In this document: piece after piece, positions 1 to 64,000 of the stretch
Position numbering within the stretch: the stretch's first letter is position 1
Layout of the letters: the number at the start of each line of letters is the position of its first letter
Source: Heterodontus francisci
Taxonomy: Eukaryota
NCBI RefSeq assembly: GCF_036365525.1
Contig: NC_090404.1
Coordinates: 8,618,001 to 8,682,000, forward strand
Reading direction: 5' to 3'
DNA length: 64,000 nt
The notes under the pieces: model-generated
What the model saw: only the letters and a program-made list of their open reading frames with translations
Told to the model about the DNA's origin: nothing
Database searches by the model: none
Translations under genes and position numbers: made by a program

Positions 1-2945
1 TGTGGAAAGAGAAGCAGAGTTAACGTTTCGGGTCAGTGACCCTTCATCGGAACTGACAAATATTAGAAAAGTCACAGGTTATAAGCAAGTGAGGTGGGGG
101 TTGGGCAAGAGATAACAAAGGAGGTCTAGATTGGACCAGGTCACATAGCTGACCAAAAGGTCACGGAGCAAAGGCAAGCAATGTGTTAATGATGTGTTGA
201 AAGACAAAGCATTAGTACAGATTAGGTGTGAATACACTGAATATTGAACAGCAGCAAGTGCAAACCTGAAAAAAAACAGTGGGTAGGCAAACTGAACAAA
301 CTAAGATGAAATGAACTAAATGCAAAAAAAAAATTGTAAAAAATGTAAAAAAGAATGTCAAAAAAAGGAAGAAAAAAATAACTAAAAGTGAAAGTAAAAT
401 GGGGGGCTGTCATGCTCTGAAATTATTGAACTCAATGTTCAGTCCGGCAGGCTGTAGTGTGCCTAATCGGTAGATGAGATGCTGTTCCTCGAGCTTGCAT
501 TGATGTTCAGTGGAACACTGCAGCAATCCCAGGACAGAGATGTGAGCATGAGAGCTGGGGGGAGTGTTGAAATGGCAAGCAATCGGAAGCTCAGGGTCCT
601 GCTTGCGGACTGAGTGGAGATGTTCCGCAAAGCGGTCACCCAGTCTGCGCTTGGTCTCCCCACTGTGAGCAGCGAATACAGTATACTACATTGAAAGAAG
701 TACAAGTAAATCACTGCTTCACCTGAAAGGAGTGTTTGGGGCCTGGGATAGTGAGGAGAGAGGAGGTAAATGGGCAGGTATTACACCTCCTGCGATTGCA
801 GGGGAAGGTGCCATGGGACGGGGACGAAGTGGTGGGTGTAATGGAGGAGTGGACTAGGGTGTCGCGGAGGGAACGATCCCTTCGGAATGCTGACAGGGGA
901 AGGGAGGGGAAGATGTGACTGGTAGTGGCATCACGCTGGAGGTGGCGGAAATGGCGGAGGATGATCCTTTGGATATGGAGGCTGGTGGGGTGAAAAGTGA
1001 GGACAAGGGGAACCCAGTCACCGTTCTGGGAGGTAGGGGAAGGGGTGAGGGTAGAGGTGCGGGGAATGGGCCGGACACAGTTGAGGGCCCTGTCAACCAC
1101 AGTGGGGGGAAATCCTCGGTTGAGGAAAAAGGAGCTCATATCAGAAGCACCGTCATGGAAGGTAGCATGATCAGAGCAGATGCGTCGGAGATGGAGAAAC
1201 TGGGAGATTGGAATGGAGTCCTTACAGAAGGTAGGGTGTGAAGAAGTGTAGTCGAGGTAGCTGTGGGAGTCAGTGTGCTTGTAATGGATATTAGTAGACA
1301 ACCTATCCCCAGAAATGGAGACAGAGAAGTCGAGGAAGGGAAGGGAAGTGTCAGAGATGGACCATGTAAAGGTGAGAGAAGGGTGGAAATTGGAAGCAAA
1401 GTTGATAAAGTTTTCTGGTTCGGGGCGGGAGCAGGAAACGGCACCGATACAGTCATCGATGTACCGGAAAAAGAGTTGGGGGAGGGGGCCTGAGTAGGAC
1501 TGGAACAAAGAATGCTCGACATATCCCACAAAACGACAGGCATAACTAGGACCCATGCGGGTACCCATAGCAACACCTTTTACTTGAAGGAAGTGCGTGG
1601 AGTTGAAGGGGAAGTTGTTCAATGTAAGAACAAGTTCAGCCAGGCGGAGAAGGGTGGTGGTGGATGGGGACTGGTTGGGCCTCTGTTCCAGGAAGAAGCA
1701 GAGAGCCCTCAAACCATCCTGGCGGGGGATGGAGGTGTAGAGCGATTGGACGTCCATAGTGAAGAGGAGGCAGTTGGGACCAGGAAACTGGAAATTGTCA
1801 AAATGACGTAGGGCGTCAGAAGAGTCACGGATGTAGGTGGGAAGAGACTGGACCCACGGAGAAAGGATAGAGTATAGATAGGAAGAAATAAGTTCAGTGG
1901 GCAGGAGCAGGCTGACACAATGGGTCTGCCGGGACAGTCCCGTTTGTGGATTTTGGGAAGGAGGTAGAAGCGGGCTGTCCGGGATTGTGGGACTATGAGG
2001 TTGGAAGCTGTAGAGGGAAGATCTCCAGAGGAGATGAGGTCAGTGACAGTCCTTTGGACGGTGGCTTGATGTTCGGTGGTGGGGTCATGGTCCAGAGGGA
2101 GGTAGGAAGAAGTGTCCGTGAGTTGGCGTTGAGCTTCTGCAAGTTGGAGGTCGGTACGCCATACGACAACAGCACCACCCTTGTCTGCATGTTTGATGAC
2201 CATGTCGGGGTTAGACCTGAGAGAACGGAGTGCCTCAAGTTCAGAGGGGGACAGGTTAGAGTGAGTGAGGGGGGCAGAGAAATTGAGACGACCAATGTCT
2301 CGCCGGCAGTTTTCAATGAAGAGATCAAGAGCGGGTAAGGGGCCAGGGGGAGGGGTCCAGATAGAGGGAGAATGCTGGAGGCGGGTGAGTGGGTCTGCTG
2401 GTCGGGGGGAGGACTCCTGGTCAAAGAAGTGAGCCCGGAGGCGGAAGCGACGGAAGAAGAGCTCAACGTCATGCCGAGCGCGAAATTCATTGAGGTGGGG
2501 GCGGAAGGGGATAAAACTGAGACCTTTGCTGAGAACAGAACGCTCAGCATCAGAGAGGGGACGGTCAGAGGGTATAGTGAATACACGGCAAGGGGTCAGA
2601 TCAGAAGGGGTGGGGTCAGAGGGAAGTGAAGTGGAGGGAGGATCTGGAGGGACATTGGTCCCCATCAGCTGCTGGAGCTAGCGTTCCTTAACACCTGAAA
2701 GGAAGAAAAGCAGTTTTTTGTTAATGCGTCGTTTGAGACGAAAGATGAAATGAAACTGCGGAGCAGAACAGCTTTGAGAGAAGGTGAGGCGGTGCTGCTG
2801 GAGAGAGAGGTCCAGTGTGTGCATGTGGCGGCGCATAGCACTGAGTGTGGATCTCAGGATGCGGCGAGAGTAGCAGTCCGAGGAACGTTGTATTTCTCGG
2901 AGATACCTGTGATCCTGGGTGGTTTCAAAGCATGATGGGTATTCC
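1..2945 (-). mobile_element. Penelope-like retroelement (RT + GIY-YIG endonuclease), frameshifted
   Basis: ORFs 1709-2665 and 711-1757 have PLE RT motifs (ADKGG..VV, PKIHK..PGRPIVS, GVAMGT.MGPSYA, FFRYIDD); 463-714 is a shifted GIY-YIG region; terminal repeat with hammerhead-like motif at 10-58. Confidence 0.88.
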
Positions 2946-3809
2946 TCGCAGCCTGTTCACTGCCATCTGACCACTTCCCAGTACAGCTACCAGAGGGCGG
3001 CAGATAGCAATACTCCTTTCATGGATCAAACGCCGGGCAGCGAGGAGATTTCTGTTTCACCAAAAGCTGAGTAAAACTTGGAATATATAGAAGATTAATA
3101 GTTGAAATCAATTTACTTCAATGGATTGGGAAGATAGATTGAATAATAATCCTCACAAAGAAGCATCTACATATCGAACGATTGGTTTCTGAAACTAACC
3201 AGTGAGCAAGACAAGTGAGTGGAAGTTGTGGAAGATGGTGAAAGAATATTAAAATGTGAATGACAAACACACTCCGATATTTCATTTCTGAAGCCGCTCG
3301 CTGTCCCGTTAGTTGAGATAGATGATAAAGGTTTATTTCTGTTCGGTTGTTTTGTTCAGTAACAGCAGATATCATTGTTCGAATAGGAAGGATCTTTTAA
3401 TCACTCCGGCAAAATACAGAATCATTGTTAGTTCACTAGTTAACTAATCGGTGATGAAAATCTCACTGCAGTCACGGTTACCAGTGTGCTGTTGGTGAAG
3501 TTACTGGAATTTGAGAGGAAGTGTTGACGCCAGAAAAAAAAAACCAAATCTATGAGCAATCTCATGTTTCCGGTCGCAATAACCAGACAAGGGTTTGAGT
3601 CCCCGCCCCACATCTGTCGTCGCAGAACCATTTCCCCTCTTAGGACCGTGACTGTAGCCCAATCCGAGGTGTTTCCATTCACTGACAACCAGCTCACCAT
3701 CTACCGGTCTCACAGCACCACTGGGGGACACAATAAAGTGAGGTGACAAAATCCTGAGACATGACAGCAGATTATTGAGGACGGGGATTAGAACAGGTGT
3801 CTTCAAAAT

Positions 3810-3982
3810 GCATCACCTGGCAACTGGAACCAGTGTTTAGAGCAGGATCACGGCTCGGTTCCTTGCAGCAGAGAAGTGCAGTTCTCTGACTGTTAGCACC
3901 ACTCGGCTGACAGGCACCTCCACCTATTTCTGTGCAATGGAAACAAAGTGTAGCAAAGATGAGCATGGACCGTACAAAAACC
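3810..3982 (+). pseudogene. TCR V 3' fragment with defective 23-RSS
   Basis: ...SLTVSTTRLTGTSTYFCAME then CAAAGTG (3944-3950, CAC broken), 23 bp, ACAAAAACC (3974-3982). Confidence 0.7.
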
Positions 3983-4084
3983 TGCCATGGGCTGGTCCTG
4001 ACCGCGTATAGCCTGTGCTGTTGACAGAGCTCCAGTAATTTTGTAACACTCTCATTATTTCCGCCGAACTCGACACCAAACACC

Positions 4085-4362
4085 ACGCGTTCCCTGAATT
4101 CCTTACGGATAATAATGACCATGCTGCTCGGTGAGTCTGTGTTTAAATGGTAACTCTCTGTCTCATGCGTCACATTAAATCCCAGACATTCTGTGTTTTG
4201 TTACAGGAGCGAGTGGCGCAGACTCAGTGTCTCAGGATCCGTCTGAGTTCGCTGTTCAGGAAGAACATTCCGTAATAGTCAACTATCGGTACTCCACATC
4301 TGACAGCTTTCTCTCCCTCCGTCGGTGCATCAACATTCCGGGAAAGCTCCGAGATATTTACC
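4085..4362 (+). pseudogene. TCR V alpha/delta pseudogene, leader plus 5' half
   Basis: Leader-like exon ending G|GTGAGT, acceptor TTACAG, then GASGADSVSQDPSEFAVQEEHSVIVNY (Cys to Tyr); frameshift and truncation in FR2. Confidence 0.65.
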
Positions 4363-4561
4363 TAGGCGATCAAACTCAGGTCACAAAGATAAGTCTCAAG
4401 GATTCCCAGACTGGTTCTCTGTTGGTTTGGACAAGGATACAGACAGCAACACAACTGTTTAAATTGAAACCTGACAGTGGTAGTTCTCAGTGGACATGGC
4501 ATCAAAGTCACCCTGCCGATAAAGCCCCAAAGAACACTTAACGGAGCTGTAAACTGGCTGA

Positions 4562-5100
4562 GGGTTTTCTGCGGGGTCTTGGCTTTTATCTGACGATGGA
4601 CCTCACTGCACAGTAATAGAGTGCCCCGTCCTCCACACTCAGGTCACTTATATTGAGATAACCGTACTTCTTAGACTTGTCAGCAGCCGCCAGATATTGT
4701 TCGGAGATTTTGTTTTTCTTAAGTGCTACAAGTTTGCTAATAATCCACCTTGGAAGCTGTGTCGGTTTTGCCGTTACCGTTGCATGTTTTTTATAACCTG
4801 GGCTGAATATTAGCAATCTACCTGCACCAAACGCCCTTCTGACAAGGTTATTCTCACCGGAGAGTGAGTTACCGGATCTGCACATAGTTCATCTTTAAAG
4901 GTAGAGGAATAAAGAAAAGCAGGTTAAACAGGGTTGATTTAAACTTGCGTCGATCTGTGTGAGTGCGTCTAAGATCTCATCTACCCAACTAAGTGGATTA
5001 AATCCGAGTGCAAACCATTTGCATGAATCTGATAATTTACCTTGCATAATCTAATCCAGTACTTACCGTGCAACACAGCCGCCAGTATTATTAGAAACAT
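4562..5100 (-). pseudogene. TCR V alpha/delta pseudogene
   Basis: Leader MFLIILAAVLH (5067-5100) with GTAAGT; V exon from 4892 has a stop after the first Cys and frameshifts; ends LNISDLSVEDGALYYCAVR; degenerate RSS. Confidence 0.75.
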
Positions 5101-5684
5101 TTCTAATTGAATCGCACGCTGTGATTGGAATGGAATGAGCCAAAGATTGAGAAGGGGAGGGAGGTAACCTGGGGCCTGTTCAGCTCATAGTTCCACCCAC
5201 ACACTACAGGGGGCGGTACAATTGTGACCTCACTCAGCCTGCGATGCCAATTGGCCTTGGTGCTGGCATCACATGACTTCGGAATTACCATGTTTGGGTT
5301 TAGCGCCCTCTGCTGGCGGATTCTGTTCAATCTGGTTCAGAATGTGGCCATTGAGTGGATTTACGGTTTACTGATTTTCATACAAAATGTCTCCTCGAAA
5401 TCTAAATTGCAGCTCATTAGACGCAAACTTTATTTTTTTGCTGAAGCTTATGCCAGAAAATGATGTCAAAGCTTTATAAATCACTGTTCAGACATCAGCT
5501 GGAGTTCTGTGTCCAATTCTGGGCACCACGAATTGGAAAGAACGTCAAGACATTGGAGAAAGTGCAGAATGGTATCAGAGATGACTGATTGTTATGTGAA
5601 CAGACTGAAGAGACAGGGATTGTCCACCTTATCTGAAAGAAGCTTCAAGAGAGACTTAATTGAGATGCTCAAAATTCTAGAATT

Positions 5685-7853
5685 AGAATTAGAATTAGAA
5701 CATTACAGCACAGTACAGGCCCTTCGGCCCTCGATGTTGTGCCAACCTGTGAAACCATCTGACCTACACTATTCCAGTTTCATCCATATGTCTATCCAAT
5801 GACCACTTAAATGCCCTTAAAGTTGGCGAGTCTACTACTGTTGCAGGCAGGGCGTTCCACGCCCCTACTACTCTCTGAGTAAAGAAACTACCTCTATCAT
5901 CTGTCCTATATCTATCACCCCTCAACTTAAAGCTATGTCCCCTCGTGTTTGCCATCACCATCCGAGGAAAAAGACTCTCACTATCCACCCTATCTAACCC
6001 TCTGATTATCTTATATGTCTCCATTAAGTCACCTCCCCTCCTCCTTCTCTCCAACGAAAACAACCTCAAGTCCCTCAGCCTTTCCTCGTAAGACCTTCCC
6101 TCCATACCAGGCAACATCCTAGTAAATCTCCTCTGCACCCTTTCCAAAGCTTCCACATCCTTCCTATAATGCGGTGAACAGAACTGCACGCAATACTCCA
6201 GGTGCGGCCTCACCAGAGTTTTGTACAGCTGCAGCATGACCTCGTTGCTCCGAAACATCGATCCCCCTACTAATAAAAGCTAACACACCATATGCCTTCT
6301 TAACAGCCCTATTAACCTGGGTAGCAACTTTCAGGGATTTATGTACCTGGACACCAAGATCTCTCTGTTCATCTACACAACCAAGAATCTTCCCATTAGC
6401 CCAGTACTCTGCATTCCTGTTACTCCTTCCAAAGTGAATCACCTCACACTTTTCCGCATTAAACTCCATTTGTCATCTCTCAGCCCAGCTCTGCAGCCTA
6501 TCTATGACCCCCTGTACCCTACAACATCCTTCGACACTATCCACAACTCCACCGACCTTAGTGTCATCCGCAAATTTACTAACCCACCCTTCTACACCCT
6601 CATCCAGGTCATTTATAAAAATGACAAACAGCAGTGGCCCTAAAACAGATCCTTGCGGTACACCACTAGTAACTATACTCCAGGATGAACATTTGCCATC
6701 AACCACCACCCTCTGTTTTCTTTCAGCTAGCCAATTTCTGATCCAAAGCACTAAATCACCTTCAACCCCATACTTCCGTATGTTCTGCAATAGCCTACCG
6801 TGGGGAACCTCATCAAACGCCTTACTGAAATCCATATACACCACATCCACTGCTTTACCCTCATCCACTTGTTTGGTCACCTTCTCGAAAAACTCAATAA
6901 GGTTTGTGAGGCACGACCTACCCTTCACAAAACCGTGCTGACTATCGCTAATGAACTTATTCTTTTCAAGATGATTATAAATCCTGTCTCTTATAACCTT
7001 TTCCAACATTTTACCCACAACCGAAGTAAGGTTCACAGGTTTATAATTACCAGGACTGTCTGTACTCCCCTTCTTGAACAAGGGGACAACATTTGCTATC
7101 CTCCAGTCTTCCGGCACTATTCCTGTCGACAATGACGACATAAAGATCAAGGACAAAGGCTCTTCAATCTCCTCCGTGACTTCCCAGAGAATCCTAGGAT
7201 AAATCCCATCTGGCCCAGGGGACTTATCTATTTTCACACTTTCCAAAATTGCTAACACCTCCTCCTTGTGAATCTCAATCCCAACTAGCCTAGTAATATG
7301 AATCTCAGTATTCTCCTCAACAACATTTTCTTTCTCTACTGTAAATACTGACGAAAAATATTCATTTAACGCTTCCCCTACCTCCTCTGATTCCACACAC
7401 AACTTCCCACTACTATCCTTGATTGGCCCTAATCTAACTCTAGTCATTCTTTTATTCCTGATATACCTATAGAAAGCCTGTGGGTTTTCCTTGATCCTAT
7501 CCGCCAATGACTTCGCGTGTCCTCTCTTTGCTCTTTTTAGCTCTCCCTTTAGATCCTTCCTGGCTAGCTTGTAACTCTCAAGCGCCATAACTGAGCCTTC
7601 ACGTCTCATCCGAACATAAGCCTTCTTCTTCCTCTTGACAAGCGCTTCAACTTCTTCAGTAAATCACGGCTCCCTCGCTCGACAACTTCCTCCCTGCCTG
7701 ACAGGTACATACTTATCAAGGACACGCAGTAGCTGCTCCTTGAATAAGCTCCACATTTCGATTGTGCCCATCCCCTGCAGTTTCCTTCCCCATCCTACGC
7801 ATCCTAAATCTTGCCTAATCGCATCAGAATTTGCTTTCCCCCAGCTATAATTC
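5685..7853 (-). mobile_element. CR1-clade LINE, 5' truncated, nested in an older CR1 fragment
   Basis: RT ORFs 6473-7609, 6164-6469, 5764-6258 ([25 protein letters not shown]); (TTCTAA)n tail; AATTCTA at both ends as likely TSD. Confidence 0.92.
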
Positions 7854-8542
7854 TAAGTGGTTTTGATGAAGTAGATCACTCGTAACTGTTTCCATGAGCA
7901 GAAAATTCGATAACCCAAGCACCCCGATTTAAGAGAAATGATAAAAAGACAAGCCAAGATGAGATTTATTTATTAAACAGCAATTTGTTAAAATCTGGAA
8001 TGCACTGCCTAAAACGGCGGCGGAGGAAGATTCAACCGTAACTTTCAAAAGGGGATTGTGTATAATCTGAAAGGGAAAGTAGAGCCGGGCTTTGTGGAAA
8101 ACGCGAGAAGTGAAGAATGAATTGGAGAACTCCTTCAAATGGGCATATGTACGATAGGCTGAATGGCCTCATTCCGTGCTCTCAGGTTCTATCATTCTAG
8201 TCCCCTCATGTCCATCACACTCTGTTGCCAACCAAACGAGCAGTGCGCATGTGCAGGATAGCCTGAGACCTCTGGAGATTCAACCCTTCGCTATTTCCTC
8301 CCATCAGTTCCGAGTGCAGCTGAGTGTCGCCGCACACTTCGCTCAATTTTGAGTCTGCGGGATCTCCGCCCACAGCTTCCGTTTGTTGCTCTCGTTCTGA
8401 CCCGATTGTCTAATTGGAGAGATTGCTACCGCGGGTCCATTCTTGTCATTGGTTGTATCAGCAGTGCAGTGGGACCGGGATCTGTATTTCTCCTTCGACA
8501 GAGAATTTCCTGCACTGCAGAGTTACAGATTCAGGAAGTATC

Positions 8543-9046
8543 ATGTGGAACCGTCTATCACCGCTTCTCATCATTATATCACTTCTCAGTAAGTATTTCC
8601 TTCTCAGTAAAAGTCCGCTCTCCCCCTGACTGCTGTAATCCAGATGTTATTGTTGGTAAAATAATAGTGATGGTGGTGTTGAGGGTTATGTTGATCAATA
8701 TGAGGCAAATTCTGATTGCTGATATTACTATTTTTCTGTTAGAATGGAGCCACCAAGACACAGTGGAACAGCCGGTTGCTGAAATAACAGTCGAAGAGGG
8801 ATCTAAAGTCACAATAACCTGCACCTTGAAAACAAGCAGTTCTAACCCTTATGTGTACTGGTACAGTCAGCGCCCCGGGCAGCCTCCACACAACATACTT
8901 CGTCTTATTGGAGGGAATCTATACAGGAACACCGGCATCACTGTTCGGTTCTCGGCTACGTTTAATAAAACTGCCAAGATTACCGAGATAACGGTCGGCA
9001 ACACCCTGATCTCCGACAGCGCCGTGTATTTCTGTGCCATGAGCCC
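8543..9046 (+). CDS. TCR V alpha/delta segment, apparently intact (leader 8543-8588, V exon 8743-9046)
   Basis: MWNRLSPLLIIISLL|GTAAGT; V exon ..DTVEQP..VTITC..YVYWYSQRPGQPP..DSAVYFCAMS; RSS CACACTG (9047-9053), 24 bp by my count, ACAAAAACC (9078-9086). Confidence 0.85.
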
Positions 9047-9792
9047 CACACTGCTGCAGATATATAGCAGATCCCGTACAAAAACCCACACTTAGAGTTC
9101 CAGTTAGCGCTCACCAGAGGGCGCGCTTGCACCCGGAAACTGGAAATAATAATTCAGCCTTCACAATGAGAGTCACAGAGAGATTCTTAAAACTGCGACA
9201 GAGCACAAACCTCAACAACAGGCGAGGTTCACTTACGCAGTTATCTTAGTCTGTGACTACAACTTGCATTTATCATTAAAAAAAATGAGCTTTAAAAATC
9301 GAAGTCAGCTATCTTTACTCACCTTTTGTCTTTCGATGCTCTTTCCCTGCCTACTTGTTCCTGTCACACCCTGTCTCTACACTTGACCCAGTATTGTACA
9401 CATTTCCTTCTTACAGTCTTTAGTTTCCAAATATAAATCTTTGCTAAATCTCGGTACGTTAATTCAGAACCATTCCACCGCAGATGCCCATAGATTCAGT
9501 GGTGGTTTAAACCGACTTCACGAATGATTCACTTATTATTGACTAACATAATAGTCTTGACAATCCTGTCCCGAACCTGCCTTCCTGCAATATGTAATGG
9601 ATGGGAAAGTGCCGCAGCTCTCACAGAAAGGCAGAGTTGTAGAATTTTCGAAAGAGACATTATTATTTAATTCCATTCCTTACAAGTGGATACTCCACGT
9701 GACAACACTGCCTGCGGCAGCCCAGCCCACAGCTTCCCTTTGTTGCTGTCTTTCTGACCCGCCGTCCGTACCCTGTGTTCTTGGAGACACTG

Positions 9793-10002
9793 AAAGCAAA
9801 ATACTGCAGATGCTGCAAGTCTGAAATAAAAACAAATAATGCTGGAAATACTCAGCAGACCTGGCAGCATCTGTGGAGAGAGAAGCAGAGTTAATGTTTC
9901 AGGTCAGTGACCCTTCATCAGACCTGAAACGTTAACTCTGCTTCTCTCTCCACAGATGCTGCCAGACCTGCTAAGTATTTACAGCATTTCTTTGTCTTTA
10001 TT
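9793..10002. repeat. Palindromic Penelope-terminal-derived short element
   Basis: Two inverted arms of the sequence found at window positions 1-55 (GCATCTGTGGAGAGAGAAGCAGAGTTAA...TTAACTCTGCTTCTCTCTCCACAGATGC). Confidence 0.7.
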
Positions 10003-10304
10003 CTTGGAGAGATTCCTGCTGTTGTTCCCTATCTGTCCCTTCTCATCACCGTCTCCACTGTTCCCGAATAATCCTTTAAATTTTCCCTTTCCAGTCTTCA
10101 GTTTAACAACATAAAATCTTTATTTTGTTCAGCATATTACTTGAGAACTGCTGCAACCCAGCTTCCTATGAATATGATAAATGAATAAACACATAATTTC
10201 TCGCAGCCTGTCCACCGAACATCCAGCAGAGGGCAGCAGATCACCGTGTTTGGCTGTTTCCATTCACTGACATCCAGCTCACCACCAACAGTCTCAGAGT
10301 GGTC

Positions 10305-10660
10305 GGGCGGCACAGTGGCGCAGTGGTTTGCACCACAGCCTCACTGCTCCAGCGATCCGGGTTTAATTCTGGGTACTGCATGTGTGGAGTTTGCAAGTTC
10401 TCCCTGTGTTTGCATGGGTTTCCTCCGGGTGCACCAGTTTCCTCCCACATGCCAAAGACTTGCACGTTGATAGGTTAATTGGCCATGATAAATTGCCCTG
10501 AGTATAGGTCGGTGGTCGGGAAATATAGGGACAGTTGGGGATGTGGTAGGGGTATGGGATTAGTGTAGGATTAGTATAAATGGGTGGTTGATGGTCGGCA
10601 CAGACTCGGTGGGCTGAAGGGCCTGTTTCAGTGCTGTATCTCTAAACTAAACTAAACTAA
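10305..10660 (+). mobile_element. tRNA-derived SINE (HE1/V-SINE-like)
   Basis: GGGCGGCACAGTGGCGCAGTGG head with A/B boxes, central TTCTCCCTGTG..GGGTTTCCTCCGGGTG domain, (CTAAA)n tail; several other copies in the window. Confidence 0.85.
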
Positions 10661-10899
10661 ATAAGAACCATTGGGGACACAAAGAAGTGAAGTGAGAGCA
10701 CCTGAGACTTGACAGCAGATTAACGAGGGTGGGGATTAGAACAGGTGTCTTCAAATATGATTCTGTGTTGGATTTCTCAGTCCGATTGGATTCTGCAGTT
10801 TGTTTTCTCGGCCGCTCCTGGAAACAGTTGGGTGACAGTTTGATCCGAGGTGAATTTGGTTTCCTCTCGGTGTGTGTTTGAGCGCCTGACAGCGCGCTG

Positions 10900-10938
10900 C
10901 ACATTGTGGCTGCATCTGCCCGCGATTCTACACAAACC
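10900..10938 (+). other. Orphan 23-RSS on a highly decayed V remnant
   Basis: CACATTG, 23 bp, ACACAAACC; upstream reads as degenerate V FR3 (SVCV*A). Confidence 0.5.
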
Positions 10939-11012
10939 CAACATACAGGAGCTCCTACCCACAGTCCAAGGACAGTTTTTGTACAGGGGTGAGACTGCTT
11001 TCCATCACTGTG

Positions 11013-11481
11013 AGTCCCTGAGAGCGCAGTAATACACGGCAGAGTCAGTCAGCTGCAGCTCCGAGATTGTTAAACTGATGAATTTATTCCAGGTTTGGAG
11101 CTTCGCAACGAAACGGATTTTAGCAAAATCTGCTTTATCTTCACCACCGCTCGAGAATTTCCTCAGGATAAACTCGGGCTGTGTATCTGGGTGTTGTCGA
11201 TACCAGTATAAATAATAGTCGCTCCATGTAGTATCATAGGTGCAGCTTAAAGTCACCGCGTCTCCTTCTGTCTTAACATTTGAGGACGGCGGCTGAGTGA
11301 CAGAATTTCCATGACTCCGATCTGAAAAACAAGTTTAAACAGGAAAAGACCAGACTGACGACTGTTTAAACTTCAGATTTAAAGCATGTTTGTGAAATAA
11401 GAGAAAATATTAAAATGTGTTTAGTCCACAATTACCTGTCAGAAATGCCTCCCACACAACCCAGATGATGAGTAGCCGCAT
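11013..11481 (-). CDS. TCR V alpha/delta segment, intact (leader 11436-11481, V exon 11013-11321)
   Basis: MRLLIIWVVWEAFLT|GT; DRSHGNSVTQPP..VTLSC..YLYWYRQHP..DSAVYYCALRD; RSS CACAGTG (11006-11012), 23 bp, ACAAAAACT (10974-10982). Confidence 0.92.
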
Positions 11482-12878
11482 TGTCACTGTCCGCTCTGTA
11501 AAAGGGGAGTTGGATATTTGAAGACGCCCGTTCTTATCCCCACACTCAATAATCTGCTGTCGTGTCTCAGGATTCTCTTACCTCACTTCCTTGTGTCCCC
11601 AGTGGTGCTGTGAGAGCGGTAGGTGGGGAGCTGGTTGTCAGTGAATGGAAACACCCCGAGCTGGGCTCCAGTCACTGTCCTTATATGGGGAATGGTTCCG
11701 CTGTTAGAGCCGTGGGGCGGGGACTGAACCCCTTGTCTGGATATTGCACTGGAAACATGGGATTGTTAATGGGGTTGGTTTATTCTGGCGTCACTTTTTC
11801 CTCCCAAATTTAAGTATATTCACCATCAGCACACTGGTAACCGTGACTCCAGTGAGATTTCCCTCACCGATCAGTTAACTAGTGAACTAACAATGATTCT
11901 GTATTTTGCAGGAGTGATTTATAGATCTGTCATACTAGAACGATGATATCTGCTGTTACTGAACAAACAACGGAACAGACAGAAAAATAATAAATTCGCG
12001 CTGTTATTTGAACAGCGTTTCCAGCACTGTGGTTTACATTTAATATGATGTTCTCATGCTTTCTGTTGAATTCTAACACTCTTTTTGTTTTTAATTGTTA
12101 ATAATATCGTCCATAATCTTCAAATTTTGGATTTGTGATAACCGAGAATTGAGGGAGCGGCGCATTGGTGCTTTTTAGCAATTTGCCATTCATCGGCTGA
12201 AAGTGGGGGAGGGGTTCAAAGCCTCCAGGGTGAGCTGGAGGGCGAGTTTTCATTAACAAGAACCCAAACACCAACAGGACATGAAAAATTGTCCTTATAA
12301 CATTCACACTGAATAGACAATGGAGTTGAGAAGTAAAACAAACAAAGTACAGGCGGTTTTGTTTTGTCTTTCCCGCCTTTAACAACGATCTCCACTAATA
12401 GTACAGCGAGCGATTTCAGAAATCAGATCTCAGGGTGTCGGTCATTGATATTTTAATATTCGTTTCTCCATCTTCCACCTACTTGTCCTGCCCCCTGGTT
12501 AGTATCAATCGGATACAAATGCGGATGCATCTCTGTGAGGATTATTGTCCCATGTAGCTTCCCAACTCATTGAGTAAAATTGATTTCATCTATTAAACGT
12601 CTTGGAGAAACAGAAATCACCTCGCTGCCCGGGGTCTGATCCAAAAGAGATCATTGCTACCTGCCGCCCTCTGGTGGCTATGCTGAGAAGTGGTCAGATG
12701 GCAGTGAACAGGGTGTGACAAATTCTGTGTTGGGCCATTGGCCTGATCTGACAGCCTCCTGTTTCTAGCGGTTCTGACTTTACATGCCGAACAGAAACAA
12801 AGGTTTTTAACTTTAAAACTGAAGACTGGAAGAAGGAAATGTATTCAATTATGCATAAAGAATGGTGACAGGTGATAA

Positions 12879-15455
12879 TAGAACATAGAACATAGAACAT
12901 TACAGCGCAGTACAGGCCCTTCAGCCCTCGATGTTGCGCCGACCTGTGAAACCATCTGACCTACACTATTCCATTTTCATCCATATGTCTATCCAATGAC
13001 CACTTAAATGCCCTTAAAGTTGGCGAGTCTACTACTGTTGCAGGCAGGGCGTTCCACGCCCCTACTACTCTCTGTGTAAAGAAACTACCTCTGACATCTG
13101 TCCTATATCTATCACCCCTCAACTTAAAGCTATGTCCCCTCGTGTTTGCCATCACCATCCGAGGAAAAAGGCTCTCACTATCCACCCTGTCCAACCCTCT
13201 GATTATCTTATATGTCTCTATTAAGTCACCTCCCCTCCTCCTTCTCTCCAACGAAAACAACCTCAAGTCCCTCAGCCTTTCCTCGTAAGACCTTCCCTCC
13301 ATACCAGGCAACATCCTAGTAAATCTCCTCTGCACCTTTTCCAAAGCTTCCACATCCTTCCTATAATGCGGTGAGCAGAACTGCACGCAATACTCCAGGT
13401 GCGGCCGCACCAGAGTTCTGTACAGCTGCAGCATGACCTCGTGGCTCCGAAACTCGATCCCCCTACTAATAAAAGCTAACACACCATATGCCTTCTTAAC
13501 GGCTCTATTAAACTAGGTGGCAACTTTCAGGGATTTATGTACCTGGACACCAAGATCTCTCTGCTCATCTACACTACCAAGAATCTTCCCATTAGCCCAG
13601 TATTCTGCAATCCTGTTACTCCTTCCGAAGTGAATCACCTCACACTTTTCCGCATTAAACTCCATTTGCCATCTCTCAGCCCAGCTCTGCAGCCTATCTA
13701 TGTCCCTCTGTAACCTACAACATCCTTCGGCACTATCCACAACTCCACCGACCTTCGCGTCATCCGCAAATTTACTAACCCACCCTTCTACACCCTCATC
13801 CAGGTTATTTATAAAAATGACAAACAGCAGTGGCCCCAAAACAGATCCTTGCGGTACGCCACTAGAAACTATTCTCCAGGATGAACATTTACCATCAACC
13901 AACACCCTCTGTCTTCTTTCAGCTAGCCAATTTCTGATCCAAAGCACTAATGCACCTTCAATCCCATACTTCTGTATTTTCTGCAATAGCCTATCGTGGG
14001 GAATTTTAGCAAACGCCTTACTGAAATCCATATACACCACATCCACTGCTTTACCCTCATCCACCTGTTTGGTCACCTTGTCAAAAAACGCAATAAGGTT
14101 TGTTAGGCACGACCTACCCTTCACAAAACCGTGCTGACTATCTCTAATGAACTTATTCTTTTCAAGATGATTATAAATCCTATCTCTTATAACCTTTTCC
14201 AACATTTTACCCACAACCGAAGTAAGGCTCACAGGTCTATAATTACCAGGGCTGTCTCGACTCCCCTTCTTGAACAAGGGGACAACATTTGCTATCCTCC
14301 AGTCTTCCAGCACTATTCCTGTCGACAATGACGACATAAAAATCAAGGACAAAGGCTCTGCAATCTCCTCCCTGGCTTCCCAGAGAATCCTAGGATAAAT
14401 CCCATCTGGCCCAGGGGACTTATCTATTTTCACACTTTCCAAAATTGCTAACACCTCCTCCTTGTGAACCTCAATCCCATCTAGCCTAGTAGGCTGTATC
14501 TCAGTAATCTCCTCGACAACATTTTCTTTCTCTACTGTAAATACTGACGAAAAATATTCATTTAACACTTCCCCTATCTCCTCCGATTCCACACACAACT
14601 TCCCACTACTATCCTTGATTGGCCCTAACCTATCTCTAGTCATTCTTTTATTCCTGATATACCTATAGAAAGCCTTCGGGTTTTCTTTGATCCTATCCGC
14701 CAATGACTTCTCGTGTCCTCTCCTTGCTCTTCTTATCTCTCCCTTTAGATCCTTCCTGGCTAGCTTGTAACTCTCAAGCGCCCTAACTGAGCCTTCACGT
14801 CTCATCCTAACATAAGCCTTCTTCTTCCTCTTGACAAGCGCTTCAACTTCTTCAGTAAACCACGGCTCCCTCGCTCGACAACTTCCTCCCTGCCTGACAG
14901 GTACATACTTATCAAGGACATGCAGTAGCTGCTCCTTGAATAAGCTCCACATTTCGATTGTGCCCATCCCCTGCAGTTTCCTTCCCCATCCTACGCATCC
15001 TAAATCTTGCCTAATCGCATCATAATTTCCTTTCCCCCAGCTATAATTCTTGCCCTGCGGTATATGCCTCTCCCTGCCCATCGCTAAGGTAACCCTAACC
15101 GAATTGTGATCACTATCACCAAAGTGCTCACCAACTTCTAAATCTAACACCTGGCCGGGTTCATTACCCAGTACCAAATCCAATGTGGCATCGCCCTGGT
15201 TGGCCTGTCTACATACTGTGTCAGAAAACCCTCCCGCACACACTGGACAAAAACAGACCCATCTAAAGTACTCGAACTATAGTATTTCCAGTCAATATTT
15301 GGAAAGTTAAAGTCCCCCATAACCACGACCGTGTTACTCTCGCTCCTGTCAAGAATCATCTTTGCTATCCTTTCCTCTACATCTCTGGAACTATTTGGAG
15401 GTCTATAGAAAACTCCCAACAGGGTGACCTCTCCTCTCCTGTTTCGAACGTCGGC
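12879..15455 (-). mobile_element. CR1-clade LINE (partial APE endonuclease plus RT)
   Basis: ORFs 15144-15419 (YRPP..GDFNFP), 13513-15243, 12961-13482; (TTCTATG)n tail; highly similar to the 5685-7853 copy. Confidence 0.92.
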
Positions 15456-15731
15456 AGGAGGAGCAAGTAGACAGGGAAAGGGTAGAGAAAAACAAAAATG
15501 GAGTCAAGGCTTCACACATTGAATATAAAGTTCATTTTTCATATAAATGTGCGTTGTAATCACAAAGTATTATAACTATATAAGTGGACATTGGCCGTTG
15601 CTGTTAAATGTTGTGTTTTATTGCAATTTGCAGAATGTTACTGCGACTCTCACAGAGGAGGCTGAATTCTTGCTTCTGTTTAGCGGCGTGAGGGTGCCCT
15701 GTGGTGAGCTCTAACTGGATCTCTCAGTGTG

Positions 15732-16323
15732 GGTTTTTGCCCGAAATCCGATTATCCTCTACACCGGTGTCAGGCTCATGGCACAGAAATACACGGCGTT
15801 GTTAGAGATCAAGGCGTTGTGGATCGTTAGCTGCGTAATCTTGGCAGTTTTACTCAAGGTAAAAGAGAATTGGTCAGTGAAGCCGGGGTTCCGGTTTGTT
15901 ATCCCTCCATAGAGATCAAACACGTGTTGTGGAGGCTGCCCGGGGTGCTGACTGTGCCAGAATAGAAGTGCTGGTTTTCAAGGTACAGGCTAGTGTGACA
16001 TTGCTTACCTCTTCAATCATCACTTCAGAAACCGGCTGTTTCATTGTGTCTTGGTGGCTCCATTCGAAAATACAAAATATAGTAACAATCACAATGAGCA
16101 TCAACAACATATGGATCAATATAACCATCAAAATCACCATCACTATCATTTTACCTGAAATAACAACTCTGCTACAGTGGACAAAGAGTTGGTGGTGGGG
16201 GGTGGGGGGGGGGGGTGGTGGGGGGGGGGGGAATTGGTGGGGAGGGAATGGGTTTTTACTGGGAAGGAAATACTTACTGAGATGTGCTGTAATAATGAGA
16301 AGTGGTGTGAGACGGTTCCACAT
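15732..16323 (-). pseudogene. TCR V pseudogene, paralogue of the 8543 V
   Basis: Leader MWNRLTPLLII..; acceptor AG lost; frameshift at CDR1/FR2; ends YFCAMS; degenerate heptamer, nonamer GCAAAAACC. Confidence 0.82.
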
Positions 16324-17479
16324 GATGGTCCCGGAGTCTGTAACTCTGCAACCAGCAAAGAAATGCTCTGCCGGAGCAGAAATACAGATCCCGGCCCCAC
16401 TTCACTGCCGATCTAACTAATACCAAACAAGGAACAGCGGCAGCAATCTCTCCACTAAAACAGAGCCGGAAATGCAGGTCAGAGAGGGAACAGCAAGCTG
16501 AAGCTGTGGGCCGGGTTGCTGCAAACTCAAGTTTGAGTTCACTCAACATTCTGTGCAAATGCTGAAATTGCGCGGTGATGCTCACATGAACTCGGTGTTG
16601 ATGGAGTGGAAAGAGAGATGGTTGGTGTCAGAATTCTGCTGCCTGGCTGCTCCTGCTCACTGTTCAAGTGACTGGAAACAAATAACTTGCGAGAGAAATG
16701 AAGGGACTCGAAGTATATGATCATACAGCACTGAATGATGCCATTCGGCCCATCTTACCTGTGCCGGCTCTTTGAAAAAGCCATCACTTTAATCTTACTC
16801 TCCACGTTCTTTCGACACAGCCCTGCATTTTCCCCGTTCAGGTACATACACAGTTCTGTTTTGAAAATTACTATTGAATCTGCTTCCTCCACTTTTTCAG
16901 GCTGTGCATTCCAAATATTGACAATCGCACTGTTAAAAAAACAAATCTCCTCTCCCTTGTCTTTTTTGTCAGTTCCCTTAAATCTGGGCCAATGGAATAT
17001 CAAACTTCCAGCTGTTGGGAACAATAATGCGCGATATACTCTATCAAAACCCCATAGAATTTTCAACTTCACAATTAAATTTTCCTTAATCTTTGATATA
17101 CCGGCAATAATTGCAGCTTTCAATTTTTTCTATTTTAAACCTCTCCAAAGTCCCACATTCTTCTACAATCCTAGTACATCCCTCTACACCCTCTTCCAAG
17201 TCTTGTCATCCTTTCTACATAGAATTGGACTCAATACACTAGCTGCTGCGTAATCAGTTTATCATAAGTTTTTGCCACAACTGTCTTCTGAAACAACATC
17301 AAAACTAATGACAGGGTCTATTTATCTCCAATTTATATTTCTGGAATACAACATCTGACTTTTGTGTTTTCATATGTAACAATCAGAAATGTTCATCTTA
17401 GGGCCAGCTGGGAAGATGGGAGGTTATACACACCCAAATTCAGACCGATCCTGTTTAACTTCCTGTTCTTTGTTCCTCT

Positions 17480-17620
17480 ATGGACTATGTGCCGATCCAG
17501 CAACTCAGTGTCTGGTGATATTAACCTTTGCAGAAGGGAGTCTGGTGCAGTTTGGTTGCAAATATACAGCTCCTGATATTGACTACATGCAATTGTAACT
17601 GCGGAAGGTCCCAAAGAGTT
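17480..17620 (+). pseudogene. TCR V 5' fragment, paralogue of the 4892 V
   Basis: GLCADPATQCLVILTFAEGSLVQFGCKYTAP.. matches ELCADPVTHSPVRITLSEGRLVQVDC; stop, then truncated. Confidence 0.55.
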
Positions 17621-18695
17621 TAATGTGGCCGATTTGTGCACAGAAACATAGACAATCAGGAAAAGGGGTTCGATTCCTGTTCATGTATTTTGGTTGATCT
17701 TGGTTGAAGGGAGGAATGTTGAGGAGGACACAGTGTGGGACAATGGGAGATTTAATGTCGACCTAAACAGACAAGGGTGGGGGAGAGATTATTGGCCCCT
17801 GTTGTCGCCTGAAAGATAGATCCTTTTCAGCACTGCACAGATTGGAAACCTGGTTAATATGCCCAGGATCTGAAGTTGAGGTGGAATCCACAGTCTCCTG
17901 ATTCTGAAATAGGAGTCAAATCACTTTATTCAAGCTGCTGTTGAATGGCTTAATGCATTCAGGTGACATTTTATATCGACAGTTTTATCACGACTTTGGT
18001 TAATACCGTTGCTGTTAAACATTCATAGGCTAATACCACAAATATCAACCTCAAGAGGACAATGATGAAACGCTTGATTCATACAATTGAAATTCATAGA
18101 GACAAAGAATATGGCTGCATGGAAGGAGGCCATTCAATCCGTCGTCTTGGCTCTTTCTAAGAGGTAGTTCAAATCTCCTGGTCTTTCTTCAAATCCCTGC
18201 CAATCTTCTCTTTATAGTATATATCAAATTATCTTTTGAAAGTTTTGATTGAATCTGTTTCTACCACCCTTTCAGGTAATTTATTCCAACTCATATAAAT
18301 TCACTGCATAAACAATCTCCTCCCACTCCCACTCCTTCACCAGTTATCTTCAATCAATCCTCTCGTTACCGACACTCCTGACAATGGAAACAGTATCTCA
18401 CTACAAACACTACCAAAACACTTCTTAATTGTGAACACGGCTATTAAATCTGCTTATAAACCCCCCTGCTCTAAGGAGAACAACAAAACCTTCTCTAATC
18501 TCAATCGCCATTCACTGACACCAATCCCGGAAAAGATATCACTCGACGCACACACTCAGCATTTGTAAACAGTTAAGGGAACAATCCAATTTAATTACCA
18601 GCGACTGTGGGGTAGACGGTGCGAGGCGGAACTGTGATGTTTAACGGGAGATTAACTCCGCGTTGTCATTTGTTTCTGTGATAATCTGCAGTGAG

Positions 18696-19212
18696 AGTTT
18701 TTGTCCGGCGGGAAGCCGAGGTCTATCACTGTGTGTTGTATCTGTACTCAGCTTCACAGTAATAGGTGGCGCTGTCTTCAACTTTCACATCCTGAATTTC
18801 CAGCGGAAATGTCTTTTCTGCCCGATTCATCGACACATGAAATGGGCCTCCGCTGGAGAGCCGCTCCCGCTCTGTCCCGGTCTGGGTTTTTCTGAAGAAA
18901 CGTCCATCTTGGAAAGGATAATCTCAGTTAGCACCATCGTAAACACAGGTGATGGTGAGAGACTGACACTCCTTCCTGGTCACCGCTGCCGGGGTCTGTG
19001 TCACTGACTGACTGAAAGAGCCTGGAAATTAAACAGAGAGAGTTGAATAGGCCATCAGAGCCGAACCACACAACGAGGCTAAAGCCCCAGACAGTGCCTG
19101 CAATTCGGATGGACTCAGGCAGCTTTATATTAAATCCACACAATGTCGGTGTGTTTGATCGGTACTCACGGTATAAACAGACACACAGGGTGAAAACAAG
19201 GAGGATTCCCAT
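18696..19212 (-). pseudogene. NAR-TCR V pseudogene (orphan)
   Basis: Leader MGILLVFTLCVCLY (19170-19212); V exon 18734-19021 QSVTQTPAAVTRKECQSLTITCVYDGAN*..YYCEAEYRYN with in-frame TGA at 18924-18926; RSS CACAGTG, 22 bp, ACAAAAACT; closely paralogous to 59791-60274. Confidence 0.85.
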
Positions 19213-19644
19213 CGTTCTGCTGCCTGGAGCTGATGGTTTATATGACGGGGAGCTGGAGACTGCAGCCCTGGACTGCACTGGGAGACTTGACCTCAGAGCT
19301 GGACTGAAATAGAGTTGATTTGCAGAGGGCAGTGTCCCGGAGATCATTGATGGGCCGCACGGGTCCCGGGTCTCTGACTCTGTGTTGTGTAAATAAACGA
19401 CAGGTTTAAAGAGGGAACCTGCAGTTTTCTGTCGCTTCATTGGGTCTGTGAGGCCGATGTGAAACCCCCTCCCACATTATTCTGATGTACAGGGCGGGGG
19501 TGGGGGGGGGGGACTGGGGAAGTTGTTCTGTCAGTAGAGGCTGCCGCCCTCCTTTCCCCCACAGTAATGAGCTGGGAGGTCGCTCCATGTGCTTTTATTG
19601 GGTGGTGTTTGTTGAGGGTGCAATATGGTCCCAGGACACACAGA

Positions 19645-20880
19645 TTAGAATCCTAGAATCATAGACACGTTATGGCACAGAAGGAGGCCAATCAGCCCAC
19701 CGTGTTTGAGACGGCAGATATAAATAGCCGTCCAATCTAATCCCACCTTCCAGCACCTGGCCTCTCGCCTTTCAGGTGACAGCATTTCAGGTGCATGGTC
19801 CGTTACCTTTTAAAAGAGTTGAGGGTTTCTGCCTCCACCACCGATCTGGGCAGTGAATTCGAGACACCCAGCACCCACCGGGTGAAAACGTTTTTCTTCA
19901 TGTCCCCTCTAATCCTTCTACCAATCACATTAAATCTGTGCCGCGTCATAATTGACCACTTTGCTAGGAAAAATAGGTCCTTCCTGTTTTCTTCATCTAG
20001 GCACCTTTTAGTTTTGTACACTTCAATTAAGTCACCGCTCAGCCTCCTCTGTTCCAAGGAAAACCCAGCTGGTCAAATCTTTCCACATAGCTGCAACTTT
20101 CAAGCCCTGGCAACATTCTTGTAAATCTCCTCTGTACTCTCTCCAGAGTAATTATGTCCTCCTATAATGCGGTGACCAGAACAGTACGCAATACTCCAGT
20201 TCTGGCCTAAAGAGCATTTTATACAGTCCAACATTACATTCCTGCTTTTATATTCTATACCTTGGCCAATAAAGGACGCATTCCATATGCCTTCTTCACC
20301 ACTCTATTTACCTGTCCTGCCAACTTCAGGGACCTGTGGACATGCACTCTCGTTTATTGTGTATTCCCTTGCTTTATTTTCCTTCCCAGATGCATTACCT
20401 CACACTTCTGCAGATTGAATTCCATTTGCCACTTTTCCGCCCACTCAACCAAACCATTGATATCATTCTGGAGTCGACAGCTATTCTAGACCATCAACTA
20501 CACAGCCAATTTTTGTGTCATCTGCAAAACTCCCAATCATGCCTTCCACATTTAAGTCCAAATCATTAAAATATATCACAAGCAGCAAGGGACCCAACAC
20601 TGAGCCCTGTAGAACGCCACTGGAAATCGCTTTCCATTCACAAAAACATCCGTCGACCACTACACTTTGTTTCTTGTCACCGAGCCAATTTTGAATCCAA
20701 CTTGCCACTTCCCCTGCATCCCATAGGCTTTCGATTTTCTGACCAGTCTGCCATGTGGGTCCTTGCCAAATGCCTCACTAAAATCTATGTGGACCACATC
20801 CACTGCACTACCCTCATCAATCCTTCTTGTTGCTTCCACAAAAAATTCAATCCTGTTAGGAAGACATGACTTTCCCTGAA
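19645..20880 (-). mobile_element. Older degraded CR1 LINE 3' portion
   Basis: Fragmented RT motifs (GVLQGSVLGP, FADD, RRLSGDLIEVYK). Confidence 0.8.
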
Positions 20881-21169
20881 CATAACCGTAAGTCTGCACT
20901 GTCATCAAGGAATATTATTTCTAATATATTAATATTGCTCAGACTACTGCACAGTCCAATTTTAAGAGATGACAGATCCTTGGACATAATCGAAAGGAGA
21001 ATAATGATTGAAATTATTTCAATCCCAACTTCAAAGAGGATTTCAAGGCCTCGGAGATGTCGCAGAGGGGAATTAATAGAACTGCACCAGGGATTTTGGG
21101 CTTCAGTTCTGCGGAGAAGTTAGAGAAGTTAAGTTCTGCTTAAAGCAGAGAGATTTAAAGAGTGGTTAA

Positions 21170-24100
21170 AAAAAACTAATAAAGAGAGAAAAGATTGATT
21201 ATGAGAGTAAATTGGCAAGAACTATAAAAACAAACAGTAAGAGCTTCTATGGGTATATTAAAAGGAAGAGAGTAGCTAAAGTGAGTGTGGAATCCTCAGA
21301 GGATGAGACTTGGGAATTAATAACAGGGAATAGGGAAATGACAGACAATTTAAACCAATATTTTGCATAAGTCTTCACGGTGGAGGACACTATAAACATC
21401 CCAACAATAATAGATGAACAAGGTGTAAGTGGGAGGGAGGAACTTGGAACAATCTCTATCATGAGGGAAAAGGTGATGGACAAACTGATGGAACTAAAAG
21501 CAGACAAGTCGCCTGGACCTGATGGCCTGCATCCAAGGGTTTTAAAAGAAGTGGCTGCTGAGATAGTAGAGGCATTGGTCATAATATACCAAAACTCACT
21601 GGATTCCAGTAGTGTACCCAGCGGATTGGAAAACCACTAATGTGACACCACTACTCAAGAAAGGAGAGAGACAGAAAGCAGGGTACTATAGTCTAGTTAG
21701 CTTAACATCTGTCATTGGGAAAATGCGAGAGTCCATTATTAAGGAAGAAATAGCAGGACATTTAGAAAAATATAATGCAATCAAACTGAGTCAACATGTT
21801 TTATGAAAGGGAAATCATGTTTGACAAATTTGTTAGAGTTCTTTGAGGATATAACAAACAGAGTGGATAAAGGTGAACCAGTAGATGGTGAGTATTTGGA
21901 TTTTCAGATTTTGATGAGGTACCACATAAAAGTTGATTACAAAAAATAGGAGCTCCGGGTTTTGGGGGTAATGTGTTGGCATGGATTGAGGATTGGCTAA
22001 CACACAGAAGGCAGAGAGTCGGGATCAATGGGCCTTTTCAGGTTGGAAAGCTGTAACTAGTGGGGTGCCACAAGGATCGGTCCTAGGGCATCAACTATTT
22101 ACTATCTATATTAATGACTTGGAGTAAGGGACAGAGTGTAGAGTATCCAAATTTGCTGATGATACAAATATAAGTGGGAAGGCAAGTTGTGATGAGGACA
22201 CAAAGAATCTACAAAGGGATATAGATAGGTTAAGTGAGTGGGCAAAAACTTGGCAGATGGAGTTCAATGTGGGAAAGTGTGGGGTCATCCACTTTGGTAG
22301 GAAGAATAAAAAGGCAGATTATTATTTAGATGGAGAAAGACTACAAAAAAAGTGCTGTACAGAGGGGTCTGCGTGTTCTTGTGCACGAAACACAAAGGTT
22401 AGCATGCAGGTGCAGAAGGTAATCAGGAAGGCAAATGGGATTTTGGCTTTTATTGCTAGGGGGTTAGAGGTTAAAAGTAGGGAAGTCTTATTACATATGT
22501 ACAGGGTGTTGTTGAAGCCACACCTGGAGGATTGCGCACAGTTTTGGTCCCCGTATTTAAAGAAGGATATACTAGCATTGGAGGCAGTTCAGAAAAGGTT
22601 CACTGGGCTGATTCCTGGGATGAAGTGGTTGTCTTATCAAGAACGGCTAAAAAGGTTAGACCTCTATTCATTGGAATTTAGAAGAGTGAGAGGTGATCTT
22701 ATTGAAACATGTAAGGAGCAAGAGGGTAACTAGAGAAAGGATTGGCCCACTCAAGGACAAAGGAGGAAAGTTATGCGTGGAGTCAGAGAAAATGGGTGAG
22801 ATTCTGAACGAGTACTTTGCATCGGTATTCACCGAGGAGAGGGACATGACAGATGTTGAGGTTAGGGACAGATGTTTGATTACTCTAGGTCAAGTCGGCA
22901 TAAGGAGGGAGGAAGTGTTGGGTATTCTAAAAGGCATTAAGGTGGACAAGTCCCCAGGTCCGGATGGGATCTATCCCAGGTTACTGTGGGAAGCGAGAGA
23001 GGAAATTGTTGGGGCCTTAACAGATATCTTTGCAACATCCTTAAACACGGGTGAGGTCCCGGAGGACTGGAGAATTGCTAATGTTGTCCCCTTGCTTAAG
23101 AAGGGTAGCAGGGAAAATCCAGGTAATTACAGACCGGTGAGCCTGACGTCAGTGGTAGGGAAGCTGCTGGAGAAGATACTGAGGGAGAGGATCGATTCCC
23201 ATCTGGAAGAAAATGGGCTTATCAGTGATAGGCAACATGGTTTTGTGCAGGGAAGGTCATGTCTTACCAACTTAATAGAATTCTTTGAGGAAGTGACAAA
23301 GTTGATTGATGAGGGAAGGGCTGTAGATGTCATATACATGGACTTCAGTAAGGCGTTTGATAAGGTTCCCCATGGTAGGCTGATGGAGAAAGTGAAGGTG
23401 CATGGGGTCCAAGGTGTAATAGCTAGATGGATAAAGAACTGGCTGGGCAACAGGAGACAGAGAGTAGCAGTGGAAGGGAGTTTCTCAAAATGGAGACGTG
23501 TGACCAGTGGTGTTCCACAGGGATCCGTGCTGGGACCACTGTTGTTTGTGATATACATAAATGATTTGGAGGAAAGTATAGGTGGTCTGATTAGCAAGTT
23601 TGCAGACGTCACTAAGATTGGTGGAGCAGCAGATAGTGAAGGGGACTGTCAGAGAATACAGCAGAATATAGATAGATTGGAGAGTTGGGCAGAGAAATGG
23701 CAGATGGAGTTCAATCAGGGCAAATGCGAGGTGATGCATTTTGGAAGATCCAATTCAAGAGTGAACTATGCAGTAAATGGAAAAGTCCTAGGGAAAATTG
23801 ATGTACAGAGAGAATTGGGTGTTCAGGTCCATTGTTCCCTGAAGGTGGCAACGCAGGTCAATAGAGTGGTCAAGAAGGCATACGGCATGCTTTCCTTCAT
23901 CGGACGGGGTATTGAGTACAAGAGTTGGCAGGTCATGTTACAGTTGTATAGGACTTTGGTTCAGCCACATTTGGAATACTGCGTGCAGTTCTGGTCGCCA
24001 CATTACCAAAAGGATGTGGATGCTTTGGAGAGGGTGCAGAGGAGGTTCACCAGGATGTTGCCTGGTATGGAGGGCGCTAGATATGAAGAGAGGTTGAGTA

Positions 24101-24925
24101 GATTAGGATTATTTTCATTAGAAAGACGGAGGTTGAGGGGGGACCTGATTGAGGTGTACAAAATCATGAGAGGTATAGACAGGGTGGATAGCAAGAAGCT
24201 TTTTCCCAGAGTGGGGGATTCAATTACAAGGGGACACGAGTTCAAAGTGAAAGGGGAAAAGTTTAGGGGGGATATGCGTGGAAAGTTCTTTACACAGAGG
24301 GTGGTGGGTGCATGGAGCGCATTACCAGCGGAGGTGGTAGACGCAGGCACGATAGCGTCTTTTAAGATGTATCTAGACAGATACATGAATGGGCAGGAAG
24401 TAAAGAGATACAGACCCTTAGAAAATAGGCGACAGGTTTAGATAGAGGATTTGGATCGGCGTAGGCTTGGGGTGCCGAAGGGCCTGTTCCTGTGCTGTAA
24501 TTTTCTTTGTTCTTTGTTCTCTTTATGTAAGATTCTAAGGGGGCTCGACAGGGTAGATTTTGAGAATATGTTTCCACTCGTGGGGGAATCTCGAACTAGT
24601 GGACATAGTTACACAATAAGGGGTCAAGCATTTAAAACTGCGATGCGAATGAATTTCTTCTCTCAATGGGGTGGTGAATTTCTGGAATTCTCTACCTCAA
24701 AGAGTTGTGGAAGCGAGGTCACTAATTGTATTTTAGGAGGAGGTAGATAAGGAGGTAAGGAGGAGGAGTTTTGAAGTCTCGGGGAGTCGAGGGTTATGCG
24801 GAGCAGGCCCGAAAGAGGAGTTGAGGCCTGATAGAGATCAGCCATGATCTTATTGAATGGTGGGACAGGCTCGAGGGGCAAATAGCCTACTCCTGCTCCT
24901 ACTTCGTGTGTTCTTGTGCTCTTGT
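21170..24925 (+). mobile_element. Degraded CR1 LINE interrupted by a younger CR1
   Basis: RT fragments 21380-22733; host sequence resumes at about 24525 (KILRGLDRVD). Confidence 0.8.
22712..24524 (+). mobile_element. Young CR1 LINE, 5' truncated, long open RT ORF
   Basis: ORF 22693-24441 (582 aa) is uninterrupted but has FADV instead of FADD; ATGTAAG flanks both ends as TSD. Confidence 0.9.
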
Positions 24926-25914
24926 TAGTACACGTCATGGTTTATGAAGAGTTTTAATAGTGTTGATTGTGAGATGCTATTTCCACTGTTAGAAATGTGG
25001 GCAACCAGATGACACAGAATTAAGATAATTGGTAAAGGAAGAAGGAAAGAGATGAGGAGTTTTTTATGCAGCGAGTTATTGTGAGTTGGAATGAAGTACC
25101 CAAAAGGGCGGTGGAAACAGATTTCAAAATTGAATTGGATTATTACTTGAAAAGGAAAAATTTTCAGAGCTTTGGAGAAAGACCCGGAGTGTGGAACTGA
25201 TTCTTTCAAGGAGCCACCACGATGGGCATTCTGTGTTGACAGATTCCAAGATTCAATGAATTGCAATTGTATCAATCAACAGTTTTAAAATTGTACTCCT
25301 GAAGTTGATATCTGTGATGTTAGTGTATGAAAGCTTAACAGCAACGGTATTAACCATTGTGATAATACTGTAGATATAAAATGTCACCTTAGTTGATTAA
25401 ACATTTTAATAGCAATTTGACCAAAGCAACTAGATTCTGACTTCAGATCAGTAGAATCTGGGTTTAAGCTCCGCTTCAGAACCTGAGCATATTAACGAGG
25501 CATCAATTGATGCAGTGCTGAAAAGACACTATCTTTCCAGGGTCAATCTGACCCAATAATGTCTCCCCATCTATCTACACGGATCGAGCGGGGGAGTAGG
25601 ACTGACTGAATAGCTCTGTGGAGAGCCAGCATGGATTTAATGGGCTGAATGGCCTCCTTCTGTGCTGTAAATGACTCTTTTATTCTATGACTCTCTGTCT
25701 GTTGAGGAGAAGATTGAAACTCCCATGGTTCCACACTGTGTCCTGGTCAACATTTTTTCTTTAACCGAGATCAACACAAATACATTCACAGGAATTGAGC
25801 CACTTTGCTCTATTTTTGATATTTCTGCGCACAAATCAGCCACGTTCATCTGAAACTATTTGCACTTTAAATACTTTGGGATATCCCACAGAAGGATGGT
25901 ACATCAATGCAAGT

Positions 25915-26170
25915 AGTATTACTGTACTTCGTCTCACCTTTATCTGTTTCCCTCTATTGGTGTCTCTTTGTATCACTATATTCCGTCTCACCTTTAACTA
26001 TCTACCTCTGTTGGTGTTTCTTTGTGTCGCTGCGCTGAGTCTCATTTTTATCTATCTCTCTCTGTGTTTGTCTCCATGTTATCACTATACTCAGTCTCAT
26101 CTTTATCTATCTCCCTCTGTTGGTGTCTCTCTGTATTACACATTTTATTCAGTTTCACCTTCATCTCTGT
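25915..26170. repeat. Degenerate tandem repeat, about 57 bp unit
   Basis: Recurrent TCACTATA..GTCTCACCTTTA..CCTCTGTTGGTGT. Confidence 0.6.
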
Positions 26171-26219
26171 TCCTCAGTTAACAGTTCTCATAAAGTGTAC
26201 AGACAGACACAGAATCAAT

Positions 26220-26830
26220 GGAGCAAGGACTCACTCAGTTCCACAGCTCCATTGATCAAATCTTTAACCATTGAGAGCAGACAGGCACTGAGCTGATGCA
26301 CTGTGGGTGAGTGGGGGTGGGACTCACTCATCCTTCTGCACAGGAATGTTGCTCAGGTATTCAATCAGAGATAGGATAGGCCCACTGAGGAAATTCTCAC
26401 TCACTTCCGCATGCAAAAGTATCAGATCAATAATCATTGAGACCAGGCAGGCACTGAGTTGATCCACTGCCCCGAGCCTCACTCATCTGCACAGGAACAC
26501 TGATCAAATCCTTAAAGATTGAGAGCAGACATGCACTGAGCTGATGCACAGAGACGGCAGCATTCAACCACCTGCACAGATACATTGCTCGTATCATTAA
26601 CCAGCAAGTATAGAGAGACAGTGAGCAGATCTACTGTGGGGGACCTCAGTCATCTGCACAGTTACATTGTTAAGATTTTTAACCATTGAATACAGATAGC
26701 ATCTATGTTGATGCAGAGGGGGCTTTAATCACCTGCATAGTTACGTTGCTTTGACGTTAAACATGGAGTGCTTCCAAGGATAAGACCTTTCTACCGTTGG
26801 GGCCTCACTCACCTCTACTAGTCTTTTGCT
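26220..26830. repeat. Degenerate tandem repeat, about 85-90 bp unit
   Basis: Recurrent ATTGAGAGCAGAC..GCACTGAGCTGATGCAC..CTCACTCATCTGCACAG. Confidence 0.6.
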
Positions 26831-27634
26831 CATATCCACCTTTCATTTTACCATTTCATGGTTTGAACTCGCTGTTTAATTTTCTGCTCCTTGTCTAGAG
26901 CTTTTTTAACCTCTTTTTATCCCCATATTTCTGTTTTTTCCCCCTATTGCTCGGTTTCCCCATTCCCAGAATTCCATTCACAACCCCCAAGTACTGCTAT
27001 TAGTATAAACATATGGGAACAATAATTTCAAAGAGATGTTGAAAAAACAGACTAGTAACAGAAAAAAAAGCAAAGAATGGGTTAAAATAAAACAAGTATT
27101 TGTATGAAATAGGACAATGCAAGTGACTGAATGAAAAGAAGATCTAATAAATGTCCCTGTGCAGATGAGTACGAGTTTCCTCGGTGGATCGGCTCAGTGC
27201 GTGTCTATGCTCAATTGTCAAAAGATGCTCCCCACATCGCAGCTTTAGACTCAGTTCCCAGCGGCAGAGGTGTACAAAGGCCCAGGAAGGAACTATTCAG
27301 GAGACTGGCACAGGGCAGAACTCACCGCCCGGCCCATCACCACCAGCACCGCTACCACGGTCGTGTCTACTTCATGAATAACTGAGACAGACCCAAGGGT
27401 GACCCATGGGTGAAAAGATACTTCTTATGGTGCGAATGGAGTTCACACTTCTTACAACTCCGCGTAGACTCCTCCACAACCTGAGGGCGGGGTCTGTGGT
27501 GCAGAAAACTGTGACATGATAGCTGAGAAACTATGGTCTGGGCACAGCGGAATTTGAGTGACAAGCCTCTGCTAGATTCGGGAAAGCAGAGTCACTGACC
27601 TGCAGTCAGGTTGATAAATGTCACTAATATAACA

Positions 27635-27840
27635 AAAGCAAAATACTGCAGGTGCTGGAAATCTGAAATAAAAACAAGAAATAGTGGAAATACTCAGCAC
27701 GTCTGGCAGCACCTGTGGAGAGAGAAGCAGAGCTAACATTTCAGGTCAGAGACCCTTCTTCAGAACTGACTGAAACATTAACTTTGCTTCTCTCTCCACA
27801 GATGCTGCCAGACCTGCTGAGTATTTCCAGCATTCCTTGT
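27635..27840. repeat. Palindromic Penelope-terminal-derived short element
   Basis: Same inverted-arm structure as 9793-10002. Confidence 0.65.
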
Positions 27841-30049
27841 ATGATAAATGTCTCTGTATCTTTAAACTCCCCGACTCACTGCACAGGTACTGAAAATGAA
27901 CTCTGGGACTGTGGATTATAAAGAGAGGCATGGTCTGGTGAAGTAATAACTGAGATAGGGAGTAATTTATTATAAAGAGAAAGGATCTAGTGTAGAATAA
28001 ACAGAAGATTGGTCTTGTGTAATATATAACAGAGACATGGTCTAGTGTAACATAAACAGAGGCAGAGCCTACTGTAGTAATTAGTGAGACAGGTCCTCAT
28101 GTGATATAAACAGAGACCTACTCTAGTGCAGTTTAACTGAGGCAAGGTCAACAGTAATTTAAACAGAGACATGGTCTAGTTCAGGAATAATTGGCGCACG
28201 GCCTATTGTAGAGTAAGCAGAGGTCGTGTCTACTTCATGAATAACTGAGACAGACCCAAGGGTGACCCATGGGTGAAAAGATACTTCTTATGGTGCGAAT
28301 GGAGTTCACACTTCTTACCAGATCATCTTTAACCTGATTGCGGCGGCATTGACAGAATGGGTGTTTGAAATTGTAGAACCGCCCAGAATCTGTACATTTA
28401 TGGACGGACCATAGAGTGGGATGGAAGACAGACTGGAATATCTGCTCCCCTAAGGACAGATTAACTCACAAAATTATTCCGAGTGGGTTCCAGGAACAAG
28501 ATGAGATTTGAAACCACGGAGTTTCTGATCGTCAAATCCCAGCCCTGCCAGTGAGTGAAGCTATCTCCAGGAATCTTAGCTCAGCGGTTAATGGGCGACT
28601 GTGTGTGACCTGCATAATACTGGCAGAGATCAGCTTTTCCAGACAGATGCTGCAGTGTGATTACTGCGGGTTTGCTGGATTTGCACGTTCTCCCTCCAAG
28701 TCGCACACCATCCTGACTTGGAACTATATCGCTGTCCGTTCACCGTCGCTGCATCCAAATTCTGGAACTGGATGGACTGCAAGAAGGTGGTTCAAGAAGG
28801 CAGATCACCACCACCATCTCAACGGCAATTAGCGATGGGCAACAAATGCTGGCCTTGCTCGAGTCGCTCACATCTCATGAATGAATAAAACAAATGGCCA
28901 TACCTCAGTTATTACTGCACTGGACCATATATCAGTATATATCACGCTTGATCCATTTGACCGAAGGGTCGATAACGAGAAGCTACAGATTAAAGATAAT
29001 TAGCAAACGAAATCGGGGGAGGGGATTTGGGATTTTTTTTCACAGTGAGTTGTTCTGAGCGAGAATGCACTGCCTGAAAGGGTGGTGGGAGCAGATTCAA
29101 TAACAACTTTCAAAAAGCAATGGATACTGTCATTTTTAATAATGAAAGAGTCCAGGTCTATCGGAAAAGAACGCCGAAGTGGGAATTATTGGATCGCTCT
29201 TGCTCGCTGCGAGCACAGACACGATTGGCTGAATGACCTCCTGCTGTGCTGTATCATTCCCTAATGCTATAAATCATACCCAATCCTAACATTGGCATAA
29301 GCTGTCGTTCCTTTATTTAGTCTAGGTTTAAATCCTAGACCTACTACCTGTAGGAGCACCTTCACCCCAACTGCAGCAGTTCAAGGAGAAGGCCCAGCAC
29401 AACCTTCTCAATTGCAGCTAGATGTGGGAAGTAAATGCTGGCCTTGTCATTGTCGTCCATATCTCGAGAATAGATACAAAAACTAAGAAAAAAACTTAAA
29501 ACACCACTACCTGAATTCTTTCTTGGTTTCTATCGTTCATTCTTTCCTTCGCTATTTCTTTCTCTTTAACTCTTCCATTTCATGCTCTCTCTCCATTTCA
29601 GTCCTTCGATCCTCTCTTCAACTTTCGTTCCTTCACTCTTTTCCTCTTCTTTTGCAATATGAAAAACGTTCAATTGTTATATTCCATCTCCCGAATAATT
29701 TCCTTATTGAGCAAGAGGGCTGAGGTAGGAAGGAAGGGGCAAATTGCCAAACATGAACACAGCCCAGAGCAGTTTCCTTCCCTTATCTTGCCCTCTGCTG
29801 CTTTTTCTACTGAGTAACAGTCTGAATGATGCGGTAAGATGATGTAGGAGGAAGTAACGAGACTACATCCGACCAGTCAGCACTCCTGTTAAAATACTAT
29901 TACCCAATTAACGCATTCGGTATTCTTCATTAGATACTTCCTCCTCTTCTGTTTGACCTTTCTGTCGAACAGTTTCTCACTTCACTTCATATGACAGATT
30001 GCAACAGTAAATATATCTGCTATTCCAAGGGGTTGTTGCTAAACATACA

Positions 30050-30501
30050 ATGGAGCCGATGTTGTACCGTCTTCTCCTTATGTTGTGGCTAGTGTTGGGT
30101 AGGTATGGCCATGCTTTTTATCTGTTTGCAGTATTGTGATGTTAATAGACTTTTCTACTCAGTATTGAATTCAACCTTCAGTTATCTTTTATTTCAGGGG
30201 TGATTCAGGCAGATTCGGTGTCACAACCTCAGTCTGCACTGTATATCACTGAAGGAGACACTATGAAAATAGACTGTAGCTACATAACAAGCTTGGGTAA
30301 CCCCGATCTATACTGGTACCGACAGCACATGAACCTGGCTCCGCAATTTATTTTGTATCGGGACAGTAACAGGAGAAGGGATGCAGATTTTGCCAAGGGA
30401 AAATTCGAAGCCGGCCAGACGAACGCAGAAAAGAAGTTTCCTTTAACGATCACTGGAGCAGAAATCCAGGACACCGCTGTGTATTTCTGTGCACTGAGCA
30501 G
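30050..30501 (+). CDS. TCR V alpha/delta segment, intact (leader 30050-30098, V exon 30198-30501)
   Basis: MEPMLYRLLLMLWLVLG|GT; ADSVSQPQ..MKIDCSY..LYWYRQH..DTAVYFCALSS; perfect RSS CACAGTG (30502-30508), 23 bp, ACAAAAACC (30532-30540). Confidence 0.93.
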
Positions 30502-32379
30502 CACAGTGCCTTAAAACTCATCTGTCCCTGTACAAAAACCTCAGTGAAATAGAACTGCCACAGGCAGTATCTGCAGTTCAGGGGAACCCGCCGCTGTCAG
30601 TAAGTGTCAGTGGTAACTCTGTCACTTCTCTCGTCCAATTTGTCTAAATTATAACATTGTGGGTTCAAATCCACTCCAGAGGCTGGAGTGCATATTGCAG
30701 TCCAACACTTCTGTTGTCCGTATTGATCGAGTGCAACAGTGTCGCAAGTGCCATCTTTCAGATGCGCTATTAAATGGAGGTTCCATCTGAACGAACCCAC
30801 CGCAATATTGTGTAAAAGAGCAGGAAAGCTCTCCTCCACATTTATCGCTTAATCGACATCACTAAAACAGATTATTGCATTGGCCTTTATGGGATCTTTT
30901 TGTGCTCATATTGGCTGCCGTCTTTCCTGCATTCCAGTAGTGACTGCGCCTTAAAATTGTTTCACTGGGACGTGTGGGACAGGCTGAACGGACCCGAGCG
31001 TCCTTTGCTATATGTGCTCGTTAGTATATTCAATATTACAACTTGTGGGCCTGTCTCTTCACATCATTTTGAGTTTCTCACTCAAGACTCGCTCAGATGA
31101 CGTCAATTACCTGACTGACCTCAGGACCGGCCATTGGGCACTGCGTCTTTCGAGGAAGCAAATGGGGGGCTCTTTGCACCAATCAGCGAACAGTACTTGA
31201 GCACAGTCTCTTAAAAAAAAGCTTTTCAAATAGCGTACAGCATAGAACTGGATTCAGAGCAGCTCGTCTTCCATTTTAAGATTATTTGACTCATTAATCT
31301 GCTCAGCCTCACTCCTCTACCTTCTCTTTACCCACATCCGACAAAACAGGGCTTTTGATGACCTAGGTTTTTTTTGAGCGAAGTAAAGCGAAAACCGCAG
31401 GATGTCAGTTACGTTGATTAAATAAAAATCCACGATGTGAGTTTTCCGAGATCCTCTTGCGGGTTTTAACCCTGATCAACGGTTTCCATCAATTGCTTAT
31501 GAAGTCAAGGCAGCATTAACCTCCATATTATTAGCTTTCTGTCACCCTTTTGTGTTCGGTGTGTGTAAGAGTGGGATAACAGGAAAAAGAGAAAGGATAG
31601 CAATCCTGGAAATATTTCAAAAAAGCTTAGTCACCCCGCAGCGTACTTAAACCCAATCTTGCTGATATTTTCAGTGGATCATCAGGAACTGTTACCCGTC
31701 ATATTGGTTCTAAAAGTCCCCCCATTGTGGAATGAGCGCTTCATAGACATTTTCACATCATTGACACACGCCATGTCAGAACCGGAATCAATGACGTAAA
31801 TAGAGGTGGACAAATACTCTGATTCATAAATTCTACAAAACACAAATAAGGAGACAAATCAGGAATCTAACGGAATGCGGCAGGCAAAGGTATCACGTTA
31901 CTTTGGAATTCGTTTCAATTTTATTTTCCAAGCTACCTGATGCCACTTCTTAAACGTTACTGAAGTCGAAATATTTCAGTGAAAAGGAAGTGACGCCCAA
32001 ACGCGAACAGAAATCCTTGCCGTTAAAGACCACAATCAAACTCAGTTTGTAAATGCCCCGGCGCAGGAAAGAGCAAGAGATTTCGGCAGAAAAATAACTG
32101 CGGGAAATTCAAAACTTTCTTTCCGAGAAAGAGAAAACAAAATATGTGTCTGTGTGTTTTTTGGCCGATTTTGTGTTTCTGAATGTCTGTCTGTACAGTT
32201 CTGGAAATGGAACAGAGGAAGTCGGATTAATTGCAAAACCAAGTTGTTTTGGTAGAATAATAAAACGAATATCTAATGTTTCCGTTCTATTTCTATCTCT
32301 CTTTGTCTCTTCTCTATTTCCATCTCGCTCTGCAAGAAAATCTCCATCGACACTGCCCCATGAAACACTCCGAGAAAAC

Positions 32380-32760
32380 GTAAAATATGGATTAGATACA
32401 GAGTAAAGCTCACTCTGCAACGTCCGATCAAACACTCCCAGGGCAGTAGAGCATGGGTGAAATACAGAATAAAACTCACTCTACACTGTCTGATCAAAGA
32501 TTCCCACAGCTGATACATCTCGGTTAGGTACAGAGTAAAGCTTCTTTTACACTTTCCCATCAATCACTTCCAGGGTGAGTGCAGCATGTGTTGGATCCAG
32601 ATTGAAATTTCTTCCTATACTGTCCTATCAAACATCTCCTGATCAAATACAGCATGGCTTAGATAAAAAAGTAAAGATCCCTCTATATTGTCCCGTCAAA
32701 TATTACCAAAGAAGGTACTGTTTGGGTCAGATGCAGGTTAAAGCTCACTCTATCTCAGAA
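32380..32760 (-). repeat. Degenerate copies of the ~68 bp satellite-like repeat
   Basis: AGATACAGAGTAAAGCTCCCTCTACACTGTCCCATCAAACACTCCCAGG-like units. Confidence 0.6.
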
Positions 32761-32820
32761 TCACAGAATTATTACAGTACAGAACGCCCATTCGGCCCAT
32801 CATGTCCACACCAGCTCTCT

Positions 32821-33134
32821 GTTTAGTTTAGTTTAGAGATACAGCACTGAAACAGGCCCTTCGGCCCACCGAGTCTGTGCCGACCATCAACCACCCATTT
32901 ATACTAATCCTACACTAATCCCATATTCCTATCACATCCCCACCTGTCCCTATATATTTCCCTACCACCTACCTATACTAGGGGCAATTTATAATGGCCA
33001 ATTAACCTATCAACCTGCAAGTCTTTGGCATGTGGGAGGAAACCGGAGCACCCGGAGGAAACCCACGCAGACACAGGGAGAACTTGCAAACTCCGCACAG
33101 GCAGTACCCAGAATCGAACCCGGGTCCCTGGAGC
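32821..33134 (-). mobile_element. HE1-like SINE
   Basis: Reverse complement of the 10305 SINE. Confidence 0.85.
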
Positions 33135-34244
33135 TCTGGAAGAGCAATTCACTCAGTTCCATTCCCTCGCCTTCTCCCCATAACCCTGCACGTTCTTCCT
33201 TTTCATACAACTGTCAATTCCCTTTTGAAAGTTTCAGTTGAACCTGCCTCCACCACACTCTCAGGCAGTGCATTCCACACCTCAACCACTCGCTGTTGAA
33301 AATTTGCTTCCTCGTGTCACTTTTACTTCTCTTACCAATTGCCTTCAATCTGAGCCCTCTCGTTCTCGATCCTTTCACGAGTGGGAACAGTTTGTCTCTA
33401 TCTATTCTGTTCAGGCTCCTCATGATTTTGCATACCTCTATCAAATCTATAATATTCCATCAAATATTCTCAGAGTAGATTCTATTTGGGTCAGATACAA
33501 AATAAAGCTCGCTCTACATTGTGCCAATGTTCCCAAAGCAGCTGCAGCATGGATTATATACATAAGGACGTGTTACAACGAGCACTTACATGTCAACTGC
33601 TGCAGCTGTTAAATAAAACTCAGAGCTTCCTTTAATCTACCCCACAAAATACTCCAATGTCAGGAACATCATCGCGGCTGCACGGAATAGATCTGTTATC
33701 CTGTTCCATTAAATACTCCAATATCAGGGAGAATACGATTACATACAACCTAAAGGTACTCTTTCCTATTCAGCAATGCCTTATTGCAGCTCCAGAATGT
33801 TTTTGAACCAATAACAGCATATTGTCAATTGATAAAAGTTTGAACCGTGAGAGTCCAAGTATTGACCTGCCGAACATTCAGGTAGTGGTTCAGTGGATAA
33901 AATAATGGTCATAAATGGAAACCGAAATGAGTAAACGTGGTAACGTCTCGACTGAAGCCAGGGGGAATGTCATCCTTAAAGCTGCTTCATTTTTATATGA
34001 GCCAAAATGGTTCACGAATATTCTTAATTTATATCAGGTTTATTGCTAGAATCTTTAAAAGGAAGAGGGAATGCAGAGGTGTTTTGGACTTCCAATTCTC
34101 ATTATGTCACTTGAAGAGTGTTTCCAGTCAAAGTCTATTTCCAAATCCTCGGATACCACGGTCAGATGATATCTAAGTGCGATGTGCGTGCAATCATTTA
34201 CAAGTACCTCACACAATATTAGCTCTCTGGGCCGTGCTTATCTA

Positions 34245-34457
34245 GCCAAAAGACTTGCAGGTTCATAGGTAAATTGGCCATTATAAATTGTCACTAGTAT
34301 AGGTAGGTGGTAGGGAAATATAGGGACAGGTGGGGATGTTTGGTAGGAATATGGGATTAGTGTAGGATTAGTATAAATGGGTGGTTGATGTTCGGCACAG
34401 ACTCGATGGGCCGAAGGGCCTGTTTCAGTGCTGTATCTCTAATCTAATCTAATCTAA
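34245..34457 (+). mobile_element. HE1-like SINE, 3' half
   Basis: Matches the 3' part of the 10305 SINE; (CTAAT)n tail. Confidence 0.8.
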
Positions 34458-36869
34458 AATATACATTACAAACAATTTTAACTTAAGTGCCTCACACGCA
34501 TAGTCATGAGCACTTTGAAGGCGAGTGTCTTGACCAAGCGCAGTCTGATGAAGTACAGGGACAAACCCATTTCACTGAAACCTGCCCCACGTGAAATAGA
34601 ACAGTGAGAACCAGAAAGCAAACTTTACCAAATTTCGCATTTACTACGTATCAACGCAAAGCGTTATTTCAAAAGACTTAGCAGAATAGCCTACATTTCA
34701 ATGCATGTGCCTCTGTTTCTGTATGTCTTTGTGAGTGTGTTTCTGCTACCTGTGTATGTGCCAGTGTGATGTGGGTGCCGGTTATTTCTGCGTGTGCATC
34801 TCTGTGTGTCTGTGAGGATATGTGCATCATTTATGTGTGTCTGTTTGTGTTTGCATGTGTGTGTTTTCTGCCTAAATGCATTTGTTCCCTTATATATATA
34901 TGGAATATATTAGAAATCCATATATTCTGCTTGAGTTTACAGATAGATAATTCGCAAAACACGTTCCAATATGTTCTTGGCGAGAGTCGGCGAAGAGGAA
35001 ATGAGGCTGTTTAAACTCTTTAGTGTCCTCAGATTATTACAACCCAGAAGGCACAATAAATAAAAACAGATAGCTGAAAGAAAGAGATTTCATTTGTAAA
35101 CAGTGGCACTACGACGCAGGTGCAGATATTTTCTAGGTTATTTATTTGTGGCGACATTTTCAAAAGTTTCTAAAGTGACGTGTTTATTTGGTTTAGAAGC
35201 AAATTCCTACCACTATCGCTAACATACAACAATCAGAGTAATCGCCTCTCAGTCTCTATTAAAGAACATTATGAAGAAGTTAATGGATGTTTCACCCTGC
35301 TGAATATTTCATCTGTAATTTTAACTGTGCTACTTTAGAAAGCATCTTTCACAGTCTCATGATGTCCCAAAGCGCATTACATCCATACGGAAAATGTAAT
35401 CCATTAGAAATTGCACTGTAGGGTAACACAGCAGACAATAATGTGCATAACAGGATCCAGCAAACAGCAATGGGATATTTAACAGATATTCTGATTGTAA
35501 GTAGGGTTCAGGGCTCAATATTGGCCCACGACGCCAGGGAGAATTTCCAAGTTCTTTCAAAGAATGCCATTGGATATTTTGTGTCCATCTGGAAGGGCAG
35601 ACAAGGCCTCGGTTTAACCTCTCGACAGGAAAATGAACCCATGACAGTGCAGTTTTTCCTGAAATCTCAGCCTAGATTTTATGCTGAAACCTTTGGATTT
35701 GGGTTGGGATAACGTTCTTTTTGGAATATAGTGCAAAAGGAAATTCTACAACTGCAGCATGTAGCGAGCACACAGATTCTCCAGTTTGTAGCTCAACAGG
35801 TTAAAGAGCTGTTTTTACCCGTGAGGCGAAATGTTCACTCCGAAAATTTATGAATCTTATACCGAAATCAACACCTGAACGCAGTCACAGTTTGTCGCAT
35901 CGTCTCAGTTTGTGAATCGAAGGCTCTGTTCCCAGGATCTTCTTTGGACAGTTCCACATCTCACTTCCTAAACGGAAATGCATAGAACATTCCTGTGATT
36001 CAAACTCCCTTAGAAATCAATGAAAACATCAACATTCACAAGGGCTGCTGCGTCACCTGGATGTTGTACAATGTTTTTGTCTCTGGTTCCGGGATCCAGT
36101 AGATAATCTAGGTTGACACATAGGTGCAGAATGATGCCAGGAGTTATCTCGTCCCTGCTGTTACCTTGTGGTAAGATTAAACTAGCCTCTTCAGGTCGAG
36201 GGTAAGAGATATCTCGAGGTGTCGGGAATTGCCCTGCTTTGCTGACCAACATTGACACCTCACTCAATGCAATGAAGACATGTTGACGGATTATGCAAGT
36301 ATTTGTGGATCCTGATGTGTGAAATACTGACTGCAAAAATTGGCTTCAAAACAACAGTGACTTCATTTGAAAAGTTAACACGCTGTGTAAACATTTCATC
36401 ATTCCCTTTATAGCCCTTTGGTTGTTAGGTCAGATACTAAAATGATTAGCGCCTTTCATGCCGACCCAAAGTGCTTCATAAACATTTTTGTACAGTCACC
36501 AATGATCAGATCATCTGCGTTGTAATGATTTGGAGAAAGGTATTCCCCAGGGCACTCGGGAGAACTCCCAGGAGTTCTTTGGACTAGTGGTGGCATCATT
36601 TCTGTGTAACTGAGAGAACAGATGGAGCGTCGGTTTAATGTCTCGTCCGACACGGCCGACAACGGAGCACTCTTTCAATGATGTACTGAGATCTTCAGCC
36701 TGGGTTCTGTGCTCAAATCACTGGAGTGGGCCTCGAATTTACAAACATCTGGCCGACAGGCAACCAAGCCACTCACTGTGCCAGGCTGGTACCTGCTCGC
36801 TGTTTTTAGAACACTTCGATGGATCATGGGATCAATAAATTGTTGAAACGCAGCTTTTCCATAAACTGT

Positions 36870-37138
36870 TTGCAGGACTATCTCGTCTGGCACCGTGGCG
36901 TGTTCAACTTTGCAATCGATCACACCCCCATGTCTCCATCGATATATCGGTAGAAAAACAGCCGGTGTGTATCTCCCATGTACGGCGGGATGAATTCAAC
37001 TTCCTGACTGCGGTGGACGAAGTCTTCATGGATATGTTAATTTCTGGTGGATAGAAATCCGTCACCAATCAAACTGCGGCTGCGTCTCCTCCCACACTCA
37101 GAGCTCCATTCTGAAGGCGGAAGAGGTGCGTTTTTTGC
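36870..37138 (-). pseudogene. Decayed C1-set constant exon resembling TCR C-delta/C-alpha
   Basis: TTCCAG acceptor; ..LFRL..GGDAAAV*LVTDFYPPEINISMK (first Cys to TGA); after a frameshift ..PAVHGRYTPAV..VIDCKVEH; lacks the C-strand Trp, as TCR C-delta does. Confidence 0.6.
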
Positions 37139-38479
37139 CTGGAAAGTTTGGTGAGCTCTGTGATTTGAATGAAATAATGTCAATATCTAGGACAATATTA
37201 AAATAGAATGAAATGATCCTTCTAATTCTAATGCTCAATAAAATCGCTCCTTCATTTCCTCATCCCATTTCAGTGTCGCAGTTGATGTGAATGAATTGTT
37301 CTCGTTCAGTTTTACTCTGATCATTCTGGAATTTATTTTCAATAAGGAACAGAATATGTTTAGTAATGAATTTACAGGCATTGCGTGAATTTCGAGAGTA
37401 AAATATTAAAGAGGTCTTATGTTACGAAGTCGTGGAGGTTCTGTTACTGCGCAGAAGCTGCCTGGGTGTTTCTTTAATTAATAAAAATGTCTTTTACAGT
37501 TACGATTGAGGAAATTGGCTAAGCTCAAGAGCCCTGCTTTCGGAGACACACGATGTTACAGCCCATCGGTAGTTAATGATATCTAACCCCGACTAGACCT
37601 TGAACTATTTAAAGTAGTCCAGTCCTAAACCCATCATGTGAAATACACCCTGAGAATAGCCGTTTAAATTCCATAGGCGTGCTCAGAAACATGCAGTGTT
37701 TACAAGGGCGTGGGTCGAGAACAGGACAAATTTTGAATTAATGAAGTGTCATTTTATTTACAGAAATTAATATATCTTTCTGAAAATTTCCATCTCCTAT
37801 GACTTTAATATTATAAAGTTCCATGTTCATTTAATGAAAAGGTAATATTTCACAAGGTACCGGGCAGAAAAAGATTAACAATTAGCATGAACTAATTTTA
37901 CCATAATGTAGTAAATATTAGCAGGAGATTAACTTGGAATATAATACCAGCATTAATTTATGAAACAAAATGAGCTCCCACAATGGCGTTACGTTCTGCC
38001 CAGCATTCCCAGTGTGGAGGGAGATTTATCTTAAATGAGCTGTGACTGTTTTATTCCGTAAAGTTCAAACAACATAAATTTGTATCTAACAAATCAGATG
38101 CAAGAGCTCGAGCCAGGTATCTAAAAATAAACCATGTTATTGCTCCAAAGAAACAACTGATCGAGTTTACTCTTCTTTCTAAATAAAATCTCTCTAATTC
38201 TTATTGAATTGATAATGAATAAATATTTTGAGCAGCCGATCATTATTGAATGCAATTGGCTTAATCTTGAGAGTGCTTTCCGAATAAACAATTTCAGGAA
38301 GTGACCATAACGCTCCAGACAGCAACGCCTGTTCAGATCTGAACGTCAGCTGGAAGATATTTTGACGATTCAATTAGACGGTGTGAAGATTTGCTCTCTA
38401 TCTCACCAGTGCTGTACCTTCCCCGCAGATGTTGAAACTGAAAGTGCAGAGGCAGTCTTACTCCATATCTAACCCGAGT

Positions 38480-39260
38480 TGGCATGTGTTTGACGGTAAA
38501 GTGTAAAGGAAGCTTTAATTTGTATCTGATCTGTGCTGCACCTGCCCTGGGAGTGTTTGATGGGACCGTGGAGAGGGAGCTTTACTCTGTTTTTGACACG
38601 TTTTTGTTTTTCTTTTTTTAGGAGGGAGACGGGATCACGTCGGGCGCTGTGCAATGAATTCAGAACTGAATCACAGTGTCGAGGGAGCTTTACTCGATAT
38701 CTAACCCTTCATAGTGAGGTACTGCTTGAACGCCAGGTTATTCACTACCTCCATGTCGCATTTATTGGTGGCCTATAACAGGTAGTGGCAATGAGAATAG
38801 AGGGGTGCTTTACTCCGTATCTAACCCCATGATTTTTCTTTTTTTCCTAACCCCGTGCTGTACCTGTCCTGGGAGTGTTTGATGGGGGACAGTGTAGAAG
38901 GAGCTTTACCCTGTATCGAACCCCGTGCTGTACCTGTTCTGGGAGTGTTTGATGGGGACAGTGTAGAGGGAGCTTTACTCTGTATCTAACCCCGTGCTGT
39001 ACCTGTCCTGGGAGTGTTTGATGGGACAGTGTGGAGGGAGCTTTACTCTGTATCTACCCCATGCTGTATTTGCCCTGGGAGTGTGTGATGGGACAGTTTA
39101 GAGGCAGATTTATTCTGTATCTAGCCATTTTTTTTCATTTTTCTTTTTTTCTTTATCAGCCAGGGTTCCTGCTCCTGATCTCTATCTTACCCTTGCTAAA
39201 TCTGATCTGAGAGTGATTGGCCAGGCAGCGTTCAAGGAGCATTTATCTGCATCTAAACAA
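38480..39260 (+). repeat. ~68 bp tandem satellite
   Basis: TGTATCTAACCCCGTGCTGTACCTGTCCTGGGAGTGTTTGATGGGACAGTGTAGAGGGAGCTTTACTC units. Confidence 0.85.
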
Positions 39261-41622
39261 TAAACTGCGAGTGCTCGAGCCAGTTGTATAAGAATAAATC
39301 TCTCCAAAGCCCAGATCTAACAACGCAAACTCATTTATATTAAAGTTCTTTCTAATAAAGTGTGTGCGCGGGTTGTAATGATTTATTAATTTTCAAACGT
39401 TTCGAGTAACAGATAATTATGGAATGAGAGTGACCTGATCTTTAGCTTAATTTCAGACTAAATAGTTTCAGGGAGTTATTGATTTAGTGACGGGTTTGAC
39501 CAACTCCAGAAAGCAGCGTCAGTTCCGATCTGGTTGGAGGCTGCAGATACTTCGAAAATCCAAATAATGTCGAACTCGCGCTCCAAATAGCTTATGTTTG
39601 AAACCGTTATTTTGTTCAATTATTTCTTTTAAAAAAGGAAGCAGGTAGGTACCAAGTCGGGTGAGATGCAGTTATTGCACTGGGTCACAAGGCTTATCGT
39701 CGCTGAATTGCACTTCAGCGAAAACATTAAAGAGATACCATCAGACGACAATGAGTCATTATTTACAAAAAGCTTCAAGCTTCTGCAACAGTATCCAATT
39801 GACTCATTTACGTCAAGTTCCTTTCCTATTTCATTTATATCAAGTAACAAAAATAGAGCTGATTAGGAGGCTCAATATTATGAAGTGTTTCCTTCTATTA
39901 AGTCGGGAAGAACTAATTCTGTTGCATCGTATGGGATCATAAAATCTTACAGCATGGAAGGAAGGCATTCGACCCCTCGTTCCTGTCCGTGTTTCGAAAT
40001 AGCGGTCCAATTTAGTCCCACACCTCAACATTTTGCTCATCATCCTGCAAATTAACCTTCATTGTGAAAAAGTCCTCATTTCCACTCAAGTCATTTGGCC
40101 AATGATTTTAACCCTTTAACCTTTGGTTACCGACAGAGGAATCAGTTTCTCCCGAATTGCTCAATCAAACCCTGTCATAATTTTAATTGGTCTCCCAATA
40201 ATCTTCACTGCTCTAAGGAAAACAATCCCAGCTTCTCCGATATCTCTACGTATCTGACCCCTCTCATCCCTGGTTGTGATCCGGCTAAACATTCATTGTC
40301 CCTTCTTCAAGGCCTTTCCAACCTTCCAAAAGTGCGGTTTCCAAAAATCCACTCAACAATAGTTCATCTGAAACCTGTACAGTGATTTCTAAAGCATCCG
40401 CATGACTTCCTTGCTTTTTGTATTCACTGACTGAATTTACAAAGCCTAGTATCCCAGATAACTGCATTATCGACTTATCCTGCCACCTTCCAAGATTTCC
40501 CAATATGCACCGCCAGGTCCCTCTGCTTTTATAACGACTTCAAAATTGTACTATTTAGATTCTACTGCCTCTCCATGTTGAAGCTCCTGAAGTGCAGCGC
40601 TTCACATTGATAGAATCATAGAATAATACAGACAGAATGAGGTGATTCGTCCAATTATTCCGGTTAACTTGCACTCAACATGTGTTTGCCCATTTCATCA
40701 GTCTGTTTATGTCCTCCTTGTGGGAAACGGATTATTAACTGACTGGGAGGGAGGAGGAAACTCATGAGAGACCCGTTCAGTACAATAGGATACAGCACAA
40801 ATCATAATGCATTTAAGAGCATGTCTCTTCCTCCAATTCTGAGAAGGAAAGAGATAGACTCGAGACATTCCCGATTCGTCTAAAGGTGGAATCTTAGAAA
40901 CTAGGATAACGAAAGTTCCCTTTTGACTTCTGTGCACTAAATCATTCAGTGCATATTTTCAAGTTTATATATTGCAAATGTCCTTTATTTCTGGGGACAA
41001 AGAAGATTTAGATTCCAACGCTGGAATTTTAAAGAGTTTATAAAGGAATTTGGGAAGCATAATTTCCCCGATTGGTGAGTTGGTAAGGAGACGGCACTGA
41101 TTGAAAATCTGTACCAAAGGAATGAGGGAGTGGGAAATCTGTTTTCCTACACAGTGGGTTGTTAGCACTTGGAATGTCCTATCAGAGAAAAAAAACAATC
41201 AGCAATAAGAATCCATAATAGCGCGAGAAAATGGAACGTTTGAAAAGAAGATTTGAAATTGAAAGTAGAACGAGATTGGTGGAGAAATCTTTCACAGGCT
41301 TGATGAGCCAATTTGCCCTCTTCTGTGCTATAAATTTGTATTATTGTATAATTCTGGATCATGCTTTGTAAATATGATTGGATTTGTTTTAAGCATAAGA
41401 CAACTGGTAGATCTAGCGGATGTAGTTATGTGACTAGGAGAACTAAACCCGCTGCAATTCAGATAAGTGTATCACCTGAAAATAACAACTTGCAATTACA
41501 TAGCCACTTTGCTGTAGTCAACACTCAGAAGAACATTCCCTGCAGTCAATTTTCAAGTTGTTTGGTTAGATATACGCTAGGGTTACAGAATCTAAATTAT
41601 GAAATTGGTCATCCTTTCCCAA

Positions 41623-41994
41623 CGACACCGTCTCCACCGGCCCCCACCCCACCTCCACCACCCACCCACAGCACCCCCCACCACCCCCCCCCCCCCCCAC
41701 CCCAGTCAACCCGCACACTCTGCGGCCAGCTCGCCTGTGAAGAACTCAACACCAACAGCGCCGGAGCCTACGGCTGTTTGGCGATGGACTACACCCCCGA
41801 AATCACCACCATTTCCTGGAAGAAAAATAAAGAACCGATCAGTACTAGATTCAAGACTTACCCGTCAGTGCCGACCAAGAAGGGAACCTACACCCGGAGC
41901 TGCCAGTTAACCATCACCGAGTCAGAGGTGGGAAGCAGCAAAATCTACTGCGAGGTTCGACGCGGAGAGTCGCTCTGGATCAATAAACTGCCAG
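41623..41994 (+). pseudogene. IGHM: IgM CH1 exon: acceptor AG mutated to AA, 75 bp C-rich in-frame insertion
   Basis: TPSPP[insert][60 protein letters not shown]|GT matches shark C-mu1 as I recall it. Confidence 0.88.
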
Positions 41995-42726
41995 GTTAGT
42001 GTCGTATACAAGGGGTAAAGTGAAAAACAGATCAGTTATATTCAACCTGTACAGAACTTTGCTTCGGTCAGCCTGAGAGTACTGCACATAATCCTGGTCT
42101 TCATTTCACACTTAGTGCGCTGTGTTTAGTTTTGGTTTTCATACTGCAAGAATGATACAGAAGCACTGGAGAAGGTACAAAAAGACTTACAAGGGCGATA
42201 CCAGAACTGAACGATTATAAATGTCAAAAAGTAATTAAAAGGCTGTTGCTCTATTCTTCAGGAAAGAGAAGGTTGCGGGTTGACCAAATACTGGTTTTTA
42301 ACATTATGAATGCGTTTAATAGGTTATATGGAGAGAAAATGTTTCTGCAAGAGAGGAAGCCCAACTCTAGGGGTTATAAGCATAATAAATTCACGAATAA
42401 ATGCAACGAAGAATGCAGGAGAAGTTTCTTCAACCAGCGTGTTTAGAATGTGGAACTTGCGACCACATAGAGCGGTTGAGACAAATGACATAGATGCCCT
42501 TGAAGAGGAATCGAGATGAGTATAGGAGGGAGAAAGGAAAGGATATTGATAGCGGGAGACAAAGCATAGTGGGAAGAGTTCATGTGGAGCAATAACTTCG
42601 ACATTGATCTATTGGATCAAATTATTTGTTTCTTTGTTTTAAATTCTATGTAATAATATTTGAAACAACGGTTTACAGTTATTTTGGATTGCAACAAAAA
42701 TACCTATATATTGTATTTTCTTGAAG

Positions 42727-43038
42727 ATCGTGTGTTACATCATCCAATTGTTATCCTCACCCAGAGTTCCAGTGAAGAAATCACAAGCAGCAGATCTGCT
42801 ACTGTCTTGTGTTCAATCATCGATTTCCATCCAGAGTCAATAACCGTGAGTTGGTTGAAGGATGGACAACCCATGGATTCGGGCTTCGTCACCTCTCCCG
42901 CCTGTGAAGCGAACGCGAACTTCTCGACGACCAGTCGGCTGACAGTCCCCGCTGGGGAATGGTTCACCAACACGGTCTATACCTGCCAAGTCTACCATCA
43001 AGTGGTCACCCAAAGCCGAAACATCACCGGATCTCCGG
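42727..43038 (+). pseudogene. IGHM: IgM CH2 exon (open frame, canonical splice sites)
   Basis: [69 protein letters not shown]|GTAAG, matching shark C-mu2. Confidence 0.88.
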
Positions 43039-43729
43039 GTAAGAGACACAAACCGAGGAAGCTCCGGATAATTCTGAGTAAAGTCAGGACTTTGATTGAA
43101 ATTAGTGTAAAGCACAGAATTATTTCGAACTTTTAATCGTGTAGCTTGTGTTTCGTTCCAAAGTAAAGGAGAAGAAAGACTTTCCTTTTTTCAGCGCGTC
43201 TAGACTCCTCTCAGAGTTTCAATCCACAAGGAAGAAGGTGAGCGGTGAGATTGAAGCAATAAGTCAGAGGTTGTGGCTATTTCCTGTGTTTGTGAAAGGG
43301 ACAATTCGTCCTATTAAATTATCTAATGGATTACTCTGATTCCACTAACGGAACCCTCTGGAACCATAGGTAATGCATTTAAGGGGAAGCTAGATAAGTA
43401 GATGAGGTAGAAAGGAATAGAAGGAGATGAAGCAAGGTGGGATGAAATTCGTGTGCAGCATAAACATCAGCACAGATTAGTTGGGCCGAATGCCCTGTTC
43501 CTGTGCTGTAAACTCCATGTAATTTTCCATTCTAATCCTTTAAGTCCTCAGTGAAAAGGATTGTATCCGCCTCTGCTCCGGGCTGGAAAACAGGACGGGT
43601 CCCAGAGGCATAAAGGAAAACCCTTAAAATCCAGCGCAAAGCCCATTCCTCTCACATCGAACCAGTGCTCTCATTGCACATGGTTATTGGTAGGCTGTGA
43701 AAATCTGAACAACAGTAACATTTCACACA

Positions 43730-44004
43730 CAAACGCAAAAACACATATAAAACACTTGCATATATATGGAGACTCAAACACATAAACACATACATTAACA
43801 AAGACACACATATATAAACACATTAAGAAGCACAAACACGCACAACACTAACTGATTTACGCACAAACGCACGCATTAGTCCGCTCACACAGGCACACAA
43901 GTAAACACGAGTGTGAACGCATACATAAATACAGTGAAAAACATCCACTAACACAGTCATACAGGCATAAACACAACGCACATCAATCCACTCACTCTCA
44001 TACT

Positions 44005-44035
<31 letters not shown>

Positions 44036-44810
44036 CCCGACAAACACGCACCCTGACACATATAAATGCAACACACTAATGTCCTCAAATACACACATGG
44101 ACACGCAGACACGGTCGTAAACACAAACATGAACGGAAACAGACACACTGAAAAACGGACACATTAACACATACACACAAACGTAAACAAACAGTGACAT
44201 ATATCAACAAACTCTCTCGCTCACACACACAAACAGAATGTTAAATATCCCCATTTACACGATCATATACACTCATTAACACTATAAACACTCATTCTCA
44301 TGTTACCTCATAAACAAATGGCCACACAAAGACAAATATCAACGAACGACACAACAGGCATGGACGCCCAAACGCACTCATAAACAAACACACTCACACA
44401 CACATGGACCCACACAGACACAAACATACACGTTAACACACACATAAAAGGACACGCAAGCACACACATAAACAAACACACGGACAGACACACAAACACA
44501 CACAAAAGCTTCTTGGCATTTCTTCGTGGATGAAGATTTTAGGCAGGTTTCGCTCATCATTTGCAGGCCTGCTGGTGGCAAGTAAGGCCTAGCCGCTACC
44601 GTAACACATAAACACTCAAGCACACACGTTAACACACACACCGAAAAAGGACTCATATAGACACATTAACACACTCAAGGTCACACAAACACACACATTA
44701 TCACACTCGCGCACATAAATGAATGCACAAACACAGAAAAATGCTAAACAAGAGATAGACATGCACACACTAAAACACGTATACTAAATGTCACATGATA
44801 CACCTATGTA
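43730..44810. repeat. Long degenerate (CA)n low-complexity tract
   Basis: About 1.1 kb of CA-rich sequence. Confidence 0.9.
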
Positions 44811-45396
44811 GAATTAAAATGTACTTTAGGATTGAGTGAAGTCTCCAATAATTGCCCTGAATAAATAAATCGTGACACGATAATATTTCACTGGTCTTTA
44901 TGTCGGTCCTAAAACACACTGAAAGAATGTCCTCAGTTTAATACTGATACAAGTTAAAGCTGTTCATTGGATTTCCACCACAGGATTTGAACTCACAGCC
45001 GACTCTCAATCAGAATCCTTGACGGTCTCCAACTAAGTTGCTATCGAAACATAACGCATGCGTGATCTATATACAGTCAGGTATCTCACCTTCATATTCA
45101 CGAACGTTAGATTGTCCGAGATTAACCCAAAATAAATTGGCGTCTGACAATGAAGGAAAAAAAAATAAAGATTTTCCAGCACGAAATGTATGAGAATCTT
45201 AAAGGAAGAACGGTTGTGGTATCAGGAACAGGAACATTGCTGAGAGTCATTCATTTAAAGTCAGATATACGTTGAAGATTAAATTACAGAACAAAATGGT
45301 ATCTCAGAGTAATGATAAGAAAACAGAATATAATAATTATATGACATCCTGGATTAATAAACGACCTGAATATATTTCCCCCTCGACATCCTGTAG

Positions 45397-45524
45397 ATTC
45401 CTCCGGCCACATCTGGATTGAAGACTATGAAGAAGAAAGCGGCAACATCAGGGCAGCCACGTCCACATACATCATCCTGTTCCTCCTGAGCATTTTCTAC
45501 AGTGTTGCCCTCACCCTGGTGAAG
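45397..45524 (+). pseudogene. IGHM: IgH (IgM-type) transmembrane exon, copy 1
   Basis: CTGTAG acceptor; DSSGHIWIEDYEEESGNIRAATSTYIILFLLSIFYSVALTLVK (Ig CART motif); followed by ATGAGA rather than GT. Confidence 0.85.
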
Positions 45525-45919
45525 ATGAGAAGATTCAATCCACCCGCAGTCACAAGAGCCTGGTGTCCATCTGACACATTCACACTGGGGAGCAGTGAGC
45601 CCGGCAATCATTCAAAAAGCACGAGGCCTATCTGATAAAGCAGGGAGGAAAGATATTGTGAATGGAACCCAGAGTCTGGTTTCTACTGGACTGATAGACT
45701 CTCTCTTTCCCATTTTGTTTATAGAAGATGGAATGATGAACGGAAAGACTGTATTTGAGGGAGAGGGGTTGAGGGATAACACATTATATGCATGGACATT
45801 TGGAATGTTCAGCTCACTAACATTGCCAGAAACAGTTTGTGTGCAAGCCGGACAAAGTTAAATTCTGATGGATAACAATTTATGTTTGTATGGAGGGGGG
45901 GGGGGGGGGTGGGCAGGGG

Positions 45920-46003
45920 TCTTAGTGTCCTTTTTGAACGAGCAAAGCGCATGTAGTTGATTATTTCATTCTGATGGTGTTCAGTTAACCCCAGTTCAGC
46001 CAT
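45920..46003 (-). pseudogene. LZTFL1: LZTFL1 N-terminal fragment
   Basis: MAELGLTEHHQNEIINYMRFARSKRTLR matches the LZTFL1 N-terminus (MAELGLNEHHQNEVINYMRFARSKRGLR); broken by a poly-C tract. Confidence 0.75.
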
Positions 46004-46309
46004 GTTGGACTACAGTAGTCCTTTAGGTGCTGCACAGATCCTCCTGCTCTCTTCCAACCGCCCTGCTCTCGGGCAAGAATGAGTTCCTTTGAAGGATCCC
46101 GAGTCCAAATGGACCACACAGACTGAAGACACAAATAGTCTGCGCTAGAGTAATCACTTCCAACCCTTCGCCATTCTCAGCAGCACTAATTAAGCCTGAC
46201 TCTGTCTTCTGTTTCCTTGACAGCATTTCTCTATGTTCTGAGACATTTTCTCCGATACGATCAGAACGTCACCCCAGGCATCCTCTCTCCTGCTGCATTC
46301 CCTCCTCAA

Positions 46310-47160
46310 ATACTGTAGCGGCCATGTAGAAATGCAGCAAGACCTGGACAATATCCAGGCTTGTGCTGATAAGTGGCAAGTAACATTCGCATGCCACACA
46401 AGTGCCAGGCGACGACCATCTCCAACAAGAGAGAATCTAACCATCTCCCCTTGACATTCAACGGGATTACGATCATTGTATCCCCCACAATCAACATCCT
46501 TGGGGCTACCATTGACGAGAAACTGAACTGGAGTAGCCATATAAATACCGTGGCTACAAGAGCAGGTCAGAGGCTAGGATTCCTGAGGCGAGTAACTCAC
46601 CTCCTGACTCCCCAAAGTCTGTCCACCATCTACAAGGCACAAGTCAGGAGTGTGATGGAATACTCTACACTTGCCTGGATGGGTGCAGCTCCAACAACAC
46701 CCAAGAAGCTCGACACCATCCAGGAAAAAACAGCCCGCTTGATTGGCACCCCATCCACAAACATTCAGTCCCTCCACCACTGACGCACAGTGGCAGCACT
46801 GTGTACCATCTACAAGATGCACCGCAGCAATGCACCAAGTCACCTTAGACAGCACCTTCCAAACCCGCGACATCTACCAACTAGAAGGACAAGGGCAGCA
46901 AATACATGGGAACACCACCACCTGCAAGTTCCCCTCCAAGTCGCATACCATCCTGACTTGGAACTATATCGCCGTTCCTTCGCTGTCACTGGGTCAAAAT
47001 CCTGGAACTCCCTTCCTAACAGCACTGTGGGTGTACCTACCCCAAATGGACTGCAGCAGTTCAAGAAGGCAGCTCACCACCACCTTCTCAAGGGCAATTA
47101 GGGATGGGCAATAAATGCTGGCCTAGCCAACGCCGCCCACATCCTTGAACGAATAAAAAA
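46310..47160 (+). mobile_element. LINE 3' end (CR1/L2-clade, different family)
   Basis: RT thumb ORF 46373-46783 (INILGATID.KLNW..HI..YKAQVRSVMEY); A-rich tail. Confidence 0.8.
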
Positions 47161-47209
47161 AATATAGAAGAGAAACTAAGTCAGTCGGGAAGGTGGAGCA
47201 AATATAGAC

Positions 47210-50200
47210 CTGTTAAGGCACAAGTGAAAAATGCAAGGCTGGATTGCATCTACTTTAACGCAAGAAGTCTTACAAGGAAGGCAGATGAATTGAGGGCGTT
47301 GGTTAACACATGGGTATATGATATTATTCCTATCACAGAGACATGGTTAAGGGAAGAGATGGCAGCTCAGTATTCCAGGGTACACAATCTTCAGGCGTAA
47401 CAGCGCGCGGGGTGGTGGGGGGGTGGGGGGGGGGGGTGGGTGTGGAGGGTGGGGTGGTGGGGTAGGTGTAGAAGAGGAGGTGGCATTGCACTATTGATCA
47501 AGGAGTCAATTACTGCAGTAAGGAGGGATGATATATTAGAAGGTCCCTCAAATGAGGCCATATGGGTAGAATTTAAAAACAAAAAGGGGACAATCACATT
47601 GCAGGGAGTGTAAAACAGTTCTCCAAACAGTAAAGGTGAGATAGACGAGCCGATATGTAGGCAAATCTCATAGAGGTGTAAAAATAATAGCGTAATAATA
47701 GGGGATTTCAACTTCCCCTATTCGCCAACTTTAAGGGCATTTAAGTGGTCATTGGATAGACATATGGATGAAAATGGAATAGTGTAGGTCAGATGGTTTC
47801 ACAGGTCGGCGCAACATCGAGGGCCGAAGGGCCTGTACTGCGCTGTAATGTTCTAATTCTAATTCTATATTAACTGTGATTGTCTTAGTACAAAAGGCTT
47901 AAAGGGGGCGGAATTCTTAAAGTGCATCCAGGAGAGCTTTTTGAGCCAGCACGTAGAAAGTCCTACAAGACAAGGGGCGGTACTGGACCTAATCTTCGGG
48001 AATGAAGCCGGACAAGTGGTGGAAGTCTCAGTGGGGGGGGGGGGGGGGGGGGGCATTTCGGGGATAGTGACCATAACTCTGTAAGATTTAATGTAGTTAT
48101 GGAAAAGGACATAGATGGACCGGAAGTAAAGGTACTGAGTTGGGGGAAGGCAGATTTCAATATGAGTCATCGAGAGAGATACAGCACTGAAACAGGCCCT
48201 TCCCTCAATTCTCCTACCACCTACCTACACTAGCGGCAATTTACAATGGCCAATTTAGCTATCAACCTGCAAGTCTTTGGCTGTGGGAGGAAACAAGAGC
48301 ACCCGACGGAAACCCACGCAGTCACAGGGAGAATTTGAAAACTCCACACAGACAGTACCCAGAACCGAACGTGGGTCGCTAAAGCAGTGATGCTAGCCAC
48401 TGCGCCACTGTGCCAAAATGATTCAACAAGATCTGGTCAAAGTGGACTGGGAACAGCTACTTATAGGAAAGTCTACATCAGATCAGTGGGAGTCATTCAA
48501 AAATGAAATAGTGAGAGTTCAGGGCCATCATGCTCGTGTAAACGTGAAGGGTAGGACTAACAAGCCGAGGGAACCCTGGATGTCAAGCGATAGAGAGGAT
48601 TGGATAACGAATAAAAAAGGAGGCTTATGGCAGATTCACAGGGCAGAAAACAATGGAGGCCCTAGAGGAGTATAGAAAGTGCAGGCGGTACTTTAATAAG
48701 TAATTAGGAGAGCGAAGGGGGTGGCATGAAAAACACTGCAGGCAAGATAAAGGAAAATCCCAAGGCCTTTTATAAGTATATCAAGGGCAAGAGGATCAGC
48801 AGGGAAAGACGAGTGCCCATTAGGGACCAAAGCGGCAATCTCTGTGTGGAACCGGAGGACGTAGGTGAGGTTTTAAATTATTACCTTTTCATCTGTGTGC
48901 ACTATGGAGAAGGACGATATAGCTGTAGAGATCAAGGAGGGGGATTGTGATAGACTTGAATAAATTAGCATTGAAAGAGAGGAGGTATAACGGTTTTAGC
49001 GGTCTTAAAAGTGGATAAATCCCCAACGCCCAGATGAGATGTATCCCAGGCTGTTGTGTGAGGCAAAGAAGGAGATTGCAGGGGCACTGACACAAATTTT
49101 CAAATCCTCTCTGGCCACAGGAGAAGTGCCAGAGGACTGGAGGACAGCGAATGTGGTACCATTATTCAAGAAGGGGAGCAGGGATAAACCAGGTAATTAC
49201 AGGCCGGCTAGTCTAACATCAGTGGGAGGGAAACTAATGGAAAAAATTCTGAGGGACAGGATTAATATCCACTTGGAGAGGCAGGGATTAATCAAGGATG
49301 GTCAGCATGGCTTTGTCAAGGGGAGATCATGTCCAACAAATTTGATCGAATCTTTCGAGGAGGTGACTAGGTGTGTAGATGAGGATAAAGCTGTTGAGGT
49401 AGTCTACGTGGACTTTAGTAAGGCTTTTGATAAGAGCCTGCATGGTAGATTGGTCAGGAAGGTAACAGCCCATGGGATCCAGGCCAATTTGGCAAATTGG
49501 ATCCAAAATGGGCTTTGTGGCAGGAGGCAGAGGGTGATTGTCGAGGGTTATTCTTGCGATTGGAAGCCTGTGACCAGTGGTATACACAGGGATCGGTGCT
49601 GGGACCCTTGCTCTTTTGTAGTGTACATTAATGATTTAGAAGTGAATATAGGAGGTATGATCAGTGTGTTCGCAGATGACACGGAAATTTTTGGTGTTGT
49701 AAATAGTGAGGAGGAAAGCCTGAGATTACAGGACGATGTAGATGGGCTGGTAAAATGAGCAGAGCAGTGGCAAATGGAATTTAATCCTGAGAAGTGTGAG
49801 GTGATGCATTTTGAGAGGACTAACAAGGCAAGGGAATATACAATGGATGGTGGGGCCACTGGAAGTACAGAAGGTCAGAGGGACCTTGGTGTACTTGTCC
49901 ATAGATCACTGAAGGGAGAACCACAGGTAGATAAGATGGTTATGAAGGCATATGGGATACTTGCCTTTATTAGCCAGGGCATAGAATATAAGCACAGGGA
50001 AGTTATGACGGAGCTACATAAAACGCTAGTTCGGTCACAGTTGAAGTACTGTGTATATTGCTGGGCACCACACTATAGGAAGGATGTGATTGCACTGGGG
50101 AGGGTGCAGAGGAGATTCACCAGGATGTTGCTGGGCTGGAGCATTTAAGCTACGAAGGGAGACTGGATAGGCTAGGGTTGTGTTCCTTAGAGCAGAGAAG

Positions 50201-50590
50201 GCTGAGGGGGTACCCGATTGACATATACAAAATTATGAGAGGCATTGATAGGTTAGACAGGAAGAAACTGTGTCCTTAACGGAGGTGTCAATAACCTGGA
50301 GGCATAGATTTAATGGAAGGGGCAGGAGGCTTAAGAGGGGATTTGAGGAAATAAAATTCACCCAGAGAGTGGTTGGAATCTGGAACGCACTGCCTGCCTG
50401 AAGAGTTGATAGAGGCAGGAACCCTCACAACATTTAAGATGTAATTAGATGAGCACTTGAAACGCCATAACATAGAAGACTACGGGCCAAATGCAGGAAA
50501 ACGGGATTAGAATAGATAAATGCTTGATGGCCGGCATGAACACGATGGGCGGAAGGACCTGTTTCTGTGCTGTATAACTCAATGACACTC
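47210..50590 (+). mobile_element. Near-full ORF2 degraded CR1 with nested SINE (48174-48414) and nested CR1 3' end (~47720-47866)
   Basis: APE motifs (ITETWL, GDFNFP) and RT ORFs 49039-49758, 49774-50148. Confidence 0.85.
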
Positions 50591-50940
50591 CCTGCTCCAT
50601 GCCCTCTGATACCATCTCCCAGAACTCAATGAACATCAGACGAGGACCATGTCAGTGACCATCAGATCGTCCCTCCCTGTTACCTGAAAGTTTCGATTCA
50701 CCTGTTTCGAGTCATCGATTTGTTTTTGGTGCCGACTGGCCTGGGGAATATCCACAGACGCTTTTGGAGTTAGGAATAGATATAGACTGATGTGATTAAA
50801 TAACTCAATTGATGTACATTGAAAAATAAATTAGGGAAATAATAATACTTCAAGTAGAATAAAACAGTATATAAAATTATAGTAATATATCTTTGGCTAA
50901 TAAACAACCTAAATATATTTCCTCCTCTACATCCCTGTAT

Positions 50941-51098
50941 ATTCCTCAGATCACATCTGGATTGAAGACCATGAGGAAGAGAGCGGCAAGATCTGGACAA
51001 CCACTTCCACATTCATCATGCTGTTCTTCTTGAGCATTTTCTACAATGCTGCCGTCACTCTGGTGAAGGTGAAAATATTCACACTTCAATCTGACTGA
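50941..51098 (+). pseudogene. IGHM: IgH (IgM-type) transmembrane exon, copy 2 (acceptor AG to AT)
   Basis: SSDHIWIEDHEEESGKIWTTTSTFIMLFFLSIFYNAAVTLVKVK..; upstream intron sequence homologous to copy 1. Confidence 0.85.
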
Positions 51099-52849
51099 GG
51101 CCATTTCACAAATCTCTGAAAGTATCATTGGTAAAAACCTGAAGAAATTGCCCCAGACCATTAAATCACTGCTTCATTCTTTATTCCTCGTTTAAATGAT
51201 CGGTTGGACTTCGGACTCTGTGGATTTTTCTTATCTGTTTCTCACTATTTCTGCATTCAGACAATGAAATGTGTTGTCTTGGTGATTCTCAAAGTTAAAT
51301 ACCTTCAGTTAATCGATCCGAATCTACCACTGAGACAAAAGGAAAACGTGAATTCCAACATTCTGTTTGAAAAATCCATTCGTGTGTGAGATAATCGTGG
51401 CTATAATGTTTGACAGTTGCTTGACTATTTCAGATGCATGTAAATAAAGTTTCTCATTCCTTATTTATACTTGTTCCCTTCCCTTTATCTTGAGTCTTTG
51501 TTTTTCCCGGAGCCTGGGGCCTATGTGACACAGAGACACGAACACACACAAAACCTTGGAAAGGTTCACAGAGACTGGGGCCCCAGGACATTGCAAAAAG
51601 CGCAAACTCTGGCATTTATTCACATAGACTGGGGCTGATCTGACAAATCTATCTCTGCCACAATCTCGCACCTTCCCCCCTCATATCCATGGCCTCCTTC
51701 CCTCTCATCTCATTCACCGTATCCTTAATTTCTCCCCGGGCTCCCGTTGAACCTCGGCTCGGGTAGCTCAGAAGGTATGAGATCACTTTAAGAGGCCGGA
51801 GTTCACCCCCGCCACCGGGGTCACAGTCCTGGGTCACGAACCACATTCAGCACAAGCAGAAGTTCTTCATCACTGAACGGAGGATGATGACGCCCCTTGA
51901 CCCGGATTGAATGTGAGAAACAGCCCATCGCGGCGCTGTGACATAAAACAGGATTGTGACGTCTTCCGCGAGAGGGCAAACCGGTGGCCATCTTTGTTTG
52001 GCTGAAAACACTGTAAATGTCTTCCGTTTCTGTCTATAAATCACCTTTATTGAAAGGAACAGTGACTTAAGTTTTCATTAAAGAAGCCGTTCGATCTAAA
52101 AGGATAAACGCGAATGTTTGGTCAAGGGACACTTTTAAATAATTGTCCTTAAAGCGGTTGGGGTGATGCGCATGTGCGGCCCGTTCTCCCAGAGAGCAGC
52201 ACGGTCCGTACTGCAGATGGGGGCCTTTCACAGCCGCTGTGAATTGTGGGAGAAGCCACCCTCAATCACCCAATTATTAACTGAGTGTTTGCAAATCCAC
52301 AATAAAAACAGGAAGTGCTGGTGATACTCAACAGGTCAGGCAGCATCGGTGAAGAGAAAAACAGAGTTAACGTTTCAGGTCTCTGACCTTTCATCCTCCT
52401 TCCAGCAGGGACCTGCCCAGGCTATTGGTCCAGAAGGACTGCGGATGTCTGTTGAACGGAGAATCTCTGATTGGACAAAGAATCCTGGAAATCCCAGGAG
52501 GTGTTCATCAACGCAAACGGGAAAGATGGATTCGAACAAAGAAAAAAAAAGAAACTTTACTGGTCCCTGTGAAAACCGGCGCACAATATATTTAACCTGT
52601 AGGGTGAGACACGACTAAGCAAAATATACATTTTTATGGAAAGAATCACTTTATGTACTCAGAAAGAAGTGAGAATGTGGAGTAAATGCAGGATTAATTT
52701 AATAGAGGAAACGAATAGGAGATGAGAAAAGAGCAATGCTGAAGGGTGTGAGTAGGAAAAGGAAAGTGCAGACTGAATGAGCTTAATGAAGTTTTGCTGC
52801 ACGGTAAAATTCTACGATTAATTGAAATTGAATATTTATACACTTTTGC

Positions 52850-53243
52850 CATGCTCTATATCACTGCGTCTCTGCCATTCACACCATGTGCAGGTTTTTG
52901 TTCAGCTCTCTCCGTGCTCTGTATCACTGTGTGTCTGTAATCTACACTATGTTCAGGTTTTTGTACAGCTCTCTCCGTGCTCTGTATCACTGTGCTGTAA
53001 TCTTCACTATGTTCAGGTTTTTGTACAGCTCACTCCGTGTTCTGTATCACTGTGTGTCTGTAATCCCCGCCAAGTTCAGGTTTTTGTACAGCTCTCTCCG
53101 TGTTCTGTATCACTGTGTGTCTGTAATCCCCACCACGTTCAGGTTTTTGTACAGCTCTCTCCCTGTTCTGTATCTCTGTGTGTCTGTAATCCCCACCATG
53201 TTCAGGTTTTTGTACAGCTCTCTCCCTGTTCTGTGTCACTGTG
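52850..53243 (-). repeat. Tandem array of six 23-RSS (60-63 bp period) plus a decayed seventh unit
   Basis: Plus-strand GGTTTTTGT-23-CACTGTG: nonamers at 52893, 52956, 53016, 53079, 53142, 53205; heptamers at 52925, 52988, 53048, 53111, 53174 (CTCTGTG), 53237. Confidence 0.95.
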
Positions 53244-53549
53244 CTGCGCGCCGACTCAGTTCACAGTAATACACAGCGGAGTCGCTCAGTTGCAGATTGG
53301 AGATTTTTAACCGGCTGATTTTCTCGGCAGGATCGATAGAAGCAGAAATTCGTCCCCCGGCTGCGGTTTCTTTATTATCCGCTCCTGAAGTTTGTATCTG
53401 AAGCAGGTATTTCGGAGCCTGCCCTGGGGACTGACGGTACCAGTGTACTGTGTACTGACAGAACCCTGAATATTCGCAGCTTAAAGTAACGGTGTCACCG
53501 GCAGCAGAGGTTTGCAGAGGCGGGCTCCGGGACACCAGGGAACTGGAAT
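53244..53549 (-). CDS. NAR-TCR supporting TCR V-delta (leaderless, CDR1 Cys)
   Basis: CCTGCAG acceptor; DSSSLVSRSPP..VTLSCEYSGFCQYTVHWYRQSPGQAP..DSAVYYCELSRRA; perfect 23-RSS; no ATG leader seen upstream; phase matches the J donor at 58916. Confidence 0.9.
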
Positions 53550-55039
53550 CTGCAGGATAAAAATGAATATTATCAATGTTTAGCCGGCGTTTACGCGGAG
53601 AAACTTGTCAATCGCAGGAATAGTTCTTTTTTTCGCGGTAATTTGCGTAATTTGACGCCTGTTCGAAATGTATTCACCGTTACTGAGATATGAACCAGTG
53701 CGGAGATGATGTGTATTTTATTTTGCACAGGGAGTTGTTCTGATCTGGAATGCAATGTCAGAATGGGTGGTAGAAGCAGATTGATATTAACTTTCAAACG
53801 GGATATGGATAAATGTTGGACCAGGAAAATGCACGGGTCATGGAGGAAAAGCAAGGGGGAATGGGAACAATTGGACAGCACCGACAAAGACGATGGGCCG
53901 AATGACATCCCTCCATGTTGTCTGATTCAATGATTCTATTGAATTTCTGTGTCTATTTTTCTTGGTGGAAGGCAAACTGGAGGAAACATTTTAATATCAG
54001 TGAGAGAATCACTTTACAAAAACTGTCAGTCCGAGAGTGTTATTTCAGTACGCACAGTAAGATCCAACAGAGAGCAATGAAATTCATCAGCACAGATTGA
54101 GCGAAACTGACAGTGAACATCAAAGGTCATTCGTTGACAACAGTTCAACACTACATGAGAGCTCATTGTTGCCTTTCACTCTATTTGTCTAGTTTCTTGC
54201 ATCAAAAGGGCCCATTTGTCTCTATTTCCCTCTAATTTGAAAAAAAAATGAAGTTAGTTTCATTTTATTTCTACATTTACTTTGTGCTGTTTGCGGTTCT
54301 TGCCATCATGGGAACTTGTCCCGAAGTCTCTCAGTTGTCAGTTGGGTTCAGTTTGTGCTATTTCCGCAGTGGTTTTACTGTTACTGACTGGGAACTGGCT
54401 CTTCTGGATCACTGACAATTTCAATTCCTTCAGCCCATTGGATAATTCACTCCTGTGTTCTCCAAGCGGAGTTTTCTCTGAATTTTATTTTGTACAGAAT
54501 CTGCAGAGCAGGAACAGGCCATTCGGCCGAACCGTTCTATACCAGTGTTTGTACTCCACACAAGCCTCCCGCGCCCGGACTCTAATTAACCATTTCCACC
54601 CTGAACCCTCTGTCCCTCTATTCATTGCTTCCTCCTTTTTTTTTCAAGTCGGCCCATAAATGCATCAATCCGATCGACTCCAACCACTCCATGTGGCAGC
54701 GAGATCCACATTCTGCCCTGTCTCTGGGTAAATGAATCCTGCTTAATTAATTTATTCCGTCAGTGACATCATATATGAATGTCTCCTTATTCCGGATTCA
54801 CCCACAGAAAATAGTTTCTCCATATCCAGCAGCCCATAATTTAAAAATGTCCATGAAGTCTCATTATTTTTCTCTGTTTTCCAGGGGAAAGAAGCCCAGC
54901 CTGTTCAAACATTCCAGATGGTTGTTGATTTTTTTCAGGATTTCTCAGTTTTTCAGGAGGAATATACGTTCCTCTAAGATTCAAAAACCCAACAGGAAAG
55001 ATGAATTAACCATGACTAACAAAACAAGTTAAAGATTAC

Positions 55040-57340
55040 ATTAGATCAAAGGAGGTGGCTTAAAGGATTGCCAAAAAAGTGTTAAACCCGAGGATTGGGA
55101 GCAATTTCGAATCCAGCAAAAGATGAGCAAGAAACAGGGAAAAGAATATGAATGCAAGCTCGTGAGAAACATAAAGGCAGACTGTAAAAGCTTCTCTAGA
55201 TATGTGAAAAGGAAAAGATCAGTAAGGATAAAACTGGGTCCATTACAAGCGGAGACAGGAGAATTTATGACGGAGAATAGGAAAATAGCAGAGAAACTAA
55301 ACAATTACTTTCTGTCTCTATTTACGAGGAAGATGCTGAAAATCCCCCAGAAATACTAGGAAACCAAAGGACTTGTGAAAATGAGGAACTTAAATGCCGT
55401 AGTATGAATAAAGAGGTAGCACTCGAAAAATAAACTGGATTGAAGGTTGATCTCTCTGGACCAGATGAGCTACATCCCAGAGTGTTGAATATTTATCTAT
55501 TTTTATATTTAGAGATACAGCACTGAAACAGGCCCTTCAGCCCACCGAGTCTGTGCCGACCATCAACCACCCATTTATACTAATCCTACATTAATCCCAT
55601 ATTCCTACCACATCCCCACCTTCCACCTATGCTAGGGACAATTAATAATGCCCAATTTACCTATCAACCTGCAAGTCTTCGGCTGTGGGAGGAAACTGTG
55701 GGAGCCCCCGGTGAAAACCCACGCGGTCACAGGGAGAACTTGCAAACTCCACACAGGTCGTTGGAGCTGTGAAGCTGCAGTGCTAACCACTGCGCCACTG
55801 TGCCGCCCAGTTGAAGGAGGAGGCGACAGAGATTGTGGATGGTTTGGTGATTATCTTTCAAAATTCTATAGATTCTGGAAAAGTTCCCGCAGACTGGAAA
55901 GTAGCAAATGTAAACCCGTTGTTTAAGAAAGGAGGGAGAGTGAAAACAGGGATCGAGAGACCTGTTAGTTTGACCTCAGTAGTAGAACAATGTTAGAATC
56001 TATTATAAAGGATGTGATAACTTGTTATTAGAAAATAACGTTATGATTGGGGAGAGTCAACATGGATTTATGAAAGGGAAATCATGTTTGAGAAACCGGT
56101 TGGAGTTTTTTTTAGGAGTTTACTTGTAGCATAGATAAATGAGAACCAGTGGATGTGTGCATTTGGATTTTTAGAAAGTTTTTGATAAGGTTCAACACAG
56201 GAGATTATTAAGCAAAATTAGAATGTGGGATTGGGGGTAATACACAGGAATGGATTGAAAATTGGTTAACAGAGACAAAACAAAGGATACGAATAAATGG
56301 GTCATTCTCAGGATGACAGGCTGTGACTGGAGGGGTACCGCAAGGATCCGGGCTGGGCCACAGCTGTTCACAATGTATATAAATGATTCGGATCTGGAGA
56401 CCACATATAATATTTCCACATTTGTTGATGACACAAAAATAAGTGGGAATGTAAGTTGTGAGGATGATGCGAGGAGGCTTCAAGCGATCTTCGGTGAATG
56501 GGCAGGAACTTGGCCAATGGAACATAATGTGAATCAGTGTGAAGTTATCCACTTTGGTGGATAAAATGGATTTTTAAAAAAACAGAAAGACAGAGTATTT
56601 GTTAAATGGTTAGAAGTTGGGAAGTGTGTTTTCCAAAGGGACCTGGGTGTCCTTGTTCATGAGACACTTAAAGCTAGCATACAGGTGCAGCAAGCAATTA
56701 GGAAGGCACATGGTATGTTGGCCTTCATCGCAAGGGGTTTTGAGTACAGGAGTAAAGGCGTACAACTGAGATCGTACCTGGAGTATTGTGTACAGTTTTG
56801 GTCTCATCTTAGAAAGGATAGTCATTCCGTATAGGGAATGCAACGGAGGTTCGCCAGACTAAACCCTGGGATGGCGGAATTATCCTATGAGGAGAGATTG
56901 AGAAAAGTGGGCATGTATTCTCTAGAGTTTCGAGGAATGAAAGGTGATCTCACTGAAAATTGCAAAATTCTTACAGAGCGTAACAGGATGGATGGAGATA
57001 GGATGTTTCCCCTGGCTGGTGTGTCTAGAACTAGGGGACTTAGTCTCAGAATAAGGGGTAGGCCATTTAAGACTGAGATGAGGAGGAATTTCTTCACAAA
57101 AAAAGTACTGTATTTTTGGAATTCTCTACCCCAGAGAGCTGTGGAAGGTCAATCATTGAGCATGATCAAGACATAAATCGATTGATTTCTGGATAATAAT
57201 GACATCAATGGATATGGGGAAAGCACGGGAAAGTGGCGTTGAGGTAAATGATCAGCCATGATGTAGTGGAATGGCAGTGCAGGCCCGATGGGCTGAATGG
57301 CCTACTCCTGTTCCAATTTCCGATGTTCCTGTATTCCTAT
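55040..57340 (+). mobile_element. Degraded CR1 LINE with nested HE1-like SINE (~55500-55808, minus)
   Basis: Fragmented RT ORFs; SINE flanked by GTTGAA. Confidence 0.82.
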
Positions 57341-57364
57341 GAATGTAAGAAATCGAAGCTGATC

Positions 57365-57900
57365 ATATAGGAACATCAGTAATAGGAGCAGGAGTAGACC
57401 ATTCCACCTTTCAAGTCTGCTGCGCCATTCAATAAGATCAAGGTTGATCATCTACTCCATCTTCCCGCACTATCCCTAGGTCCTTTAATTCATTTAGTAT
57501 CCACAAATCTATCGAACACTGCCTGGAATATACTCAGCCACTGGGCATCCACAGCTCCCTAAGGTATAGAATTCCACAGAGTCAGAACAGAAGTTTGAAT
57601 GAAGAAATTTCTCTTCTTCTCAGTTCTAAATGACGACCCCTTATTTTTGACTCTAACCCCAAGGTGTAGACTGAGGAAACACCGCCCCAACACCTACCCT
57701 GTCAAAGCCCTTCGGAAATTTATATGTTTAACGAGGTCATCTCTTATTCTTCGAAACACTACGAATATATGCATAGTCTTGTCAAACTTTCCTCATAGGA
57801 CTATCCTCTTATCCCAGGAATCAGTCTCGTGGACCTTTGTTTCACTCCCTCCAAAGCAAATAGATTCTTCCTTAAATAAGGTGATTAAACTGCACACCGC
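57365..57900 (-). mobile_element. CR1 LINE 3' fragment
   Basis: Reverse complement of the CR1 3' region (FFTQR-like motif, 3' UTR). Confidence 0.65.
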
Positions 57901-58916
57901 AGTACCCTGGAGAACACCAGAGTTCATCACTGCCCTTCCCTCCATAAACTTCACCCTGGTGTTGGATTGTACTTCGAATGGCTTCGTTTAATATTTCTAT
58001 CCATTTCGGTGAATTATTTTTTGCTGGTTCTAAATAGTTTGTCCTCCAGTCTGTACTTTTTCCCTTGAGTGTTCGTGATCTCCTTTCTCAGAACATTAGC
58101 ACCTCATCCTCAATCCCTCAGTGTCCAGTATTGTTTCAATTAACAGTTAGCAGGGTTACAGTTAAATTACTCCAATCCAATCTCTCAAACATCAATATTT
58201 AATATAGAGAATTATCTGGAACTGAAAACATTCGCATTTCAGTCTGAGGGCGGAAAAGGAGGGAAATGATTGGATGAAGGCAATTGAAATAAATTTCATC
58301 TACAATATAACTAATTTCAGTCACTGAATCCCAATAATAAAATGCCATCGGCACCTACAACAGGATCTCTTGTATCTGAAGCCTGTTTTGTCATGTTGCC
58401 GTTTTTCTGCTGCTGCAGATATCGGGCCGGCTGCTGTCGTATAGTGTTCACTCTCCCTCTATTCACATTGCCCGGCTCGGACAACAACCTCTCCCCCGGG
58501 AGAGAGTTCTGTGACCCCGCTCATGTGCTCACAGGCACAGTCACATGGAACACCGAGAGCGGGGTCGGAGTGTCGACAAACTGAGTTCATTTAGGAGTGA
58601 GGGAAAGAGAGTAAATCCGGAATGTTGATGGGATGCTCGGACATGCCCGTGAAACCAATGCTAATCCAGATGGAGTCAAAGCTACCCGGGCCAGACTGCC
58701 TGCTCTGTGGGGGTGTCACATCGACTCACTCGGGAATCACACCCGGACCCGACTCCTGGTTCATATTCTGTTCCCCAATCTAAAACTGCAATGGAAAAGC
58801 TCCATTGGAAACCGCTGTGTTTTAGTTTGAAGGGGATTGAAGTGTTACTGAAAACAATGATAAAGTGACAATGAGCATTTTACAGAGATGGCCTGTATGG
58901 GTTTGGAGTCACTTAC

Positions 58917-58980
58917 CGGCTGTGACAGTCACCACCGTCCCGGATCCATCTGCAGAATCATCCTTCCAGTAATTATATAC
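58917..58980 (-). CDS. NAR-TCR J segment
   Basis: VYNYWKDDSADGSGTVVTVTA G|GTAAGT; 5' RSS: heptamer 58981-58987 consensus, 23 bp, nonamer ACAAGAAGT 59011-59019. Confidence 0.9.
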
Positions 58981-59385
58981 CACAGTGACACCGCTACCAG
59001 TCACCCTGGTACAAGAAGTACCGACACCTCAATCTCCCAGCCGCACATCACCAGATAGTTGGTGATGCTCAATTATTCCAGGGGTTTTAAATCATTTCAC
59101 AATATTCCCTTGTTTCACAATCCATATCTGTTCAAACTGTTCTTTTTGAGACTCTGAGCTCTTAGTGAAATGGCCCAGGAACAGGGGCCGGATTTGGGCG
59201 CTTGATATAAAAGGAGAATAATGTCAATGAATAATGTCAAAGAAAGCGAACTGAAAGGAGGAAATTACAGTGAAATTAAACCAGATTACATCGATAATAA
59301 TATCAATCCTACAATTCAGGATCTGGACCTGGGGTATTTATATTTGGATTTTACAGAGGTATTTGCTCAGATCTCAAACACTGTG

Positions 59386-59399
59386 AATATCCCAGTAAA
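59386..59399 (-). other. NAR-TCR D segment (TTTACTGGGATATT) with 12/12 RSS
   Basis: Plus strand: GGTATTTGC-12-CACTGTG [D] CACAATG-12-ACAAAATCC (59358-59427); all three minus-strand frames are open. Confidence 0.9.
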
Positions 59400-59790
59400 C
59401 ACAATGTCTCAAGTCAGCACAAAATCCCCCGGTACCGGGTGAGATGTGGGGACATTAGTTTAACAGCGGAGACTGCGGTTCCCGGTTCCAGCTGATAGAT
59501 CAGGATCCCATCTGGTGTTAGGAATTTGGAACTGGGATCAGTCATTCCCAATCTCCATTCACTGACACAAAGCCCGGGAATGACATCACCATCCGCATAC
59601 ACTCGGTATTTATAAAACTCAAGATGTTAACGGAAACAATCCAATAACATTATAAACTAGACTGTGGGACGGACGGTGCGAGGGGGAACTGTGGGGTTTA
59701 ACGGCAGATTAACTCCGTTTTTTGATTTGTTTCTGTGATTATCTGCAGTGAGAGTTTTTGTACCGCGGGAAGCCGAGGCCCATCACTGTG

Positions 59791-60274
59791 TGTTCTTGTA
59801 CCTGTACTCAGCTTTACAGTAATAGGTGGCGGTGTCTTCAACTTTCACATCCCGAATTTCCAGAGAAAATGTCTTTTCTGCCTTATTCGTCCTCACAACA
59901 AATCGCCCTCCACCAGAGATCCGCTCCCGCTTGGTCCCGGTCTGGGTTTGTCTGAAGAAATATCCATTTCGGAATTGATAATTCCAATACCCACCTTCAG
60001 TGTAAACACAGGTGATGGTGAGAGACTGACACTCCTTCCTGGTCACCGCTGCCGGGGTCTGTGACACCGACTGACTGAAAGAGCCTGGAAATTAAACAGA
60101 GAGAGTTTAATGGGCCATCAGAGCCGAACCACACAACGAGGCTAAAATCCGAGACAGTGCCTATAATTCGGATGGACTCGGGCAGTTGATATTAAATCCA
60201 CACAATGTCGGTTTGTTTGATCGGTACTCACGGGGTAAACAGACACACAGGGTGAAAACAAGGAGGATTTCCAT
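59791..60274 (-). CDS. NAR-TCR V segment, intact (leader 60232-60274, V exon 59791-60084)
   Basis: MEILLVFTLCVCLP|GTGAGT; QSVSQTPAAVTRKECQSLTITC..GYFFRQ..RERISGGGRFV..KTFSLEIRDVKVEDTATYYCKA: IgNAR-like (short FR2/CDR2, ERIS.GGR), extra FR1 Cys; RSS CACAGTG, 22 bp, ACAAAAACT (59753-59790). Confidence 0.92.
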
Positions 60275-60296
60275 CGTTCTGCTGCCTGGAGCTGAT

Positions 60297-60310
60297 GGTT
60301 TATATGACGG
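60297..60310 (-). promoter_or_regulatory. TATA box with adjacent CRE half-site upstream of NAR-TCR V
   Basis: CGTCATATAAA about 25-35 bp upstream of the ATG; conserved at ~19237-19248 in the paralogue. Confidence 0.5.
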
Positions 60311-62519
60311 GGAGATGGAGAATGCAGCCCTGGACTGCTCTGGGAGACTGGACCTCAGAGCTGGACTGAAATACTGCAGGGCGTTCGAGTTGATTTGCAG
60401 AGGGCAGTATCCCGGAGATCATTGAAGGGCCGCACGGTTCCCGGGTCTCTGACTGTGATGTGTGAATAAGAGACAGGTTTAAAGAGGAAAGCTGCAGTTT
60501 TCGGTCACTTCATTGGGTCTGTGAGCCCGATGTGAAATCCCCTCCCACATTAGTCTGATGTACAGGGGGTGGGGTTGGGGGGGGGCGTGGTTTCTGTCAG
60601 CAGAAGCTGCCGCCCTCCTTTCCCCCACAGTAATGAGCTGGGAGGTCGCTCCATGTGTTTTTATTGAGTGGTGTTTGTTGAGGGTGGAATGTGGGCCCAG
60701 GACACCGGGAGAATCCCCCCTCCCCGCTCTTATTCCAATAGTGCCGGGGATTCTTTAACATCTCCCTGAACGGGCTGGCGAGGCCTCGGTACAACGTCTG
60801 ATCTGAAGGACGGAGCCTCAGACCCGGCAGCTTCCCTCAGTCCAGTAACTGGCGGTCAGGTTACAATATGAGACAGTCCAGTGACATTGTCAATATCCAG
60901 GCAGATATACACAATAGACACAAAGAATAAACTCTCCCTGTCATTTAAAGACATGCTTCCAGCAGTCTCCTCTTCTGTGGTTTGTATTTAAAACGATGTT
61001 TGACTTCAGTAATGATTGATTTCCAGGTCTGCAATATTCAGTTTCCAGTTGCAGTGACAGAGAATGAAGAGATACTCGGAAGGACAATGGACATCGGGGG
61101 AACTCTGTGCTTGGGACTTGTTTTAAAGATCACAGTCACTACCTTGTGCATTCCGTTTATTTTGTATAAACTGTCTCTGCCCCACTCTGATCAAATAAAC
61201 CTTGTGAACAGGCCGCGGTTAAAGGCTCCGGGAAACTGACGGGGAGACAGGGAAAGGGCTGCTCAGTACAAAAGTGGAGTTGTGGATCACAGCCCGGCAC
61301 ACACATGGCCAATGGTTTAATGGATCTCGCAGCACCTCCAGATGAGGCTGCCGCAGGGTCCTAATGTCCCCCTGAATACTAAACACTCATCTGCTTCATC
61401 GAAACATCATTAAAGACCACACACAAACTGTCTGCTTGATACATAATTTTTGCACATCAAGTATTTATCCAATTGCCTTTTACTTTTGAATGTTACAATT
61501 GAATCTACTTCCACTGCTCTGTCAAATAAACTCTTAGCATAAAATTGTTTTTCCTCATGTCTACATCAGCAAGTTGTATTTATAGAGCGGCTTTAACGTA
61601 ACGAAGCATCCCGTCTGCAGGTAGGGACAGAGATCTTGTTGAAATATGATTCTTGCAGAGGCCAATATTGCAGAGTTCTTAAGGCACCGTCTGTACTCGC
61701 ACTAACAGAGCAAGGAATATTAGGAATGTTAATAACACTCATGTTACTGCACAGCCCAATTTAAAGAGTTCACGAATCCTTGAAAATAATCTGAAGGAGA
61801 AATGATGAATGATTGAAGTTATTTCAATCCCCACTTCATGGAGGTTTTCATGAACTTGGTGAGGGAGCAGAGGAGATTTAATAGACTGTGATCAGCTGTG
61901 GGGAACTTGTGGAGAGGCTAGAGAAACCGCAGTTATTCTCTATATGTGACATAAGATTAAGGAGATTTAATTGTGAGGTTCAAAATTATATTGGGTTTTG
62001 ATATAATAGATCGTGTGTAACTGATTCCAGTGGCAGGAAGTTTGATATCCCAAGGACACAGATTTCAGGGAATTGCCACAAAAGACAGGGGAGAGGAGAT
62101 TTTTTTTAAAGGGCGAGTTTCATTATTTGGAATGTACAGCCTGAAAGGGTGGAGGAAGCAGATTCAATAGTAATTTTCAGAGAACTGTATATGTGCTTGA
62201 ACAGGGCTGTATGAGAGCATGGCAAGTAAGACTAAGGCGATAGCTCTTTCAAAGAGCCGGCGCAAATACGATGGGCCAAATGGTATCATTCGTGACTGTG
62301 TGATCCAATGTTTCTAGTCGCTTCATTTCTCCCGCAAGTCAGTTGTTCCCAGTCACCTAAACAGTGATCAGGTGCAGCCTGGCAACAGAATTCTGACATC
62401 CAACTATCTCCCTTTCCACTACATCAACATCCTCACTGCGCAATCTCTGCGGTTCCACAGAATCTTGAGTTCACTCAAACTGGAGTTGGCGGCAGCCCCG
62501 CCCACAGCTTTAGTTTGCT

Positions 62520-62550
<31 letters not shown>

Positions 62551-62695
62551 GACCTGCCTTGCCTGCCCCGTTTTGGAGATTGCTGTCGCTGTTCCTTGTT
62601 TAGTATTAAATCGGCAGTGCAGTGTGGCGAGGATCTGTCTTCCTGCTCCGACAGAATATTTCCCAGACTGCAGAGTTACAGACTCCGGGACCACC

Positions 62696-63200
62696 ATGTA
62701 GAACCGTCTCTCGCCGCTTCTCATTATTATATCACTTCTCAGTAAGTATTTGCTTCCCAGTAAAAATCCATTCTCCACAGAGCTGTTAATATGGGTGAAA
62801 TGATAGTGATGATGGTGTTGATGGTTAGATTGATCCATATAGTATTGATGCTCATTGTACTATTTTTTGTATGTTTGAATGGAGCCACCAAGACACAATA
62901 TAACAGCCGGTTCCTGAAATGATGGTTGAAGGGGAAAGTAATATCACACTAACGTGTACCATGAAAACAAGCATTTCTAAAACTTTGCATGTTCCCGTAC
63001 AGTCAGCACCCCGGGCAGCCTCCACAGTACGTGTTTTATCTCTATGGGGTGATAGTTCACCGGAACCCCGACTTCACTGAACGATCCTCTTCTACCTTCA
63101 GCAAAACTGCCAAGATTACCCAGCTAAAGATCCACAACTCCCTGATCTCTGGCACCGCTGTGTATTTCTGTGCCATCGGGTGCCATGAGCCCCACCCCGC
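62696..63200 (+). pseudogene. TCR V pseudogene, paralogue of the 8543 and 16323 Vs
   Basis: Leader ATG TAG (stop at codon 2); acceptor lost; ..GTAVYFCA..; RSS decayed. Confidence 0.8.
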
Positions 63201-64000
63201 TGCAGAGATGTTGCTGACACCGGATTCACTGAGAGTTGCAGTTAGAGCTCACCAGAGGGCGCCCTCACACCAGTAAACAGAAGCAATAATTCAGCCTCCA
63301 CTCTGAGATTCTCAGGAACCTTCTTAAAATTGCAATGAAGCACAGCAATCAACAGCCACAGCTGATGTCCACTTGTGCAGTTATATTAGACAGTGATTAC
63401 AACGCACATTTATAAGAAAAATGAACTTTATATTCGATTTCTGATGCCTTGGCTCCCTTTTTGTTTTCCGATGCTCTCCCCCTGTCCACTTGTTCCTCAT
63501 TATCGCGTGGCTCCACTGTTCACCGAAAAGTGAATACTTTTCCTTTTTAAACCTTCAGTTTAAAGGTTTAAAACTTTTGTTTCTGTTCAGAATATAAATG
63601 CAGAACCGTTCCAATCGAGCTTCTAGAAGCAGGAGCTGTGGGATCCGGCCAAAGGCTCAACACAGAATCCCTCACATCCTGTTCACTGCCATCTGACCAC
63701 TACCCAGTACAGCCACCAGAGGGCGGCAGATAGCAATACTCCTTTCATGGATCAAACGTTGGGCAGTAAGGTGATTTCTGTTTCTCCAAAAGCTGAGTAA
63801 AACTTGGAATATATAGAAGTTTAATACTTGAAATCAATTTACCTCAATGGATTGGGAATGTACATTGAATAATAATCCTCACAAAGATGCATCCACGTAT
63901 CGAACGATTGGTTTCTGATACTAACCAGTGAGCAGGACAAGTGAGTGGAAGTTGTGGAAGATGGTGAAAGAATATTAAAATGTGAATGACAAACACACTC

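Follow-up and report, generated by a model that had tools for sequence, protein, structure and literature searches.

Introduction

The shark receptor NAR-TCR was reportedly described by Criscitiello et al. in 2006. Published accounts treat it as a form of the delta chain, encoded by a cassette of NARV, D, J, and a leaderless supporting V-delta with a cysteine in CDR1, and the sections of those accounts drawn on here describe no separate constant gene beside the cassette (PMC1845163, PMC6795676, PMC3457774); the sections used of two further accounts likewise present NAR-TCR without separate constant genes (PMC5931798, PMC3964593). Shark TCR genes are described as a translocon (PMC6795676, PMC12227049). 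NARTCR V's and V-less IgM have been mapped among alpha/delta V's in four species, and table S1 of the same study gives seven NARTCR rows for great white chromosome 27 and places C-delta adjoining C-alpha in stingray and catshark; in the part considered here, that table consists of annotated gene models and a TCR constant pseudogene is absent from it (PMC12227049). In marsupials and monotremes, TCR-mu clusters resemble NAR-TCR units in having two V domains and a delta-derived C and in being repeated. In platypus, 15 TCR-mu C genes are described, 5 of them in clusters, along with partial clusters and singlet C genes. TCR-mu differs from NAR-TCR in its VH-like V's and in a locus apart from TRA/D, and the likeness is held to be convergent (PMC7615758, in the part drawn on here).

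Our literature search returned no report of extra or pseudogene shark TCR-delta constants, with the likeliest places for one (Deiss et al. 2019 and Ott et al. 2021) lying outside that search, and a text search of the elephant-shark supplement gave 0 occurrences, possibly as an effect of text format.

Here, we describe a broken TCR constant gene in a window of 64,000 nucleotides from Heterodontus francisci (NC_090404.1, GCF_036365525.1); all coordinates are those of the whole window in forward-strand numbering. Elasmobranch TRDC, represented by sequences from Hypanus (XP_059806677) and Rhincodon (XP_048475117) and by Mustelus and Heptranchias models, served as the reference for comparison. The relic is like TRDC in its phase-1 C1 exon, its CL-xxx-F-x-P motif (with a stop read as Cys, a reading that fits the alpha signature as well), the lack of a strand-C Trp, its G-x-Y and F-L-P motifs, the F-strand Cys followed by His, and a separate transmembrane (TM) exon with R-x4-K. 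It is unlike TRDC in being broken, in having neither a J upstream nor a hinge exon, in lying inside a V array, and in being only 21-30% identical.

Results

As judged from tblastn, RSS scans, and six-frame translation, the window falls within a shark TCR alpha/delta V array. V segments lie on both strands, two of them are NARV, and no J-alpha array is present within the window; elasmobranch proteins were the first matches of a V taken from it.

The relic includes a C1-domain pseudo-exon of the TCR delta class, presumably dead, at 36866..37157 on the minus strand, entered by a phase-1 acceptor (AG at 37159-37158). A decayed C1-set exon on this strand had been proposed in the initial annotation, and its existence is confirmed. 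A 97-residue read-through, with X at both breaks (stop and frameshift), matched Pfam C1-set (PF07654) at 28.4 bits (E 2.2e-6; cut-off 21), and a codon-level profile of nine shark C-delta domains ranked the exon as the top site of the window at 45.3 bits, compared with 39.5 bits for an intact IgM CH1 and with a median of 15.4 and 95th percentile of 21.4 over the tiles. HMMER profiles run on the six-frame translation also recovered the C and TM exons, weakly (9.7 and 4.3 bits). This is a real C1-domain exon, far above chance.

The exon starts at 37157, which is 19 nt beyond the limit annotated earlier, and the two C-exon motifs named in that annotation sit in two different minus-strand frames. 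The acceptor and the first of these motifs share a frame; the second, like the F-strand Cys, is carried by the frame that follows a +1 frameshift, located by frame analysis to approximately 36990..36999 on the minus strand. In the translation, a TGA stop at 37069..37071 (minus strand) replaces the B-strand Cys. One stop and one frameshift are the only such damage in 97 C codons, and the frame of the TM exon is open. At the expected phase-1 donor, whose position after 36866 is deduced from exon length, the sequence reads TT, not GT. Among 30 columns conserved in shark delta, the C exon is identical at 15 (chance, 1.8) and within one nucleotide at 26 (chance, 11.9), counts resting on an optimised alignment that favors them. 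Our alignments show that the strand-C Trp is absent and that His follows the F-strand Cys, which we take to be marks of alpha/delta-type C domains. An extra Trp precedes the F strand, and the first Cys stands at the same distance from the N terminus as in Mustelus C-delta model P0022. Strand A has an ambiguous register, with an ungapped fit to P0022 suiting the acceptor and MAFFT favoring a gapped one.

A transmembrane/cytoplasmic pseudo-exon of alpha/delta type lies 2.3 kb downstream of the C exon on the same strand, at 34478..34581. It is absent from the initial annotation, being 1.5 kb further on than the TM exon placed there. It retains an Arg and a Lys five residues apart (R-x4-K), an open frame, its own stop, and a phase-1 AG at 34583-34582. 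The exon was the top site of the window in three scans, and an alpha/delta TM profile matched it without gaps at 30-36 bits, compared with a null maximum of 17-19. Its sole match at an E value of ≤10 among 177,635 PDB sequences was the TCR-alpha TM peptide 6mf8 (E 0.82). Of 27 columns conserved in shark delta, 10 are identical (chance, 1.6) and 23 lie within one nucleotide (chance, 10.6); hydrophobicity is lowered to 1.24 from the 1.56-1.99 of intact delta TMs. A tract of 81% pyrimidine before the exon closes with CAC at 34591, which may be the mutated remnant of the original acceptor. Between 36.8 and 34.6 kb, no site for a connecting-peptide or hinge exon with an interchain Cys scored above background (11-13 bits; background median, 12.7), with a profile that is weak because such exons vary greatly.

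The TM exon of the initial annotation, with an acceptor near 36165 (36020..36165, minus strand), is most likely chance intronic sequence. The letters are present, and the match requires an 11-nt deletion. With that deletion allowed for 4 bits, a 95-sequence alpha/delta TM profile gave the site 2-9 bits and ranked it 40th to 47th on its strand, and shuffles yielded 0.6-0.7 equal sites per 3 kb. Frameshift-aware alignment scored it at 17-18, a second scan at 16.1 (window top, 48.2), and the codon profile at 8.1 bits, below the background median; PDB matches at an E value of ≤10 numbered 0. The pyrimidine tract of the proposed acceptor is 46%, and its AAG/GTAAC is donor-like. A hand-picked residue pattern does favor this candidate, found at a single place in the window and in none of 60 shuffled sequences; we discount it because it was fitted after the fact.

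The relic belongs to the alpha/delta class and is likely of the delta class. Codon profiles of delta C regions gave the C exon 44-46 bits, compared with 19-21 for alpha and 20-21 for IgM, both at background. Among single-sequence profiles, eight of nine delta sequences scored 21-34 bits and two alpha sequences scored 14.6-14.9, while among excised domains, shark delta reached 22.9 versus 4.5-7.8 for alpha and 8.2 for IgM CH2. The analysis upholds the earlier description, a decayed TCR constant-like gene that has C-delta features, though through a TM exon other than the one it named. If the stop is read as Cys, the relic fits both of the exon-1 signatures given in PMC10322711, CLxxxFxP for trd and CLxTD(x)F for tra.

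A panel of 183 proteins was also searched, 150 of which were the best 150 of 292 matches when 1.84 billion representatives were searched with a shark C-delta profile; no shark TCR-beta, shark Ig light chain, or MHC was knowingly included, and the C-delta of H. francisci itself lay outside the comparison. The best single-domain match in this panel was a TCR-mu C of a marsupial, the Tasmanian devil (22.5 bits; identity confirmed via PDB 7l15). A Stegostoma chain, presumably TCR-gamma from its motifs (a PDB search did not settle the label), came second at 21.5 bits, followed by Hypanus C-delta (20.3), Heptranchias C-delta (19.6), and a turtle delta-like chain (18.1); the top scores differ by less than 3 bits. 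Ig light chains reached 16 bits or less, and the TCR assignment of the initial annotation, which non-TCR best matches would have undone, largely withstood the comparison. No intact orthologue of the relic appeared among the best 150 of the 292 profile matches. Identity between the relic and eight intact shark C-delta regions is 21-30%, compared with 30-54% between genera, and yet its Pfam C1-set score exceeds the 19-26 bits obtained for four intact shark delta chains.

In a C+TM tree built without gamma, the relic fell on the delta side, with bony-vertebrate delta/mu sequences (86/80), whose labels are mostly our own reading of unnamed sequences, and outside the starred shark-delta clade (97/94). 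AU tests on C+TM rejected neither a grouping with shark delta (p 0.245) nor one with alpha (p 0.139), and forcing the relic together with Mustelus gave a p-AU of 0.055. The relic branch is long, at 1.9-2.4 changes per column. When gamma was included, the relic was drawn to the outgroup, where long branches met; the C domain by itself did not settle its placement, and in two trees it was grouped via long branches with IgM CH or gamma. A PDB search with the C exon gave no significant single domain, multi-domain antibodies dominating through summed weak domains, and the best single domain was an Ig lambda-type constant domain (13.7 bits, not significant). A word-indexed protein search with the first 57 residues of the relic, a weak search, returned 24 candidates with none at an E value of ≤1, and none of 129 pattern matches from a metagenome scan with the C-delta alignment was confirmed.

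A DNA run confirmed both lesions. Four DNA runs from one sample contained 86-89% of sampled words, and contigs from the one run assembled over the locus, which may come from the assembly's own sample, span the frameshift with 0 differences and the TGA stop with a single difference, at 37709. Four more contigs, at about half depth (8-10 versus 14-19) and 86-92% identical to the relic, cover the TM exon, part of the intron, and both halves of the C exon, with no single contig joining them. We read them as one second, paralogous genomic copy, the alternative being a strongly diverged haplotype. This copy has a 15-nt deletion inside the TM exon, and its divergence is about equal in the 3' half of the exon (38/280) and the intron (146/1008), with 14/170 in the 5' part. 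On this reading the C+TM block occurs twice, but the upstream sequence of the second copy departs from 37208 on, approximately 50 nt upstream of the C acceptor. Two further runs, guessed to be RNA and of unknown tissue, showed no depth on the C or TM exon, which is not evidence on expression; the exons fall outside the coverage of a 2026 capture run from another sample.

Upstream of the relic, and on the same minus strand, lies a NAR-TCR cassette at 60.3-52.9 kb, like those described in other sharks (PMC1845163, PMC6795676, PMC3457774, in the sections used). It is composed of an open-frame NARV (59753..60274; leader ATG at 60274, V exon 60084-59791, RSS with a 22-nt spacer) that is 72% identical to Mustelus NARV; a D segment with a 12-RSS on both sides (59386..59399); a J segment (58917..58980) with a 23-RSS, a GT donor, and the DGSGT core of the Mustelus models; and a leaderless supporting V-delta (53549-53244; 52882..53549 with its six tandem 23-RSS in a 63-bp unit) that carries a CDR1 Cys and is 84% identical to the Mustelus supporting V-delta. 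The cassette looks intact and, under the stranding explanation favored below, would rearrange, as usual, to a distant canonical D-J-C-delta. RSS scans and tblastn agree with the initial annotation on its position relative to the relic, with 16.1 kb from the cassette end to the C acceptor. A lone 12-RSS-like site on the minus strand (51529..51556), 1.7 kb behind the supporting V-delta, is oriented to pair with the V-delta 23-RSS and scores 21/25, a score equaled by two other sites in the V-to-C interval; no recognizable D or J stands behind it. A J scan of the minus strand from 37.2 to 52.85 kb reached at best 11.8, compared with 36.2 for the true NAR J, ruling out candidate J's at 51.5 kb and 38.4 kb. 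Neither a J nor a convincing D was found in the 15.6-kb interval between the supporting V and C.

Between the cassette and the relic lie exons that we take to be IgM from their motifs. The initial annotation had placed IgM sequence here, and the exons are present, on the opposite (plus) strand. The fragment (41690..51068) comprises a CH1 (about 41.69-42.00 kb), a CH2 (42.73-43.04 kb), a TM1 with a donor changed from GT to AT (45.40-45.52 kb), and a second TM1 (50.95-51.07 kb), with no further CH exon seen beyond CH1 and CH2, no VH in the window, and no JH motif in 37.2-41.7 kb. It and the C relic diverge in orientation across 4.5 kb, and because they point apart, a breakpoint there fits insertion into a cluster and a chance junction alike. 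The fragment is like the described pseudo-IgM clusters, in which V-less IgM lies among NARTCR and alpha/delta V's, as at 41.7-51.1 kb here (PMC12227049, in the part used).

Constant genes linked to NAR-TCR are represented in gene models of other sharks. With the whale-shark C region as the query, 27 matches were obtained, 8 of which were Mustelus asterias RefSeq models; a ninth was a cluster member. These nine Mustelus C-delta models lie on scaffolds of nine different lengths and contain 8 distinct C regions, differing by 0-26 in about 156 amino acids, and because there are 8 distinct regions, two alleles cannot account for them. NARV, NAR J, and supporting V occur in the same model as C in five of the nine, with a further J before C in four of these five. 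In Heptranchias, a single scaffold carries two C-delta models, and NAR J and supporting V are included in one of them. All of these counts come from automated gene models alone and may be inflated by haplotype duplication and mis-joined exons. Clusters of a cassette with its own C-delta probably exist in some sharks, and such models supply the linked homologues elsewhere for which the initial annotation had called. The Mustelus copies are no closer to the relic than other delta C's are and are recent, lineage-specific copies of canonical C-delta; being recent and no closer, they show that units of this kind do arise, but not that the relic had been one.

Discussion

What has to be explained is a pair of constant-gene exons in order on one strand, with their splice phase, two lesions, and a second genomic copy. 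The explanation we favor, to which we would give about an even chance, is that a TCR constant gene, now broken, came to be stranded among the alpha/delta V's when the 3' end of the delta locus underwent a segmental duplication long ago. A D-J-C-delta block would have been duplicated into the array, an event that the Mustelus and Heptranchias models suggest has occurred repeatedly in sharks; the block would then have lost its J and hinge exons and decayed, and the C+TM part would have been duplicated again, probably when it was already dead or dying. That the relic now follows a NAR-TCR cassette at 16 kb, with an inverted IgM fragment in between, would be due to subsequent reshuffling of the V/IgM array and not to the survival of a unit. 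Shark V arrays commonly contain NAR cassettes, so that nearness to one is not rare. Several features sit less comfortably with this duplication. The identity to shark C-delta is low (21-30%), the C1-set score above that of intact chains and the extra Trp would not be predicted from simple decay of a shark-type C-delta, and the placement in the tree with bony-vertebrate delta/mu may also count against it, as may a gamma-like chain scoring nearly as well as the best match (21.5 versus 22.5 bits). The relic likely makes no protein.

Alternatively, the relic may be the dead C end of a self-contained NARV-D-J-Vdelta-(D)J-C cluster that was inactivated when the IgM fragment replaced its second D/J block. 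This was in essence the proposal of the initial annotation, and our data fall short of showing it; we regard it as plausible but less likely than not. The shared strand, the right order, and the distance of 16.1 kb fit it, though they fit the duplication of the delta 3' end equally, and the lone 12-RSS-like site 1.7 kb behind the supporting V is in the correct orientation for it. Such an architecture occurs in five of nine Mustelus and one of two Heptranchias gene models, and platypus TCR-mu offers a parallel in having both clustered and singlet C genes (PMC7615758, in the part drawn on here). However, there is no J or convincing D across the 15.6 kb, the RSS score is equaled at two sites, and the order V1-D-J1-V2-J2-C, uninterrupted in one orientation as in a TCR-mu cluster, is not found here, J2 being absent and inverted IgM exons lying between. 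Furthermore, the cassette V's are open and 72-84% identical to those of Mustelus, whereas the C is 25-30% identical to Mustelus C-delta. This difference points to very different histories for the cassette and the C, with the concession that constant-delta regions evolve faster (about 50% between genera). The homology of the second copy stops at 37208, with only some 50 nt upstream of C shared, and the Mustelus duplicates are recent and no closer to the relic, with a p-AU of 0.055 when the two are forced together.

A third possibility, which we consider improbable but which could be combined with either origin, is that the relic represents an ancient, separate alpha/delta constant lineage (a "C-delta-2") rather than simply a degraded copy of shark C-delta; this lineage would be nearer to the delta of bony vertebrates and to TCR-mu than to the C-delta of extant sharks, and it would have kept its function over a long period and been lost late. 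Such a lineage would account for the low identity to all shark delta C's combined with a high generic C1 score, for TCR-mu C as the best panel match and the placement with bony delta/mu (86/80), and for damage limited to a stop and a frameshift across 97 codons, the TM frame being open. The branch is long, though, and moves to the outgroup once gamma is included, the AU tests are not significant, the top panel scores lie less than 3 bits apart with no intact orthologue in the best 150 of 292, and the first-Cys spacing matches Mustelus P0022. That the C1 exon came instead from a TCR gamma or beta or an Ig light- or heavy-chain gene, next to an unrelated TM exon, is very improbable: the gamma-like Stegostoma chain at 21.5 bits, the Ig lambda-type domain as the best PDB match, and the long-branch groupings with IgM CH or gamma in two trees point that way, but the strand-C Trp is absent, delta profiles outscore IgM profiles, and the C1 exon is followed, 2.3 kb further along its strand, by an alpha/delta TM exon, with second-copy contigs covering both.

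The relic is likely functionless, and its value is that of a fossil and of a lead to the Mustelus clusters. An extra, duplicated C pseudogene here, together with multiple C-delta models from two distantly related shark orders, suggests birth-and-death duplication of the 3' end of the delta locus in sharks, as in birds and nonplacental mammals. The relic also hints, without proving it, that genes for double-variable-domain receptors once formed self-contained clusters. On the widest reading, for which the chances are slim, NAR-TCR would repeatedly have formed TCR-mu-like clusters, which would be intact in Mustelus (amplified to at least 4 loci, as 8 distinct C sequences indicate), present in duplicate in Heptranchias, and dead in H. 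francisci, where the relic would also descend from an ancient delta-class lineage. If so, recurrent NAR-TCR clusters would overturn the view of the shark delta locus as a single translocon, and the convergence between NAR-TCR and TCR-mu would extend from protein shape to gene organization. Whether double-V TCRs tend to gain their own constant gene and a cluster organization is a question that public assemblies can now be asked. One possible lead is the "TCRa VVCtm" listed beside NARTCR V's in great white (PMC12227049, in the part used), which may be the canonical C-alpha or a candidate counterpart of the relic.

TCR-delta constant genes in other sharks

Nine RefSeq models of Mustelus asterias (P0016-P0023 and P0042), spread over nine scaffolds, carry a TCR-delta constant; eight distinct constant sequences were found among them, and five of the nine models contain a full NAR-TCR cassette together with C-delta. 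Judging from these gene models, the NAR-TCR/delta locus of this species is likely to be amplified and cluster-like, an arrangement for which our literature search found no account. Heptranchias perlo has two differing C-delta models (P0025 and P0027) that are adjacent on one scaffold, one of them lying 3' of a NAR J and a supporting V and lacking a hinge exon. In the Cetorhinus maximus model P0044 the supporting V-delta is succeeded by a J segment, with more V's and the J-C-delta lying 3' of that J, which, if the model is collinear with the genome, would place an orphan J behind a NAR cassette. In table S1 of PMC12227049, great white LOC121270132 is listed as "TCRa VVCtm" on the plus strand, adjoins NARTCR V's and is oriented into the V array, differing in this from the C-alpha entries for stingray and epaulette.

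Duplication and further elements of the V array

A LINE pair (5696-7854 and 12893-15050) is 95.6% identical across 2.1 kb and an inverted match (2941-3274 versus 63667-64000) reaches 93%, both reflecting recent duplication activity within the V array. The second copy of the C+TM relic (the dead, likely delta-class constant pseudogene), seen in contig records 2, 3, 5, and 8, is covered by reads about half as deeply as the first copy, which suggests that it is hemizygous, a case of copy-number variation.

A second NARV (19212-18741, minus strand) shares 86% DNA identity with the first along 1.1 kb; it has an in-frame stop codon, and no D, J, or supporting V was found behind it in the window. The IgM-like fragment (41690-51068, plus strand) comprises CH1, CH2, and two TM1 exons that are 79% alike, the first with its donor GT changed to AT; neither a VH nor additional CH exons were seen in it.

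The 23-RSS of the supporting V-delta is present in approximately six tandem copies of a 63-bp unit (52882-53243, minus strand), the majority matching the consensus, and this repetition could raise recombination frequency or permit retries. A GC-richer stretch (52200-51500, minus strand), which has an isolated 12-RSS-like site (51529) directly 3' of it, contains motifs that we take to resemble YY1, ETS, and CRE sites and is possibly a leftover germline D/J promoter.

Follow-up and report, generated by a model that had tools for sequence, protein, structure and literature searches.

Six intact 23-RSSs (recombination signal sequences with a 23-bp spacer) lie head to tail behind the V-delta exon that supports the NAR domain in a shark NAR-TCR cassette. 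Gene segments normally carry a single RSS, and V usage is attributed to RSS quality, chromatin and locus folding. The array described here is real and seems to be undescribed: its RSSs are ordinary, and what seems to have no precedent is that they stand in tandem, a feature linked to the supporting Vs of the NAR-TCR. Like the first-pass annotation of this DNA, which knew of no V gene with such an array, a full-text literature search, weak on subscription journals, found no published description of tandem RSSs behind a V. We favor reading the array as a minisatellite inherited within the V family, neutral, whose distal units would be competent yet non-productive targets for RAG, and we put the probability of this reading at roughly 0.6. 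All coordinates are positions within the 64 kb stretch of DNA analyzed (the window), and the array is read on the minus strand, 3' of the V exon.

On the minus strand, the V exon runs into six head-to-tail units, each composed of a 23-RSS and a flank of 21-24 bp (Table 1). TRF reported the array at 52855-53243 with a period of 63, 6.2 copies, 90% matches and a score of 582, which makes it a head-to-tail repeat with a unit in the 10-100 bp range of minisatellites. Heptamers start at 53243, 53180, 53117, 53054, 52994 and 52931, and the heptamer-to-heptamer periods moving away from the V are 63, 63, 63, 60 and 63; the series 63, 60, 63, 63 and 63 given in the first-pass annotation is correct when read along the plus strand. 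The flank (TGAACATGGTGGGGATTACAGACA) is 24 bp in every unit except unit 4, which is 60 bp long because its flank is 21 bp. Five of the six heptamers are CACAGTG and the one in the second unit (RSS2) is CACAGAG, while ACAAAAACC is the nonamer and 23 bp the spacer length in all six. Each unit thus has the sequence of a 23-RSS (a heptamer starting with CAC, a spacer of 23 +/- 1 bp and an A-rich nonamer). An exact scan for CACAGTG-N21-25-ACAAAAACC found five matches in the array and one at another V in the window, against 0.00 expected in the shuffled window, and a relaxed scan brought in the CACAGAG unit. TRF and the RSS scans together confirm the original proposal that the V's own 23-RSS and its flank had been amplified head to tail, and the scans recovered the motif counts and spacers listed with it. 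The V reading frame also ends where it was said to end, reading GCA GCA CAG TGA across the first heptamer, with the last base of the stop codon supplied by the spacer. Finally, the fractional "0.2" copy reported by TRF is a decayed seventh unit at 52868-52831, whose alignment score of 32 compares with 15.8 +/- 3.1 in shuffles (1/2000 shuffles scored as high). Its CGCAGTG heptamer lacks the CAC start and, judged on this sequence, RAG would not be expected to cut it.

Table 1 Features of the RSS array, its host exon and the NAR-TCR cassette, with positions in the window
Feature	Positions	Strand	Basis
RSS1, the V's working signal, CACAGTG-23-ACAAAAACC	53205..53243	-	RSS scans; expressed junction adjoins
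RSS2, CACAGAG-23-ACAAAAACC, heptamer position 6 T>A	53142..53180	-	relaxed RSS scan
RSS3, consensus 23-RSS	53079..53117	-	RSS scan; contigs bridge to unit-2 flank and RSS2 nonamer
RSS4, consensus 23-RSS, flank 21 bp	53016..53054	-	RSS scan
RSS5, consensus 23-RSS	52956..52994	-	RSS scan
RSS6, consensus 23-RSS, flank most diverged	52893..52931	-	RSS scan; 537-nt DNA contig enters unit
Decayed seventh unit, CGCAGTG, 22-bp spacer, ATAAATATT	52831..52868	-	local alignment to unit consensus
Supporting V-delta exon, leaderless, preceded by splice acceptor	53244..53549	-	translation, Pfam V-set, RNA contigs
Leader exon of NAR-TCR V, ATG 60274-60272, donor GT 60231-60230	60232..60274	-	sequence
NAR-TCR V exon, intact, ending ...DTATYYCKAEYRYKN	59791..60084	-	translation; Pfam V-set, E=7.6e-11
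Single RSS of NAR V, CACAGTG, 22-bp spacer, ACAAAAACT	59753..59790	-	RSS scan and sequence
NAR D, 14 bp (59399-59386), between two 12-RSSs	59358..59427	-	RSS scan and sequence
NAR J: 23-RSS (heptamer CACTGTG 58987-58981), coding 58980-58917, donor gtaagt	58917..59019	-	sequence

The exon that carries the array has a splice acceptor (ctgcag/at at 53550/53549) and no leader of its own. Its translation (SSSLVSRSPPLQTSAAGDTVTLSCEYSGFCQYTVHWYRQ...LSDSAVYYCELSRRA, with final residues YYCELSRRA) matches Pfam V-set (E=5.3e-19) and has an extra Cys in CDR1 (SGFCQYT; the exon reads CEYSGFCQYTVHWYRQ) that is absent from the conventional Vs of the window. The closest database proteins have this CDR1 Cys too: one is a 72%-identical fragment and the other a Callorhinchus milii Ig-like protein (51%). 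The motif reads SGICQST in P0001, the best protein relative (72% identical), which ends before its RSS, and SGFCGQN in P0002. The rearranging NAR V, D and J, the last with the translation ...GSGTVVTVTAG, all lie upstream of the supporting V-delta on the minus strand. This layout (leader, NAR V, D with two 12-RSSs, J, intron and a leaderless V-delta with an extra Cys) is what we take to be that of the shark NAR-TCR, the doubly rearranging TCR-delta cassette reportedly described by Criscitiello, Saltis and Flajnik in 2006 (PNAS 103:5036). In that work, the extra CDR1 Cys of the supporting V-delta is said to bond with the NAR domain. A 2006 description of the doubly rearranging shark NAR-TCR is cited in PMC5931798 and PMC12227049.

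Two DNA-type and two RNA-type runs from one sample, the only one whose runs contained the locus, were aligned to 52500-53700 as Logan short-read contigs, which show the presence of a sequence and not its ends or amounts. RNA contigs cover the supporting V-delta exon. In the RNA-type run X6, a 368-nt contig runs over the V exon and, beyond 53550, carries the final 30 bases of the NAR J in reverse complement; the J is therefore spliced onto the supporting V-delta. The cassette is thus expressed and productively spliced, and the array-bearing V is the supporting V-delta of the NAR-TCR cassette, an identity that had been assigned in the first-pass annotation and that the spliced contig now establishes. 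Both the J-to-V splice in RNA and the layout are as reported for the shark NAR-TCR. A second X6 contig follows the V to 53245 and then continues with 90 bases of non-germline, D/J-like sequence not in the window. Such a departure from the germline one base short of the V end marks a V(D)J join made at RSS1, and the proximal RSS is therefore used. Among these contigs, which are insensitive to such products, there were no junctions at RSS2 to RSS6, and at the same low sensitivity there were no transcripts with retained RSSs joined to D/J.

The contigs also bear on the array itself. One 537-nt DNA contig passes from unique distal DNA into unit 6, and the path from RSS3 through the unit-2 flank to the RSS2 nonamer is bridged by a 60-nt DNA contig (53074-53133) and by a 93-nt contig from the RNA-type run X5 (53074-53162), junctions that require units standing in tandem. 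The contigs report neither insertions nor deletions against the window. Hardly any 31-mer of the array recurs in the window, which makes assembler stutter unlikely; the same judgment in the first-pass annotation is further borne out by contigs from other runs of the same sample, which support three junctions. The count of six units rests on the assembly, since none of the contigs reaches across the entire array. In the distal flank, the only DNA contig (52500-52920) differs from the window at 5 of 421 positions (52599, 52659, 52692, 52775 and 52844); X5 has three of these five differences, and the window's letters are absent from these contigs. The variants come from a second haplotype, in which case the locus is highly heterozygous, or else from a paralog of very high similarity.

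This array is not the only one of its kind in the genome. The array-only 60-mer at 53074-53133 occurs once in the window and has a k-mer depth of 62-66, against 8.8-15.8 in the flanks. This is 4-7 x the single-copy depth for a sequence that is unique in the window, and further arrays of this kind must therefore lie outside it. Among the loose contig ends are the end of a paralogous V (…YYCALSRR…) directly next to an RSS whose spacer resembles that of unit 5, a unit junction in which the flank has another length, and a locus in which the flank runs into unrelated DNA. In the DNA runs, the supporting V exon (53244-53549) has a k-mer depth of about 90-200 versus 9-16 in single-copy flanks, and many variant contigs align to it; there are therefore about ten close paralogs of the supporting V in the genome. 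Together, these data point to arrays behind several paralogous supporting Vs. The first-pass annotation had named privacy to this haplotype among the joint signs of a neutral minisatellite, and the depth of the array 60-mer argues against such privacy. Beyond this genome, the exact double-RSS pattern had no match in metagenome contigs, and a protein-guided scan with the supporting V was likewise empty.

How such an array could arise is suggested by its internal pattern. Units 1-3 differ pairwise at 3-4 positions and units 4 and 5 at 3, unit 6 differs at 8-11 from all others, and unit 7 is decayed. Similarity between neighbors with decay at a free edge is the pattern that replication slippage or unequal exchange yields. 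The most likely origin is therefore slippage or unequal exchange over the RSS and its ~24 bp flank; the array would then have been inherited through duplication of the NAR-TCR cassette, with copy number changing since, while exchange would homogenize the interior units and the free distal edge would decay. A neutral minisatellite is further supported by the lack of any relative of the unit elsewhere in the window and by three other minisatellites with 54-69 bp periods in the 64 kb. The region is prone to repeats of ~60 bp and, because minisatellites of 54-69 bp period are frequent here, one that falls over the RSS of a single V family is not improbable. In period (63), copy number (6.2), identity (90%), likeness of neighbors and decayed edge, the array resembles an ordinary minisatellite; it differs in that its unit is a complete recombination signal in an antigen-receptor locus, so that each copy is a potential site of programmed breakage.

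By sequence, the competence of an RSS depends on a heptamer that begins with CAC, on three A's in a row in the nonamer and on spacer length (PMC2212273). RSS2 to RSS6 have consensus or near-consensus heptamers, 23-bp spacers and consensus nonamers, and RAG should therefore bind and cut them in competition with RSS1. RSS2 is probably weaker than the other units because its heptamer is CACAGAG. On plasmids, two RSSs in cis share one partner by quality and not by position (PMC2212273). On chromosomes, RAG scanning from the recombination center favors convergent signals met on the way (bioRxiv 10.1101/2020.06.30.181222). Whichever unit is cut, RSS1, which abuts the V, would be the only one able to give an in-frame chain; the stop at the first heptamer would make any join at a distal unit non-productive. 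A distal join would nonetheless retain the proximal RSSs, and re-rearrangement would be possible only with a further downstream 12-RSS. From the frame and RSS rules we thus reach the same expectation as the first-pass annotation, that distal joins would be non-productive and would keep the proximal signals.

The first-pass annotation had offered three functions for the array, namely a RAG-capture amplifier, a "retry ladder" for serial rearrangement and a decoy. None has direct support: the sole junction is at RSS1, motif conservation is marginal and unit 7 is decayed. As worded, the retry ladder offers no gain over a single RSS because distal joins are out of frame and each spends a 12-RSS, and a ladder would be of benefit only if capture of the cassette were the limiting step. 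This leaves, as an unlikely alternative, a selected RAG-capture amplifier or docking ladder, in which many 23-RSSs enlarge the target for the D-delta/J-delta recombination center and so favor engaging the V that supports a NAR domain already rearranged on the same chromosome. In the docking version, an out-of-frame distal join would bring the cassette beside D-J-C and the retained proximal RSS would finish the gene.

The alignment of units shows what the first-pass annotation had described, differences that lie mostly in spacers and flanks and grow distally, with the flank the most variable part of the unit. One of 16 heptamer and nonamer columns varies, against 15 of 47 spacer and flank columns (one-sided Fisher p=0.037), which favors the capture reading and counts against neutrality, since it suggests possible constraint on the distal RSSs. 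When the edge flank of U6 (unit 6) is left out, however, the comparison is 1/16 versus 10/47 and is not significant (p=0.16). The lower variability of the motifs is therefore weak, holding for all columns and losing significance without the flank of the edge unit. Moreover, the motifs contain no CpG and several of the variable sites look like CpG decay, and the seventh unit has decayed in heptamer and nonamer alike. All six units keep the 23-bp spacer and an A at spacer position 5, a position that is commonly conserved in RSSs (PMC2212273), and the array is not very young (units differ by 5-15%) and yet retains five of six perfect heptamers and six of six perfect nonamers. Overall, a single array provides no evidence that the extra RSS copies are kept by selection.

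The family distribution can likewise be read in two ways. Arrays are apparently a trait of the supporting V family only, the conventional Vs of the window having none, and this restriction could reflect the needs of a doubly rearranging gene and not descent alone. Set against this for the capture reading are the single junction seen, at RSS1, the lack of RSS-retaining D/J-joined transcripts in the low-sensitivity contigs, and the cost that each distal join spends a 12-RSS partner and is always non-productive. Its fullest form, in which tandem arrays are a selected, family-wide adaptation that enlarges the capture target, docks through distal units and lets the proximal RSSs complete the NAR-TCR gene, strikes us as doubtful; if true, it would be the first natural case of recombination-signal dosage steering V choice.

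We regard as improbable a selected decoy or attenuator, in which the extra RSSs draw off RAG cuts, making productive use of the cassette rarer or later than that of conventional V-deltas. Competition in cis among signals of equal quality (PMC2212273) would place only about 1/6 of cuts at the productive site, and RAG scanning from downstream would meet the distal units first (bioRxiv 10.1101/2020.06.30.181222). Attenuation would, however, be achieved more simply by weakening a lone RSS, expression and productive splicing of the cassette are clear, and there is no evidence of selection. Low-level RNA contigs from X5 over parts of the array and the DNA beyond could instead hint at a role outside recombination, with an architectural or transcription factor binding the flank or spacer, or a germline transcript acting, and the RSS a mere passenger. 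Such a role is quite improbable: judged by eye, the flank TGAACATGGTGGGGATTACAGACA matches the CTCF core poorly, it is the most variable part of the unit, and the ratio of RNA depth between array and distal flank matches the DNA copy ratio. Lastly, an assembly artefact or wrong copy number (one RSS or another number of units) might be entertained since the array is unspanned and variant junctions show similar units elsewhere that could mislead an assembler, but it is very improbable given that the units differ, that very few 31-mers recur, that the distal flank-unit 6 and RSS3-unit-2 flank-RSS2 nonamer junctions are supported by contigs from separate runs of the same sample, and that the contigs report no insertions or deletions.

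The X5 contigs are of low depth and lie at 52686-52914 and 53074-53162, on parts of the array and DNA beyond it, which suggests read-through germline transcription of unrearranged cassettes, though carry-over of DNA in the library may account for them.

Compared with the canonical 23-RSS of a V (CACAGTG, 23-bp spacer, ACAAAAACC), each unit has the defining sequence and RSS1 is used; the difference lies in number, with one RSS behind each of the window's conventional Vs and the NAR V and six intact RSSs here at 63-bp spacing, five of which abut non-coding flank and not a gene segment. To our knowledge, published descriptions of the NAR-TCR mention no multiplied RSS behind the supporting V. Signals for secondary rearrangement are known, among them the cryptic heptamer of VH replacement, the kappa-deleting element with the intronic RSS, and serial V-alpha to J-alpha replacement. 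In those systems a retained RSS permits a further round of recombination, as a distal-unit join would; those signals, however, are single, often cryptic, separate sites with a proven role in editing, whereas here identical full RSSs stand in tandem. The array also resembles the plasmid substrates with two RSSs in cis (PMC2212273), in which like-oriented RSSs compete for one partner, but those were engineered and involve two gene segments, whereas here six RSSs with near-identical spacers occur naturally on a chromosome.

With near-identical consensus RSSs spaced at 63 bp on a chromosome, behind a defined class of V, the locus offers a ready-made natural experiment. The pattern of cuts over the ladder in thymocytes would distinguish first-met scanning from equal sampling by RAG, and a role of signal dosage in steering the repertoire could be tested by relating array length to how often each cassette is used. 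If distal units are cut, one expects non-productive alleles with RSSs left over for another rearrangement, and such alleles bear on how sharks manage two V(D)J events per chromosome. Should RAG never cut the distal units, then even a perfect RSS sequence would not be enough for cutting in vivo.

Several other readings of the repeat were rejected. It is not a dispersed repeat, since outside the array the window contains only 13-16-bp chance or RSS-motif matches to it. Nor is it a coding repeat: two plus-strand frames (162 and 127 aa; 52822-53310) are open across all of it, a mechanical result of 63- and 60-bp units that contain no stops in those frames, but they are antisense to the V and most likely meaningless. 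The flank is not a relic of the V 3' end, with which it shares only ATTAC of the YYC region, nor a V-proximal CTCF element, as its plus strand (CCACCATGTTCAGG) departs by eye from CCASYAGRKGGCRS at several core positions. A scan for bacterial promoters and terminators was empty and is irrelevant here.

The rest of the window contains further V segments and repeats. The other Vs end at 9046 (+), 11013 (-) and 30501 (+) and have one RSS each, or a decayed RSS; no other V in the 64 kb is followed by an RSS array. A second NAR-TCR-type V at 19022-18737 (-), with a leader ATG near 19211 and 71% identity to the first, has an in-frame stop (…VYDGAN*DYPF…) within 18737-19211 and a single RSS with a 22-bp spacer (18733-18696). 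Behind it the RSS scan turned up neither a D nor a J, and the DNA that follows is repeat-like; the sequence suggests a pseudogene cassette that lacks a supporting V. A decayed V at 62880-63210 (+), related to the V at 8740-9046, has lost its WY motif and has no recognizable RSS behind its YFC motif, and is probably also a pseudogene. Minisatellites outside the array include one at 38847-39123 (69 bp x 4.0, 90% identity) and one at 25916-26168 (54 bp x 4.1). Dispersed-repeat-like DNA flanks the cassette at 52300-52410 and 53700-53900, and it probably explains why runs from six other organisms (B-G) show a word share of 0.07-0.09 (7-9%) with the query stretch.

Follow-up and report, generated by a model that had tools for sequence, protein, structure and literature searches.

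Among described systems, the closest is NAR-TCR (also written NARTCR), found in cartilaginous fish (Criscitiello et al. 2006, via PMC1845163, PMC5931798, PMC3457774 and PMC12227049). The passages of PMC1845163 quoted here define it by a V with a leader, a cysteine in the a-b loop and no WYRK tryptophan, and by a leaderless V-delta with a cysteine in CDR1. The locus presented here is built alike, in that a leader-bearing, IgNAR-like V of this kind is followed by its own D and J and then by such a leaderless V-delta, the whole being interspersed among TCR alpha/delta V genes. In one respect it differs, namely a six-fold tandem array of 23-RSS after the supporting V, which is unmentioned in the passages of the descriptions that were compared. 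The IgNAR antibody cluster resembles the locus in its VNAR-type V, a J with D-G-x-G rather than W/F-G-x-G, the 22-nt V spacer, the 12/12 D and its compactness, but has three D segments per cluster (PMC4279169) instead of one, and its J is spliced to constant exons instead of a second V. TCR-mu of marsupials and monotremes, as far as the passages at hand describe it, also has three extracellular domains, the rearranging V being N-terminal and resting on a supporting V; its V domains, however, are VH-related, each cluster has its own C, and the likeness is described as convergent.

The cassette lies on the minus strand of a 64-kb window (the whole stretch of DNA analyzed, to which all coordinates refer), and inspection of the sequence gave the order leader, IgNAR-like V, D, J, intron and leaderless V-delta. 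The leader exon (60232..60274, ATG at 60274) consists of 43 nt, i.e., 14 codons plus 1 nt, ends in phase 1, and is separated by a 147-nt GT-AG intron (60085..60231) from the open V exon (59791..60084), which reads KECQS in FR1, containing the extra cysteine, FFRQ at the WYR position, lacking the tryptophan, and YYC. Its RSS (59753..59790) is CACAGTG-22-ACAAAAACT, with a 22-nt spacer and one nonamer mismatch. The D segment (59386..59399) is 14 nt long, open in all three frames, and flanked by a 5' 12-RSS on the plus strand (59400..59427; one heptamer and one nonamer mismatch) and a 3' 12-RSS on the minus strand (59358..59385; no heptamer and two nonamer mismatches). The J (58917..58980; 64 nt) carries the motif D-G-S-G and a phase-1 donor, and its 23-RSS on the plus strand (58981..59019) combines a consensus heptamer and a 23-nt spacer with a nonamer of three mismatches, which makes it the weakest signal of the cassette; these mismatches are absent from an earlier, sequence-only reading of this DNA. 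A 5367-nt intron with interspersed repeats (53550..58916) then leads to the leaderless supporting V-delta exon (53244..53549), which is open and has its CDR1 cysteine in GFCQY. The J-to-V-delta junction is in frame, the phase-1 G joining AT TCC to give Asp-Ser.

The sequence-only reading had proposed this same minus-strand succession of leader, V with 22-RSS, D with 12/12 signals, J with 23-RSS, intron and V-delta, and every part was found at its coordinates; its in-frame Asp-Ser splice was also confirmed. It had further called the cassette complete and apparently functional, of which the former holds and the latter was overstated, considering the J nonamer and the diagnostic sites at which contigs differ (see below). 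Strict RSS numbered 12 in the window, whereas 30 first-order Markov simulations all gave zero, and the cassette signals are therefore not due to chance. A relaxed RSS scan of 53549-59900 returned the four cassette RSS positions and no others, so that the cassette has a single D, a second one being ruled out. The 12/23 rule is established, and together with the one D found it limits the NAR V-D-J to a single D, as had been claimed; the accompanying contrast with 12/23 TCR-delta Ds is narrower than claimed, such Ds being described for platypus only in the passages at hand.

The identity of the cassette was examined by several means. A sequence search of the PDB with the window NAR V gave shark VNARs as all eight best matches (best E 4.9e-18), and these outranked VH and VHH matches by several orders of magnitude, which sets aside the VH-related V of TCR-mu, VH-delta or TAILV. 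Longer homologs of the cassette numbered 58, 56 of them from named sharks; the NAR V is 60-87% identical to NAR-TCR V, and the supporting V is also present, behind the J, in 56 of the 58. The nearest named relative, P0013 of Heterodontus francisci, is 87% and 91% identical to the two V segments, and a white-shark model (P0023, LOC121270138) is 73% (NAR V) and 82% (supporting V) identical; Table S1 of PMC12227049 gives LOC121270138 the label NARTCRdV. The extra cysteines that the earlier reading had noticed in KECQS and GFCQY are indeed a family trait, found in 56/56 scorable homologs for FR1 and 55/56 for CDR1 of the supporting V. Phenylalanine in place of the WYR-position tryptophan is invariant in homolog alignment A2, while the homologous J motifs begin with D in 49 of 54 cases and with F or W in none of the 54. 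In the phylogenetic check, both V segments fell into well-supported clades with the white-shark locus labelled NARTCRdV: the supporting V belongs to a 99/97 clade of 31 rows without the three conventional V genes of the window, and the NAR V is nested among NAR-TCR V rows. The bootstrap of this tree was not fully settled, and since it took in no IgNAR V, it does not tell NAR-TCR V and IgNAR V apart.

Structural comparison of homolog models agreed with these assignments. Domain 1 of P0042 best matched a VNAR (Z 18.8, rmsd 1.1, 104 aligned), while the best match of domain 2 was to a TCR-delta V (Z 17.2, rmsd 2.0, 113 aligned); a marsupial TCR chain aligned to the same model over 219 residues with Z 15.2 but rmsd 10.9. 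The constant region that follows such a V pair in model P0035 matched human TCR-delta C with E 1e-11, versus E 2e-4 for full-length TCR-alpha chains, and records P0042 and P0063 read V-junction-J-V-junction-J-C. The VNAR-like first V and the 12/12 D would also suit an IgNAR antibody cluster behind which a TCR V happens to lie without any relation to it, but this identity is refuted, and retains a negligible probability, in view of the one D found instead of three, the next exon being a leaderless in-frame V-set domain that stands behind J in nearly all homologs, the closeness of the NAR V to NAR-TCR V, and contigs that enter the V-delta exon, one of which joins it to a NAR V. All defining features quoted from PMC1845163, as well as the clades and the family transcripts, bear out the NAR-TCR call of the earlier reading, and the cassette is almost certainly NAR-TCR. 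It is a further copy of a known system; that NAR-TCR is known in sharks had been stated at the outset, and cassettes of this kind occur in many copies in many sharks.

A hydrophobicity scan for a leader of the V-delta's own found no leader-like exon within 500 nt of its acceptor, versus one in four of four control V genes (hydrophobicity 2.9-3.1, at 100-148 nt); the best nearby candidates scored 1.2 and lay at 544 and 1256 nt. A hydrophobic ATG-GT candidate (2.8) is located 3.1 kb upstream of the V-delta, in the repeat-rich part of the intron.

Use of the splice sites was examined in contigs only, obtained from three runs of one sample, which is guessed to be RNA and probably is. The 147-nt leader intron is skipped exactly in X1 and X2 contigs, and record 7 of X1 leaves the genome exactly at the J donor, 58917. 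Record 11 of X2 comprises 59961-59795, 61 unlisted letters and 53549-53412; it is in frame, its NAR V end is trimmed, and it enters the supporting V at the acceptor 53549. Its length and frame suggest that it contains a J, the J-to-V joint not being among the joints listed. The NAR V of this record is 88% identical to the window copy and its supporting V is identical at 137 of 138 positions. At the family level, transcripts of close paralogs thus document the leader splice, the use of the J donor and the joining of a rearranged NAR V to the supporting V. X1 and X2 differ from the window copy at 60270 (leader Glu to Gly), and X1 also at 53261 (Glu to Ala, 3/3 contigs) and at five J positions; at 60270 and 53261 the contig residues are the family-majority ones, unlike those of the window copy. 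Owing to these diagnostic differences, the contigs are ascribed to paralogs or alleles, and none is assignable to this exact copy.

Granted that the NAR-TCR cassette is real, it is somewhat unlikely, though conceivable, that this copy stays silent or sees little use, being one of the intact-looking paralogs of a family that evolves by birth and death. Apart from the family-majority residues of the expressed contigs, this would fit the three mismatches of the J nonamer, the orphan and broken NAR V duplicate 41 kb away, and the competition of the productive signal behind the supporting V with five non-productive ones. On the other hand, the cassette is free of stops, frameshifts and lost splice sites, and keeps the four canonical and both extra cysteines; CAC is intact in every cassette RSS, and a changed nonamer is often tolerated (PMC2193808). 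Moreover, a nearly identical supporting V occurs in a rearranged, expressed contig, and the contigs may come from another individual or species. We regard this copy as probably usable. Overall, the locus is very probably an intact germline NAR-TCR cassette for what is likely a three-domain delta chain, with the six tandem signals as predicted extra RAG sites.

Such a chain would result from two RAG rearrangements and one splice. In the NAR segment, RAG would link the single D to V on one side and to J on the other, all within 0.8 kb, V-D-J being the only order possible for a 22/12/12/23 layout under the 12/23 rule. As judged from the homologs, the supporting V would join a shared D-delta and J-delta, which, like C-delta, are not in the window. 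A transcript from the NAR V promoter would then carry leader-V-D-J and be spliced in phase 1 to the V-delta, a splice seen in close paralogs; leaderless and spliced behind the NAR V-D-J, the V-delta would presumably reach the surface only under the NAR domain. The NAR V would sit unpaired atop the V-delta, where a disulfide from its FR1 cysteine to the CDR1 cysteine of the V-delta likely holds it. This disulfide is a published prediction, and both residues are conserved. When the two V domains were modelled as a complex, the score was 0.02 and gave no verdict, and Foldseek on a homolog model returned scFv chains only (rmsd mostly 15-21), a result uninformative for the disulfide.

The tandem array behind the supporting V (52869..53243, minus strand) contains six 23-RSS with heptamers at 53243, 53180, 53117, 53054, 52994 and 52931, of which the sequence-only reading had recorded only the first. 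This first unit (53205..53243) is a perfect consensus and the sole array signal that gives an open V frame. The period is 63 nt, with one unit of 60 nt; five units are perfect and one has a single heptamer mismatch, and the spacer is 23 in all six, the sole indel being in the linker. A decayed seventh unit (52830..52868, minus strand) has lost its CAC and has five nonamer mismatches. The units are 83-95% alike and decay toward the distal end; since no two are identical, assembly collapse or stutter was rejected. Translation indicated that a join at copies 2-6 would be non-productive, because the retained copy 1 heptamer gives a stop in the V frame. Such a join would bring the V beside the D/J cluster while it still bears a perfect signal, and a second, short join could follow if a downstream 12-RSS remains.

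No such array was found in the five other RSS-bearing V segments of the window or in 27 V genes outside it. The latter came from a metagenome scan that gave no close relative of the supporting V among its 27 loci (26 with 33-44% identity, the other matching over 18 residues), and they serve as single-RSS controls only; two have less than 110 nt of flank, and one has a second, weak RSS-like match 271 nt away. The homologs were scored for a second RSS with a shuffle-calibrated score and a strict threshold, on peptide read-through only. Among 56 tails, 26 had at least 24 residues, 12 read through the first signal and six were long enough for a second, which passed in three of these (P0040, P0048 and P0052) and not in P0056, P0057 and P0064. 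The second-unit models are from three carpet-shark genera, and their copies look decayed and differ in period; a sawshark model has a second unit begun, in register at 63 nt. At the level of sequence, this suggests that other sharks also carry a second RSS copy behind the supporting V, and the array, instead of being peculiar to this copy, may extend across the family. Among the literature matches listed, no description of tandem or repeated RSS was found, a weak absence with the primary NAR-TCR papers outside the scope; the array, also not mentioned in the NAR-TCR passages compared, is possibly an unreported feature.

We consider it fairly likely that the downstream copies are really cut in thymocytes; that selection keeps the array is plausible but somewhat doubtful. 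Close to an even chance is given to a neutral minisatellite, arisen by slippage or unequal crossing-over and maintained by gene conversion between cassettes, with no selected role. The likeness of the units, their distal decay, the dead seventh unit, the decayed carpet-shark copies of another period, the non-productive downstream joins and the many other tandem repeats in the window (25 rows listed) are all in keeping with such an origin. It accounts less readily for the constancy of the six spacers and of the signals, in which 1 of 16 heptamer and nonamer columns varies, versus 15 of 47 columns in the rest of the unit (p 0.037 by a one-sided Fisher test, a small, post hoc comparison on non-independent units), for the second units in carpet sharks and sawshark, or for the restriction of the array to this V among all those compared. 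The reading of a conserved, selected array of functional signals, with capture at a spare signal and re-cutting at the proximal one ('dock and trim'), is unlikely, as is its proposed service to a leaderless V megabases from the D/J cluster in either orientation. If true, it would be a two-step V(D)J device undescribed for any antigen receptor locus.

Mouse Igk offers an analogy only (PMC13190342): a strong RSS can be enough to drive capture, RAG is caught by strong RSS that lie proximally, and the first join prepares the way for another at short range. There, however, the spare signals are those of other V or J segments, whereas in the window they are tandem copies that follow a single V and lack any coding segment. 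By the same analogy, and quite improbably in our estimate, the array could act as a brake. RAG would be absorbed first by those copies that are closest to the D/J cluster, and the wasted joins would lower the use of the supporting V or delay it, perhaps until the NAR V-D-J is made, and so tune the share of NAR-TCR cells. Linear scanning does use proximal strong RSS first (PMC13190342), and five of the six targets would lead to a stop. Nonetheless, every wasted join leaves copy 1, and a brake differs from capture only in the number of remaining downstream 12-RSS.

In the white shark, NARTCR loci are found as far as 9 Mb from the constant region, three of them in plus and four in minus orientation. 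The array may give the supporting V extra chances to reach distant joining partners, and bears on how two rearrangements per allele are completed with cassettes scattered over ~9 Mb in both orientations. Its six signals, 63 bp apart, are addressable: the position of a join would reveal which copy was used, which makes array use testable by junction sequencing. If used and selected, the array would be a new way to steer V(D)J recombination; otherwise, it is a harmless minisatellite of relevance to annotators.

The cassette sits among TCR alpha/delta V genes: the window also holds three V-set genes that are open and have RSS with 23/24 spacing, as well as several disrupted V fragments; no second copy of the D, the J or the supporting V was found within it. 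As a clean germline example, the cassette provides exact borders for the V, D, J and supporting V of a locus type that is misnamed by automatic annotation, the homolog models being called uncharacterised, DSCAM-like, TCR-alpha-like or IgG-like.

The minus strand of positions 52500-61500 was read and parsed for parts of the NAR-TCR cassette, and all of those named by the sequence-only reading, within 53244-60274, were indeed present. They comprise a leader exon (60274-60232), a leader intron of 147 nt, a NAR V exon (60084-59791) with a 22-spacer recombination signal (RSS) attached, a 14-nt D segment (59399-59386) flanked on both sides by 12-RSS, a 64-nt J segment (58980-58917) with a 23-RSS in front, a GT-AG intron of 5367 nt, and a second, supporting V exon (53549-53244) with a perfect 23-RSS. 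The leader joins the NAR V in frame, and the predicted Asp-Ser junction between J (phase 1) and the second V was confirmed and keeps the frame. The nonamers carry three mismatches in the J signal and two in the D 3' signal; strict RSS numbered 12 in the window, against 0 in each of 30 simulated sequences. On a relaxed RSS scan, the four cassette signal positions were the sole matches between the second and the first V, and the cassette therefore has a single D, as had been claimed. By the 12/23 pairing rule (PMC2193808), the V-22, D-12/12, J-23 layout allows only V-D-J joins; the earlier argument that a 12/12 D forces a single D follows from this rule together with the one D found, and its contrast with 12/23 TCR-delta Ds rests on the asymmetric Ds described for platypus. 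The 500 nt next to the second V contain no leader-like exon, although such an exon precedes 4/4 control V genes at a distance of 100-148 nt; a lone hydrophobic leader candidate lies 3.1 kb upstream, among repeats. Beyond the observed layout, frames, conservation and family-level splices, the supporting V would depend on the NAR leader and would join the shared D-delta and J-delta.

The cassette is real, and is an ordinary NAR-TCR member on every feature testable here, in agreement with the identity first proposed. The protein search retrieved 58 longer homologs, 56 of them from named sharks, and most have the order leader, NAR V, J, second V. Both extra cysteines noted earlier proved family-wide, being present in 56/56 scorable rows (NAR V FR1) and 55/56 rows (V-delta CDR1); the inter-domain disulfide between them is a published prediction. 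The J motif is D-G-x-G in 49/54 homologs and begins with F or W in 0/54, so this odd motif is normal for the family. The cysteines and related features are those given for NAR-TCR in PMC1845163. One homolog, P0023 (LOC121270138), shares 73% and 82% identity with the two V segments and is labeled NARTCRdV in Table S1 of PMC12227049. In a tree of 66 domains, with few columns, unsettled bootstrap and no IgNAR rows, both V segments grouped with NAR-TCR V rows: the first was closest to P0013 of Heterodontus, and the second grouped with supporting V domains in a clade supported at 99/97, outside which lay the three conventional V genes of the window. In the structure model of homolog P0042 (mean pLDDT 82.8), domain 1 matched VNAR (Z 18.8, rmsd 1.1, 104 aligned) and domain 2 matched TCR-delta V (Z 17.2, rmsd 2.0, 113 aligned), and the constant region joined in gene model P0035 best matched TCR-delta C. 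Judged by their sequences, P0042 and P0063 are probably chains that have rearranged twice and carry both J and C.

An IgNAR reading was ruled out, since IgNAR has three D and a constant exon after J, whereas the cassette has one D and its next exon is the second V. A TCR-mu or VH-type delta V reading was rejected as well; the eight best matches of the first V among solved structures were all shark VNAR (best E 4.9e-18). Related literature includes PMC6795676, PMC5931798, PMC3149040 and PMC12227049. Gene models P0011 (Heterodontus) and P0012 (Carcharodon) place two NAR V-J units ahead of one supporting V, which might encode a chain of four domains or might be an artefact of gene modelling; Table S1 of PMC12227049 has a three-V NARTCR locus with the NCBI description of P0012. 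In Mustelus (P0019, P0021, P0029, P0035, P0038), NAR-TCR V pairs on five different contigs are joined to constant regions of at least two distinct kinds, TCR-delta-like despite being named TCR-alpha-like, which may represent several delta loci.

Contigs from three runs of one sample, presumed to be RNA, were aligned to 53181-60400. The leader intron was precisely skipped in contigs of runs X1 and X2. Record 11 of X2 begins in a NAR V, whose 3' half it carries as far as 59795, stopping four bases before the heptamer and differing from the window copy at 20 of 167 positions. After 61 unlisted letters it continues in the supporting V, entered at 53549 and different at 1 of 138 positions, and the reading is in frame. 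J presumably lies inside it; its joint is absent among the joints listed, with 125 further rows beyond the listing. Record 1 of X1 begins at the supporting-V acceptor, and record 7 (58917-59135) runs through unrearranged germline sequence upstream of J, then J, and exits at donor 58917; it is likely a spliced germline (sterile) transcript. Sites 60270 and 53261, along with five positions in J, distinguish the contigs from the window copy, so that they do not show this exact copy expressed. At the family level, the contigs support use of the predicted leader and J-to-supporting V splices and speak against the case named as refuting by the sequence-only reading, in which J-to-V-delta spliced transcripts would be lacking. 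Paralogous cassettes have a near-identical supporting V and a divergent NAR V (99% vs 88% in record 11); the supporting V domains of Heterodontus P0013 and P0030 cluster together in the tree, and their NAR V do not. Diversifying selection acting on the antigen-binding domain, supporting-V homogenisation, or mixing between cassettes would each fit this pattern. Upstream of the leader, at 60400-60299 (minus), are three candidate motifs, one octamer-like with 7 of 8 bases matching, one a putative CRE half-site and one TATA-like, all of which also occur in the pseudogene NAR V copy; a spliced contig extends to 60381, upstream of the TATA-like motif.

Behind the supporting V, and overlooked by the sequence-only reading, lie six tandem 23-RSS units, spaced at a 63-nt period except for one unit of 60 nt, followed by a seventh that has decayed. 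Of the six, five match the consensus perfectly and the other departs from it at one heptamer base; they are 83-95% alike, no two are identical, and their sole indel falls in the linker. Variable columns amounted to 1/16 in the signal and 15/47 in spacer plus linker (one-sided p 0.037, a post hoc test on units that are not independent). Such an array is absent from the window's five other V segments that bear an RSS, and likewise from 27 distant V genes taken from metagenome contigs, these 27 loci being non-independent and two having little flank. In other sharks, where the evidence is peptide read-through only, 12 of 56 gene-model tails read through the first signal and six are long enough for a second unit, which passed a shuffle-calibrated threshold in three (Stegostoma, Rhincodon, Hemiscyllium) and failed in three; a sawshark model stays in register with the array unit across the linker and for the first six codons of a second unit. 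The carpet-shark second copies look decayed. Literature searches covering sources other than the primary NAR-TCR papers turned up no account of tandem RSS following a V gene, and the array is possibly an unreported, directly testable feature; those primary papers or their supplements may already contain it, or the D layout.

On translation, a join at copies 2-6, which retains copy 1 (nearest the V), runs into a stop that the heptamer of copy 1 places at V-frame codon 104. Such a join would be non-productive, yet would bring a signal of perfect consensus next to the D/J cluster, from which a second join could proceed if a 12-RSS remains. The array could be a capture aid or a brake; a strong RSS can drive capture at mouse Igk (PMC13190342), and by analogy only the array might be a RAG capture target. 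It could also be a neutral minisatellite, and tandem expansion is common in the window, where other minisatellites, with periods of 54, 66 and 69 bp, contain no RSS (25916-26168, 32392-32539, 38847-39123). Selection on the array is judged somewhat less likely than not.

Conventional V genes, three of them open and several broken, also occur in the window on both strands, as in the white-shark region, where Table S1 of PMC12227049 has seven NARTCR loci at 8.4-17.1 Mb, three plus and four minus. The open TCR alpha/delta-type genes, each with a single RSS, lie at 11481-10974 (minus), 30051-30540 (plus) and about 8750-9086 (plus; CACACTG heptamer, 24 spacer); frameshifted or decayed pieces of V pseudogenes lie at about 16060-15730 (minus), 4950-4560 (minus), 3650-4400 (plus) and 62850-63260 (plus). 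An N-terminal motif is common to the pieces at 15.9 kb and 63 kb and the 8.8-kb V, which appear to belong to a single family. An orphan NAR V duplicate (leader, V, 22-RSS; 19212-18696, minus) shows 86% identity across 1170 bp and carries a stop in frame within CDR1 (18926-18924); homology stops about 245 bp past its RSS, and no D, J or supporting V was found behind it. Isolated RSS-like matches (2-4 mismatches, no adjoining V) occur at 9174 (plus), 51529 (plus), and 10900 (plus) and 10908 (minus), the latter two overlapping each other some 100 bp past the 11-kb V. A SINE-like repeat with very many matching contigs lies at about 55500-55810, and five long open stretches, at 15276-13516 (minus), 22128-24438 (plus), 7663-6476 (minus), 49009-49755 (plus) and 2677-714 (minus), look by eye like LINE reverse-transcriptase fragments.
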